A stretch of 45,232 bases of DNA from an uncultured Acidimicrobiaceae bacterium. Lineage in GTDB: Bacteria > Actinomycetota > Acidimicrobiia > Spongiisociales > UBA5794. Under the pieces are notes generated by a model that did not search any database, was not told the origin of the DNA, and worked only from the letters and a program-made list of their open reading frames with translations. Location of the stretch: assembly GCA_964465915.1 (NCBI GenBank), contig CAYXMJ010000002.1, positions 1 through 45,232 on the forward strand, in the 5' to 3' direction. Shown here piece after piece: positions 1-45,232 of the stretch; positions within the stretch are counted from its first letter, which is position 1; the number at the start of each line of letters is the position of its first letter. The position numbers were made by a program, and so were the translations under genes.

Positions 1-108
1 GCCGGGTACCCGGGGCTTGCAGAGCACGAGAGCGACGATTTTGTGGTCCCCGCCGCTCTCGGCGGCATGGCAGGCCCGCTCGGGGCACTCGTCCTTGCCG
101 AGCAGGCG

Positions 109-1173
109 CTACCGGCGTCCCGCTAGATCTTCGGCTTCGGCCCGGCGGCGTTCGACTACGTCGTTCACCTCGGCGCCGAAGAGCACGGCGAAGCCGGAGG
201 CGAAGAACCACAGCATCAGCACGATGACGCCGGTCAATGCCCCGTAGGTGGCGCTGAAGCTGGCGAGGCGCGCGGTGTAGACGGACAGCCCGACGGTCAC
301 GACCATCCAGGCGATCGTCGCGGTCAGCGCTCCGGGGCTGATCCACGGGGATCGGTTGGCGGGCCGATTGGGTGCGACCTTGTAGAGCAACCCGAGCCCG
401 AGGACGACCACGAGGAAGATGACCGGCCAGCGCGACCACTCAACCACGGTGGCCGTGCCGGGCAGATCGATGCTGTGGAGCCAATCATCGAGGATCGTCA
501 CGCTGGCAACGGCTACGACGACAAACACGATCATGCCCATGGTCAGGCCGTAGGCGAGGGCCCGCTGGTGGGCGAAGGCCCGCTGCTCGTCGACGTCGTA
601 GGCGATGTTGAGGCCGCGGATCAGACTCTTGGTGCCCGCCGACGCCGACCAGAGGGCGATCAGGATCGACACGATGGCACTGACCTCGAGCTGAGTCGAC
701 GACCGCGCCACCAGACCGGCGAGTTGCTGCCCGATCAGCGCGGCTGCTTCGGTAGGTAGTTGGTTGGTGAGGTCTTCGATCACCTGTTCGAGCTGCTCAG
801 CGTCGAGCCACAATCCGTAGATCGAGATGGCGGCGATGGCGGCCGGAAACACGGCGAACATGGCGTAGTACGACAGGGCGGCCGCGATCATCGGGATGTT
901 GTCCTTCTTGATCTCGGCGCCGAGGTCCTTGAGGAACCCAACGCTGTGGTCGGCCGCAGCCTTGGCCTGATCCGTCAGTTGCGGAGTGCCGGCGTTGGTG
1001 TTGGCGTCCCCCGTGACCGGCACCGGCGCCGGTGCGGCCGGCGCAACGGGCGGGTTGGCCGGCACCGGTGGGCCGGTCGTCGGCTGCCGGCGGCGCGGCA
1101 GGGCGGCCTTGAGGGCGACGCCGACGGCCATTCCGCCGAGCACCCAATTGACGGCACGCGAAATCCCCGCCAT
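109..1173 (-). CDS. YihY/BrkB family integral membrane protein
   Basis: 354-aa ORF. It has a Pro/Ala-rich N-terminus followed by multiple hydrophobic segments with family-typical stretches (AAALSYYAMFAVFPAAIAAISIYG, LYKVAPNR, YGALTGVIVLMLWFFASGFAVLFGAEVN). GGAGG lies 7 nt upstream of ATG 1173. Confidence 0.8.
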   Translation of the reverse strand: MAGISRAVNWVLGGMAVGVALKAALPRRRQPTTGPPVPANPPVAPAAPAPVPVTGDANTNAGTPQLTDQAKAAADHSVGFLKDLGAEIKKDNIPMIAAALSYYAMFAVFPAAIAAISIYGLWLDAEQLEQVIEDLTNQLPTEAAALIGQQLAGLVARSSTQLEVSAIVSILIALWSASAGTKSLIRGLNIAYDVDEQRAFAHQRALAYGLTMGMIVFVVVAVASVTILDDWLHSIDLPGTATVVEWSRWPVIFLVVVLGLGLLYKVAPNRPANRSPWISPGALTATIAWMVVTVGLSVYTARLASFSATYGALTGVIVLMLWFFASGFAVLFGAEVNDVVERRRAEAEDLAGRR

Positions 1174-1186
1174 GTGTGCGCCTCCG

Positions 1187-1993
1187 CTAACCGAAGACTC
1201 GTTGGATCAACCCGGGTCTCACGCTCGCCTTGCCGTGGCGCCGGCCGAGCAGATAGGTCGCGCCGGCCAGAGCCACCGCTCCCGCGGCAGCCGTGGTGCG
1301 TTTGATGACCTTCTTGCTCCTCCGGCTGAACTCCACGATCGGCCAGCCCCGCTGATACGAGATCGCGGCGAGCGCCTTGTCGGGATTGACCGCAACTGGA
1401 TGACCGACCGCCTCGAGCATGGGAAGGTCACCGATGGAGTCCGAGTAAGCGTACGACTTCTGCAGGTCGTAGCCCTTGCGTTCGGCCATCCTGGCGATGG
1501 CCTCGGCCTTCCCCGGCCCATAGCAGAACGGCTCGGCCAACTCCCCGGTGTAGACCCCGTCCTTGAGTTCGGCGACGGTCCCGATGGCACCCGTCATGTG
1601 CATTGCCTCAGCGAACCCGTCGATGATTTCGATGGGAGATGCCGACACGATGTAGGTATCGCGCCCGGCTTCGTCGTGCAGATCAATCAGCGCTCGTGAC
1701 TCGTGGCGGACGTCGTCGAGCAGCCGAACCAGGATGTCGTCGCCGAGGGCGCGGAACTCATCGATGTTGACGCCCTCGATGGCCTGGAGCACCCGGTTCT
1801 TCACCGCCTCGGTCTTGGCATCGCCTGCGCCCTTCAGCTTGAAGCCCACGTAGCTTGTCAGATCGCGCAGGAGGTCGCCGGTCGGCATCATCCCCGCCCG
1901 GTAGGCCACCCACCCCCAAATGAAGACCGACGATCCGCTGATGATGGTGCGGTCGAGGTCAAAGAACGCCGCGCCTCGGCCCTGCTTGGCCAT
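1187..1993 (-). CDS. HAD-IB family hydrolase (SerB-like phosphatase superfamily)
   Basis: HAD motif I FFDLDRTII sits near the N-terminus, with a later SASP and a GDSxxD-like motif (YSDSIGDLPML). I chose Met at 1993 (MAKQGRGAAFFDLDRT), 1 nt after the upstream stop; the longest ORF reaches 2026 and would overlap the acyl-CoA dehydrogenase. Confidence 0.8.
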   Translation of the reverse strand: MAKQGRGAAFFDLDRTIISGSSVFIWGWVAYRAGMMPTGDLLRDLTSYVGFKLKGAGDAKTEAVKNRVLQAIEGVNIDEFRALGDDILVRLLDDVRHESRALIDLHDEAGRDTYIVSASPIEIIDGFAEAMHMTGAIGTVAELKDGVYTGELAEPFCYGPGKAEAIARMAERKGYDLQKSYAYSDSIGDLPMLEAVGHPVAVNPDKALAAISYQRGWPIVEFSRRSKKVIKRTTAAAGAVALAGATYLLGRRHGKASVRPGLIQRVFG

Positions 1994-1994
1994 G

Positions 1995-3788
1995 TCACAC
2001 CCCCATGAGGTCGTCGTCGATGGCAAACAGCGACTCGGCGCCGCGGGTAACGGCGGGAAGCAGCCCGGCCGCTTGGGGCAGGATCTGCTCGGCGTAGAAG
2101 CGAGCCGTCACCAACTTGGCCTCGAGGAATCGATCACCTGCGCCGCCATTGTTGAGGAGACTGGTGGCAACCAGCGCCGACTTCGCCAGGTAGTAGCCGC
2201 CGGCGACGATGCCGAACATCCGTAGATAGGGAGTGGCACCGGCAAGCCGGTCGTTCGGGTCCTCGGCTCCAGCCAGCCACTCGGTGGCCTCACGCAGCAG
2301 CGCGACGCCGTCGTCGAGGTTGATCCTGACGGAGGCGAGGTCATCGTGTCCCTCGAACTCGGCGTCGAGCGCCGCCATCTCGTCGAGGTATCCGACGACC
2401 ACGGCACCACCCGCCATGGGCAGCTTGCGCAGTACGAGGTCGATGGCCTGGATGCCGTTGGTGCCCTCGTAGATCGGCGCGATCCGTGCGTCCCGATAGT
2501 GCTGGGCGGCGCCGGTCTCCTCAACAAAGCCCATCCCGCCGTGTACTTGGACTCCGAGCGAGGTCAGCTCGACCCCGAGGTCGGTGCCCCACGCCTTTGA
2601 GATCGGGGTCAGCAAGGCGGCGCGCCCCGCGCCACGCCGGCGGCTCTCTTCATCGGGTCCTTTCTCGGCCCAATCGAGCGCGGCCGCGTTGTCGTACATC
2701 AGCGCCCGCATCGCCTCGATGTTGGCCCGCATCGTCATCAGCATGCGGCGGACATCGGGGTGCTCGATGATCGGTGAACTCTCCGGCGGCTTGGTACCGA
2801 TGGCACGGCCCTGACGGCGCTCCTTGGCGTAGTCGACCGCCTGTTGGTACGCCCGCTCGGCGATGCCGAGGCCTTCGAGACCGACATGAAGCCTGGCATC
2901 GTTCATCATCGTGAACATGTAGCGCATGCCCTGGTTGACCTCGCCGACCAGATACCCAACGGCGCCGCCATTCTCGCCGAACGCCATCACGGCGGTAGGG
3001 CTCGAGTGAATGCCGAGTTTGTGTTCCAGCGACACTGCGGTGACGTCGTTGCGTTCACCTCGCGACCCGTCCGGGTTGACGAGGTATTTGGGCACGATGA
3101 AGAGACTGATTCCCTTGGTGCCCGGTGGCGCCTCGGGAACGCGGGCCAGCACCAGGTGAATGATGTTGTCGGCAACGTCGTGATCGCCCCAGGTGATGAA
3201 GATCTTGTTGCCGTAGATGAGCCACGTGCCGTCGTCCTGGGGCTCGGCTTTGGTGCGCACCGCGCCGACATCCGATCCGGCTTCAGACTCGGTGAGGACC
3301 ATGGTTCCGGTCCATTCGCCGCTGATCAGCTTCTCGAGATAGACGGCCTTGAGTTCATCGGAGCCGTGCTGGTCGAGGGCGAGGATCGCCGAGGCGGTCA
3401 GCATGGGGCAGAGCGAGAACGCCATGTTGGCCGACGTGAGCATCTCCATCACGGGGATTCCGACGGCGGTGGGGAATCCGTGGCCGCCGTACTCGGCGGT
3501 GCTCTTGACCGCACCCCAGCCGGCGGCAACAAACTGTTCGTAGGCGCGTTTGATCTCGGGAGCCAGCGTCACTTTCCCGTCGCCATCGATGCTGGCTCCA
3601 ACTTCGTCGCCGAGCCGATTGGTCGGAGCGATCACCTCGGCCATGAATCGCCCGGCCTCGTCGAGCGCGCCAAACGAGACCTCTCGATCTACGTGCTCGT
3701 AGCCGGGGAACTCGGCAATGGTGTCCAGGTCCACGATGTGCTCGAGGACAAACTTCATGTCGCGCAGTGGGGGTCGGTAGTCGCTCAT
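1995..3788 (-). CDS. acyl-CoA dehydrogenase, long (about 600 aa) FadE type with C-terminal extension domain
   Basis: 597 aa. The N-terminus MSDYRPPLRDMKFVLEHI is typical of long FadE proteins. The central GTMVLTESEAGSDVG and GMGFVEETGAAQHYRDARIAPIYEGTNGIQAIDLV are ACAD signatures. Confidence 0.9.
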   Translation of the reverse strand: MSDYRPPLRDMKFVLEHIVDLDTIAEFPGYEHVDREVSFGALDEAGRFMAEVIAPTNRLGDEVGASIDGDGKVTLAPEIKRAYEQFVAAGWGAVKSTAEYGGHGFPTAVGIPVMEMLTSANMAFSLCPMLTASAILALDQHGSDELKAVYLEKLISGEWTGTMVLTESEAGSDVGAVRTKAEPQDDGTWLIYGNKIFITWGDHDVADNIIHLVLARVPEAPPGTKGISLFIVPKYLVNPDGSRGERNDVTAVSLEHKLGIHSSPTAVMAFGENGGAVGYLVGEVNQGMRYMFTMMNDARLHVGLEGLGIAERAYQQAVDYAKERRQGRAIGTKPPESSPIIEHPDVRRMLMTMRANIEAMRALMYDNAAALDWAEKGPDEESRRRGAGRAALLTPISKAWGTDLGVELTSLGVQVHGGMGFVEETGAAQHYRDARIAPIYEGTNGIQAIDLVLRKLPMAGGAVVVGYLDEMAALDAEFEGHDDLASVRINLDDGVALLREATEWLAGAEDPNDRLAGATPYLRMFGIVAGGYYLAKSALVATSLLNNGGAGDRFLEAKLVTARFYAEQILPQAAGLLPAVTRGAESLFAIDDDLMGV

Positions 3789-3901
3789 GGCGGCAGAATA
3801 CAGGCCCCTCGCCCTCTGGAGCCATTAGGTCACCGAGCGCAGCATCCACAGTAGGTTTGGAGTGGCCGTCGACCCTGCCGTCCATCGAAGAAGGACCGAT
3901 C

Positions 3902-4252
3902 ATGAAGTTTGCTCTTCTCATCTACAGCGATGAGAGCGCCGCCCCGATGCCCGAGACGCCTGAGGCGCAACGGGTGTTCGACGAATACCTGGCGTTCACC
4001 ACGGGGATCACCCAGAGCGGGATCGGCCGCGGTGGCGAGGCATTCCACGACAGCGGTGCTGCGGTCACGGTGCAGGTGGTCGACGGCGAAGTAGTGGTCA
4101 CCGATGCGCCTGCCGTTGATTCGCGCGAAGCGCTCGGTGGGTTCTACTTGATCGAGGTACCGGATGAGGCGGCCGCTATTGCCGTCGCCGCCGAACTCCC
4201 CGGATCGCGCTACGGATCGGTCGAGGTTCGACCGGTTTGGTCCTGGGAGTGA
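3902..4252 (+). CDS. YciI (YCII-related) family protein
   Basis: 116-aa product MKFALLIYSDES...GGFYLIEVPDEAAAIAVAAELP...GSVEVRPVW matches the YCII domain layout. I chose the internal ATG at 3902 within the 3767-4252 ORF. Confidence 0.8.
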   Translation: MKFALLIYSDESAAPMPETPEAQRVFDEYLAFTTGITQSGIGRGGEAFHDSGAAVTVQVVDGEVVVTDAPAVDSREALGGFYLIEVPDEAAAIAVAAELPGSRYGSVEVRPVWSWE

Positions 4253-4496
4253 GCCGTTGGGTGTTTTGGTGTCCCCGATGGTGAGCTAGGGCGATCGACC
4301 CATCCTGCGATTCCCGCTGAAGAAATCGGCGCGATGTGCCGATATTCCCGGGGAGTGGATAGAGCTCTCCAAAGGGCACGGCTGACGCCGAGCCCAAGGT
4401 AGGTACCGATATCCACTCGCCGACAGAGGCCTCAGGGCGGCGGTCCGTAATGCATATCTATGCAGCGGTGATCCAGCTGACCGCTCGAAAACCTCA

Positions 4497-4520
4497 GAAG
4501 CCCGCCAATCGGCGGGCTTC
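4497..4520. terminator. perfect 10-bp stem / 4-nt loop hairpin (GAAGCCCGCC aatc GGCGGGCTTC) in a 343-bp intergenic region
   Basis: Read directly from the sequence. An A-rich run (cgaaaacc) lies on the plus-strand 5' side, giving a U-run after the stem on the minus strand. No plus-strand T-tract follows. Confidence 0.35.
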
Positions 4521-4595
4521 GTCGCGTGCAGCTGACGGAGTCAGCAGCCTGTTGCCAGCAGCACGTTGCAGCCGGCGGCCCGCTAGTTTTGCGGC

Positions 4596-5402
4596 ATGGC
4601 CACGCTTGTGTTCTTCCATGCTCATCCTGACGACGAAGCCATTGCTACCGGGGGGTCGATGGCGGCTGCGGCTGATGCCGGGCACCGGGTGGTCCTCATC
4701 GTGGCCACGGGCGGTGAAGAGGGCGAGGTCGCCGAGGGATTCCTGCGCGATGGCGAGACGTTGGCGGAGGTGCGCGAGCGCGAGACGTGTGCGGCGGCCA
4801 CCATCCTTGGGTCGGCTCGGGTTCACTTCCTCGGGTACCGCGATTCCGGAATGATGGGGGAAGCGGCCAACGACCGCGCCGACTGCTTCTGGCAGGCCGA
4901 TGTCGAGGTGGCCGCCGCCCAAGTCGCCACGATTCTCGAAGAAGAGCAAGCCGACGTGGTGACGGTGTACGACAGCCACGGAGGCTACGGCCATCCGGAC
5001 CACATCCAAGTGCACAGAGTCGGTCACCGGGCTGCGGGACTGGCCGGCACGCCGCGGGTGTTCGAAGCGACCATGAATCGGGACCTGATCCGCCAATGGA
5101 GTGCCGCGCTGCGCGCCGAAGGCGACGAGCTGGCGACCGCGGCCGACCTCGATGATCCCGGGATGGAGAATGTTGGGCTGCCGGACGACGAACTCACTAC
5201 CGCCGTTGATGTCGCCACGATGATCGGCCGGAAACGTCAGGCGATGGCGGCCCACGCCAGCCAGATCGATGGCGACTCGTGGTTCTTCCAGCTTCCCCCC
5301 GACACCTTCGCCATGGCGTTTGGTACCGAGTGGTACCGCCGCACCCTGCCGGCGTTCGACGGATGCCTACCCGATGACCGTGAGCACGAGTTGCTCCGCT
5401 GA
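4596..5402 (+). CDS. PIG-L/LmbE family deacetylase (MshB/Mca-like)
   Basis: N-terminal VFFHAHPDDEAIATGG (the PIG-L zinc motif AHPDDE) and a later HGGYGHPDHIQVH motif. Confidence 0.85.
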   Translation: MATLVFFHAHPDDEAIATGGSMAAAADAGHRVVLIVATGGEEGEVAEGFLRDGETLAEVRERETCAAATILGSARVHFLGYRDSGMMGEAANDRADCFWQADVEVAAAQVATILEEEQADVVTVYDSHGGYGHPDHIQVHRVGHRAAGLAGTPRVFEATMNRDLIRQWSAALRAEGDELATAADLDDPGMENVGLPDDELTTAVDVATMIGRKRQAMAAHASQIDGDSWFFQLPPDTFAMAFGTEWYRRTLPAFDGCLPDDREHELLR

Positions 5403-5423
5403 GGCCGGAGAGGGGAACACCAG

Positions 5424-6401
5424 ATGCGAGCCTTGTTGTGCACCAACCCGGGACCGGAGTTTGCCCTCGAGATCGGGGACGTACCGGATCTCGTCCCCGG
5501 CCCCGGTGAGGTCGTGATCGACGTGAAGGCGGCGGGACTCAACTTCCCCGACACGCTGATCGTCCGTGGGCAGTACCAGTTCAAGCCCGAGCCTCCCTTT
5601 TCCCCCGGCGCCGAGGCCGCCGGCGTGGTGGCAGCAGTCGGCGCGGGGGTCGAGCTACCGCTCGGTATGCCCGTGGTTGCGCTTGGGGTGTATGGCGCCT
5701 TCGCCGAACAATGGGTGGTTCCGGCCACCACCGTGATGCCGCTGCCGCCCGGCCTCGGTTTTGAGCAGGGCGCCGGGTTTGGTCTCACCTACGGCACGGC
5801 GTATTACGCCCTCAAGCAGCAAGGTCGGCTCCAACCCGGCGAGACGCTGTTGGTGCTCGGCGCGGCCGGGGGTGTTGGCAGCGCCGCCGTCCAGATCGGA
5901 AAGGCCATGGGGGCCAAGGTCATCGCAGCCGCGGGGTCGGAGCAGAAGCTGGTGTTCGCGTCCGAGTGTGGGGCCGACCTGACCATCGACTACTTGCAGG
6001 AGGACCTCAAGACCCGGATCCGCGAACTCACCGCGGGGCACGGCGTCGACGTTGTCTTCGACCCGGTAGGCGGAGGTTTGTCGGAGCCTGCGTTGCGCGC
6101 CACGGCGTGGGATGGCCGGTTCCTCGTCATCGGATTTGCTGCAGGCGACATCCCGCGGATCCCGCTCAACCTGGCGCTCCTCAAGGGCCTGCACATCATT
6201 GGGGTCTTTTGGGGCAGCTGGGTCGGTCGCGAGCCCGTGGCTTCGGGGCGCAACTACGAGGAGCTGTTTGAGCTGGTGGCGCGTGGCGTCATCGAGCTGC
6301 CTGAAGTGGAAGTGCATGCATTCGAGGCTCATGCCGCAGCGTTTGCCGCGCTGACGGAGCGCCGTGCCACCGGCAAGGTCGTTCTACAAATCGGCGTCTG
6401 A
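5424..6401 (+). CDS. NADPH:quinone oxidoreductase, medium-chain dehydrogenase/reductase family
   Basis: 325 aa. Carries the GEVVIDVKAAGLNFPD GroES-like fold region and the nucleotide-binding loop LVLGAAGGVGSAAVQIGKAMGAKVIA. The C-terminal GKVVL is typical of Qor-like MDRs. Confidence 0.85.
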   Translation: MRALLCTNPGPEFALEIGDVPDLVPGPGEVVIDVKAAGLNFPDTLIVRGQYQFKPEPPFSPGAEAAGVVAAVGAGVELPLGMPVVALGVYGAFAEQWVVPATTVMPLPPGLGFEQGAGFGLTYGTAYYALKQQGRLQPGETLLVLGAAGGVGSAAVQIGKAMGAKVIAAAGSEQKLVFASECGADLTIDYLQEDLKTRIRELTAGHGVDVVFDPVGGGLSEPALRATAWDGRFLVIGFAAGDIPRIPLNLALLKGLHIIGVFWGSWVGREPVASGRNYEELFELVARGVIELPEVEVHAFEAHAAAFAALTERRATGKVVLQIGV

Positions 6402-6538
6402 GCGGGCGCCGTTGCGGCGACTGCGACACAACCGCCCTATCCCCCCACAGTTCGAACGCCGGCACGCCGGCCACCAGGTACCCAGCCATATCTGCCATCC
6501 CCGTCGAATGGTGCGCAGTAGTGCTGCCATGGTGGGTT

Positions 6539-8614
6539 TCAGCCTTCGAAGGTCTCCCGGATGCCGGACAGCACCTGAGTTGTGTCGATGAGGGCGTGGC
6601 GTTCGATGGCGAATTGGGGCCACGGGGCGTCGGTTGCGGTCAGTCGGCGGATCGGTGCCTCGAGCGTGTAGCCACACCGCTCGGCCACCTCGGCGGCTAC
6701 CTCGGCGGCGATGCCTCCGGTGCGCTGGGGCTCCTGGACGATCAAGAGCCGTCCCGTCTTGTCGACCGATGCCGTCACGGCGCCGACGTCCCACGGGTAG
6801 ATGGTGCGCAAATCGATCACCTCGACGTCGATGCCCTCGGCGGCGGCCACCTCGGCGCCCCGCAGCGAAACGGGGACCATCCCCCCGTAAGTCACCAGCG
6901 TCAGGTCGGCGCCGGTCCGCCGCACTCGTGCCGTGCCGAGCGGGATCTCATAGTGGGCAGACGGCACCGACTCCTTGCCGGCTCGGTACAGCACCTTCGG
7001 TTCTAGGAAGATGACCGGGTCACTGCCGGCCAGCGCCGCAGCCAGGAGACCCTTGGCATCGTATGGCGTGGCCGGTACGACGACCACCACACCCGGAATG
7101 TGGGCGAACAGCGCCTCCGGGCTGTCACAGTGGTGTTCGTGGGCTCCGATCCCGGCGCCATTGGGGGAGCGGACCACCAGGGGCAGTGTGGCGTGACCGC
7201 GGGTCCGGAAACGGATCCGGCCGAGGTGGCTGGCGATCTGATCGAACGCCGGATACATGAACCCCTCGAATTGGATCTCGGCGACGGTACGACTTCCCGA
7301 GATCGCCATTCCGATCCCGGTTCCGACGATTCCCGATTCGTTGATCGGGGTATCGATGACCCGCTCCTCGCCGTAGCGATCATGGAGGCCTTCCGTGATC
7401 CGGAAGACGCCACCCGCCACCCCGACATCCTCGCCGAGGATCAGCATGGATGGGTCGGCGGCCATGGCTTGATCGAGCGCCATGGTGATCGCTTCGGCCA
7501 TCGTGATCGGCGCGGTGTCTGCCACCACGGTCGGCTCAGGTCCCGGTGTCCACACCTCGGCAGGTTCAAACCTCGTCTCCACTTCTCCGACACGTCGCTG
7601 GGTGGTGTGGAGTTGCTCGACGAGCAGGTTGGGGACCTTGGCGAAGGCGTGGCGGACGATATCGTCGCGCTCGGGCGGCGGGGTCTCGTCGAGGATGCTC
7701 ATTGCCTTGTCGAACTCAACGGTGGCCTCGTCGCTGAGCGCGAGTTCCCGTTCATCGTTCCACAGACCTCGCTCCTCCAAGAAGCGGCGGTAGCGGTCGA
7801 CCGGATCGCGGGTGCGCCACTCCAACTCTTCTGCCTCGGTGCGATAGAGCCTGGCATCGTCTGCGGTGGCGTGCGGACCGTATCGATAGCAGACAGCCTC
7901 GATCAGGGTGGGTCCCTCACCGCGCCGGGCTCGGGCAACGGCGTCGCGGGTTGCGGCATACACGGCAAGCGCATCCATGCCGTCGACCCGGATGCCGGGC
8001 ATGCCGTAGGCGACGGCTTTCTGGGCGATAGTGGCGGCCGCGGTCTGTTTGGCATATGGCACCGAGATCGCCCAGGAGTTGTTCTCACAGATGAACACGG
8101 TCGGCGTCTTCCACACGCCGGCAAAATTGAGTCCGGAATGAAAGTCGTTCTCTGAGGTGGCCCCATCGCCGAAGTAGGCGGCGGTGACGACCTCTTCGCC
8201 GCGTTGGCGGGCGGCATAAGCGTGACCTACGGCATGGGGGAGGTGGCTGGCGATCGGGACCGACACCGACATCATTCGGTACTTGTGGACGTCCCAATCT
8301 GCGTTGGGGAGTCCCCGCCAGTAGGCGAGCACCACGTCGAGTGGTATGCCCCGCATCATCTGCACTACGTGCTGACGGTACGCCGGGTAGATGAAGTCGT
8401 CTGCCCCGAAGGCTGCTGCCGACCCAACGTGGACGGCCTCGTGGCCCTCGCTCATGGCGTAGGTCCCGAGCCGGCCTTGGCGCTGGGCGCCCATGGCCTT
8501 GCGGTCGTAGTGGCGGCTCAGGCTCATGAAGCGGTAGAACTCGACCAGGGTGCGGTCGTCGAGATGGGGCAGGTCGTTCACCACGCGACCGGTGGGGTCG
8601 ATGATCTGCTGCAT
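6539..8614 (-). CDS. fused 2-oxoacid dehydrogenase E1 component, alpha and beta subunits in one polypeptide (TPP-dependent)
   Basis: The N-terminal half carries the TPP motif GDGATSENDFHSGLNFAGVWKTPTVFICENNSWAIS. After a linker, the C-terminal half starts with beta-subunit-like TMAEAITMALDQAMAADPSMLILGEDVG and continues through EIQFEGFMYPAFDQI. The start is uncertain (Met at 8614 preferred; the ORF extends to 8719). Confidence 0.85.
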   Translation of the reverse strand: MQQIIDPTGRVVNDLPHLDDRTLVEFYRFMSLSRHYDRKAMGAQRQGRLGTYAMSEGHEAVHVGSAAAFGADDFIYPAYRQHVVQMMRGIPLDVVLAYWRGLPNADWDVHKYRMMSVSVPIASHLPHAVGHAYAARQRGEEVVTAAYFGDGATSENDFHSGLNFAGVWKTPTVFICENNSWAISVPYAKQTAAATIAQKAVAYGMPGIRVDGMDALAVYAATRDAVARARRGEGPTLIEAVCYRYGPHATADDARLYRTEAEELEWRTRDPVDRYRRFLEERGLWNDERELALSDEATVEFDKAMSILDETPPPERDDIVRHAFAKVPNLLVEQLHTTQRRVGEVETRFEPAEVWTPGPEPTVVADTAPITMAEAITMALDQAMAADPSMLILGEDVGVAGGVFRITEGLHDRYGEERVIDTPINESGIVGTGIGMAISGSRTVAEIQFEGFMYPAFDQIASHLGRIRFRTRGHATLPLVVRSPNGAGIGAHEHHCDSPEALFAHIPGVVVVVPATPYDAKGLLAAALAGSDPVIFLEPKVLYRAGKESVPSAHYEIPLGTARVRRTGADLTLVTYGGMVPVSLRGAEVAAAEGIDVEVIDLRTIYPWDVGAVTASVDKTGRLLIVQEPQRTGGIAAEVAAEVAERCGYTLEAPIRRLTATDAPWPQFAIERHALIDTTQVLSGIRETFEG

Positions 8615-8780
8615 GGCGGTGGCGTCCTCGATCACTGCGCTCCTCCCTGGTCCGCAAAGCATAGGGACGCGACAAATCGCTCCGCGCCGCTCAGTCTGCG
8701 CGCTGAGCCCGGACGCCATGTCCCATATCCTGCGCAGTCTCCTAGGCTTTCCCCTCGCCTTCCAACCAGGAGCTTCTCAT

Positions 8781-9368
8781 ATGATCCGCGTCCGCATTGC
8801 TGTGCTGTTCGCTACAGCCGCTCTGGCCATTGCCGCTTGCGGCGGCGATGATGCCGACGTGACATCCACGACGACGAATGAGCCTGAGGTGACGACGACC
8901 ACGGCGGGCGAAGCGGCGGTCACGACGACGGTCGGGCAAACCAATCAGGAGGGAAACGTGGTTCAGGGGGGAGACCAGGTGGCAGTGCACTATGTCGGAA
9001 CGCTCGACAGTGGTGAGCAGTTCGACTCGTCACGGGATCGAGGTCAAACGCTCGAATTCGAGGTCGGCGCAGGCCAGATGATTCCCGGATTTGATGCCGC
9101 GGTCCGCGGCATGGCGGTCGGAGAGGTCAAGACGGTGCGGCTCGAGGCGGCCGACGCCTACGGCGAGCCGAGCGACGAGTTCCGTCAGGAGGTGCCGCTG
9201 GCGGACCTGCCCGAGGGCCTTGCGGTTGGCGACCCGCTCTTCACCCCCCAGGGCCAGGAGGTCACGGTGATTGCGATCAACGGTGACGTTGCGGTGATCG
9301 ACTTCAATCATCGGCTCGCCGGTGAAGCACTCACCTTCGAGATCGAGATCGTGGCGATCAACCGCTGA
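8781..9368 (+). CDS. FKBP-type peptidyl-prolyl cis-trans isomerase, lipoprotein
   Basis: Lipoprotein signal MIRVRIAVLFATAALAIAAC with a Thr-rich linker. FKBP core VAVHYVGTLDSGEQFDSSRDRGQTLEFEVGAGQMIPGFDAAVRGMAVGE. AGGAG lies 8 nt upstream of ATG 8781. Confidence 0.85.
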   Translation: MIRVRIAVLFATAALAIAACGGDDADVTSTTTNEPEVTTTTAGEAAVTTTVGQTNQEGNVVQGGDQVAVHYVGTLDSGEQFDSSRDRGQTLEFEVGAGQMIPGFDAAVRGMAVGEVKTVRLEAADAYGEPSDEFRQEVPLADLPEGLAVGDPLFTPQGQEVTVIAINGDVAVIDFNHRLAGEALTFEIEIVAINR

Positions 9369-9691
9369 GTCCGCGCCCAGTGGCGGCGTTGCGCCGGACC
9401 GAGATGGGGCCTGCGATCAGCCCAGGGAATTGCTGACGACGACCGTCAGCGGGATCACGAACGCCGCGGCTGCGAGGGCCCCGGCGACGACTCCGACGTA
9501 GAACAGTTGGTTTTCTGAGAGCTTGGCCACGTGGTCCTCGCTGGTGCTTGTCAACGGCTGGATGGATGATTGCACAAAGATGGGTCGTTGGTCACTTCGA
9601 CGCCGCGTGGCAGTCTACCTAGGATGCGTCCCGACGATCGGGCAGGTGGAACATCACAACACCATCAAATCACGAGGAAGGGCCTGAGGGC

Positions 9692-10213
9692 GTGACTGCA
9701 GACGGCTCTGAAGGAACGACCCCGGCTCCCGAGAACCGCTGGAATCGATTCGTCAAGGGTTTTGCGCTTGGAGCTGCCGGTCTGCTGCTGTTGTGGGGTG
9801 CGCTGGCCGCCCTGGTGTATTGGACCTCGGGGGACGAGTACGAGGAGGCTTCGTCAGGTGGTGGTCTTTCAGGTGAGACGGCGACCACGAGTGTACCCAG
9901 TGAGACGCAACCGCCGGGTAACGCCAACGGTGCCGATGTGGCAGATTCCGCCGGATGCACGGCTTGTCACAGCACCGACGGATCTGACGGTGTAGGGCCG
10001 TCGTGGCTCGGCATCGCCGGGACCGAGCGCCCGCTCGAAGGCGGAGGTTCTGCGCTTGCCGATTCGCCGTATCTGCTCGAGTCGATTGTCGATCCCGAGG
10101 TCAAGATCGTTGCCGGCTACGCCAGTGGGCTGATGCCGACCACGTTTGGCGACACGCTCGGGGACGAGGATCTGGCAGCGCTCGTCATCTATATCGAGTC
10201 GCTCGGCGGCTAG
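9692..10213 (+). CDS. membrane-anchored class I c-type cytochrome
   Basis: One N-terminal TM helix (FALGAAGLLLLWGALAALVYW), a heme-binding CTACH motif, and a distal Met region GLMPTTFG. GTG start at 9692. Confidence 0.8.
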   Translation: MTADGSEGTTPAPENRWNRFVKGFALGAAGLLLLWGALAALVYWTSGDEYEEASSGGGLSGETATTSVPSETQPPGNANGADVADSAGCTACHSTDGSDGVGPSWLGIAGTERPLEGGGSALADSPYLLESIVDPEVKIVAGYASGLMPTTFGDTLGDEDLAALVIYIESLGG

Positions 10214-10225
10214 GCCGCCGCCACG

Positions 10226-10690
10226 TCACTCACCGACGGCAACGTCGACAACATCGGCGGCGACGATCTCCCGGTAGTCATTCAGCGCCATCGTGATGGT
10301 CTGGGTATGGCTGCCACCGCGGAACGTGATCTTCTCGCCCGACAGGCGGTTGTCGAGGATCGTCCTCATCTCGTAGAGGCTGCCCAGTGGTGGCTCGGCA
10401 CCCGCCTCACAGTCGCCAAACGCAGCGGCGAACTCGTCTTCGCGGGCCATGCGCACCTCTTCGCAGCCGAGCACGAGCCGTGTCTTCTCGAGATCTACGT
10501 GCTTGTGACCGGGGACGACGGCCATGACGAACCGATCGTCGGCCAGCAGGATTACCGGCTTGGCGATCTGTTTGCCGGAGATGTGCTCAGACTCGGCAAC
10601 GCGCTGTGCGGTGTAGGCGAGGGGATGTTCGGTGATCTCGTAGGCCACTCCGTGGGTGAGGAGGTACTCTCGAACTCGTTCGGCACCCAT
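10226..10690 (-). CDS. YbaK/EbsC family aminoacyl-tRNA trans-editing (deacylase) domain protein
   Basis: 154-aa product MGAERVREYLLTHGVAYEITEHP...AKPVILLADDRFVMAVVPGHKHVDLEK...ITFRGGSHTQTI. GGAAGGAG lies upstream of ATG 10690. The rest of the 659-aa track ORF is antisense to asnA. Confidence 0.8.
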   Translation of the reverse strand: MGAERVREYLLTHGVAYEITEHPLAYTAQRVAESEHISGKQIAKPVILLADDRFVMAVVPGHKHVDLEKTRLVLGCEEVRMAREDEFAAAFGDCEAGAEPPLGSLYEMRTILDNRLSGEKITFRGGSHTQTITMALNDYREIVAADVVDVAVGE

Positions 10691-10867
10691 GTCCGCTGCT
10701 CCTTCCCTTGTTCCTGGCACGAGATTGCCCGAAGCGTCGCCACCCCGCCATGGGCAATGGTCACAACTACCGGCCACTGGATACCCTCTGCTGGGCACTC
10801 CGACCCTGGTCCGTCGGTCGGTCGGTTGGCAGGCTGAGTCCGTCGCTCGACCACAAGGAGTGTTTCC

Positions 10868-11995
10868 GTGACCAGCAAGCAAGCGGACTTGGCAGGACCG
10901 GGGATGGGGGACTATTCGGAACTCGAGAAGGTGCTTCCGGAGGACTACGAGTCGCTGCTGACCCGCAAGGAGACGATGGCGGCACTCTTTGCGGCCAAGG
11001 GGTACATCGAGGAGAACCTGTGCCGCGAACTCAACCTGTTCATGGTGCAGGTCCCGCTCATCGTCGACGTCAAGAGTGGTGTCAACGACATGCTGGATCG
11101 CGATGGATCCCGGACTCCAGTGGGTTTCCACATCGCCAACGACGGAACCAACTCGATCGACGCCGAGGTGGTGCAGGCGGCGACGAAGTGGAAGCGCCCC
11201 GCGTTGGCGCAGTTCGGTTGTGAAGTCGGCGAGGGGATCTGCACCGACATGAAGGCCGTCCGCAAGGACTACTTCCTCGACCACGACCACAGCGCCTACG
11301 TCGACCAGTGGGACTGGGAGCGCGTCATCACCCCGGACCAGCGCAACCTGGAGTTCCTCACTGATGTTGTTCGCAAGATCTGGAAGGTGCTCTACGGGGC
11401 GGCCATGCACGTGCAGGACCTGTTCCCGCAGCTGGCAACGAGCAAGTATCCACCGATCCCTGAGGAGCTTAGGTTCATTCATGCTGAGGACATCCTGGAG
11501 ATGTTCCCGGACCTGCCCCGCAAGCAACGTGAGACCGCACTCCTCCAGGAGTACCCAGCCGTGTTCATCTACGGCATCGGCTGGCCGCTCGAAGATGGCT
11601 ATCCGCACGAGCTGCGCGCCGCCGACTACGACGACTGGGTGAGCGAGACCGTGTCGGCCGACGGCCGTCCGATGCACGGGCTCAACGGCGACATTCTGGT
11701 GTGGAACCCTGTGACCCGGCGCCGTCACGAGCTCACGTCGATGGGGGTGCGCGTCACCAAGGAGACACTGCGGATCCAGCTCGAGATGGCCGGGCAGGTC
11801 GACTTCCTGGAATTGCCATATCACCAGGCGATCCTCAACGACGAGATCCCGCTTTCGATCGGGGGCGGCATCGGCCAGTCGCGCACGTACATGTACCTGC
11901 TGCGCAAGGCGCACCTCGGCGAGGTATCGGTGACAGTCTGGCCCCAGATCCTCAAAGACATGTGCGCGGCCAAGGGAATCAACGTCCTTGAGTAG
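10868..11995 (+). CDS. asnA: aspartate--ammonia ligase (asparagine synthetase A)
   Basis: Blocks shared with E. coli AsnA as I recall it: VQAATKWKR, DHDHSAYVDQWDWERV, LNGDILVWNPV, ELTSMGVRV, SIGGGIGQSR. AAGGAG lies 8 nt upstream of GTG 10868. Confidence 0.9.
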   Translation: MTSKQADLAGPGMGDYSELEKVLPEDYESLLTRKETMAALFAAKGYIEENLCRELNLFMVQVPLIVDVKSGVNDMLDRDGSRTPVGFHIANDGTNSIDAEVVQAATKWKRPALAQFGCEVGEGICTDMKAVRKDYFLDHDHSAYVDQWDWERVITPDQRNLEFLTDVVRKIWKVLYGAAMHVQDLFPQLATSKYPPIPEELRFIHAEDILEMFPDLPRKQRETALLQEYPAVFIYGIGWPLEDGYPHELRAADYDDWVSETVSADGRPMHGLNGDILVWNPVTRRRHELTSMGVRVTKETLRIQLEMAGQVDFLELPYHQAILNDEIPLSIGGGIGQSRTYMYLLRKAHLGEVSVTVWPQILKDMCAAKGINVLE

Positions 11996-12100
11996 CCCCA
12001 CTGTGCCGGGATGTCGCATCGGTCGTAAAAGTGGTTGGGAAATCGGCGGTTGCATCCGATAGTCTCCACCAGAGCGAAATCGAACCGGAGGGCGCGAACG

Positions 12101-13504
12101 ATGACCGAGCAGGCCTGGCAGCAGGGGACCCATCTCAGTCCGAAAGAACGGCGAGCCCAGGGCAAGGCGGCGCGCAAAGCGGTGCCGCGCTCTAGCCACG
12201 CCCACTGGTCACCCGGCGCCGATCGTCCCGACCCGGTGGCGCTGGTCGAAGGGCAGGACACCAATCGGCTCCAGTGGCTGGTGCCGGTGCGGCGGGGCCG
12301 CATGTCGGTTTCCGCGTTCACGTTTTATCGCGGGGCGGCGCGCGTCATGGCGACCGACCTGGCGACGACACCGAACTCCGGTCTTACCGTTCAGGCGTGC
12401 GGCGATGCCCACCTGTCCAACTTCGGCTTCTACGCCTCACCCGAACGGCAATTGGTCTTCGACATCAACGACTTCGACGAGACGCTGCCAGGACCGTGGG
12501 AGTGGGACGTGAAACGCCTCGCCGCTAGTTTCATGATTGCCGGGCGCAACCGAGGCTTCTCCGACGCGGACAACCGCAAGATCACGGCCACATCAGTGGC
12601 CAGCTACCGTCAGACCATGGCCGAGATGGCCGGGACACGGACGCTCGATGTCTGGTACGCCCACCTTTCGGCAGCCGCTCTCAGGGACGCCTTCGCCAGC
12701 CGAGGTGCGAAGAAGGCAGCGAAGCGCACCAAGAAGACGGCAACCAAGGCCAAGAGCAAGGACAGCCTCCAAGCATTGCGCAAGATGGCCGAGAAGGTCG
12801 ACGGTACCTATCGAATCAAGTCCGACCACCCCGTCTTGGTACCGCTGCGCGACCTCGGAGACGCAACGGAGCAGGACCGGATTCGGCAGGCAGCGCGGCA
12901 GAGCTTCGACGAGTATCGCTCGACGATGCGTCGCGACCGGCAGTTGCTCCTCGATCGCTTCCGCCCGGTTGACATCGCGATCAAGGTCGTTGGGGTGGGC
13001 AGTGTGGGCACCCGTTGCTACATCCTCCTGCTCGAGGGTCGCGACGAGGCCGACCCGTTGTTCCTCCAGGTCAAGGAGGCAACCAAGTCGGTGCTCGAGG
13101 AACACCTGCCGGCGAGCCGCTGGCGCAACTCAGGGCGACGGGTGGTCGTGGGCCAGCGACTGATGCAATCGGCCAGCGACGTGTTCCTCGGCTGGTCGGG
13201 CAGCGTGCAGGGTTACGAGTACTACTGGCGCCAGTTGCGCGACTGGAAGGGCTCGGTCGATGTCGACGCGGCCGGGCGCAAGGCCCTCACCCGCTATGCC
13301 GCGATCTGTGGCTGGACCTTGGCTCGCAGCCATGCTCGCACCGGCGACCCGATCGCCATCGCCGCGTACCTGGGCACCGGCACCGTGTTCGACAACGCCA
13401 TCACCGAGTTCTCGGAGAAGTACGCCGATCAGAACGAGAGCGACTACGCCGAGTTCATGGGCGCCATACAGGATGGGACGCTCGTAGCGGACACCAGCGG
13501 GTAG
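12101..13504 (+). CDS. DUF2252 domain-containing protein
   Basis: LVPVRRGRMSVSAFTFYRGAARVMATDLA...QACGDAHLSNFGFYASPERQLVFDINDFDETLPGPWEWDVKRLAAS matches the DUF2252 consensus I recall. I chose ATG 12101, which has GGAGG upstream. Confidence 0.85.
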   Translation: MTEQAWQQGTHLSPKERRAQGKAARKAVPRSSHAHWSPGADRPDPVALVEGQDTNRLQWLVPVRRGRMSVSAFTFYRGAARVMATDLATTPNSGLTVQACGDAHLSNFGFYASPERQLVFDINDFDETLPGPWEWDVKRLAASFMIAGRNRGFSDADNRKITATSVASYRQTMAEMAGTRTLDVWYAHLSAAALRDAFASRGAKKAAKRTKKTATKAKSKDSLQALRKMAEKVDGTYRIKSDHPVLVPLRDLGDATEQDRIRQAARQSFDEYRSTMRRDRQLLLDRFRPVDIAIKVVGVGSVGTRCYILLLEGRDEADPLFLQVKEATKSVLEEHLPASRWRNSGRRVVVGQRLMQSASDVFLGWSGSVQGYEYYWRQLRDWKGSVDVDAAGRKALTRYAAICGWTLARSHARTGDPIAIAAYLGTGTVFDNAITEFSEKYADQNESDYAEFMGAIQDGTLVADTSG

Positions 13505-13645
13505 ACCTCGCCCGGTTCAGTCCCTGCCGCCGGATTTGCGCCCTGCGGCGGTATCGCGCAGTCGGAGAGATCGGTCGCAGAACAGAATGACGATCAGGAT
13601 TGCGACTACGCCTACCACTACAGCGCCTTTCTCTTCTGCTGTAGC

Positions 13646-14845
13646 TCAGGAGGCCGACAGATGGGCTATGGCCACGGCGGCGTAGAGGGCCACGCCGGTC
13701 GCCATGGCTGCTTCGTCGAAGCGCACCCGGTTGGAGTGATTGTTGGGGGCCTCGCCGGGCACCAACTCGGGCGGGCAGGCGCCAAGGAACACCATGGCGC
13801 CGGGCACCTTCTGCAAGACGTAGCTCCAGTCTTCGGCGCCCATGATGGGGTAGGGCAGGGGGGTCACGGCGTCTTCGCCGGCGAGGTCGGTTGCGACGTC
13901 GGTGACGAGTTGTGAGAAGGCGTCGTCGTTGACCGTTACCGGGTAGCCGGGGCGAATCCTGAGGTGAGCCTCAACGCCGTGGGCGGCGGCGACATTGGTC
14001 GCGACCCGCTCGATCATCTCATGCACCTGGGTGCGGGTGTCCTCTGAGAGCGCTCGGATGGTCCCGGAGAGCTCGGCCGTCTCGGGGATCACATTGTGGG
14101 TGGTGCCGGCTGCGATCCTGGCGAATGTCACGACCGCGGGGTCGAGGACGCTGATGCGTCGGGTGAGGGCGGTTTCGGTCGCCAGCACGATCTCGGCCGC
14201 CACCGGGATGGGGTCCTGAGCGAGGTACGGCGCCGAGGCATGGCCACCGCGGCCGGTGAGGGTCACGTACATCTCATCTGCCGACGCCATTAGGGGCCCG
14301 GGCCGATGGTGCACGGTGCCGGATTCGTAGAGTGCCGTGACGTGGATGGCGAAAGCGCCGGTCGGGGCGGGGTCGACGACCTCGAGCAGGCCTTCGTCGA
14401 GCATGATCTGGGCGCCGTGGTGGCCTTCCTCCCCGGGTTGGAACATGAACACGACCCGTCCCGCGAGCTGACCGCGCCGGGCAGACAGCAACTTGGCGGC
14501 GCCCACCAGCATCGCGGTGTGCAGATCATGACCACAGGCGTGCATTGCACCGTGAACCTCGCTGGCGTAGGGGAGCCCGGTGTCTTCGGGCATCGGTAGG
14601 CCATCCATGTCGCCGCGCAGCACGATGGCCGGACCCGGCAGCCCGCCCTCGAGCACAGCGACAATTCCACTGGTCGTCTCGTGGAGATGAAGCTCGAGCG
14701 GCAATCCTTCGAGCGCTGCCAGCACCGTCTCGCGGGTGGCAGGGAGGTCGTTGCCGATCTCGGGGCGGCGGTGCAGCGAACGGCGCAGCTCGACGATTTC
14801 GGGAAGGAGGTCTCGGGCTGAGGTGAGCAAGGTGTTGTTGTTCAT
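13646..14845 (-). CDS. M20 family metallopeptidase / N-acyl-L-amino acid amidohydrolase
   Basis: 399 aa. RRSLHRRPEIGNDLP, MHACGHDLHTAML, FMFQPGEEG and GGHASAPY are the M20D (hippurate hydrolase-like) signatures. Confidence 0.85.
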   Translation of the reverse strand: MNNNTLLTSARDLLPEIVELRRSLHRRPEIGNDLPATRETVLAALEGLPLELHLHETTSGIVAVLEGGLPGPAIVLRGDMDGLPMPEDTGLPYASEVHGAMHACGHDLHTAMLVGAAKLLSARRGQLAGRVVFMFQPGEEGHHGAQIMLDEGLLEVVDPAPTGAFAIHVTALYESGTVHHRPGPLMASADEMYVTLTGRGGHASAPYLAQDPIPVAAEIVLATETALTRRISVLDPAVVTFARIAAGTTHNVIPETAELSGTIRALSEDTRTQVHEMIERVATNVAAAHGVEAHLRIRPGYPVTVNDDAFSQLVTDVATDLAGEDAVTPLPYPIMGAEDWSYVLQKVPGAMVFLGACPPELVPGEAPNNHSNRVRFDEAAMATGVALYAAVAIAHLSAS

Positions 14846-14891
14846 CCGGCCATGCTACGGGGTGGGGCCGCAGGCGCCGCGCTGCACGCTT

Positions 14892-15902
14892 CTAGTCGTG
14901 CGCCGTGACCCATTCGCGGCACATCGCCAGCAGCTTCAAGGTCTCGGCGTGGTTGGGGAGCAGTGCCGGCCAGACGTGGTACATGTCGTCGGCGACGTGG
15001 AGGGTCACCTCGCATCCATCGGATTGGGCCTTGCGGGCAAGTCGAACCGAGTCGTCGAGCATCATCTCCCGTCCGCCGGCGAACACCAGCAGCGGGGGGA
15101 TCCCGGTGTAGTCGCCGTACATCGGCGAGGCGTAGGGATCCTTGGGATCGTGATCGCCGAGGTACTCGTGAAGAGGGCGGATTGGGTGGAGAAGCGGCAA
15201 GTAATCGGTGGCCATGTTGCGATAGATCGAGTTGCCGGTGTGCTCGAGGTCGGTGTACGGAGAGAACACGATGGCGCCGGCGGGGAGCGGGTCGCCCGCG
15301 TCGCGCAGCCGCAGCAGCGTGGCCAGGGCGAGTCCGCCACCGGCGGAGTCGCCGGCGATGACGATCCGGTTCGGGTCGGTGCTGCCGGCCAGCAAGGAGC
15401 GGTACACCGCGATGGCGTCGTCACCGGCGGCTGGGAATGGGTGTTCGGGGGCCAGCCGATAGTCGGGTACTACGGCAGACCCGCCGACGGCCCAGGTGAG
15501 GTTGGCGACAAAGCGACGATGGGTTGCCGGACTTCCGGCGAGATAGCCGCCACCGTGGAAGTAGAGGATGGTCGCCGTGTCGGTTAGGTCCGTCCCGGCG
15601 CCGTTGCGGATTTGTCGCTCGACCGGAACTCCGGCCACCGCGGTGTGCTCGATCCGCATCGCAAGGCGCAACGGCCGTGGGAGCGGCGGGTCGAGCTTGC
15701 CCTCGAGCTTGGCCCGGGCGAGCGGATCGGGGTGGGTGGCCGCCGCCATGATGAAGGACCGCAACGCCACGGCCTTGAGTTCCACATCCCAACCCCAGCC
15801 GGGGACGGCGGGGCCTGAGAAGATGCGGCGAACCACACGAGCGACGAGGGCGACAACCATGGCCACTATCAGCTGGAGAACGAGCCCCACGGTCCTGATC
15901 AT
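14892..15902 (-). CDS. alpha/beta hydrolase, hormone-sensitive-lipase-like esterase with N-terminal TM anchor
   Basis: HGGGY oxyanion motif (ILYFHGGGYLAG), nucleophile elbow GDSAGG, and a C-terminal HV (catalytic His) region. N-terminal hydrophobic helix VGLVLQLIVAMVVALVA. Confidence 0.8.
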   Translation of the reverse strand: MIRTVGLVLQLIVAMVVALVARVVRRIFSGPAVPGWGWDVELKAVALRSFIMAAATHPDPLARAKLEGKLDPPLPRPLRLAMRIEHTAVAGVPVERQIRNGAGTDLTDTATILYFHGGGYLAGSPATHRRFVANLTWAVGGSAVVPDYRLAPEHPFPAAGDDAIAVYRSLLAGSTDPNRIVIAGDSAGGGLALATLLRLRDAGDPLPAGAIVFSPYTDLEHTGNSIYRNMATDYLPLLHPIRPLHEYLGDHDPKDPYASPMYGDYTGIPPLLVFAGGREMMLDDSVRLARKAQSDGCEVTLHVADDMYHVWPALLPNHAETLKLLAMCREWVTAHD

Positions 15903-15983
15903 TCTCCAACGCTACGACGCTCCCGCCATGTCGCCAAAGGCAGAACGGCCCATCCGACCAGGACCACTCGGCATCTTGGTCGG

Positions 15984-16787
15984 CTAGGTATTGGCGAGTT
16001 GCTGTTCCAGGGCAGCGATCTGGGTCTCGAGCTCACCGAGTTCCGATTCGATCTCGGTTGCGGATTGATCCGAGGGTGGGCGCTCGAGCCTTCTCTGGAT
16101 GTCACCGTAACGATTCGAGGCCTCGCGGAACTCTGTAGTGAGTTGCGGCCGGCCGTCGATCTGGACCTTGGTCGATAGGTCGAGGACGGGGTCTGACAGC
16201 GCATCGGCGCGAGCCTCGAGCTGAGCCCAGCGGCGGTTGAGGGCTTTCTCCTTGCGGCTTGCCGCGGCACGCCGTTCGACGTAGCGCCCCCCAAGACCAA
16301 CGATCAGCAACACCGCGGCGATGCCGGCGAGGATCAGTCCCCAGTTGGTCGACGACGTTTCGGTGAGAGCCGCGTCGACAAACGCGTCGACCCCATCGGC
16401 AATGGATGGGCCGGAGAGTTCGTCGTCGGCCGCCGTCAGCGCTGAGTCCATCTCACCTTGCGAGAGCGAATCGCTCGAGGCGCCGTACGCAGCCGGAGTG
16501 AAGACGAGGATCGTCCCGGCAACAAGATCGTTGACCTGGGCCGCGAAGGGCACGGCATCTACTCGAGAGTCGGCGAGTACCACGACGGTGAGTTCGAGCC
16601 CGTTCGTCGCGGCTCGATCGATTGAGGCAACGACCCGATCGAGGTCGAACGGTTCGGCGCCGGGTTCGACGTAGACCCCGTCTGACAACCCCGCAGCGGC
16701 TTCTTCCGCCGTCGCGGCGAGCGCCGCCGGAGCGCTCGGCGCTGCAAGTGCCACGGACGCCAGCAGCACTACGAGGATGCGTCGCAT
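15984..16787 (-). CDS. secreted, membrane-anchored protein of unknown function (TPM-like layout, tentative)
   Basis: I chose the internal Met at 16787, with GGAAGG upstream. It has a signal peptide MRRILVVLLASVALAAPSAPAALA, a roughly 150-aa domain, one TM (WGLILAGIAAVLLIVGLGG), and a charged coiled-coil-like tail. High GC3 in this frame. Confidence 0.6.
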   Translation of the reverse strand: MRRILVVLLASVALAAPSAPAALAATAEEAAAGLSDGVYVEPGAEPFDLDRVVASIDRAATNGLELTVVVLADSRVDAVPFAAQVNDLVAGTILVFTPAAYGASSDSLSQGEMDSALTAADDELSGPSIADGVDAFVDAALTETSSTNWGLILAGIAAVLLIVGLGGRYVERRAAASRKEKALNRRWAQLEARADALSDPVLDLSTKVQIDGRPQLTTEFREASNRYGDIQRRLERPPSDQSATEIESELGELETQIAALEQQLANT

Positions 16788-16816
16788 GGTTCCAGCCTTC
16801 CGTGTGACGATCCAAG

Positions 16817-17647
16817 ATGGTACAACGGACGCGGCGGCGGCCACGAGGCGCCCACCGCGACATGAGGACGACCGTGCAGCAGCGCAAAGTGACCGGGCCG
16901 GACGGCACCCGATGGATCGTTGGTCGGCGATGGCTGGCGTCTCGGCCACGCTATTTCGGGTTTCGGTTCGGGGTGGATCGGCGCGAACCGCAGTTCGAAC
17001 CTCCGCACTCCGAAGAGGTGTCGATCCCACGGGTCGAGCGTGTTCCCGCACCCACCCAACCGCCGACGCCTCCCGTCGTCCGCTACCGCGACAAGGACCC
17101 CAAGCGCCGCGGGGGCGGGTGGTTCGGCGGATGGGGCAGTTCCGGCCGATCCGGTGGGTCGGGCGGGTTCAGCTGGGGTGGTGGTGGCGGTGGTCGAAGC
17201 AGCGGCGGATCGGGCCGCTCGGGTGGGTCGGGCGGTGGCAGCCGGGGCAGGTCGTCGGGTGGCGGCAAACGTGGGGGCGGTGGAGGTGGCGCAATCGGTG
17301 GGGCCGCGGCCCTGCTGCTGAAGGTCCTCAAGTACATACTCATTGTGATTCTGGTGATTGCAGTTGCCCTGTTCGTGATCTTCGTGCTGGTACCTACCGT
17401 CCTGTTCCTGCTCCAGTACGCGGTCTTCTACATCGTCATTGGAGTCACCATCGTGCTGCGGGCGCTCACCGGGAGACCGTGGATCATCGAGCTGGAGGAG
17501 TTCGACGGTTACCGGGTGCGCGCCTGGCGGATCAAGGGTTGGCGGGAGAGCAAGGGAGTCATTGATGCGGTGGCGGAGGCCGTTCGCCGCGGCGAACCTC
17601 TCGAGCCCGCCGGGGCTGAGGCGGTCGATATTGTGAACGCACCCTGA
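16817..17647 (+). CDS. membrane protein with long Gly/Ser/Arg low-complexity region
   Basis: High GC3 in this frame. It has a basic N-terminal region, a roughly 65-aa GGS/RGG-rich tract, two hydrophobic helices (LKYILIVILVIAVALFVIFVLV, LLQYAVFYIVIGVTIVL), and a small C-terminal domain. The start may instead be ATG 16862 (MRTTVQQ). Confidence 0.6.
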   Translation: MVQRTRRRPRGAHRDMRTTVQQRKVTGPDGTRWIVGRRWLASRPRYFGFRFGVDRREPQFEPPHSEEVSIPRVERVPAPTQPPTPPVVRYRDKDPKRRGGGWFGGWGSSGRSGGSGGFSWGGGGGGRSSGGSGRSGGSGGGSRGRSSGGGKRGGGGGGAIGGAAALLLKVLKYILIVILVIAVALFVIFVLVPTVLFLLQYAVFYIVIGVTIVLRALTGRPWIIELEEFDGYRVRAWRIKGWRESKGVIDAVAEAVRRGEPLEPAGAEAVDIVNAP

Positions 17648-17714
17648 GCGCTGCGTTCGTATAGAAGCCCTCGCCGCGCCAGAATCATGGCAAATCACGA
17701 TCGCTAATGCAGGA

Positions 17715-18983
17715 ATGAGGACCAGCCAACTGATGGATCACATCCTTTACCTCGAATGCATGGTCTGCGGCAAGCAGTACGACGCCGAAGATGTCGAGTA
17801 CGTGTGTCCCGACCACGGCATAGATGGCGTACTCGACGTCATCTACGAGTACGACCGGATCGCGGCGAGCTTCCCCCGGCAACACCTCGCCGCCGACTTC
17901 GACCACAACATGTGGCGCTACCGGCCGCTGCTGCCGATCGAGGCCCACGCCGCGGTCCCGCGCCTGCATGTTGGGTGGACCCCGATGTGGCGGGTGTCGA
18001 ACGCCGGCGACCCGTATGGGCTCCACGACCTGTGGGTCAAAGATGACGGGCGTAACCCGACGGGTTCGCTGAAGGACCGGGCCAGCGCAATGGCGATCGC
18101 CAAAGCGAGGGAGGCCGGAGCCGCGGTGGTGACAACGGCCAGCACCGGAAACGCCGCTGCCGCGCTGGCGGGGCTGGCCGCCGCCGAGGGGATGCCGGTG
18201 GTGATCTTCGTGCCGCGCAGTGCGCCTGAGGCCAAGATTGCACAGCTTCTGGCCTACGGAGCCAGGGTGTTTCTGGTCGACGGCAGCTACGACGATGCCT
18301 TCTCGTTGTGTGTCGAAGCTTCGAAGCGTTTCGGCTGGTACAACCGCAATACCGGATACAACCCCTACATGAGCGAAGGGAAGAAGACCGCCGCCTTCGA
18401 GATCGCCGAACAACTCAACTGGGAGGTGCCCGACGCCGTCATCGTCAGCGTCGGAGACGGTTGCATCATCGGCGGGCTCTACAAGGGATTCCACGATCTC
18501 AACGCGCTCGGCTGGATCGAGAAGATGCCGCGCCTCATCGGTGTGCAGGCGAGCGGGTCCAACTTTCTCGAGGACGCCTGGGAGCGCGGCGAGGACGTGC
18601 TGACCAAGGCGCCGATTGCCGCTTCGAGTGTCGCCGACAGCATCGTCGCCGGCCTTCCGGCCGACCGTCTCAAGGCGATGCGAGCGGTGAAGTTCACCGA
18701 GGGTGGCTTTGTCGAGGTTTCGGACGACGAGATCCTCGCTGCCATCCCCGCGATGGCTCGCCAGACCGGCGTGTTTGCCGAACCGGCGGCCGCCGCAGCG
18801 TACGCAGGGCTGGTCGGTGCCATTGCCGAGGACCTGCTGGCGCCCGAGGACCGGGTTGTCATCCTCAGCACGGGAACCGGTCTGAAGGACGCTCCGGCCG
18901 CCATGCGGGGGGTCGCCTCCGTTGGCATCGAGGGCACGGTGATCGAACCGACGCTCGAGGCCGTTGAGAAGGCGATGAGCTAG
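17715..18983 (+). CDS. threonine synthase family PLP-dependent enzyme with N-terminal zinc-ribbon
   Basis: N-terminal CMVCG...CPDHG ribbon, PLP-lysine motif NPTGSLKDRAS, and a Gly-rich PLP phosphate loop VSVGDGCIIGG. 422 aa, typical for short-type ThrC. Confidence 0.8.
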   Translation: MRTSQLMDHILYLECMVCGKQYDAEDVEYVCPDHGIDGVLDVIYEYDRIAASFPRQHLAADFDHNMWRYRPLLPIEAHAAVPRLHVGWTPMWRVSNAGDPYGLHDLWVKDDGRNPTGSLKDRASAMAIAKAREAGAAVVTTASTGNAAAALAGLAAAEGMPVVIFVPRSAPEAKIAQLLAYGARVFLVDGSYDDAFSLCVEASKRFGWYNRNTGYNPYMSEGKKTAAFEIAEQLNWEVPDAVIVSVGDGCIIGGLYKGFHDLNALGWIEKMPRLIGVQASGSNFLEDAWERGEDVLTKAPIAASSVADSIVAGLPADRLKAMRAVKFTEGGFVEVSDDEILAAIPAMARQTGVFAEPAAAAAYAGLVGAIAEDLLAPEDRVVILSTGTGLKDAPAAMRGVASVGIEGTVIEPTLEAVEKAMS

Positions 18984-20422
18984 CCCTCGTCCTCCGGGAT
19001 GACGACGGTATAGCAGGGGCCGTCGAAGCGGTATTCGGCCGCGACCGGCGATGCATCGAAGTCGGCGACAAGGTCGTAAGGGGAAACCGCGCCCTCGGCC
19101 AGGGTCGCGGTGAGGCCACCCTGTTGGTCGAAGGTGTCTTTGTTTGGTCGGTAGAGAGCCGTGGCTCGCGTCGCCGCATCGTTGGGATTGTCGGCGAACA
19201 CGGTCGGTGGGCTGATGCCGGCAAAAACCAGTTCTCCGAGATCGGTGCGGGCCGCCAGCATACCCTCGGGGGTTAGGTCTCCCAGTTCGGCGGCGCGTTC
19301 GAGGATCTGTTTGGCTGCCGCGAACCCGAGGTAGCCCTTGACCAGGGCGTCGCTCGGATACCGGTCGGGGTAGGCATCGGCGAGAGCCGCATAGACGCCG
19401 GGCATACCTGCAACCTCGGCGCCCATGGGCGACAGGAGGGCAGAATGCAACCAGTTCTCCGCCAGGTAATCCCCGAGCTCGGTGGCGAGCAATCGTGGGC
19501 TGAACGATGGCGCGGCACCGGACCAGGCTCCGGCATACCCTTCGGTGAGCGCCGCCGCAACAATCTCGGCCGCTGAGGCCGGGTCGGTGGCGAGCCACGT
19601 CCAGTCGGCTCCAATTCCGGCAATCTCGCCGCCAATGGCGCTGTTGTCCCGGACCGGGTCGATGGTTCCGCCGCCGTCGAAGCGAACCTCGAGACCGAGC
19701 TCCTCGGCCAGGATGCGAGCTCCCGTGGCGGAGTCCTCTCCATACACGGTGCCGTCGGTGGCGATCGCCAGGATCGGCAGCGCCCCAGTCTGCTCTTGGT
19801 GTGCGATGGCGATGGCGTTCAACCCATTCATGGCCTCGATGCAATAGCTGCTGCCGGTTGCGATCACGTTGGCGCCGATACCGGGATCCGCCCAGCCCGA
19901 GTACGAGCCGGCGGCGACGGCGAGCCGAGTATCGGCGACGAGATCGTCAGCGATGGCGGCAGTGTTCTGCGATCCCACGGTGTGCGAGAAGAGCACCACC
20001 CGACTCTTCAGCCGCTCGTAGGCCGCTTGGTGGGCGGCAAGGTCAGAGCCGGTGTCGGCGATGAGGAGCTCGACTTGGCGACCCGCAATGCCCCCGGTTT
20101 CGTTGAGGTCACTCCAGAAGACGAGCTGGGCATCCACCAAGTCGACATCGTTGCTCGACAGTGGGCCGCTCAGATCCGCCAGGAGCCCTACGTAGATGGT
20201 GTCGGCGGTGACGGTGTCACCGTCGGTCTCGATGCCGTCGTCAACCGCGGCGGTCGTGGTTGTTGTGGCCGGGGCCGCGGTCGTGGCGGTTGTGGCCGTC
20301 CTCGTTGCCGTGGTGCTGGTTGTTGGCGTGTTCACAGAGTCCGATTGATCGGAGCCACTGCAGCCGGCAGTTGCGAGCGCGAGCACGACGGCCAGACTCA
20401 CTCCTCCCAGCAGCCGGCTCAC
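18980..20422 (-). CDS. ABC transporter substrate-binding lipoprotein, type-1 periplasmic binding fold (branched-chain amino acid / LivJ-like)
   Basis: Lipoprotein signal MSRLLGGVSLAVVLALATAGC and a Thr-rich linker, followed by about 400 aa with LivJ-like features (IYVGLLADLSGP, GGIAGRQVEL). The GTG start overlaps the upstream stop (GTGA). Confidence 0.75.
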   Translation of the reverse strand: MSRLLGGVSLAVVLALATAGCSGSDQSDSVNTPTTSTTATRTATTATTAAPATTTTTAAVDDGIETDGDTVTADTIYVGLLADLSGPLSSNDVDLVDAQLVFWSDLNETGGIAGRQVELLIADTGSDLAAHQAAYERLKSRVVLFSHTVGSQNTAAIADDLVADTRLAVAAGSYSGWADPGIGANVIATGSSYCIEAMNGLNAIAIAHQEQTGALPILAIATDGTVYGEDSATGARILAEELGLEVRFDGGGTIDPVRDNSAIGGEIAGIGADWTWLATDPASAAEIVAAALTEGYAGAWSGAAPSFSPRLLATELGDYLAENWLHSALLSPMGAEVAGMPGVYAALADAYPDRYPSDALVKGYLGFAAAKQILERAAELGDLTPEGMLAARTDLGELVFAGISPPTVFADNPNDAATRATALYRPNKDTFDQQGGLTATLAEGAVSPYDLVADFDASPVAAEYRFDGPCYTVVIPEDEG

Positions 20423-22026
20423 GGAGCCACCTCCATTACGACCCGAACGCCGGTTTCGGGTCCGGAGGCGGCGATCAGTCGTGTCGCCGGAATGCCGTCG
20501 CCGACCAGATACAACACGACCGCGCTGGCTCGTTCCAGGGCCAGGGTTTCATTGATCGCGGCGTCACCAGCCGGATCGGGATGGCCGGTGACGATGACTC
20601 GCAAGCCGGGGTTGTCGGCGATGATGGCGGCCGCCTGATCAAGCACGAGCTCGTCCTCGGGTGTGAGCGCAGTGTTCCCGGCAGCAAAGACGATCGGCGT
20701 GGCTTCAAAGAGCGCGTCGAGGTCTCGGCTGAGCTTGGCGGCTTCGCCGCTCAGTTGGAGCCGAGTCCTCACGGCGTTGATCCCGTTGATGGCCAACAAC
20801 GCTTCTCGCAGCGGCGCGGTGTACGCGAAGTACCCGCCGTCGAGGTCTTCGATCGGGACGACCCCGGTGATGGTCGCCGTCCCATCGATCACAGTGACAC
20901 CGAGGTGGCCGAACCCGGTGTCGTCCCTGGCTTGCTCGGCAGCAGCGGGTATTTCGGCCGGATCGAACGGTGGTGGGGGCTCTACGACGAGACGATTGTC
21001 GACTGCGCTCACCCTTGGGACTGAGGCGACTGCGTCAGCCGCTGTGGCCCTTGCCTCCTCTGAATCGACCGACCCGGTGAGTACGGCAGTCCCCTCGTCG
21101 ATGGTGACGGTGACATCCGATATGGCGCTGTCGATCAGGGCCTGGGTTGCTGCGGCTTGGGTGTCCGCAGGCTGATTGTCCGTCGGCAGAGGCCCCGCAT
21201 CGCTCGCAGCGGTGGTTGGTGGTGTCTGCTCAGTGGGCGCCTCGTCGGGTGCGGCATCGTCGCCGCTGCCCTGGAACCACCACGCGACTCCCGTGGCAAT
21301 CGCGAGGAGGACTACGACGATGAGCACGCGAACCATGATCTTGCGGCGGGGATGCGGATCGGCGACCGGACGCATGCGGCTGCGCAACTGGGCGCCAAGC
21401 GTCTGGGGATCAGAAAGGTCGCGACCAGCGGTTGCCGACGGAGTGGGGCTCGACCGCGGTGCCCGGACGGGTTCGGCGGGCGGTGCGGTTTCATCCCACG
21501 CGTCGAGGTCTGCGTCGTCGGCAACCGATCCAACGGCCGCGGTGTCTTCGGCGGTCGGCGAGTCCTTCTCAGGCATGTGCGGAGCTTCCGGCTCCGGTGC
21601 CGCGGGTTGAACGGGTGCCTCCGTGGTGGGCTGCGGTTGGCGGTCGACACTCGGCGGCGGGGCGTGGAATCGGCTCTCGCTCATCTCTTCCGGCGCAGGG
21701 TCGCTCCCGGCGTCGGGCGCGGCATCGGAAGTGGCTGTTTCCTGCTGCTCAGAGGTGACGGCGACGTCCTCGGTGGAGAGTTCGTCGACATCCGCGGCCG
21801 GTGTAGCGGGTGCCACCGCCGGGGTCGGATCGGCGTCTGGCTCGGCTGCTTCCGGTTCGGTCAGTATCGACTGGGTGCGTTCGAGCGACTCTTGCGTGGC
21901 GGCCTCGATACGCGAAGCGAGTTCGTCGAAGCGCGCCCGAAGCGACTCGAGGTAGTCGGACGGCGCGGCTTCGTCTGCCTCCCCGTCGGTGTGGGTGCTG
22001 TCGGGGTCCCCGACCTGCTCCTCCAA
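20419..22026 (-). CDS. BON-domain / OmpA-like peptidoglycan-binding protein with long acidic N-terminal region
   Basis: C-terminal OmpA-like domain (FAAGNTALTPEDELVLDQAAAIIADNPGLRVIVTGHPDPAGDAAINETLALERASAVVLYL). Two BON-like segments (VTVTIDEGTAVLTGSVDSEEA...VDNRLVV; VTVIDGTATITGVVP). One TM (VRVLIVVVLLAIATGVAWWF). The start is uncertain. GC3 is low before, and high after, a TTG at 22026 preceded by GAAGGGA; the longest ORF reaches 22143. Confidence 0.7.
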   Translation of the reverse strand: MEEQVGDPDSTHTDGEADEAAPSDYLESLRARFDELASRIEAATQESLERTQSILTEPEAAEPDADPTPAVAPATPAADVDELSTEDVAVTSEQQETATSDAAPDAGSDPAPEEMSESRFHAPPPSVDRQPQPTTEAPVQPAAPEPEAPHMPEKDSPTAEDTAAVGSVADDADLDAWDETAPPAEPVRAPRSSPTPSATAGRDLSDPQTLGAQLRSRMRPVADPHPRRKIMVRVLIVVVLLAIATGVAWWFQGSGDDAAPDEAPTEQTPPTTAASDAGPLPTDNQPADTQAAATQALIDSAISDVTVTIDEGTAVLTGSVDSEEARATAADAVASVPRVSAVDNRLVVEPPPPFDPAEIPAAAEQARDDTGFGHLGVTVIDGTATITGVVPIEDLDGGYFAYTAPLREALLAINGINAVRTRLQLSGEAAKLSRDLDALFEATPIVFAAGNTALTPEDELVLDQAAAIIADNPGLRVIVTGHPDPAGDAAINETLALERASAVVLYLVGDGIPATRLIAASGPETGVRVVMEVAP

Positions 22027-22118
22027 TGCGTTGTCCCTTCGCCGCGCCGCACGTACGCGCCATCGTAGGCACAAGGATCGGCAAGAGGAGTGGGCACCTT
22101 GAGAGTGCCGCATCCGGC

Positions 22119-23915
22119 TCAGTGGTCGTAGTCGCCGGCCCACAGGTGGCGGAATTCGTCGTTCGATTCCAGGAGCGTGGGAACATCACCGATTGCGTCG
22201 ATTCGCCCGTCCTTGAGCACCACGATCTGGTCCGCCCGCTTCAGGGCGGGATGGCGGTGTGAGACCACCAGTGCGGTCGCCTCGGCCTGGTCGGTGAAGA
22301 GACGTTCCCAAAGGGTGCGTTCTGTGTCGACGTCGAGGGCGCTCGACAGGTCGTCGAAGATCAACAGCTCCGGCCGACGGACGAACATCCTGGCCGCCGC
22401 CGTTCGTTGGACCTGCCCGCCGGAGAGTCGCATACCGAGGGGGCCCACCATGGTGGCGAGTCCGTCCGGCATGGTTTCCAGGTCGCGCTCGAGCGCAGCC
22501 GAGCGGATGGCGCCGGCCACGGCCGCGGGGTCATCCGGCAACCCGAGGAGCAGGTTGTCTTCCAGGCTCATCGAGAACAGGGAGGGCACTTGGGGCGTAT
22601 AGGCAGATCGGGGAGGAACGAAGAACTCGTCGGCGCGATCGACCGGAACCCCGTTCCAACTGATGACACCTCGCTGCGGCGGGACCAGCCCCATCAGGGC
22701 GCGCAGCAGCGTTGTCTTGCCGGATCCGATTCGCCCGGTTACCACCGTGAAACTGCCGCGCTCGATGGTCAGGTCGATCTCGTCGATGCCGGCGTCGCTG
22801 TTCGGGTAGTGGAAGGTGAGGTCACGGACCACGAGGCGATCCAGGCGATCGGCCGCGGTGCGCTGAGGAGTGGCCTGGGGTGAGACGTCGCCGTCGAGAC
22901 CGAGCCCGTGCTTTTGGGTCAGGTCGCGCCAGGTTCCGCCTCTCATCAGTTCGACCATCCGATCTACCGATACGCCCGCCTGGCGGAAGCGCGCCAGGAA
23001 CAGACCGACGAAGAACACGGAGTAGGAGACGAAGTCGAGGAAATACACGAACAGGGCAAACTGGCCGACGGTCATCTCCCCGTTGCCCATGGCTTCCGCA
23101 GAGAGGATCAGGATCAGCCCGGTGCCGATGTTCAGCGTGTTCCAGAACACCGACTCGAGCGAAGCCGTCAGAACCCGATCACGCACCATGGCATGACGCC
23201 GCTCGTCGTTGAGCCCGGCGAAGTGGTGGATGACGCTGCGTTCTGCCCCGGCGACCTTGATCGACTGCACCGAACCGAACATCTCGCCGATAACGCTTGT
23301 GATCCTTCCGGTGGCTTCGCGGGCCGCGACTCGGTAACGCCGGATACGGGTACCCGCCCGCTCTGCGATCACGATCACGATGACGAGCGGCGTGAACACG
23401 AGCAGGGTCATCCTCACATCGATGGTCAACAGGATGGTCAAGGCAATGACGGCGAAGACCGCAGAGCCGATCATGTCTACCGTCCAGGTGACGGCTTCCT
23501 CAGTGTGCTCAACGTCCTCGCGGAAGCGGGTGATGGTTTCGCCCGACGAATGGTCGACGGCCTGGGCCCCGGGGAGTTCGTAGATGCGCTCCAGCATGTT
23601 GCGGCGCATCAAGCTGCCGACGCGGAACACGAAGTTGGCGTCGTTCCACATGCCGATGAACATCACAACGATGCGGGCGACGCCGTAGGCGAGCAGAGCC
23701 GCAATCAACGTCGCAACGTTGAAACCCGCCGGCTCTTCCTCGAGCCCGGTGAAGAAGGCCGCGACGATGAGGCCGGGGATGATCGGCATCGTCCAGATGG
23801 CGGTCCACAGGACCACATTGGCGCCGTAGCGCCACGGGAAGGCCCGCATCAGCCGCAGCATCGCCCGGCCTGTTGGGTTGGCGGCCCGCTTGTCCGTGGG
23901 GGTCGTGGCGGTCAT
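22119..23915 (-). CDS. ABC exporter, fused permease/ATPase (heterodimer partner B)
   Basis: 598 aa with six N-terminal TM segments. Walker [10 protein letters not shown], signature LSGGQVQR, Walker [13 protein letters not shown]. The ATG overlaps the upstream stop (ATGA). Confidence 0.9.
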
Positions 23916-25666
23916 GCGAGCACCTCCTCCATCCCGGTCGCCAACAGCTGCGAGAAATGTGACTCAGGGTTGCGCACCAACTCGACTCGGGGGCCAAATT
24001 CGATGATGTGGCCGTCTTCGATGATGAGGATGTCGTCGGCGCGGGACACTGTGGCCAGCCGGTGGGCGATGATGAACCCGGTGCGGTCGGTCAGCAGCTT
24101 GCCGACGGCGCGCTCGATCATGGCCTCGGTTGCCGGATCGAGGCGGGAGGAAGCCTCATCGAGAATCACCAGCCCCGGGTTCTTCAGGAAGATGCGGGTG
24201 AAGGCCAGCAGCTGGGCCTGGCCGGCGGAGAGGCCGCCGCCACCGGCGCCGAGGTCGGTGTCGAGACCCGCGCTGAGCGAGTCGAGCCACGGGGTCAGTT
24301 CGAGTTCGTCGATCACGGCCAGGAGCTGGTCGTCGCTCACCGACTCATCGAAGAAGGTGAGGTTGTCCCGCACCGAGGCACGGAAGAGTTGAACATCCTG
24401 GGTGACCATCCCGACGTGGTGGCGGAGGTCGGCGACGTCCGCCTCTGGGGCGGCGACTCCGCCGAGGCGAACCACGCCCTCCTGCGGGTCGTAGAGCCGG
24501 GTCAGCAGGCGAGCCAGGGTGGTCTTACCGGAGCCGCTGCGGCCGAGAACGCCGACGATCCGGCCGGCTCCGATCGCACAACTGACGGCGTGGATCACGC
24601 GGTCGGCGTGCCCGTCGCCGTCGTCGTAGGCAAAAGTGACATCCTCGAACTCGATCGACAGCGGACCGGCCGGGAGCGCGACGGTTCCTGCCTTGGGCAG
24701 CGTTGAGGAGCGATCAAACAGCTCCTCGACCCTGGCGATCCCGGCACCGGCCTTTTGGAAGTCCTCCATCTGGGCCCGAATCTGCTCCATCGGGTGTCGG
24801 GTCATTTCGGTGTAGTGGAAGATCAGGTAGACGGAACCGATGGTCAAGGCGCCGTTGCTGAAGAGCACAGAGCCGAGCCAGAACACCAGTGCGGTTCCGA
24901 CGACGTACGAGCCGATGCTGGCACCCCACAACATCGAGAAGCCCATGCGGCCCCGGACTTCGGTGGGGCGCCAGGCCCGGATCGTGTTGGTGAAGCGGTG
25001 CATCATGTAGCCGACCCCGCCGTTGGCCTTGGTGTCTTCCGTTCCCCCGAGTTGTTCACCGAGGAATCCGAAGAAGGAGGCGCGTTGGGCGCGTGCCGCC
25101 GTCCACCACGGCACGGCCCTGGCCTGGGTCAGCAACATGGATGTCATCGCGACGATCGAGAACATCGTCAGGCCGAGGCCAACCCAGACGTTTTCGCGCC
25201 ACAGCAGGACCAGGATCCCGAGGATCAGCAGGAAGTTGGCCACGACCTTGATCACAAACGCCGAGAAGAAGTTGGACAACGCGGTGACGTCGCCGTCGAT
25301 CCGTTCGATCAGCTCACCGGGGGTGTGCTGCTTGTGGAACGTCATGTCGAGGTCCATGACGTGTTCGGCGAGATCCCGCCGCATCTGGTTGGTCGCCGTC
25401 CAGCCGACCTCCTCGGCGAGGTAGGTGGCCAGCACCGAGAGCCCCTGGTGGACAACGGCGATGATCATGAACCAAACGGCGTAGGGGAGTAGTTCGCTGA
25501 TCGATGCGCCTGCGACGGCGCCATCGAGGAAGCGGGCGATCAGTTGTGGGTTGAGCAGTTGCAGCGCAATGACGATGAGTAGGAGCACGGCGAGCAGCGC
25601 AACCCGGCCCCGTTGCGGGCGGAGGTAGTCAACAAGCAGTCTGAGGTAGGCGCGGACCGGGATCAT
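23912..25666 (-). CDS. ABC exporter, fused permease/ATPase (heterodimer partner A)
   Basis: Walker [10 protein letters not shown], signature LSAGQAQL, Walker [14 protein letters not shown] chose Met at 25666 ([11 protein letters not shown]); the longest ORF reaches 25705. Confidence 0.9.
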
Positions 25667-25921
25667 GGCTGGTCTTTCGTCCAGGGAGCAAGAGAGTGCT
25701 TCCAAGGCGTACAGAAACGGAGGCGGGGATGGCCGCCGGCGATGGCTCAGTGACGCTCTACCGAGGTAGAGCTAGTTCGCCGCGAGGAGAGCCGGGCTCG
25801 CCGCGGTGTTCGGCAGTTGCCGCACCATGGGATGGCTCCTTTGATCGCTCCGACCGTTGCCGGTCCTGACAGACATTGGCCGCGACGCATGACTCTGCGT
25901 TCACGGCCTCGGACCAGCATA

Positions 25922-25973
25922 GGGTTTTGGCGGACATGAGCGCAACATCCTGCGCCATTGTCCGCCAAAACCC
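25922..25973 (-). terminator. long hairpin immediately downstream of mscS: 15-bp perfect arms GGGTTTTGGCGGACA / TGTCCGCCAAAACCC
   Basis: The arms at 25922-25936 and 25959-25973 are perfectly complementary. The 22-nt spacer contains an inner GCGCA/TGCGC pair. The right arm ends 3 nt from the mscS stop codon (25977-25979). There is no clear U-tract. Confidence 0.4.
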
Positions 25974-25976
25974 TCG

Positions 25977-26849
25977 TCAGGCGGGTTTGGGGTCGTTCCC
26001 GTCTCGGTCCTGGCGGTCACCCCACCAGAGGGTGCGCTGCGGGAAGGCAATGACGATGCCGTGTTCCTTGAGCGCGCGGTTGACGGCCCGGCCCACCTCG
26101 TCGGTGACGGTGAAGCCGGACAGGATGTTGGAGGCATGCCAGAAGCGAACCAGGAAGTCGATGGACGAGTCGGCGTACTGGATGACATACGCTTCGGCAG
26201 GCGGGTCGGCGGCGACTCCGGCGGATGCGGTCACGGCCTCCTCGAGCACACGTTTGGTCCGGTCGAGATCGGTTCCGTACTTGACGCCGACCACGAGTTC
26301 GGAGCGACGGTGCTCGTGGGCGGTCAGGGTGACGATCGGGTTCGAGAGTACCGACAGGTTGGGGATCGCGACGCGCTCGCCGCTATCGGATGTGATCACC
26401 ACCGATCGGCCGTTGATGTCCTCGACCCTCCCCGAATACTCCAGGCTGGTGATCTCGTCCCCAACCTTGAATGGAGCCCGCGTCTGGAGGATCAAGCCGG
26501 CGCTGAAGTTCTCGAGGATGACCCTCCCGGCGATCACGAGCAGCGCCAGGATCACAATGATGAAGATCACCACCGGGCCGATATCGACGCCGAGGAAGGG
26601 GAGCGCAAATACGACGCCGAGCAGTCGGATCGACCAGGTGGTTGCCGTGGTGATCAGGCTGGCGATCCGCGGCGGGATGCCCTCGAACGCCTTCAAGCCT
26701 CGGCCCAGGGCCTTCTTGGCCAGCCAGGCCACGAGGAACGCGGTGACCACCGTGAGGAAGGCCCACAGATAGTCCCAGCCCGTGACGGAGCGGGTATCGA
26801 TGAGTTCGTCGACCACACCGGGGTCGATGGTTTGTAGGGCGATAATCAC
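25977..26849 (-). CDS. small-conductance mechanosensitive channel (MscS family)
   Basis: Three TM helices followed by the MscS beta-domain motif ILENFSAGLILQTRAPFKVGDEI...GRVEDINGRSVVITSDSGERVAIPN. GTG start at 26849 with GGAG upstream. Confidence 0.85.
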   Translation of the reverse strand: MIIALQTIDPGVVDELIDTRSVTGWDYLWAFLTVVTAFLVAWLAKKALGRGLKAFEGIPPRIASLITTATTWSIRLLGVVFALPFLGVDIGPVVIFIIVILALLVIAGRVILENFSAGLILQTRAPFKVGDEITSLEYSGRVEDINGRSVVITSDSGERVAIPNLSVLSNPIVTLTAHEHRRSELVVGVKYGTDLDRTKRVLEEAVTASAGVAADPPAEAYVIQYADSSIDFLVRFWHASNILSGFTVTDEVGRAVNRALKEHGIVIAFPQRTLWWGDRQDRDGNDPKPA

Positions 26850-26905
26850 TGCCGCTCCACTGCTCGTGGCGTTGGTGGCCGATTATGCCAGGTGCGCGGC
26901 GGCTG

Positions 26906-29257
26906 TCAGCGGAGGGCGGCGCCGAAGTGGTCGCCGACTCCAGTGGCACCGAGGATGCCGGCCGAGTTCTGGTGCCACACCTGGTCGCGGTTGGCGGTCA
27001 ATCCGATGCCCGATCCGTAGATGACATGGACGGCGCCGGCCTCGTTCTTGCCTCCGGCACGGTCGAACGGAACACCGATGACGAGGTCCATGAACCCGCC
27101 ACCGCCGAAGTCGCCGACGGTGACGGCCGATCCGAATCGGTCGCCGCTGCGGGCGACGCCGAGGATGCCGGCGGAGTCCCGATGCCAAAGGCGGTCGCCG
27201 GCGGCAACCAGTCCGGATCCGGCTCCCATGATGACGTTGACTCCGCCCTTGGTGTTGTTGTCCCCAGGCACTCCGACGGCAAGATCGTCTTCACCGTCGC
27301 CATCGAAGTCACCAGACGTCAAGGCTTCACCGAAGTGTTCGCCTGCCCCGGCGGCTCCGCTGATCCCGGGGCTCGCCTGGCTCCACAGTTGATTGCCGGC
27401 GGCGACCAGACCGGCGTTCTTCCCGTACAGGACATTGACGGCTCCGGCGTCGGACGCTCCGCTGAGATTGTCGAAGGGCACGCCGACAGCCAAGTCGTCC
27501 CGATCGTCGCCGTCGAAGTCACCGACGGCAAGGGCAGACCCGAAGTTGTCTCCGGCTTGGGCGCTTCCTTCGATCTTGGTCTTGCGTTGGTGCCACATCC
27601 CGTTGCCTGCGGCCCGGAGCCCTGCTCCGCTTCCGTAGATGACGTTGATGATGCCCACATCCTTGATCCCGGCGATGTTCTCCAGCGGCACGCCTACGGC
27701 GAGGTCATCTCTCCCGTTCCCGTCGAAGTCCCCTGCCGCCACCGCAGAACCAAAGGCGTCTCCGGGCTGAGCCGCACCGATGATGTCGGGGTGGTCCTGC
27801 TTCCACCGTTGGTTTCCGGCGGTGTTGAGGCCGCTGGCTGATCCATAGAGGACGTTGACCGCGCCGGCCCCAGCCCGCCCCGAGTTCGCCCCGGGCACTC
27901 CGATGGCGAGGTCGTCGAAGCCGTCGCCGTCGAAGTCGCCGGTCGTCAATGCGGAGCCAAACCCGTCCCCGGCCCGCATCGGGCCTTTGACATTGGGGCT
28001 GTCCGCCGTCCACCGCTGATCACCGGTTGCACTCAACCCCGATGGGGTTCCGTACAACACGCTGACCTCGCCGCTGTCGTCGCTGTGGCCCGGAGCCCCG
28101 ATGGCGACGTCGCTGAACCCGTCGCCGTCGAAATCGCCGCAGGTCACGGCGGCTCCGAAATGGTCGTCGACTCGGGCGAGGCCTATGACACCGGCCGAGT
28201 TCTGGTGCCACAGTTGGTTGCCGGTGCTCTCGAGGCGGGTTGGCGATCCATAGAGCACGTTGACCGCTCCGGCGTTGGCGGGGCCCGGCTCATCGTCGTC
28301 CGGTGCACCGATGGCAACATCGGAAAAGCCATCACCGTTGATGTCGCACGTCAGGTCGGGACGGGGGGCATGTGCCAGCATCACGATGTCCTTGGAGTCC
28401 GAGAACAGCGTCTGCGGGGCCTTGGAATCGTCGCGCCGGACGGATGTGTTGGCCCTTCCTTCGTAGCCTTCGCCGCTATACCGCACGTAGAAGAGGGTCT
28501 CGCTGTCGATGTCCCACACCGGAGACTCCAAGCGATGGTTGGACGTCTCCCGGACCCTCACCGCACCCCCATCGGCGGGTTCGTCGACGACCTCCCAGCC
28601 GGCGCCACCGGAGCGTACGTATGCGATTCTGAGGCCGTCGGGCGACCAGGCCGGCTGGCCGGCGTCACCGCCCGCCAAATGAAGCGTGGTGGTTCCATCC
28701 AGGGAGGTGACATGAATGCCGTCTTGGCGTTCGTAAACCAGGCGTGAGCCCGAGGGGTCCCACGCCGGGCTTATCCCGCTGCGCGTTCCGGGGATCCTCT
28801 TCTCGCCCTTCCCGGTGACCCGTATCCGCATGATGGTGCAGCACGTGTCGCGATCCATGTTGCCCTCGGTGTTGCGGCTGAAGGCGATCCAATTGCCGTT
28901 GGCGGACCACGCCGGATCGAAGTCGCCGAGTGGAGGGTCGGTGAGTTGCTCGAGGCCACTGCCGTCGACGTTGACGAGGTAGATCGCCCAGCGGCCATCG
29001 GTCCCGTCGGTGATGGGGCCGGAGAAGGCGATCCGAGTGCCGTCCGGGGAGAACGCCGGGCGGCCGATGATCGGCCGGCTGAGCGGTGCTCGGTCGTTGC
29101 TGCCGGCGCCGTTGGTGATCTTCAACTCGTAGTAGAAGTCGTCCTGCTGGAAGGTCAGGAAGGCGAAGTCGTCGTCGGCGTTGTCGGCGGCGGCAGGCGC
29201 CGCGGTGGCGATCAGGGTGAGCACCACCAAGCCGATCAGCTGCGTCAGCTGCCTCAT
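26906..29257 (-). CDS. secreted double beta-propeller protein: N-terminal TolB/PD40-like repeats + seven FG-GAP (integrin-alpha-like) repeats
   Basis: Sec signal MRQLTQLIGLVVLTLIATAAPAAA. PD40-like blades (PAFSPDGTRIAFS, PAWSANGNWIAFS, PAWDPSGSRLVYE, PAWSPDGLRIAYV). Seven repeats of FG...GDFDGDGxxDLAxGxP...GAVxVxYG spaced 66-70 aa apart. The ATG overlaps the upstream stop (ATGA). Confidence 0.85.
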   Translation of the reverse strand: MRQLTQLIGLVVLTLIATAAPAAADNADDDFAFLTFQQDDFYYELKITNGAGSNDRAPLSRPIIGRPAFSPDGTRIAFSGPITDGTDGRWAIYLVNVDGSGLEQLTDPPLGDFDPAWSANGNWIAFSRNTEGNMDRDTCCTIMRIRVTGKGEKRIPGTRSGISPAWDPSGSRLVYERQDGIHVTSLDGTTTLHLAGGDAGQPAWSPDGLRIAYVRSGGAGWEVVDEPADGGAVRVRETSNHRLESPVWDIDSETLFYVRYSGEGYEGRANTSVRRDDSKAPQTLFSDSKDIVMLAHAPRPDLTCDINGDGFSDVAIGAPDDDEPGPANAGAVNVLYGSPTRLESTGNQLWHQNSAGVIGLARVDDHFGAAVTCGDFDGDGFSDVAIGAPGHSDDSGEVSVLYGTPSGLSATGDQRWTADSPNVKGPMRAGDGFGSALTTGDFDGDGFDDLAIGVPGANSGRAGAGAVNVLYGSASGLNTAGNQRWKQDHPDIIGAAQPGDAFGSAVAAGDFDGNGRDDLAVGVPLENIAGIKDVGIINVIYGSGAGLRAAGNGMWHQRKTKIEGSAQAGDNFGSALAVGDFDGDDRDDLAVGVPFDNLSGASDAGAVNVLYGKNAGLVAAGNQLWSQASPGISGAAGAGEHFGEALTSGDFDGDGEDDLAVGVPGDNNTKGGVNVIMGAGSGLVAAGDRLWHRDSAGILGVARSGDRFGSAVTVGDFGGGGFMDLVIGVPFDRAGGKNEAGAVHVIYGSGIGLTANRDQVWHQNSAGILGATGVGDHFGAALR
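26909..28360 (-). repeat. intragenic approximately 200-210-nt periodicity encoding the seven FG-GAP blades
   Basis: On the plus strand, variants of gtcgccgtcgaagtcgcc...ccgaa recur near 27100, 27300, 27510, 27720, 27930, 28120 and 28330. The copies are divergent, not identical. Confidence 0.7.
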
Positions 29258-29727
29258 AGGATACCCGGTGGGTAGGCGGACGTGATCTTGATCGTTGCCA
29301 ACAACTGGTCGGCGCGACGCGCCAGCTCTTCGCGGTTTCCGTAGCTACCGATGACGACGTACAGACAGAAGGCCCGACCGTTCTCCGTGAAGAAGTCCTG
29401 ATAACCGGCCTGGTTGGGGATCCAGCGTTGGAGGCGGTTGGTGCCGAAGCGGTCCGGATCGATGCGACGGGGCAGCGTGCCGGGCGAGAACAGGGCCGAG
29501 TTGACCGCCTCGTCGCCGTATTCGAGGAGTGAGACGAACACGTCGCTCGGTCCCATCACTTCGACGGCGCGGCTGCCAAAGTCGCCCCGTCCCTCGGGAA
29601 GCGGGAAGGTGCCGGCGTGCAGAACCGGCTTGGAGACATCCTCGGGCTCGCGGGGCAGGTGCCTGGTGATCCGCACCTCCCAGCCAATTGGGGTGTCGGC
29701 GCGCAGGCCGTGGGCTTCAACTCTCAC
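29254..29727 (-). CDS. hypothetical protein, no recognised family, no signal peptide
   Basis: 157-aa ORF with high GC3. The GTG start overlaps the upstream stop (GTGA), and its own stop overlaps the downstream ATG (ATGA). This position in the operon supports expression. Confidence 0.6.
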   Translation of the reverse strand: MRVEAHGLRADTPIGWEVRITRHLPREPEDVSKPVLHAGTFPLPEGRGDFGSRAVEVMGPSDVFVSLLEYGDEAVNSALFSPGTLPRRIDPDRFGTNRLQRWIPNQAGYQDFFTENGRAFCLYVVIGSYGNREELARRADQLLATIKITSAYPPGIL

Positions 29728-30326
29728 GCGGCCACCCCAGCGAGTAATGCGGTGGTACCGGCAATCGCACAGGATGCCGCCAGCACGTTGTTCATGGGAT
29801 GGGCGAACGCTTCGACCCTACGGTGCAGGGCCTGCAACCCCGAGGCGGTGGTAACCCGGCGGGTCGAGAGCAGCGGCAGCGCCCGGGCGAACCCGAAAGC
29901 GATGCCAATGATGAGGCCACCCTGCCACGAGAACGTCAGGAATTCGATGAGGAACATGAGGTAGATCGCAGCGGTCGGCACGATGGTGGCCCAGCCCAGG
30001 CCAAGTTGGTAGCCGAAACCGAAGCCGACGACCCAGCCGCGATAGGTATCGAGCCAGTTTTCGTTGACCTGGCGGTGGACGGTCGGCAGGGGGATGCCGA
30101 TCCATCCCATCTCGACGGCGGCGACGATCAAGGCGAGGACGCCGATCACCACGGCAACCGCCGCTGTCGGAGGCCGGACGGACTCGGGGATCAGGCTGCC
30201 GAGCCACCCGAGCGTGATCCCGACCGTTGCACCCCCGGCGATCGAACCAGCGAAGTAGAACGCCGCCGTCGTCGCCCAGTTTCTTTCGCGTCCCTGCTCA
30301 CCGAGCGGGGTGATGCTGGCCAGCAT
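29724..30326 (-). CDS. polytopic (about six TM) membrane protein, family not recognised
   Basis: 200 aa with six hydrophobic segments (for example FYFAGSIAGGATVGITLGWLGSLI, VAVVIGVLALIVAAV, WVVGFGFGYQLGLGWATIV, GGLIIGIAFGFARALPLL). It has only one Cys, so it is not a CcdA/DsbD-type thiol transporter. GGAGAG lies 3 nt upstream of the ATG. Confidence 0.65.
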   Translation of the reverse strand: MLASITPLGEQGRERNWATTAAFYFAGSIAGGATVGITLGWLGSLIPESVRPPTAAVAVVIGVLALIVAAVEMGWIGIPLPTVHRQVNENWLDTYRGWVVGFGFGYQLGLGWATIVPTAAIYLMFLIEFLTFSWQGGLIIGIAFGFARALPLLSTRRVTTASGLQALHRRVEAFAHPMNNVLAASCAIAGTTALLAGVAA

Positions 30327-30335
30327 CGACTCTCC

Positions 30336-30413
30336 TCACGGTGACCAACTGGACCGAATCGCGGCAGCGGCGGCGATCACGACCCCGGCGACAATGATCC
30401 CGACGCTTGTCAC
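30336..30413 (-). CDS. unannotated 25-codon single-TM mini-ORF (MTSVGIIVAGVVIAAAAAIRSSWSP)
   Basis: Below the ORF-track size cutoff. The GTG at 30411-30413 overlaps the TGA of the upstream thioredoxin-like gene (GTGA), the same coupling used elsewhere in the operon. Its stop lies 9 nt before the next ATG and fills an otherwise empty 83-nt gap. The peptide has a hydrophobic core, and 19 of the 25 sense codons have G/C at position 3. Confidence 0.4.
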   Translation of the reverse strand: MTSVGIIVAGVVIAAAAAIRSSWSP

Positions 30414-31141
30414 TGCTTTTCGTCTTCTTGATCTTGGTCCGGGTAAAGGCTGGGGTGACCGGGGTAGATGCCGGCAGCCAGCAACTCGCGGTCGACGACG
30501 TCCTCACGATCGGCGTCGGCGCGGGCTTTGCGCCCTCTGCGCTTCTTGGTGTCGTCGAGGGCTTCACCCATCAGGCGTAGCAACTGGTCCCAGGTGCTGG
30601 CCGACCCTTCGCCGGCGATCGATCCGGTCGCTCCATCAACGAGAACAAAGTAGGGCGAGCCCGGTACCTGGTAGTCGTTCCAGGCCTGATCGGACATGAC
30701 CACGGGGTAGTCGCCGGACGCCAGCTTGGCGATGCGGGATGGGCTCTCCTCGTTGTCACCCTTGGTGAGCACGACGAGGCGGGTGGCGCCGAGACCCTCG
30801 GGACCCTTGTCGAACGTCTCCCAGAATTCGGCGCAGCCGAGGCATCCGCTCGAGAGGAAGGCGAGCAGTGTCTTCTGTTTGGCGCCGAGCACTCGGATCC
30901 CGATGCCATCACCCTCCGGTCCGGTGCCCGAGATGTCGTGGGCCTGGATCACTTCGCCGCGCGGGGTCGCCACGGACGGGGCGAAGTTGAGGTCCGGCGT
31001 GCCTTGGTCGTGATCGTGCTCGAGGCCCGCTCCCAGACTGTCGAGTTGGCGGAGAATCTCGGCGTGGCTGCGTAGCAGGCTCGCCACCAGCAGGCCGAGC
31101 AGGAGGATCACAGCAGCCTCGGCGATGATGAGGGCGGTCAT
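30410..31141 (-). CDS. membrane-anchored thioredoxin-fold protein (TlpA/MauD-like) with CxxC
   Basis: N-terminal TM MTALIIAEAAVILLLGLLVASLL and a thioredoxin-like core with the active-site context LLAFLSSGCLGCAEFW. Later come VVLTKGD and GSPYFVLVD, the cis-Pro region. I chose the ATG at 31141, which overlaps the upstream stop (ATGA). Confidence 0.75.
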   Translation of the reverse strand: MTALIIAEAAVILLLGLLVASLLRSHAEILRQLDSLGAGLEHDHDQGTPDLNFAPSVATPRGEVIQAHDISGTGPEGDGIGIRVLGAKQKTLLAFLSSGCLGCAEFWETFDKGPEGLGATRLVVLTKGDNEESPSRIAKLASGDYPVVMSDQAWNDYQVPGSPYFVLVDGATGSIAGEGSASTWDQLLRLMGEALDDTKKRRGRKARADADREDVVDRELLAAGIYPGHPSLYPDQDQEDEKQ

Positions 31142-31758
31142 CTGCAGTCTCCCGCCAAGCATGGCGCGGTCTGTTGACCGGTCTGGTTATCGATCCGCAG
31201 CGAGGTCCCGCAGTCGTCGAACAACTGATACGGCGGCACACAAGTCACTACCCGGCAAGCAACCGGGCCGCTGCATCCGATCTCCGTATGGCATTGGCCG
31301 TAGCGGAAGTAGTTGCAGCACACCCGTCGCCGGTCGCAGGTCGTCTCGTTGCATCGGCATCGGCAGGAGATGCACGACGGATTGCAGAAGCGGCCGTTCT
31401 CGCATCCGTTGGTGCAAGTGCACTGAGGATGGCAATCGATGTAGTAGCGGGCCTTCGGATTGCCGTTCCCGTCACAGCAATAGGTCGAACTATCCGCCCG
31501 CCACCAGCCGCCGACGAACATCCCGGGCGGGCAGCGGTTGATGCCCCGGTTGGTGGTGCAACAGAAGATGGTGTAGCCGTTCGAGCATTCGGAGTACGGA
31601 CCGCACACTGCGGCATAGGCCGTCATCGGGCGCAGGATGAAGTCGAGTGGCGCGGTCAGCAATGCCGAGCCGACGACAGCGACCCTGGCCAGGAAGGAGC
31701 GGCGGCTGTGCTCTCCACCGAGCGCTCGAGCGGTTCGTTCTGCAAGGCGGCGACTCAT
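31138..31758 (-). CDS. Tat-signal, extremely Cys-rich secreted protein with methylamine dehydrogenase light chain (MauA)-like N-terminal half
   Basis: 206 aa. Twin-arginine signal HSRRSFLARVAVVGSALL with an AYA-AV cleavage-like site. The mature part is about 157 aa with 26 Cys. The Cys spacing C-x5-C-x7-CC-x8-CPPG-x5-WW resembles MauA as I recall it (C-x5-C-x6-C-x-C-x7-CPPG-x7-W). The ATG overlaps the mauE-like stop (ATGA). Confidence 0.75.
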   Translation of the reverse strand: MSRRLAERTARALGGEHSRRSFLARVAVVGSALLTAPLDFILRPMTAYAAVCGPYSECSNGYTIFCCTTNRGINRCPPGMFVGGWWRADSSTYCCDGNGNPKARYYIDCHPQCTCTNGCENGRFCNPSCISCRCRCNETTCDRRRVCCNYFRYGQCHTEIGCSGPVACRVVTCVPPYQLFDDCGTSLRIDNQTGQQTAPCLAGDCR

Positions 31759-32297
31759 GCTTCGGCCCTCACTGGGATGACGGTGGGTAGGACGTTGAGG
31801 ATCAGATATGCGAACCACGTGCCCAGCGCCACAAATGCGACAAGGACGAGGCCGGCCAGGGGGTCGTTGGAGATCGCGTCGATGATGCCCGTCACCGGAG
31901 CCGCGACGGCACCAAGCGCAACGGCGGCCGCGGCAAGGTTGAGGATGAGGTGCGCCCATGTCGGCGGGGTGTCGTCACGCCCGAAACACCCGCACGAGGC
32001 GACGACGCCGCCCTTGGCGAGGGCATACCCGACAAAGCCGGCGAATCCGAGGTACACGATGGCGACGAGGAGAGCACTGGTGCTGCCGCCGAACAGCAGG
32101 GCGTAGCCCCCAATCGTGATCTCGGCCAACGCCATGAGCCGTACCAGCAGAGGAGATCCGGGCAAGCCGACAGAGCGAAGGGCTCGCGCCGTCTCGTCGG
32201 GACGGGCGAGCTTTGGTGCCCCCGCCACGATGAGGAGGAGGGAGGCGATGTAGAGCGGTCCAGCCATCGTCTGCATCGGTGGCGGGGATAGTGGCAC
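31755..32297 (-). CDS. MauE/DoxX family redox-associated membrane protein
   Basis: 180 aa, about four TM helices. N-terminal ...LLLIVAGAPKLARPDETARAL and the conserved CGCFG motif (VVASCGCFGRDD), typical of the MauE family. The start codon is uncertain (GTG 32297 or internal Met codons). Confidence 0.8.
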   Translation of the reverse strand: MPLSPPPMQTMAGPLYIASLLLIVAGAPKLARPDETARALRSVGLPGSPLLVRLMALAEITIGGYALLFGGSTSALLVAIVYLGFAGFVGYALAKGGVVASCGCFGRDDTPPTWAHLILNLAAAAVALGAVAAPVTGIIDAISNDPLAGLVLVAFVALGTWFAYLILNVLPTVIPVRAEA

Positions 32298-32333
32298 CTC
32301 AAATCAAGATGTCAAACGCGGTGTATGTCCAGG

Positions 32334-32555
32334 TCAGCGGTAGAAGAGGCTGGAAACGACGATGGCGGCGCCGGCGGCAGCGACCAGCAGCGACACAAAG
32401 CGGATCAGGAAACTGGTCGAAGCCATGAGACCCCCGCTTGATCGCGAGTACCGCGACGGCCAATGGGCGGCAAGGCGATCCACCAGGTCGAGGGAGTTGG
32501 AGGCCAGCGCCACGCCGATGAGGAGAACGGCCACGCCAAAGACGATGAGGCCCAT
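32334..32555 (-). CDS. small two-TM membrane protein (73 aa), probable first gene of the operon
   Basis: The internal ATG at 32555 is preceded by AAGGAG with 6-nt spacing. The product is MGLIVFGVAVLLIGVALASNS...FLIRFVSLLVAAAGAAIVVSSLFYR. The stop lies 36 nt before the mauE-like start. Confidence 0.5.
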   Translation of the reverse strand: MGLIVFGVAVLLIGVALASNSLDLVDRLAAHWPSRYSRSSGGLMASTSFLIRFVSLLVAAAGAAIVVSSLFYR

Positions 32556-32663
32556 CTTGACTCCTTGCTTGTTCCTCCCATGATACGAGTGATCGGCGAT
32601 GGCGAACAGAGCATTCTGGATCCTCCACGACTTGGGCACGCTGCCTTGGGTAGCATGCACAAC

Positions 32664-33077
32664 ATGCCCGACCAACCCTCGGTTCTGTTTCTCTGCACCC
32701 ACAACGCCGGGCGGTCGCAGATGGCGGCTGGGTGGCTTCGGCACCTTTCGGGAGGAGCGGTCGCGGTGTATTCGGCAGGCTCGAACCCCGGTAGTGAGGT
32801 GAATCCGGTGGCCGTTGCGGCGATGGCCGAGGTCGGCATCGATATCGCCTCGGCTCAGCCGCAGAAGTGGACCGACTCCATGGTACGCGTCGCCGACGTG
32901 ATCGTCTCAATGGGGTGTGGCGACACGTGCCCGGTCTACCCGGGCAAGAGATACCTCGATTGGGAACTCGACGATCCCCACGGTGCCGGGATCGACGCGG
33001 TGCGTCCGATCCGCGATGAGATCGAGGTCAGGATCCGCGGGCTGCTGGCCGAGTTGGAAGTCACCCCCGTTGCCTGA
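32664..33077 (+). CDS. arsC: arsenate reductase, low-molecular-weight phosphatase family
   Basis: P-loop LFLCTHNAGRSQMAAGW and a downstream Cys pair in MGCGDTCP. 137 aa. There is no Shine-Dalgarno sequence; a TAGCAT -10-like hexamer ends 7 nt before the ATG. Confidence 0.85.
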   Translation: MPDQPSVLFLCTHNAGRSQMAAGWLRHLSGGAVAVYSAGSNPGSEVNPVAVAAMAEVGIDIASAQPQKWTDSMVRVADVIVSMGCGDTCPVYPGKRYLDWELDDPHGAGIDAVRPIRDEIEVRIRGLLAELEVTPVA

Positions 33078-33090
33078 ACAGCAGGTCTCC

Positions 33091-33780
33091 GTGGGGAGGA
33101 GGGTTACCGCAGAGTTCGTCGGCACAGCGTTCTTGCTTGCCGGGATCGTGGGTTCGGGCATCATGGCCAGCAGGCTGACCTCGGATTCCGGGCTCCAGCT
33201 GCTCCAAAACGCCTTGGCCACGGGCGCTCTGCTCACGGCTCTCATCCTCGCCTTTGGCCCGCTTTCGGGAGGACACTTCAACCCAGTTGTGACGGGCGCC
33301 GACTGGTGGTTTGGTGGTCTGCCCCGCAGCGAAGCTCTTGCCTACGTTGGGGCGCAACTCGGCGGCGGAATCCTCGGCGTCATGATTGCGAACCTGATGT
33401 TTGATCTCGACGCCATAGCCTGGTCGACCACCGACCGCACCGGCGTCAACCTCTGGTTGGCCGAGGTCGTTGCCACCTTTGGGCTCCTCATGGTCATCTT
33501 TGGTGTGGTTCGCTCGGGCCGGCACGGCGTTGCTCCCTTTGCCGTCGGCGCCTACATCGTCGGTGCGTTCTATTTCACCTCATCGACCAGCTTTGCCAAC
33601 CCGGCGGTGACCGTGGGTCGGATGTTCTCGGATACGTTTGCCGGCATCGCCCCCGCATCGGCGCCCGGGTTCGTTGTCGCCGAGATCGTCGGCATGGTCC
33701 TGGCGGTGGTTGCGGTGCGGTTCCTGTATCCCGATGTCGATGAACATGCGGTGGAAGTCGTCGTCCCCCACGGCGGCTAG
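33091..33780 (+). CDS. MIP/aquaporin family channel (probable arsenite/metalloid channel by context)
   Basis: Two NPA-type motifs (HFNPVVT and FANPAVT) and six TM segments. I chose the GTG at 33091, 13 nt after the arsC stop. Confidence 0.85.
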   Translation: MGRRVTAEFVGTAFLLAGIVGSGIMASRLTSDSGLQLLQNALATGALLTALILAFGPLSGGHFNPVVTGADWWFGGLPRSEALAYVGAQLGGGILGVMIANLMFDLDAIAWSTTDRTGVNLWLAEVVATFGLLMVIFGVVRSGRHGVAPFAVGAYIVGAFYFTSSTSFANPAVTVGRMFSDTFAGIAPASAPGFVVAEIVGMVLAVVAVRFLYPDVDEHAVEVVVPHGG

Positions 33781-33787
33781 GAGGCCG

Positions 33788-34459
33788 TCAGCCACCTCGT
33801 TGCAGGATGTGATCCGTTACCGCGGTGAGGTCAGGTCCGACGATGTCGGGCGGCGGGAAGAGCGGATTGATCACCATCGACGGTCTGGTGATGTAGGCGC
33901 CGGCACAGCCGGCCCGCATGGCTCCGGCGATGTCCCAGTCGTGAGCGGCCACCATGCGCATCCTGGCGGTGGTCACGCCGAGCCGATCGGCGGCCATCTG
34001 GTAGACCGCCGGCGCGGGCTTGAACTGTCCGGCTGGCGCCACCGACATGATCTTGTCGAAGGCGTGGGCGATCCCCGCATTGGCGAGTTGGGTCTCTGCC
34101 GCGTCCTGTGGCGAATTTGTCAGCGCTGCGATCCGCAACCCCGCGGCGCCGAGACGCTCGAGATTCGGGGCGACATCGGCATGAGGGGGGAGAGCGGCCA
34201 TGGTGCCGGCAACGGCAGCACGATCGGCTGCCGACACAGCCACCTGGCGCGAGGCGGCGACCATCTCGAGTGAAGCGCCGCCGACGGTGACGAAATCGTG
34301 GTAGTCGCCGATGATGGTGAGGGTCAACGCGTTGCGCAGCACGAGTCCGAACCACTGGCGACGCACCGCAGCGTCGCCGAAGATGCGTTCGAAGTGAGGG
34401 TCGAGGGCCCCCAAATCGAGCAGGGTCTCGTTGACGTCGAACACGAGAACTTTGGTCAT
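33788..34459 (-). CDS. haloacid dehalogenase type II (HAD superfamily)
   Basis: N-terminal VLVFDVNETLLDL (nucleophile Asp motif of type II dehalogenases), LTNS, and the C-terminal AAHDWDIAGA motif. Confidence 0.85.
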   Translation of the reverse strand: MTKVLVFDVNETLLDLGALDPHFERIFGDAAVRRQWFGLVLRNALTLTIIGDYHDFVTVGGASLEMVAASRQVAVSAADRAAVAGTMAALPPHADVAPNLERLGAAGLRIAALTNSPQDAAETQLANAGIAHAFDKIMSVAPAGQFKPAPAVYQMAADRLGVTTARMRMVAAHDWDIAGAMRAGCAGAYITRPSMVINPLFPPPDIVGPDLTAVTDHILQRGG

Positions 34460-34543
34460 CCGTGCCTCCAGGTTGGCCCCGCCAAACCTAGTGGTCCGCG
34501 GGCCGGCGGCGCGCCATGGCTCGCACGGTCGCTAGAGTTCCTA

Positions 34544-34560
34544 TTGCAAGGGAGTTGCAA
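34544..34560 (+). promoter_or_regulatory. perfect Nur-box-like operator TTGCAA-N5-TTGCAA (within the 25-bp palindrome CCTATTGCAA gggag TTGCAATAGG, 34540-34564)
   Basis: Read directly from the sequence. It is AT-rich in a GC-rich background. The right arm abuts or overlaps the AGGAGG RBS (34562-34567) of the GTG start at 34573. The motif matches the published Streptomyces Nur consensus tTGCaa-N5-ttGCAA. Confidence 0.6.
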
Positions 34561-34572
34561 TAGGAGGACGGC

Positions 34573-35253
34573 GTGCACATACCCGATGGGTTCATCAACC
34601 CCAGTGTTTCGGCGGCCGCAGGCGTGGTAGCAGCCGGGGGCTTCGGCGTTGCAGTGCGCCGGGCCCGCTCCTACCTCACGGAGCGTCTTGTTCCGATGGC
34701 CGCCCTGGTTGCCGCCTTCGTCTTTGCGGCCCAGATGGTCAACTTCCCCGTCCTCCCCGGCATGAGCGGTCACCTCATCGGCGCTGTGCTTGCCGCCGTG
34801 CTGGTCGGCCCGGCCGCCGGATACATGGTGATGAGCATTGTCCTCATTGTCCAAGCGCTCGTCTTTGCCGACGGAGGGCTGTCGGCTCTCGGGCTCAACA
34901 TCGTGAACATGGCGCTGGTCGGCGCGGTCGGTGGCTACTACCTGTTCCGTTCCTTGATGCGGGCCACCGGCAATCGCCGCGGCCGCGTCCCAATGGTGGC
35001 CGGAATCGCTGCCTTTGCGTCGGTACCGCTCGTGGCGGTTGCCTTCGCCATCGAGTTTGCCATCGGCGGTACCGCCGAGAGCCTGTCGATCGGGACCATT
35101 CTCTGGGCGCTGCTCACCACGCACACCCTGATCGGGATTGGCGAAGGGCTCATCACTGGACTCGTGGTTGGGGCGGTGATGGCCGCACGGCCCGACCTCG
35201 TCTACGGCGCGCCGAGCTTTGCCGGGCGGAGAACCACGGAGTCGGTCCAATGA
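34573..35253 (+). CDS. ECF transporter substrate-capture subunit CbiM/NikM
   Basis: The N-terminal MHIPDGF is the metal-ligating N-terminus of CbiM/NikM. 226 aa with seven TM segments. Confidence 0.9.
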   Translation: MHIPDGFINPSVSAAAGVVAAGGFGVAVRRARSYLTERLVPMAALVAAFVFAAQMVNFPVLPGMSGHLIGAVLAAVLVGPAAGYMVMSIVLIVQALVFADGGLSALGLNIVNMALVGAVGGYYLFRSLMRATGNRRGRVPMVAGIAAFASVPLVAVAFAIEFAIGGTAESLSIGTILWALLTTHTLIGIGEGLITGLVVGAVMAARPDLVYGAPSFAGRRTTESVQ

Positions 35254-35582
35254 GTTCTGTGGGGCGGCGGCGCAACCTTGTGCTGTTCGGCGGGGCGCTG
35301 GCTCTGGTCATCGTCACCGCCGTCGGGCTCTCCCAACTGGCTTCCGATCAACCCGATGGTCTCGAATTCGTCGCCGAACAAGAAGGGTTCGCCGGTTCTG
35401 CAGATGAGCACGGACTGTCCGAGGCGCCGCTGGCCGGCTATGGAGAGAACCTCGACGGAACCGACTCGACCAACGTTGCAGTCGCCGGTCTTGTCGGCGT
35501 CCTTGTCACCTTGGGTCTTGGGTTTGGGGTCTTCTGGCTCATCAGGGCGGGTGGCTCACCACCGGAATCGGCCGGGAGCTGA
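35250..35582 (+). CDS. PDGLE domain protein (CbiN/NikN-equivalent small subunit)
   Basis: Literal PDGLE motif (SDQPDGLEFVAE) flanked by two TM helices. The ATG overlaps the cbiM stop (ATGA). Confidence 0.75.
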   Translation: MSSVGRRRNLVLFGGALALVIVTAVGLSQLASDQPDGLEFVAEQEGFAGSADEHGLSEAPLAGYGENLDGTDSTNVAVAGLVGVLVTLGLGFGVFWLIRAGGSPPESAGS

Positions 35583-35583
35583 C

Positions 35584-36348
35584 GTGGCGGGCGGCCATGT
35601 CCACGCCCTCTTCCGGCACGGCGACTCGGCTCTCCACCGGGTGGCGCCTCAGGTCAAGATCGTGGCGGCCTTTGGGTTTGTGCTCGCCGTGGTCGTCACC
35701 CCTCGGGAGGCCTTCTGGGCGTTCGGCCTGTATCTCGCCACGCTGGCGGTCCTGATCGCTATCGCCGGGCTCCCGCCCGGCTATGTGGCGCGCCGCATGG
35801 TCGTCGAGATCCCGTTTCTGATTGTTGCCGTGTTGCTTCCGTTGTTTGGGTCGGGCGATCGCATCGAAGTCCTCGGCATGTCGCTGTCCGAGCAAGGGCT
35901 CTGGGACATGTGGAACCTCCTGGCCAAGGCCACCCTCGGGCTGCTCACCGCCATTGTGCTCGGGGCGACCACCCAGGTGCCCGATCTGCTCAAGGGTCTG
36001 GATGCTCTCCACGTTCCCGGTGTTGTCACCGCCATCATTTCGTTCATGGTCCGCTACGTCGATGTGATTCTCGGCGAGTTCTCCCGGATGCAGGTGGCGA
36101 TGGCGTCGCGCGGTCATGAGGTCCGGTCCGTCATGGGGTGGCGCCCTTACGCCAAGACGTTTGGGGCCATGTTCGTACGCACCTATGAACGGGGCGAGCG
36201 GGTCTACCTGGCGATGGCGTCGCGGGGCTACTCGGGAACCATGCCGGCGTCGCTGCGGGTGCCCGCTCCCGCGGCTCAGTGGGTTGCTGCGTTCGGCCTG
36301 GTCGCCGCCGCGTGGCTGGTGGCACTGCTGGGATGGGCCCAACAATGA
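35584..36348 (+). CDS. ECF transporter transmembrane (T) component CbiQ
   Basis: I chose the GTG at 35584, 1 nt after the upstream stop. The CbiQ-like sequence includes the ...MASRGHEV... and ...ERVYLAMASRGY motifs. The upstream part of the 356-aa track ORF overlaps the PDGLE gene in another frame. Confidence 0.8.
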   Translation: MAGGHVHALFRHGDSALHRVAPQVKIVAAFGFVLAVVVTPREAFWAFGLYLATLAVLIAIAGLPPGYVARRMVVEIPFLIVAVLLPLFGSGDRIEVLGMSLSEQGLWDMWNLLAKATLGLLTAIVLGATTQVPDLLKGLDALHVPGVVTAIISFMVRYVDVILGEFSRMQVAMASRGHEVRSVMGWRPYAKTFGAMFVRTYERGERVYLAMASRGYSGTMPASLRVPAPAAQWVAAFGLVAAAWLVALLGWAQQ

Positions 36349-37142
36349 CGGCCCCCGTGATCGCAGTGGACGGCCTCGACTTCGTCTATCCGGACGGCAC
36401 CGCAGCCCTCGAGGGGATCCATCTCCACGTCCACCGGGGTGAGCGCATCGCGTTGCTCGGGCCGAACGGAGCCGGCAAGACGACCTTGGTGCTCCACCTG
36501 AACGGTATTCACCTGCCCCAGCATGGCACCGTCGACGTCTCGGGGCTGCGACTCGACGCCGACTCGCTGATGGAGATTCGGCGCAGGGTCGGCATCGTCT
36601 TCCAGGATCCCGACGATCAGCTGTTCATGACGACGGTTCGCGAGGACGTCGAGTTTGGTCCCCGCAACCTCGGGCTCATCGGTGCTGAGTTGGACCGCAG
36701 GGTTGATCGTGCCCTCGCCGCGGTCGAGGTGGGTGATCTCGCTGATCGACCGCCGTCGCACCTTTCGTTTGGGCAGAAGCGTCGGGTGGCCATTGCGGGA
36801 GTGCTTGCCATGGACCCGGAGATCATCATTCTCGACGAGCCGACCTCCAACCTCGATCCGGCCAGCCGGCGCGAACTCACCGCGACGTTGCGGAGCCTGG
36901 ATGTGACCCAGATGATCGTCACCCACGACCTGCTGTACGCCCTCGAACTGTGTGAGCGCACCGTGATCCTCGATCGGGGTTCCATCGTTGCCGACGGACC
37001 AACCCGTGAGTTGCTTGCCGACACGGACCTACTCGAGCGTCACCGGCTGGCCCTGCCCGCCGGAGTACGTCTCGAATCACGTTCTGGCGTGGCTGAGGTG
37101 CCAAAAACCGAACCCGAGCCACGCAAGAACGGATTTGTCTAG
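36345..37142 (+). CDS. ECF transporter ATPase CbiO
   Basis: Walker A GPNGAGKTT, Q-loop, signature LSFGQKRR, Walker B IIILDEPTSNLD. The ATG overlaps the cbiQ stop (ATGA). Confidence 0.9.
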   Translation: MTAPVIAVDGLDFVYPDGTAALEGIHLHVHRGERIALLGPNGAGKTTLVLHLNGIHLPQHGTVDVSGLRLDADSLMEIRRRVGIVFQDPDDQLFMTTVREDVEFGPRNLGLIGAELDRRVDRALAAVEVGDLADRPPSHLSFGQKRRVAIAGVLAMDPEIIILDEPTSNLDPASRRELTATLRSLDVTQMIVTHDLLYALELCERTVILDRGSIVADGPTRELLADTDLLERHRLALPAGVRLESRSGVAEVPKTEPEPRKNGFV

Positions 37143-37489
37143 GAGGTGGGGTCGTTGCTGGGGGCGGCTTCGAGGACCCGACGCAGCGACCTTCCGGCAT
37201 CCAGCCAGCCCAGCGGTGTCATCGTGGCAAGCAGCGGGTTCGGCGTGACCAGCCAATCGGCGATGGCAAGGTCGTCGTAGTCGGCTTTGAGCGATCGGAC
37301 CACCTCGGCAACGTCGGTACGAATCCCGGAAGCGTCGAACTGGAACTCGAAGTACGCCTCGGGGAGCCAGTGGCTCGTAACGCGCAACAGATCATGGCGC
37401 GCCAGTAGCGCCCGGCCGCGCAGGTTGGCCTCCAACGCCGCCGACGCCCTGGTGAGGAAAGGACCCGTCAGTACCCGTTCTGTCATCAC
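37139..37489 (-). CDS. DUF2384-like (Xre/MbcA/ParS antitoxin toxin-binding domain) protein, no partner toxin
   Basis: 116 aa. The C-terminal IADWLVTPNPLLATMTPLGWLDAGRSLRRVLEAA resembles the DUF2384 consensus (W-L-x2-P-N-x2-L-x3-P-x3-L). No RES-domain ORF is adjacent. Confidence 0.5.
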   Translation of the reverse strand: MMTERVLTGPFLTRASAALEANLRGRALLARHDLLRVTSHWLPEAYFEFQFDASGIRTDVAEVVRSLKADYDDLAIADWLVTPNPLLATMTPLGWLDAGRSLRRVLEAAPSNDPTS

Positions 37490-37609
37490 TACCCGATTGC
37501 CGCGACCGGGTTCTTCCCGGTCCAGATTGCAGCGTCGATGGTCGGCGCTCCCCAGGCCAGGGGCAAAGGCCCCGCGATTGCTACCGGCAGGCCCTTAGGG
37601 GGTGGCAGA

Positions 37610-38053
37610 TCAATCCCGTAACAGCCAGGCCTGGGCTTCCTTTTCGTGGTCGACGAAGGTGTTCCAACCCTGTTCGCCGAGGACCTCGGAGATGAACCCA
37701 TTCTGGAATGGAATCCGTCCCGAGAAACCTGTGAACCCAGCGGCCGCCTCGGTGATGCAAGCCATGTTGTTGCTGGTGGCGTTGCGGCCGGTGAGCATGC
37801 TGGAGCGAGTCGGCGAGCACAATGCGGTGGTGTGGAAGTTCGAGTAGCGCAGCCCGTTGTCGGCGATCCGGTTCATGGTCGGCGTCTCGATCGGGCCACC
37901 GAACACATCCATGGCGCCGTAGCCGACGTCATCCCACACGATCATCAGGACGTTGGGGGCACCGTCGGGAGCCTTGGGTTGAAGGAAGCGGGTCCAGTCT
38001 TCGACAGAGTCACGGATATCGACGTTGACGACGCCACGGAACGGCTCGGTCAT
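37610..38053 (-). pseudogene. arylsulfatase N-terminal remnant (147 codons of a protein normally several hundred aa long)
   Basis: NVLMIVWDDVGYGAMDVFGGPI and the sulfatase signature TTALCSPTRSSMLTGRN are intact. Similarity ends after GWNTF, and a stop follows 14 codons later. The good RBS (GAGGAG) is retained. Confidence 0.75.
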
Positions 38054-38083
38054 TGGTTCTCCTCGGCTGCGCGGGTACAGGAG

Positions 38084-38800
38084 TCAGCTTGCGCGGGTTG
38101 CGCCGACTAGTCGCTGCCGAATCAACACTACGACGGCAGCAGCGATGTCTTCGTATGGGACGGTGGCCGTATTCCACGTCGCGTCGTAGTTGGTCGGGTC
38201 GGCGACATCGACCTGGTAGTTGCTCTTGAGGAGTCGAGCCCGGTGGGTGTCCCGCTTCCTCATGAGGTCGCGGGCTGCCCGCTCATTGAGGTCGTGGATC
38301 TCCATCAGGCGGCCCATTCGATGATCCTCGGGGGCGACGAGGCGGAGGGCAACGCGATAGGGCATCCCCTTGGTCACCTGTGATCCAGCCCGCCCAACGA
38401 TCACCGCCTTGCCGAGCATGGCCAGGGCACGTACGACTCGAAACACCCGGTTCATCACGACATCCTGGTGAAGCTGTGTGCCCATCATCTGGCGGAAGAA
38501 CTCGTCGGTCCGAGAGCGATACTCCTCGGCCTGCATGGTGCCGATCGACGGGGCGTAGTGCGGATCCTCGGCGACGATCTCACACAGTCGCTGGTCGAAG
38601 ACCTTCCAGCCGCCGAACAGGTCGCGGTCATCCTGGGCTGCAAAGGCCTCGAGGATGGCATCGGCCAGCGAGTGGCCGCCGGCGCCGGCCTGGCGCGAGA
38701 TAGTCACGAATGGCTGGGGGTGCGGCTCGGTGGTCTGCTGCGCCTCTTCGGCGGCTATCTGGGCCCGGATGAAGAGGTCGATGCCCTCGATGTGTCGCAT
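38084..38800 (-). CDS. cytidylate kinase-like family protein (P-loop NTPase)
   Basis: The FVTISRQAGAGGHSLA P-loop-like motif and IVGRAG are typical of the cytidylate-kinase-like (PF13189-type) family as I recall it. Confidence 0.7.
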   Translation of the reverse strand: MRHIEGIDLFIRAQIAAEEAQQTTEPHPQPFVTISRQAGAGGHSLADAILEAFAAQDDRDLFGGWKVFDQRLCEIVAEDPHYAPSIGTMQAEEYRSRTDEFFRQMMGTQLHQDVVMNRVFRVVRALAMLGKAVIVGRAGSQVTKGMPYRVALRLVAPEDHRMGRLMEIHDLNERAARDLMRKRDTHRARLLKSNYQVDVADPTNYDATWNTATVPYEDIAAAVVVLIRQRLVGATRAS

Positions 38801-38866
38801 GGTGGTTGCAGCACACCACAGGTGCCGGTGGTCGACCAGGGTCGGGAGGCCCTTCCTGTGACGGTC

Positions 38867-39295
38867 TCAATGCGGTGGATTCTCGGGAACGCTGTCGGGT
38901 TCCTTGGCGGCCGTGAAGCGCAACTCGCCGACGTCCTTGACGTTCCAGCACAACGTGGCGCCCTCGGCCACGGTCAGCCGCAGCGGACCGCCCAGGTCGG
39001 CAGGCAACGGGCTGCCGTTCAGGGCAAAGGCGAGCCAGCCTCCCCGGCGCAGCGTGGCGATGGGGATCGAGGCCGTGTAGCCACCATCGCGGCTGGCGAC
39101 GGTGCAGTGGGTAGCCGTCGCCGCCGGTGCGGCGAGGGCAACGATCGGGGCCATCGCTACTGCAGTTCCGGCGGCGCCGGGCGCCACAGCGGCCGCCTCT
39201 GCAACGACACCAGGCAGCGCGGCAATCTCATCCCATTCGATGTTGCCGGTACGGCCGGCAAGACCGGTGACCCGCAATCCGGTCGAGGTCGTCAT
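38867..39295 (-). CDS. small sulfite-oxidase-family (molybdopterin-binding oxidoreductase) domain protein
   Basis: WLAFALNGSPLPADLGGPLRLTV...WNVKDVGELRF resembles the Oxidored_molyb core (NGEPLP..HGxPLRLVVP...KWV..I). I chose the ATG at 39295, which overlaps the upstream stop (ATGA). Confidence 0.5.
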   Translation of the reverse strand: MTTSTGLRVTGLAGRTGNIEWDEIAALPGVVAEAAAVAPGAAGTAVAMAPIVALAAPAATATHCTVASRDGGYTASIPIATLRRGGWLAFALNGSPLPADLGGPLRLTVAEGATLCWNVKDVGELRFTAAKEPDSVPENPPH

Positions 39296-40137
39296 GGGCG
39301 AGGGGGACCTTCCATCACCCGGGCCAGCCATTCCTCCGGGCTTCCCGCCGTGCCGGGGATCCAGCCCTCACGCCACCAGGTGGCCCCGGCGTCTTCGAGC
39401 GCAGCGAGGTAGTCCCCATGGCGGTCGGCTTCATCGAGGGCGGCCCCGCCGGGGGCGACGTCGAAGTGGTGGTCGATCTCGCGGTATTCCCTTATGTAGG
39501 CGACGATCTCGGCAAGGACCTCGGGGGTCATGGGCTCGAACTCGTAGCCATCGGAGATGATCGGGGCGACACCGTCCCAACAAGCGGCCCGTTGGAAGGG
39601 TCGTCGCTTCGGCCACATTCCGGCCACCCAGATGGGGATCCGTGGCTTCTGGATGGGGGTCGGCAGGAACGTGACAGGCTCGACCTGGTAGTGATTGCCC
39701 TCGAACGAGAAGGCCTCGCCGCTCCACAGGCCCGTGAGGACGGCGAGGCCCTCGTCGAGCATGTCCGCTCTGGTCCGCAGGTCTTCCTCTTCGTGGAACC
39801 GGGTGAACTCGGGGTCGGTCGGCCAGCCGAGCCCCACGCCGAGGATGAAGCGCCCTTGGGAGAGCAAGTCCATGCTCACGGTCTCCCGGGCCAGCTTCCA
39901 CGGATGACGGCGGGGGATCGGGGTGACCATCGGCATCAGGGTGATTCGCTCGGTAACGGTGGCGGCGGCGGCAAGCGAGATCCACGGATCGGCTACCTCG
40001 GCCCCATCCCACACGATGATGTGGTCCCAGATCGACAGGCCGTCCCAGCCGACGTCCTCGATTCTGCGGGCAAACTCGGCTACCTCGCCGGGATCGGACC
40101 AAACGCCGAAGTTGGGGATGTCGACTGCATACTTCAT
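39292..40137 (-). CDS. LLM-class (luciferase-like) flavin/F420-dependent oxidoreductase
   Basis: MKYAVDIPNFG...GWDGLSIWDHI...GRFILGVGLGW...IPIWVAG are typical of LLM class F420-dependent oxidoreductases. I chose the ATG at 40137; an AAGGTGGTG purine-rich tract ends 5 nt upstream. Confidence 0.8.
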   Translation of the reverse strand: MKYAVDIPNFGVWSDPGEVAEFARRIEDVGWDGLSIWDHIIVWDGAEVADPWISLAAAATVTERITLMPMVTPIPRRHPWKLARETVSMDLLSQGRFILGVGLGWPTDPEFTRFHEEEDLRTRADMLDEGLAVLTGLWSGEAFSFEGNHYQVEPVTFLPTPIQKPRIPIWVAGMWPKRRPFQRAACWDGVAPIISDGYEFEPMTPEVLAEIVAYIREYREIDHHFDVAPGGAALDEADRHGDYLAALEDAGATWWREGWIPGTAGSPEEWLARVMEGPPRP

Positions 40138-40165
40138 GGACTCACCACCTTGTTGAGGGTCATGA

Positions 40166-41545
40166 TCATGTGATTGGTTCAAACCGTGCAGTGAAGTGTC
40201 GCAGCCAGGGGGCCTGTTCAACGATCCGATAGCCGCGCAGGGATTCGACTCTGGCAGCCACGGCGATGACAACTTCGCCGACAAAATCGACGTGACTCTG
40301 GGTATAGGTCCGCCGCGGGATGGCGAGGCGCACCAGCTCCATGGCTGCGGCCTCGTCGGGTTCGCCGGGGCGGGCCCTTCCGAACATCACCGTCCCGATC
40401 TCAACCCCGCGCACTCCACCCTCGCGATATAGCTCGACGGCGAGTGATTGTGCGGGGTATTCGTGCGGTGGGATGTGGGGGAGGAATGCCTTGGCGTCGA
40501 GGTAGACGGCGTGGCCCCCGGGGGGGCGCACGATGGGGACCCCTGCGGCCAGCACCTTCTCGGCGAGGTACTCGGTCGATCGGATCCGGTAGCGAAGATA
40601 ATCCTCGTTCAGTACTTCTTCGAGGCCCTGGGCGATCGCTTCGAGGTCGTAGCCGGCCAAGCCGCCATAGGTGGGGAAACCTTCGGTGAGGATGAGCAGG
40701 TTGCGACAGGCGGCAGATACCTCGGGATCGTTGAGTGCAACGAAGCCACCGATGTTGGCGAGGCCGTCCTTCTTCGCCGACATGGTGCATCCGTCGGCGA
40801 TCGAGAACATCTCGCGGGCGATCTCTCTGGGTGTCGTGTCGGCATATCCCGGTTCGCGCAGCTTGACGAACCATGCGTTCTCGGCGAAACGACAGGCGTC
40901 GAGGATGAGCGGGATCCCGTACTCGTCGCAGACGGCGCGCACTTCGCGCAGGTTCCTCATGGACACCGGCTGACCGCCGCCGGAGTTGTTGGTGACCGTC
41001 ACCATCACCATCGGGATGCGCTCCCGGCCGACGTCCTCGATCGTTGACCGCAGCGCGGCGACGTCCATGTTGCCCTTGAACGGGAGCACCGTCGCCGGGT
41101 CGGTGCCTCCCGGGATGACCAGATCGCGCGCCTCGGCCTCCTGGTATTCGACGTTGGCCCGCGTGGTGTCGAAGTGAGTGTTGTTGGGTACCACGTCGCC
41201 GGCCTTGACCGTGACCGAGAACAGGATGCGCTCCGCGGCCCTGCCCTGGTGGGTAGGGATGACCTCGTCGAACCCGGTGAGGTCCTTCACCGTCTCCTCG
41301 AAGCGGTAGAACGAGCGGCTCCCGGCGTAGGACTCGTCGCCAACCATCATGCCGGCCCACTGCTTGGCAGACATGGCGCCGGTGCCCGAATCGGTCAAGA
41401 GATCGATGATGACTTCCTCAGCGTGGAGACCAAACAGGTTGTAGCCGGCTCGCTGCAGTGCGGCCTCGCGCTGCTCGGGGGTCGGAAAGTCGATGGCCTG
41501 CGTGCTGTGGATCTTGAATGGCTCGATGATCGTGCGGTACGGCAA
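40166..41545 (-). CDS. beta-eliminating lyase: tryptophanase / tyrosine phenol-lyase family
   Basis: IIDLLTDSGTGAMSAKQWAGMMVGDESYAGSRSFY, IPTHQGRAAE, and the PLP-lysine context CTMSAKKDGLANIGGF closely resemble TnaA/TPL. I chose the TTG at 41545 (GAAGGGG upstream), which gives about 459 aa; the longest ORF reaches 41629 through low-GC3 codons. Confidence 0.85.
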   Translation of the reverse strand: MPYRTIIEPFKIHSTQAIDFPTPEQREAALQRAGYNLFGLHAEEVIIDLLTDSGTGAMSAKQWAGMMVGDESYAGSRSFYRFEETVKDLTGFDEVIPTHQGRAAERILFSVTVKAGDVVPNNTHFDTTRANVEYQEAEARDLVIPGGTDPATVLPFKGNMDVAALRSTIEDVGRERIPMVMVTVTNNSGGGQPVSMRNLREVRAVCDEYGIPLILDACRFAENAWFVKLREPGYADTTPREIAREMFSIADGCTMSAKKDGLANIGGFVALNDPEVSAACRNLLILTEGFPTYGGLAGYDLEAIAQGLEEVLNEDYLRYRIRSTEYLAEKVLAAGVPIVRPPGGHAVYLDAKAFLPHIPPHEYPAQSLAVELYREGGVRGVEIGTVMFGRARPGEPDEAAAMELVRLAIPRRTYTQSHVDFVGEVVIAVAARVESLRGYRIVEQAPWLRHFTARFEPIT

Positions 41546-41692
41546 TGCGGCCCCTTCGTGCGTTCCCGCTGAGTCTGCCAGTTCTCCGCCGGCGGTGACA
41601 GGGCAGGTCGGCCCTTCCCCTCGCGGCACGGCCCCTTCTCGTTCCTGCGTGGCTGCGGTGCCATTCCTGTGGCCCCGGCCACGCCAGAACGA

Positions 41693-41722
41693 GAGGGGGC
41701 GGTCCGGATGGACCGCCCCCTC
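41693..41722 (-). terminator. intrinsic terminator-like hairpin, 13-bp perfect GC-rich stem (GAGGGGGCGGTCC ggat GGACCGCCCCCTC)
   Basis: It lies 20 nt downstream of the stop (41742) of the EEP-family gene. On the minus strand it is followed by UCGUUCUGG. It separates that gene from the lyase operon. Confidence 0.6.
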
Positions 41723-41741
41723 CGATGATCGGCGTGGTACC

Positions 41742-43016
41742 TCAGCCGGTTGGGAAGCCCCCCTTGGTGATGTCGATCCAGACCAGGCGATGGTCCGAGC
41801 TCACTGGCGGGAACCCCGGTCCCGTCAGGTAGAAGTACGGATCGTCGCTGGTCGGCCAGAAGATGCCCGCGTCGACCATCTTCAGCGACCGGCTGGGCAG
41901 GACGTAGTCCACCCGCAGGTTGCCGGGTCCGCCAAACGCCGCCTCGGAGAAGTCGGCCGTGTCGAAGGCCGGGTCGCCGAGATGCACGTCGTTGGGTGGC
42001 CCTTGGTTCACCATCTCGACGCCGCCGGCACTGGCCGGGGTCACCTTGGTGTTGACCTTCGGGCTTTCGAGCAGCTGCTGGGCTGCGCCTGGGATCGAAT
42101 CCCCATCGAATGGATCGGCGTTCTGGTCGCCGGCGATCACGAACAACGCACCGGGCGAGAGGCCGCCGCGCCGTCCGTTGTCGTCGTAGATGTAGCGGCT
42201 GTGGCGCCCGCCCCGAACATAGTCGGACCAAAAGCGGATCTCGTCGAAGTTGCGCGTTCCGTTGCGATCCTCGGGCCCATCGAACACGGGAGGTGTCGGA
42301 TGGCTGACGAGGAAGTGCACCGTCTTGTTCCCAACTTGGATAGGGAGGTCCCAGTGGCTCTTCGACGACAGCCGGAAGACCTCCATGTCGCCCTCGTCGT
42401 ACCAGGGCTCACGGGTGACGGGGTCCGCTGGGATCAGCCGCCCCGGCATGTCCTTCCACAGGAAATTCTGGAACGTCCGCGCCGCACCCTCGTCGATGTC
42501 GTACATCGAGAACACGGCCATTCCGAATTGGCCGGGGAACTGTCCGAAGCCGAACGAGTCGTTGGCCCAGTCGAATGATCCGAGTGGTCCGCCGACTTTG
42601 CCGTCCTTGTTCAGGTCACGGCCGGATGGGATGCCGGTGTTTGACTCCGCCGCGAACGTGTGTGGGTAGGTGATGGGTTCGGCGCCGTTCTGAGACACCC
42701 CCAGGTAGTTCGCCTGGAACAGCGCCATTGCGTCGCCTGCCGGGTCGTAGTCGAACTCGTTGATCAGCAGAACATCGGGTCGGGTGCGTTGGATGATCTC
42801 CGCCACCGCTCGGATCTGAGGATCGTCGGGTGTGGCGAGATCATCGAGCAACTCGCCGATGCTGCCGCGGTTGAGCGAGGCGTTGAAGGCGGCGAACCTG
42901 ACAGCTCGTTCTTCGTTGCCCCCCGCTGCTTGTGCGGGCATGACGACCGACACCACCATCAGTGCCGCCATCAGGGCCATCAAGGCCATCCGTCCAAGAG
43001 GACGATTCCGGTACAT
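41742..43016 (-). CDS. secreted endonuclease/exonuclease/phosphatase (EEP) family protein
   Basis: Signal peptide [21 protein letters not shown]. Also [22 protein letters not shown], the catalytic-type motifs GDQNADP and [10 protein letters not shown]. Confidence 0.8.
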
Positions 43017-43208
43017 AGCTCCCCCTTCCGAGTGCTTGCCGGTTTGCTCTCCCTACTCTCGCGCGTTCTGGCGTTCGATGTCGGATCGGGCCGCCCGTTC
43101 GTGCGTGGCCATGATGCCCAAGTGCCATTTCTGGACACGCAGCCACGCAGGAACGGGAGGGCGCGGCAGCCGGTATCCTCGTTGCAACGCCGAAGCGACC
43201 GGAGGGTC

Positions 43209-45077
43209 ATGTCCGAGTTCCTCACCGATCAAGCCGTCTACCTCTTCAACGAGGGCACCAACTACCGCATGTGGGAGAACCTCGGTGCCCACATCGTGGG
43301 TGAGGGTGCCCACTTTGCGGTGTGGGCGCCCAACGCCCGCCGCGCTTCGGTGATCGGTGACTTCAACGGGTGGGATCCGTCCCGCGGCGACCTCTTTCCC
43401 AGTGAGTCGGGCATCTGGCGCGGTCACCTCCCCGAGGCGCAGAAGGGCAATACCTACAAGTACCGCCTCGAGGGACCGAACGGCGGCGTGATGGAGAAGG
43501 CCGATCCCTATGCCTTCACCGCGGAGGTGCCGCCGAAGACCGCATCCGTCGTGTGGGATCTCGACTACTCGTGGGGCGATGCGGCATGGATGGCGAGCCG
43601 CCATGAACGCAACGGCCACGACTCGCCGATCTCGATCTACGAGTTCCACCTTGGGTCGTGGCGCAAGAAGAGCCGGGCGGAGTCGTACTCGTATCGTGAG
43701 CTGGCTCCACTGCTGGCCGACTACATGAACGAGATGGGGTTCACCCACGTCGAGATGCTGCCCGTCACTGAGCATCCCTTCTACCCGTCGTGGGGTTATC
43801 AGGCGACGGGCTACTTTGCTCCGACCAGCCGCTTCGGCACCCCACAGGACTTCATGTATTTTGTCGACACGCTGCACCGGGCCGGTATCGGGATTCTGCT
43901 CGACTGGGTGCCATCACATTTCGCCACCGATCCTCACGGGTTGGGGAACTTCGACGGGACGGCGCTCTTCGAGCACGCTGATCCTCGCCTCGGCTGGCAT
44001 CCCGATTGGAACAGCGCCATCTTCAACTACGGCCGCAACGAGGTCCGCAGCTTCCTGCTTTCGAGTGCGAACTTCTGGATGGACGTCTATCACATCGATG
44101 GGCTCAGGGTTGATGCGGTGGCCTCGATGCTGTATCTCGACTACTCCCGCAACGAGGGCGAGTGGATCCCCAACGTCCACGGCGGCAACGAGAACCTCGA
44201 GGCGATCTCGTTGCTGCGCCAGCTCAACATCGATATCTACGGTTCACACCCAGGGGCGCTCACCGTGGCCGAGGAGTCGACGGCCTGGCCGGGCGTCTCG
44301 AAGCCGGTCGAAGCCGGTGGTCTCGGTTTCGGCTTCAAGTGGGACATGGGCTGGATGCACGACACCCTTGCCTACTTCCAGCGTGAGCCGGTTCACCGCG
44401 CCTACCACCAAGACGACCTCACGTTCCGTGGCCTCTACCAGTACGACGAGAACTTCATCCTCTCGCTGAGTCACGACGAAGTCGTCCACGGCAAGGGCTC
44501 GCTGATCAACAAGATGCCGGGTGACGAGTGGCAGCAGTTCGCCAACCTGCGGGCGCTCTACGGGTACATGTACTCGCTGCCCGGCAAGAAGTTGCTCTTC
44601 ATGGGCGGTGAGCTGGGGCAACGCTCGGAGTGGAGCGTGGACCGTGGCCTCGACTGGCATGTGGCGGACTATGACCACCATGCCGGCGTCCAGCGTTGGG
44701 TGGCGGACCTCAACCGGGTGTATCAGGAATCGGATGCGTTGTGGGCAGAGGACTACAACCCCGACGGGATGGAATGGATCGACGCCTCGGACGCCGCGGC
44801 CAGCGTTCTCTCGTACGCCCGCAAGGCGGGAGACCACAAGGTGATCGTCGTCGGCAACTTCACGCCGCTGCTGCGCGAGGGCTATCGGGTTGGGGTCGAC
44901 CTGCCCGGCACCTGGGAGGTCATCCTCAACTCAGATGACGTCAAGTATTGGGGGTCCGGTGCTGGGACGACGGGCGGGGTGGTGGTCGAGGACGTTCCAC
45001 TCCATGGCCGGGAGCGCTCATTGCTGCTGGATCTGCCGCCGCTCGGTGTGCTCTACCTGCGCAGGGTCAGCTCGTAG
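43209..45077 (+). CDS. glgB: 1,4-alpha-glucan branching enzyme
   Basis: GH13 motifs [21 protein letters not shown], and the catalytic Glu in [12 protein letters not shown], plus [11 protein letters not shown] chose the ATG at 43209 with GGAGGG upstream (622 aa). The upstream part of the 805-aa track ORF is antisense to the EEP gene. Confidence 0.9.
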
Positions 45078-45177
45078 ACCCTCTTGTGGCGACGATGAAC
45101 AACCGGGGGAACGGGAAGAGCGTCACCCCGCTTGGCCGGATCGAATAGGCAATCCGCAGCTCGGCGCGGCAGACCTA

Positions 45178-45232
45178 CTAGGTGTTGTTGAGCAGCTCGA
45201 TGTCGTGTGATCCACAGGTGCGGCAGCGCAAG
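45178..45232 (-). CDS. 3' end of an unidentified CDS running off the window (…LRCRTCGSHDIELLNNT*)
   Basis: 17 in-frame codons with mostly G/C third positions end at the TAG at 45178-45180. This is too short to assign. Confidence 0.25.
   Translation of the reverse strand, partial: LRCRTCGSHDIELLNNT

Follow-up and report, generated by a model that had tools for sequence, protein, structure and literature searches.

The operon of X and its accessory genes

The gene analysed here, X, lies in a 45,232-nucleotide stretch of DNA (the window) and sits translationally coupled in a six-gene operon that encodes a MauE-like protein with a CGC motif, X itself, a MauD-like protein, a MauF-like protein, P157 and a PD40/FG-GAP protein. 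This operon context had been missing from the first-pass annotation. The features are as follows:

31755..32297 (-): mauE-like gene, 180 aa, DoxX/MauE-fold membrane protein with a CGC motif (Pfam MauE, 5.2e-18)
31138..31758 (-): X, Tat-exported Cys-rich protein, 206 aa plus stop (ORF translation)
31609..31758 (-): leader of X, residues 1-50, with N-terminal helix, S-R-R-S-F-L, hydrophobic core and A-Y-A cleavage site (TIGR01409 match above cutoff)
31141..31608 (-): mature domain of X, residues 51-206, 26 Cys (AF2 model, invariant columns, Cys covariation)
31501..31506 (-): codons of W85-W86, the sole Trp of X, invariant in the family (translation and family conservation)
30410..31162 (-): MauD-like thioredoxin-fold protein, 250 aa as listed, with N-terminal membrane anchor and CLGC (BLASTP, family profile)
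29724..30326 (-): MauF-like polytopic membrane protein, 200 aa, without conserved Cys (BLASTP, family profile)
29254..29727 (-): P157, conserved 157-aa protein without signal peptide (beside the cassette in 72/80 loci)
26906..29257 (-): last operon gene, secreted PD40 beta-propeller with 7 FG-GAP repeats, 783 aa (Pfam PD40, FG-GAP)

X is a real gene. Its start overlaps the stop of the upstream mauE-like gene in an ATGA, a second ATGA joins its own stop to M8 of the downstream MauD-like gene (31141), which is the probable true start of the latter, and a Shine-Dalgarno-like GAGGG is found 8 nt 5′ of the X start. There are 135 homologues at 90% clustering, and clustering at 50% leaves at least 563 representatives of the X domain. 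In 90 close homologues the RR, the WW and no fewer than 13 Cys never vary. The composition described previously was found again in the translation: 26 Cys in a mature part of ~157 aa (16.6% Cys after AYA), W85-W86 as the only Trp, and each of the motifs CGPYSEC, NGYTIFCC, CPPG, GGWW, CTCTNGC and CISCRCRC.

The assignment of X as a Tat substrate was likewise confirmed, with SRRSFL scoring 17.6 bits against a cutoff of 16.7 (NCBIfam TAT_signal). In close homologues the RR is invariant, and P44, A47 and A50 are nearly so. The leader profile aligns with the MauA leader, including the part upstream of the RR. When 11 Tat leaders were compared with that of X, the MauA leader gave the top score (25.7), with the control leaders at 11.7-21.1. 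It is the best match, yet much of the score is generic Tat, and we did not accept the MauA-like leader as decisive evidence.

The three accessory proteins were shown by sequence comparison to be homologues of MauE, MauD and MauF. With the mau cluster of Paracoccus/Methylobacterium as the reference (locus L087), the top match of each cassette protein among 10 Mau proteins was its cognate. The MauE-like protein of the window carries SCGCFG, and CGC is present in 61/61 orthologues of related loci. MauE was first shown to be a DsbB-like oxidase in 2026, when it was found to replace DsbB and to require its CXC motif (bioRxiv 10.64898/2026.03.05.709764). The MauE-like protein is presumed to be a quinone-linked disulfide oxidase. 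As MauE is now seen as a DsbB-like oxidase of general use, its presence beside X is not specific to MauA-like clients.

The best NCBIfam match of the MauD-like protein is MauD TIGR02661; because the score is far below the equivalog cutoff, we regard the protein as a homologue and not an orthologue. It matched Paracoccus MauD at 1.7e-5 (BLASTP), its family profile aligned with MauD at Prob 96.3 and E 1.5e-9 (hhalign), and CxxC is present in 70/71 orthologues. For the MauF-like protein the corresponding values were 3e-7 against Paracoccus MauF and, for the family profile, Prob 97.7 and E 2e-12 over 166 columns. A CcdA/DsbD-like identity of this 200-aa membrane protein was rejected: a weak DsbD_2 flag occurred in one orthologue only, most orthologues contain 0-1 Cys, and the protein is MauF-like.

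P157 gave no match in Pfam, NCBIfam or the PDB, the last searched also by profile. Its AF2 model has a pLDDT of 95, and Foldseek returned PsbP/DUF1795/Tsi3/MucB-like matches that were non-significant (E 0.03-0.3). From these fold matches and the absent signal peptide we propose that P157 may be a cytoplasmic escort or chaperone. The PD40/FG-GAP protein is a likely partner of X in the source lineage. We also considered the propeller as a MauB-like heavy chain and rejected this, as it has no similarity to MauB and most loci gave no PD40 match.

The mature domain of X and its possible relation to MauA

The Cys of X are not all conserved, and the stretch 110-140 is variable and partly absent from relatives. 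The C-terminal half had been described as an add-on extension, a view that does not hold, as within a single domain residues 141-200 show the highest conservation. Y153 is invariant in the family, like WW, D108 and R104. The mature protein contains 15 aromatic residues.

The Cys count was even in 94% of 265 X-domain sequences, and covariation across the domain sequences revealed that Cys columns are gained and lost pairwise, the column pairs being C95-C205 (phi 0.92), C134-C148 (0.88), C132-C147 (0.87) and C67-C200 (0.84). Even counts together with paired gain and loss point to disulfides rather than metal sites in X. Consequently, the earlier suggestion of a metallothionein or other metal-binding module lost its footing; X departs from metallothioneins in its Tat export, its aromatic residues, its paired Cys and its coupled disulfide oxidase.

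The AF2 model of X has a pLDDT of 86.5, with values >90 over most of the mature domain. It contains a long beta-hairpin (80-95 / 101-111) that bears the invariant residues G84-W85-W86, R104, Y105 and D108. Searching the PDB and BFVD with this model (Foldseek, which is weak on folds poor in secondary structure) returned nothing at E<0.3 and, in the case of the PDB, nothing at E<1, and phmmer found no sequence match among PDB chains. When the family profile was run against the PDB (hmmsearch), only the lectin tails of long relatives were matched. The X domain has no Pfam or NCBIfam model.

A MauA-like N-terminal half had been claimed for X, and comparison of profiles and of structures had been put forward as the check. 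The full-length X family aligned strongly with MauA (Prob 96.5, E 9.5e-10; hhalign), a match carried by the leader and the start of the mature part as far as CPPGT. Without the leaders, the mature parts aligned with a score of 20.2 and E 0.016 (hhalign), a score reached by 17/299 column-shuffled nulls, and HMM tests against nulls, run in both directions, gave 4/300 and 25/300. The likeness covers ~22 columns around DG..CC..G...CPPG at an empirical P of about 0.01-0.08, so that homology of the mature domains is marginal as judged from these alignments. No Pfam match to PF02975 was found in X at E<=1, and the model matched 0/120 close X homologues versus all MauA homologues. The structure prediction gave a confident model, and the MADH light chain was not among its Foldseek matches in the PDB. 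The claim was thus borne out only in part.

X is not a TTQ quinoprotein. As had been stated, it cannot form TTQ because it has no second conserved Trp; in a relaxed, low-confidence alignment W86 may match Trp57, and the Trp108 position falls on the variable residue 161. Extending this low-confidence alignment places the invariant D108 on Asp76 (RYYIDC versus AYRDCC) and D/N60-G61 of X on Asp32-Gly33. MauB (PF06433) and MauG (PF03150) were not found among the ~26 largest window ORFs scanned with Pfam, nor among the gene families conserved in the best 80 loci. A search for haem motifs found no ORF with two CxxCH motifs (di-haem), and the X operon contains no amicyanin gene. The further suggestion of a CTQ-like or other Trp-Cys cofactor found no support, as no MauG, QhpD/E/G or LodB-like enzyme is co-encoded in the 80 loci.

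Taken together, the comparisons support a link between X and MauA at the level of the biogenesis system. X probably shares distant ancestry with the MADH light chain. Given that Foldseek did not retrieve that light chain, the shared machinery could reflect recruitment and not common descent of the clients.

Distribution and proposed role of X

The X domain was found in at least 547 loci of species-representative genomes. The best 80 of these are all from Actinomycetota and span many actinobacterial families; there the cassette occurs in two layouts (tblastn), and no other gene family was found conserved with it. The order MauE-X-Trx-Memb-P157(-PD40) recurs in loci L001-L004. Directly downstream of the cassette, a PD40 gene on the same strand was seen only with a short X of ~200 aa (15/80 loci), and the 80-locus tblastn table holds three complete short-X loci without a PD40 match. 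Among 100 long X relatives, 34 carry LGFP, and CWB2, SLH, ricin, tectonin, FG-GAP and B-lectin tails also occur. X proteins of cultured Kineococcus, Phycicoccus and Iamia have LGFP-like repeat tails, as judged by eye. The window's copy has no tail, unlike X of other lineages, to which LGFP, FG-GAP or tectonin-like tails are fused. No direct description of the X family was found in the literature.

The arsenic and nickel genes that had been reported beside X are indeed present at this locus (ArsC-like, MIP and CbiMNQO), but they are not kept in distant loci. We rejected this context as meaningful and regard these neighbours as incidental.

We favour, with moderate confidence, the reading that a dedicated extracytoplasmic module of Mau type for oxidative folding has X as its client, and that X is displayed at the cell envelope and is not a TTQ protein. 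It starts from the operon composition, the Tat motif, the disulfide signature and the domain fusions as observed. The coupling of MauE and a thioredoxin to one client, and their co-travel over hundreds of genomes, argue for a dedicated system. The X precursor, with its 50-residue Tat leader and an extra N-terminal helix like that of MauA, would be escorted in the cytoplasm, probably by P157, exported by Tat and cleaved after A-Y-A. Outside the membrane, the DsbB-like, quinone-linked CGC MauE would re-oxidise the membrane-anchored CxxC MauD-like thioredoxin, which in turn would put ~13 disulfides into X, and the MauF homologue may assist in this disulfide formation. We would expect the events to follow in this order, the product being a compact hyper-cross-linked domain of ~157 aa on which the invariant Trp, Arg, Asp, Tyr and Gln could form a binding or catalytic surface. 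X would work at the cell envelope, in most lineages through its LGFP, lectin or propeller fusions; in the source lineage its probable partner is the secreted PD40/FG-GAP propeller with which it is co-transcribed. Among the points against the folding-client reading are the Tat export of an unoxidised Cys-rich protein and a MauF-like protein that lacks Cys. The many invariant polar and aromatic residues suggest a specific activity that goes beyond it.

An unlikely alternative is that X is a disulfide-stabilised secreted effector (antimicrobial or defensin-like, or inhibiting a protease or lysozyme), or else a RiPP-like product of large size. On this view the lectin and LGFP tails would serve for targeting, and P157 would confer immunity or act as an escort. 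Tails of the kinds seen here (ricin, B-lectin, tectonin, CWB2, SLH and LGFP) typically target secreted effectors, Tsi3 (an immunity protein) and EagT6 (an effector chaperone) are among the weak fold matches of P157, and Streptomyces mauE/mauD clusters with Cys-rich small ORFs have been proposed to be RiPP-like (PMC7794033). However, the X gene is chromosomal with housekeeping flanks where annotated (the window and L001-L006), and the best 80 loci span many families with nothing else conserved beside the cassette. Features of mobility, toxin delivery or polymorphic toxins were not seen. Moreover, P157 is cytoplasmic and X acts outside the cell, and the domain is 50-80% identical across classes, unlike arms-race effectors.

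We consider it decidedly unlikely that X is truly related, with much divergence, to the MADH/AADH light chain, has another protein-derived redox cofactor built on W86 (7-hydroxy-Trp, say, or a Trp-quinone or Trp-Cys/Tyr cross-link) and docks on a beta-propeller. The adjoining MauF/E/D homologues, the leader, the low-confidence alignment of W86, D108 and D/N60-G61 with Trp57, Asp76 and Asp32-Gly33, the invariant WW, D108, R104 and Y153 and a propeller partner that is co-encoded or fused would all fit. In addition, preMADH bears 7-OH-Trp before MauG acts (PMC11951088), which implies that one Trp oxygenation step is MauG-independent. On the other hand, the second conserved Trp is missing, and no MauG, QhpD/E/G or LodB-type enzyme was found in the window or the 80 loci. 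There is no PF02975 or Foldseek match, the mature similarity lies within composition-matched nulls (17/299, hhalign), and PD40 was not found in most loci and is unrelated to MauB. The frequent fusion to the cell-wall-binding LGFP is unlike any known quinoprotein dehydrogenase. The inferred pairs C58-C136 and C67-C200 also differ from the MADH disulfides, which we take to be C29-C61 and C38-C86. In a related form, which we hold to be very unlikely, X would have branched off from the tryptophylquinone light-chain lineage, be independent of MauG and bear a novel modification on W85-W86. This modification may be 7-hydroxy-Trp, a single-Trp quinone or a Trp-Cys/Tyr cross-link, and the MauF/E/D-like proteins or P157 may aid in making it.

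Finally, a role of secreted X in binding metal or carrying a metal cluster (metallothionein-like or Fe-S) would account for the Cys density of 16.6%, for the ArsC-like, MIP and CbiMNQO genes adjoining the operon and for Tat export, cofactor-loaded proteins being common Tat cargo, but it is highly improbable given the pairwise gain and loss of Cys with 94% even counts, the disulfide oxidase and CxxC thioredoxin translationally coupled to X, the lack of a CxxCxxCxxxC ferredoxin motif and of an invariant His in X, and metal genes that are not kept beside the cassette in distant loci.

Read as a folding client, X would be a natural client of MauF/E/D outside methylotrophy, in hundreds of Gram-positive genomes that include cultured Kineococcus and Phycicoccus. 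To our knowledge, MauD and MauF are still without defined roles; as MauF/E/D travel with one substrate of 11-13 predicted disulfides, their functions become directly testable. The X domain is also a large unannotated family, mostly forming the heads of LGFP, lectin or propeller envelope proteins, with a confident predicted structure that has no PDB match. Should the distant link to MauA prove real, the family would show the use of the TTQ light-chain scaffold without TTQ, and if W85/W86 is modified, it would hold a new protein-derived cofactor. A MauG-independent offshoot would further mean a cell-wall-anchored redox or catalytic domain in Actinomycetota and a handle on the first Trp hydroxylation of TTQ biogenesis. 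If none of these hold, X is a conserved hypothetical secreted protein of an ordinary kind, with folding machinery dedicated to it.

Comparison with known systems

The closest parallel is MauA with mauF/mauE/mauD in Paracoccus/Methylobacterium. MauA is, like X, a small, very Cys-rich, exported protein with a Tat leader of extended N-region, encoded beside MauE, a MauD-type thioredoxin and a MauF-type membrane protein. Both contain a DG..C(x)C..G...CPPG segment, and in both a Trp follows CPPG at a distance of 6-7 residues. X differs in having 22-26 Cys compared to 12 in MauA, neither PF02975 nor the second TTQ Trp, and a mature domain of ~157 aa whose second half is unlike that of MauA and strongly conserved (FRYGQC, CRVVTC). 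Its operon lacks mauB, mauG, amicyanin, mauJ and mauM/N and contains the extra cytoplasmic P157; its 80 best loci are all actinomycetotal and LGFP or lectin tails are frequent.

QhpC, a Trp-cofactor-bearing subunit that docks on a beta-propeller, is like X small and heavily cross-linked. It is the gamma subunit of QHNDH, with CTQ and thioether cross-links, and has been described as a cross-linked Trp-cofactor subunit (PMC11951088). In contrast to QhpC, X has a Tat leader and gave no match to PDB chains, QHNDH entries included, and the radical-SAM QhpD, the protease QhpE and the flavoprotein QhpG are not conserved near X in the 80 loci.

The X module resembles DsbB-DsbA, VKOR-DsbA and the MauE pathway (bioRxiv 10.64898/2026.03.05.709764) in combining a Cys-pair membrane oxidase with a CxxC thioredoxin-fold partner. 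What sets the X module apart is that its pair is translationally coupled to a single client, with which it travels in hundreds of genomes. Streptomyces mauE/mauD clusters with Cys-rich small ORFs were listed as decRiPPter candidate families (PMC7794033); as at the X locus, mauE, with or without mauD, lies beside a product of 8 or more Cys, and the actinobacteria concerned have no other mau genes. Going by their description, those products are short putative RiPP precursors, whereas X has a Tat leader and a folded domain of 200 aa. Finally, long X relatives resemble the cell-wall-associated LGFP-repeat proteins of Actinomycetota, such as Corynebacterium PS1, in having a head domain followed by C-terminal LGFP repeats (34/100), with a Cys-rich uncharacterised head in place of the esterase/hydrolase head of the LGFP proteins and, in the window's copy, no tail.

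The cysteine-rich gene and its operon

The Tat-exported cysteine-rich protein (hereafter X) is encoded by gene 2 of an operon of six minus-strand genes, and two sets of plus-strand genes flank this operon.

31755-32297, minus strand: MauE with a CGC motif (Pfam 5e-18)
31138-31758, minus strand: X, 206 aa (ORF translation)
30410-31162, minus strand: Trx, MauD-like membrane-anchored CLGC thioredoxin-fold protein, operon gene 3, following X
29724-30326, minus strand: MauF′, 200-aa membrane protein without Pfam or NCBIfam match, MauF homologue by profile
29254-29727, minus strand: P157, 157 aa without signal peptide, operon gene 5
26906-29257, minus strand: secreted PD40 and FG-GAP propeller (PD40), operon gene 6
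32463-33780, plus strand: ArsC-type LMW phosphatase and MIP channel
34573-37142, plus strand: CbiM/N/Q/O-type Ni/Co uptake genes

The X ORF is a real gene. Its start codon forms an ATGA overlap with the stop of the upstream gene, a second ATGA joins its stop to M8 of the downstream gene, and a GAGGG motif lies 8 nt 5′ of it. Homologues clustered at 90% number 135, all annotated 'hypothetical'; at 50% clustering (E≤1e-3) the family has 563 representatives. As claimed in the first-pass annotation, X carries a Tat signal (SRRSFL, a hydrophobic core and AYA), which scored 17.6 bits with the NCBIfam model (cutoff 16.7), and the translation confirmed 26 Cys in the 157 residues after AYA, with W85-W86 as the sole Trp residues. 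RR, G84-W85-W86, R104, D108, R144, R169, F151-R152-Y153-G154-Q155-C156 and at least 13 Cys are invariant in 90 close homologues, while conservation over the 26 Cys is uneven and not every Cys is kept in relatives. Residues 110-140 are variable and in part missing from relatives, and residues 141-200 are the most conserved stretch. The Cys-dense C-terminal half, previously regarded as a new extension, therefore belongs to one single domain.

The same cassette is carried by distant metagenomic contigs, and scanning a single genome for each species gave at least 547 X loci. The best 80 of these are without exception from Actinomycetota (Acidimicrobiia, Frankiaceae, Mycobacteriales, Kineococcus, Phycicoccus, Dermatophilaceae, Iamia, Microthrixaceae, Euzebyaceae and Egibacteraceae). 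Two layouts occur, MauE-X-Trx-MauF′-P157-PD40 as in the window and MauE-Trx-MauF′-P157-X. The CGC motif of MauE is retained in 61/61 cases and the thioredoxin CxxC in 70/71; MauF-like orthologues contain 0-1 Cys. When all ORFs ~6-7 kb each side of X were clustered for the 80 loci, no other conserved family was found, including haem peroxidase, flavoprotein and radical SAM proteins. In an Acidimicrobiales locus (L006, 9786-12988), a 329-aa X relative lies beside a 72-aa ORF, a methyltransferase and two proteins of 232 and 162 aa; at E≤1e-2 none of these neighbours resembled a regular cassette member, and the context is therefore divergent. The arsenic and nickel genes reported earlier do flank the operon, but they are retained in close relatives only (ArsC only in loci L001 and L002). 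Distant loci have neither the ArsC/MIP nor the Ni/Co set, which refutes a functional link.

P157 is encoded beside the cysteine-rich gene in 72 of the 80 loci and has invariant W16, H37, D49, Q110, R118 and Y123. It had no Pfam, NCBIfam or PDB match, and with its very confident AF2 model (pLDDT 95) Foldseek returned no significant neighbour, only weak PsbP/DUF1795(EagT6)/Tsi3/MucB-like matches (E 0.03-0.3). We infer that P157 may act as a cytoplasmic escort of the long X Tat leader.

Relation to Mau proteins

The operon was compared with the ten Mau proteins of a genuine Paracoccus mau cluster (L087; mauF-B-E-D-A-C-J-G-M-N). The cognate protein was the best match for MauF′ (MauF, 3e-7), Trx (MauD, 1.7e-5), MauE (5e-3) and X (MauA, 0.01, leader only); P157 and PD40 had no counterpart. 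Family profiles matched the 200-aa membrane protein to MauF (Prob 97.7, E 2e-12, 166 columns) and Trx to MauD (Prob 96.3, E 1.5e-9), and judged by profile the former is a clear MauF homologue. For the MauF of L087, too, no Pfam family is recorded, so under-annotation of MauF-like proteins in Actinomycetota at large is probable. Among the window ORFs scanned with Pfam (~26 of the largest), none encodes MauB, MauG or amicyanin. Elsewhere in the window, a 659-aa ORF (10226-12205, minus strand) has a YbaK/tRNA_edit match confined to its last ~120 aa and no family assignment for the N-terminal ~520 aa. A 719-aa ORF (17685-19844, minus strand) without Pfam match overlaps a periplasmic-binding-protein gene (18980-20422, minus strand); it is probably not a true gene but one of the long spurious frames that high GC content produces.

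The P. denitrificans MauA query has the same sequence as PDB 1MG2 chain B, which makes it a valid basis for comparison. X had no PF02975 match at E≤1, no PDB match by single sequence or profile, and no significant pairwise BLASTP match to MauA. Its AF2 model is confident (pLDDT 86.5; >90 across most of the mature part), and Foldseek gave no match at E<1 in PDB or E<0.3 in BFVD. By hhalign, the X family matched a 36-sequence MauA alignment (Prob 96.5, E 9.5e-10) over the leader and first mature residues, ending at CPPGT. Without leaders, however, only ~22 columns aligned (DG..CC..G...CPPGT, E 0.016), a score reached by 17/299 column-shuffled nulls; in HMM null tests the figures were 4/300 when X sequences were scored with the MauA model and 25/300 in reverse. 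With the MauA leader the X leader profile scored 25.7, in an alignment that continued upstream of RR; the scores with ten further Tat leaders were 11.7-21.1. Distant homology is thus plausible for the leader and first ~35 mature residues, and a MauA-like N-terminal half is not demonstrated. In a relaxed, low-confidence alignment W86 falls on Trp57 and D108 on Asp76, and Trp108 meets variable residue 161. As stated at first, the Trp57-Trp108 cofactor of MauA (TTQ) cannot form in X.

Predicted disulfides and proposed envelope partners

An even Cys number was found in 94% of 265 X-domain sequences. Variable Cys columns are gained and lost pairwise (C95-C205, phi 0.92; C134-C148, 0.88; C132-C147, 0.87; C67-C200, 0.84; C58-C136, 0.60), and C113/115/125/129 form a block varying together. 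MauE has recently been found to stand in for DsbB via its CXC motif (bioRxiv 10.64898/2026.03.05.709764). Even counts, paired columns and the coupled oxidase and thioredoxin together indicate ~13 disulfides in the window X, and they speak against the metal-binding role suggested earlier.

Most X representatives are 250-740 aa with the X domain at the N-terminus. Of 100 such representatives 34 have LGFP repeats; other tails are CWB2, SLH, ricin, tectonin, B-lectin or FG-GAP. On inspection of the sequences by eye, LGFP-like repeats also follow X in cultured Kineococcus, Phycicoccus and Iamia. The long forms of Kineococcus (L048, L038, L031), Phycicoccus (L077), Iamia (L085) and Microthrixaceae (L062) carry, behind the Cys-rich head, at least four tandem LGFP-like repeats (by eye) or tectonin-like 'DGRLEVF...W' propeller repeats. 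Cultured strains with complete genomes encode the long form and could be used for genetics. Among the 80 tabulated loci, a PD40 gene immediately 3′ of the cassette on the same strand was found only with short X (~200 aa, 15 loci). By this Rosetta-stone argument, X would work at the envelope together with a partner of the propeller, lectin or cell-wall-binding kind. PD40 as a universal 'heavy chain' was rejected, as long-X loci have no such gene directly downstream and three complete short-X loci lack a match.

Interpretation and precedents

We consider that X is probably served, as a non-TTQ client, by a dedicated oxidative-folding module of the Mau type and ends as a hyper-disulfide-bonded envelope domain, in which the invariant W/R/D/Y/Q residues would make up a binding or active site. 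That X is instead a secreted effector or inhibitor seems unlikely. A new Trp-derived cofactor is slightly less probable still: TTQ maturation needs MauG and that of CTQ needs QhpD/E/G or LodB-type enzymes (PMC11951088), and none of these is present here. A metal protein, opposed by the same Cys pairing and coupled enzymes, is highly improbable.

We found no published description of the X family. Work of Chistoserdov from 1994 and van der Palen from 1995 and 1997 is reported to have found the small subunit lost in mauF/E/D mutants. The closest earlier case is in PMC7794033, which notes mauE/mauD clusters with Cys-rich ORFs in Streptomyces.

Follow-up and report, generated by a model that had tools for sequence, protein, structure and literature searches.

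The window analyzed here, a stretch of 45,232 nucleotides from an uncultured Acidimicrobiaceae bacterium, carries a four-gene ECF-type importer of the kind that by default receives the annotation "cobalt transport" (cbiMNQO), and directly in front of its first gene lies a perfect palindrome. The question which this locus raises is what the palindrome does there and, connected with it, which metal the importer brings into the cell. The original prediction had favored nickel uptake under Nur-like control over the cobalt annotation, and it gains support from the conservation of the box in related loci, from Nur-like genes linked to the operon in many of them and from the absence of a cobalamin riboswitch. 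From the sequence and its comparison with relatives we consider it quite probable that a nickel-sensing Fur-family repressor of the Nur type uses the palindrome as its operator and in this way controls all four genes, the substrate most likely being nickel.

Nur of Streptomyces coelicolor and its Nur box were reportedly described by Ahn in 2006, and to our knowledge it is only in Streptomyces that a Nur regulon has been established experimentally. Footprints at sodF, sodF2, nikA and nikM gave the consensus tTGCaa-N5-ttGCAA, and binding of Nur to the S. coelicolor nikM (nikMNOQ) promoter requires nickel (An et al. 2009, PMC2691836). Histidines H70, H72 and H126 make up the site of Nur that is specific for nickel; each of them is required for DNA binding, and they are conserved in Nur orthologues only (An et al., PMC2691836). 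In its nickel-loaded form Nur binds across the promoter and represses in this way (Kim et al. 2013, PMC3919588). The features of the window that bear on a comparison with this system are collected in Table 1.

Table 1. Positions of the importer genes and of the elements in front of them in the window.
Feature	Position	Strand	Remarks
Divergent HAD-hydrolase gene	33788-34459	-	other border of the 113-bp intergenic region
Candidate -10 hexamer TAGAGT (TANNNT)	34533..34538	+	directly 5' of the palindrome; putative
Palindrome TCCTATTGCAA-GGGAG-TTGCAATAGGA	34539..34565	.	perfect 11-5-11; candidate Nur-type dimer operator
Core 6-5-6 box TTGCAA-GGGAG-TTGCAA	34544..34560	.	same sequence as the Nur-box consensus published for S. 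coelicolor
Shine-Dalgarno AGGAGG	34562..34567	+	5 nt before GTG
M, S component (NikM/CbiM), 226 aa	34573..35253	+	PF01891, 197 bits; N-terminus MHIPDGF
Small two-helix PDGLE subunit, 'N' position	35250..35582	+	PF13190; motif QPDGLEF
Q, T component (NikQ/CbiQ), 254 aa, GTG start	35584..36348	+	PF02361; TIGR02454
O, ATPase (NikO/CbiO), 265 aa	36345..37142	+	PF00005; TIGR01166

A repeat finder places the two arms of the palindrome at 34539-34549 and 34555-34565. Each arm has 11 nt, the two are complementary throughout (100%), and a spacer of 5 nt separates them; the letters from 34540 to 34564 read CCTATTGCAAGGGAGTTGCAATAGG. The last base of the palindrome lies 8 nt upstream of the GTG start of M (34573), and its right arm shares 3-4 nt with the Shine-Dalgarno sequence, that is, the first bases of AGGAGG. 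This overlap of the box flank with the Shine-Dalgarno sequence (ATAAGGAG) is likewise present in the relatives. The intergenic region as a whole, 34460-34572, comprises 113 bp. What had been described beforehand, namely a perfect 10+10 palindrome with the S. coelicolor Nur consensus as its core, lying in a 113-bp intergenic region and reaching with its right arm into the ribosome binding site (RBS), was found in every part, the core match being exact and the arms one base longer on each side (11+11). The window has a single exact TTGCAA-N5-TTGCAA and 100 dinucleotide shuffles of it have none, while about 0.0004 occurrences per window are expected from base composition, so a chance origin of the palindrome can be rejected. 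Altogether three distinct perfect palindromes with arms of at least 10 nt are present in the window, and the other two are GC-rich and terminator-like. A position weight matrix of the sites in related loci gives the palindrome 27.8 bits, as against 1.7 bits for the runner-up in the window. Near-identical DNA (98.9-99.9%) is found on eight metagenome contigs and all eight carry the palindrome.

To see the box on a larger evolutionary scale, we compared 80 related loci, mostly from Acidimicrobiia and other Actinomycetota (Nanopelagicales/Planktophila, Parafrankia, Nakamurella), a few of them being labelled Syntrophales, cyanobacteria or Acidobacteria. An M-protein relative is present in all 80, and matches to PDGLE, Q and O follow in the same order in 75-76 of them. 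The closest relatives of the M protein in species-representative genomes come from Acidimicrobiia MAGs (70-71% identity). A box of at least 14 bits lies within 130 nt 5' of M in 62 of the 80 loci, as well as in the window. It lies between -23 and -106 relative to the start codon, and the commonest position, -29 (23 loci), is also that of the window. The matrix has 71 matches of at least 12 bits in the roughly 900 kb of DNA that make up these loci, all but approximately five of them upstream of M. Since the matrix had been trained on these very sites, we repeated the test with the published consensus in its strict form. If one mismatch at most is allowed, 15 matches fall in the upstream 150 nt and four elsewhere, which is a 291-fold enrichment, and with at most two mismatches the upstream 150 nt are enriched 89-fold. 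The motif is therefore kept in front of orthologous transporters, an outcome in favor of the original reading of this locus. When the upstream regions of the closest relatives are aligned, the sole conserved block is cTTATTGCrA-N5-TyGCAATAAGG, which continues into the Shine-Dalgarno sequence; the family of sites has the consensus cTTATTGCrA-N5-TyGCAATAAg, approximately 10-5-10. As for the gene surroundings, sodN adjoins the operon in one locus (L049), and another has the arrangement hypB-nur-nikM (L022). Six related loci have a gene for a fused MeaB-like GTPase next to the operon, judged by its sequence this may be a B12-dependent mutase, and the canonical box is absent from these six. Clustering of neighboring genes across the 80 loci, in which antisense ORFs of the high-GC DNA create much noise, showed no recurrent neighbor besides a Fur-family gene.

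The Fur-family gene is the neighbor of most interest for the identity of the regulator. Using E. coli Fur, M. tuberculosis Zur and S. coelicolor Nur as tblastn queries, we found that about 30 of the 80 loci have such a gene beside the operon. Of these operon-linked genes, the 28 which score at least 55 bits against Nur were analyzed. Those tested belong to PF01475. In six of the seven closest relatives (L001-L004, L006, L007) the gene is the immediate 5' neighbor of the operon in the same orientation, and the box separates it from M; in the remaining one (L005) it is about 1.8 kb upstream, while in other loci it is divergent upstream or convergent downstream. The regulator of L001 matches S. 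coelicolor Nur (3EYY) with 1e-27, the next Fur with 1.6e-18. The nickel triad H70/H72/H126 is kept in 24 of the 28 linked regulators (the exceptions are L014, L021, L041 and L063) and Tyr56/Arg57 in all 28, which agrees with the expectation of Nur-like regulators in this lineage.

The window itself has no Fur-family gene, as had been noted from its reading frames and is now borne out by tblastn with the same three queries, and none was found within 10 kb past either end on the near-identical contigs. A CsoR-family gene is present in the 10-kb flank, beside rhodanese and cysteine desulfurase genes, and is taken as unrelated. Of 849 Nur-like proteins found in a profile search, none was traced to the organism of the window. 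This search also led to one contig (L209) with the order FUR-CbiM-PDGLE-CbiQ-ABC and another (L212) with FUR 3 kb 5' of CbiM, arrangements which indicate that the linkage of nur to the operon can loosen. We infer that in the genome studied here Nur is encoded outside the window and would act on the operon in trans.

How such a regulator could act depends on where transcription begins. A sigma-70 consensus scan of 34300-34700 found no full promoter, and the assignment of the -10 element consequently relies on the TANNNT hexamer which the closest relatives have in common: in L001-L007 and L080 it begins 4-13 nt 5' of the box. Taking TAGAGT as this element, the transcription start would fall inside the left arm, and the palindrome would overlap the promoter. 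The proposed mechanism is as follows. When nickel is sufficient, a nickel-loaded Nur dimer would bind both TTGCAA half-sites within the palindrome. As this site follows the -10-like hexamer and probably includes the point where transcription begins and the short 5' leader as well as the beginning of the RBS, the bound repressor would exclude RNA polymerase. When nickel becomes scarce the repressor would leave the site and the transporter would be made.

The palindrome could alternatively be the operator of a different Fur-family paralogue, either Zur-like, Fur-like or a cobalt-sensing variant, and the operon would then answer to a metal other than nickel. We regard this as unlikely. We scanned metagenome contigs for the exact 9-5-9 palindrome TTATTGCAA-N5-TTGCAATAA, which is present in at least 120 loci, and counted the genes starting from -60 to +150 nt from the site. 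Among the 120 matches listed, a NikM homologue was found for 21, mostly 26-27 nt downstream of the palindrome, and a NiCoT/NicO nickel permease for seven (PF03824 was confirmed for three). A Fur-family gene is near the palindrome in 45 of these 120, COG0523 in four, ZIP in four, ZnuA in two and FecCD in one; 41 have none of these gene classes. A divergent nicotianamine synthase gene lies across the box in two loci among the matches listed. On the contigs with a GC content of at least 0.58 (19 among the matches listed) the nickel importers NiCoT (six) and NikM (two) make up the largest class, and in some high-GC contigs among the matches listed COG0523 and ZnuA genes also stand 3' of the palindrome, which speaks for a paralogue. 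The palindrome is situated 0-45 nt 5' of about 38 of the 45 Fur-family genes, among the matches listed, and the nickel triad is present in 0 of the 44 alignable proteins, again among the matches listed. The partners of these triad-less genes, among the matches listed, are ZIP, ZnuA, FeoA and FeoB.

The motif is therefore not specific for Nur: it also serves other Fur-family paralogues, and neither the metal nor the regulator can be named from the sequence match by itself. The part of the original prediction which read the Nur consensus as evidence for nickel stands as far as the match is concerned, yet as evidence it is weaker than assumed, the box being common to paralogues paired with zinc and iron genes. 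Two further points agree with a paralogue, namely the four of 28 operon-linked regulators without the triad and the lack of a regulator gene near the operon of the window (window and 10 kb on either side). Against it is the type of the regulator that accompanies M-PDGLE-Q-O operons in Actinomycetota, which is Nur-like in 24 of 28 cases, including all seven closest relatives. The cargo also argues against it, since the importer is of the Ni/Co ECF type with a NikM2-like S unit and is not a zinc or iron transporter. Finally, the NiCoT nickel permeases carry the same box upstream, and the finding of two unrelated nickel importers, NikM and NiCoT, behind one box supports a nickel-responsive operator.

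An inverted repeat in front of a gene could also work as RNA, as a hairpin of the 5' leader that sequesters the first bases of the RBS or stabilizes the transcript. The RNA of 34539-34565 can indeed form a stem of 11 bp with a loop of 5 nt which takes in the AGG of AGGAGG, and the minimum free energy of the 62-nt region is -20.3 kcal/mol. However, any perfect palindrome in DNA folds in this way, and the value is not exceptional (z-score -1.85, with 13 of 200 shuffles as good). The pattern of conservation is also not that of a stem. Across 63 sites TGC/GCA is near-invariant (60-63 of 63 paired) and shows no covariation, the arms vary largely independently at the variable core position R (A-T 26, G-C 12, G.T 12, A.C 8), and in 39 of the 63 sites the half-sites are not identical, so these are imperfect palindromes. 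Invariant bases together with independent variation of the arms are what is expected from the half-sites of a dimeric protein and not from a conserved hairpin. Because the distance to the start codon is so variable in the related loci, the RBS is often not involved, and if TAGAGT is the -10 element, the transcript would begin within the left arm and lack bases needed for the full stem. Furthermore, the motif co-occurs with the gene of a DNA-binding regulator. We consequently give very little credence to a role of the repeat as RNA, and return to the Nur-type operator.

The remaining alternative is the one implied by the default annotation: an ordinary CbiMNQO cobalt importer serving B12 synthesis, with a palindrome that is only incidental. 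The names of the Pfam and NCBIfam models read CbiM, CbiQ and cbiO, in accordance with this, and two of the matches are above the cut-off: TIGR02454 on Q (149 bits, cut-off 111.8) and TIGR01166 on O (219.6 bits, cut-off 211.8). The call of the Q gene is supported on the near-identical contigs. The four genes form a compact unit in which all neighbors abut or overlap, the start of PDGLE overlapping the stop of M and the start of O the stop of Q. It is the M protein and the small subunit that differ from what a cobalt importer would be expected to have. M stays under every NCBIfam equivalog cut-off for CbiM (best 161.2 vs 219 bits; TIGR00123 73.5 vs 184). In comparison with PDB structures it scores 82.8 bits against the nickel protein TtNikM2 (4M58), with the alignment starting from residue 1, and 44.5 bits against RcCbiM (5X3X), the cobalt CbiM of R. 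capsulatus, whose N-terminus is MHIMEGY. The metal ligands Met1-His2 and His67 are conserved in M, and Gln94 is kept as well. The ligand roles are known from TtNikM2. In the NikM/CbiM family the free N-terminus takes part in binding the metal (PMC3945884), which fixes the start codon of M at 34573. It should be added, in favor of cobalt, that NikM-type S units can bind Co(II) and that the TtNikM2 crystals bind cobalt too (PMC3945884).

The small subunit is PDGLE-type, as had been proposed from its sequence motif and is now confirmed by PF13190. It has no Pfam CbiN match, and its matches to the NCBIfam families named after CbiN are sub-threshold only (29.5 bits vs a cut-off of 191). This subunit is presumably the counterpart of NikN. 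According to Zhang et al. (PMC2667541), NikN is specific for nickel and has no relationship to CbiN. Among the approximately 36 other ORFs annotated in the window there is no nickel enzyme, no B12 gene and no Fur-family regulator, and the lack of B12 genes among them speaks against the cobalt importer. The possible B12-dependent mutase gene which adjoins some related loci points in the opposite direction. Rfam found no cobalamin riboswitch, either at the gathering score in the whole window or at E<=10 over 34300-34700, nor in 12 related loci that have no box. The absence of such a riboswitch, initially judged from the short intergenic region, is thereby borne out, and control of the operon by a cobalamin riboswitch can be rejected. 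The conservation of the palindrome is also far too strong for an incidental sequence, and an ordinary cobalt importer is in our opinion highly improbable. Nickel and not cobalt is most likely the substrate, judging by the type of regulator in the relatives, the similarity of M to NikM2, the absence of the riboswitch and the hypB and sodN neighbors in two loci.

The proposed Nur-type control resembles that of S. coelicolor nikMNOQ in several respects. The two sites share the 6-5-6 core TTGCAA-N5-TTGCAA, both stand in front of the gene that opens the operon of an ECF-type M/N/Q/O metal importer, and each lies at or beside the promoter, which in the window is a putative one. The linked regulators of the relatives keep the histidines of the nickel site and the residues Tyr56/Arg57 that contact DNA. 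There are also differences. The host of the window belongs to Acidimicrobiia and not to Streptomyces; its palindrome is 11+11 in a family of about 10-5-10, and it overlaps the RBS. In many relatives nur stands beside the operon, whereas in S. coelicolor it stands beside ygfZ (PMC4531530). The lineage of the window differs from S. coelicolor also in this, that no linked regulator gene is present in the window or its 10-kb flanks. The Nur-nikM arrangement itself is thus known from Streptomyces, and its conservation across the phylum was found here.

Nickel importers are in other bacteria controlled by NikR, as in the case of E. coli nikABCDE, and NikR sites have been predicted at nikMNQO in other phyla. 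The principle, a nickel-loaded repressor that silences a nickel importer at its promoter, would be the same as proposed for the window, but NikR is a ribbon-helix-helix protein and not a winged helix of the Fur type, and its operator is GTATGA-N16-TCATAC. No such site is present near the operon, and a NikR operator was rejected. The riboswitch-controlled CbiMNQO systems share with the window homologous M, Q and O proteins and the same N-terminal Met-His metal site, and differ from it by the riboswitch and by a CbiN small subunit, where the window has PDGLE, an M protein nearer to NikM2 and a predicted protein operator. The Zur-like and Fur-like operators from the metagenomes have the identical 9-5-9 palindrome, likewise immediately 5' of the regulated gene. 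Unlike the site in the window, they precede the regulator's own gene and then ZIP, ZnuA or FeoA/B, the regulators are without H70/H72/H126, and the contigs are mostly of lower GC content.

These observations could be joined into one evolutionary picture, in which an old type of operator is common to several subfamilies of Fur proteins, a nickel regulon extends over Actinomycetota, and the regulator gene of the lineage studied here is unlinked. We would put the chances that all three hold together at about even. If so, the nickel regulon would consist of NikM-PDGLE-Q-O operons and NiCoT permeases, with nur often beside the operon, and would span Acidimicrobiia, the freshwater Nanopelagicales/Planktophila and low-GC marine lineages; the window would represent a lineage in which the regulator gene became unlinked from an intact operator. 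This is relevant for the annotation of such systems. In a comparative genomic study from 2009, 13 of 15 actinobacterial Cbi/NikMNQO systems were left "unassigned" and Nur was not considered (PMC2667541); a phylum-wide link between these operons and the Nur box would assign those 13 of 15 to nickel. A match to the Nur consensus should by itself be read with caution, as it leaves the metal undefined.

From all these results, the cbiMNQO operon annotated by default as cobalt transport, here and in many uncultured Actinomycetota, is most likely a nickel importer repressed by nickel. Its reassignment would matter for how much nickel actinobacteria of soil, freshwater and the sea are estimated to need (for Ni-SOD, urease and hydrogenase). 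It would extend the Nur regulon to another class, widen the model of its operator to approximately 10-5-10 and provide pairs of regulator and operator for study.

Fur-family regulators linked to the M-PDGLE-Q-O operon were analysed in 28 of the 80 related genome loci with a relative of the M gene (L001-L080). Six of them (in L011, L013, L016, L019, L025 and L030) keep the nickel-site triad H70/H72/H126 of S. coelicolor Nur while the common M-site is altered by loss of H33, H88 and/or H90, and in four operon-linked regulators (L014, L021, L041 and L063) it is the triad itself that is missing. The neighborhood of the operon includes genes related to nickel in two relatives, L022, where the order is a hypB-like nickel-chaperone GTPase gene, a Fur-like gene and the M gene, and L049, where a sodN (Ni-SOD) homologue adjoins the operon. 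In six further loci (L008, L009, L015, L027, L061 and L071) the operon comes after a large gene fusion that includes a MeaB-like GTPase domain and, judging from its sequence, possibly encodes a B12-dependent mutase of the IcmF type. Members of this clade have no canonical 6-5-6 box upstream of the M gene, and the same region holds a strong promoter-like element, TTGACG...TATACAGG, together with scattered TYGCAA half-sites; a convergent Nur-like gene bearing the Ni-site is situated downstream.

Variants of the proposed Nur operator were also found upstream of the M gene. The box of L026, L032 and L054, of the form TTATTGCAA-CCTC-TTGCAATAA and similar, has unchanged arms and a spacer of 4 nt instead of 5 nt, and such a shift of half-site spacing by one base inside a single regulator family is unusual. 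Nur-like genes lie downstream of these three operons in convergent orientation, and the Nur-like proteins of these loci are the closest to S. coelicolor Nur, with 41-46% identity. In low-GC freshwater loci resembling Planktophila (L029, L039, L042, L044, L046, L051, L056, L062 and others) the box reads ATGCrA-N5-TTGCAT and is fixed at -29 from the M start; it is followed by no Shine-Dalgarno sequence, and its right flank is overlapped by a TANNNT hexamer (e.g. TAACCT) 6-7 nt before the ATG. This layout suggests that the mRNA would be leaderless, with the -10 element inside the operator. High-scoring second boxes away from the M gene were present in two loci, L013 and L065.

Locations of boxes, neighboring genes and other features in the window and in related loci
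Feature	Location	Strand	Context
4-nt-spacer box	L026:5960-5985		upstream of M gene
4-nt-spacer box	L032:5950-5975		upstream of M gene
4-nt-spacer box	L054:5945-5970		upstream of M gene
second box	L013:4840-4864		between His-rich (SDHHDHPTHAGHHDH) ROS/MucR-like ORF and uncharacterised ORF
second box	L065:2929-2953		start of gene for secreted fn3-domain protein
hypB-like, Fur-like and M genes	L022:4779-5909		
sodN homologue	L049:9484-9882		
GC-rich hairpin	window 4497-4520		
three-ORF cluster	window 30410-32297	-	
LMW-phosphatase/ArsC-like gene and MIP channel gene	window 32463-33780		after three-ORF cluster
147-aa ORF	window 37610-38053	-	matches sulfatase domain, first third only
154-aa ORF	window 38867-39331	-	matches molybdopterin oxidoreductase domain, C-terminal half only
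GC-rich hairpin	window 41693-41722		
region with CsoR/RcnR-family repressor gene (PF02583)	L087:13733-16122		between rhodanese and cysteine desulfurase genes

Besides the proposed Nur operator, the window has two perfect palindromes, both of them GC-rich hairpins that look like terminators; one has the form GAAGCCCGCC-AATC-GGCGGGCTTC, and in the other GGGGGCGGTCC makes up a stem of at most 14 bp with a GGAT loop. The 147-aa and 154-aa ORFs, which lie downstream of the operon, appear truncated and may be what is left of former genes. The three-ORF cluster encodes a MauE/DoxX membrane protein and two products without Pfam match, of which one is rich in cysteine and has a possible twin-arginine signal (SRRSFLARV) and the other carries a CxxC motif. 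The CsoR/RcnR-family repressor encoded about 3-7 kb past the 3' end of the window, on the near-identical contig L087, probably senses persulfides and not nickel, judging by its rhodanese/cysteine desulfurase context.

The palindrome of the proposed Nur operator is found at other genes of metagenome contigs selected for exact TTATTGCAA-N5-TTGCAATAA (L089-L208), where all counts are among the matches listed. At least about 38 Fur-family genes without the Nur nickel site have it 0-45 nt upstream, and ZIP, ZnuA, FeoB or FeoA genes come after them or, alternatively, a divergently transcribed nicotianamine synthase gene lies beside them. This arrangement around the palindrome suggests autoregulated Zur-like or Fur-like regulators which have the Nur-type box in common. 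In at least seven loci (L093, L099, L104, L114, L178, L199 and L202; contig GC mostly 0.61-0.71) the palindrome lies 8-72 nt upstream of genes for NiCoT/NicO nickel permeases (PF03824), which look like a second family of nickel importers under the same box.
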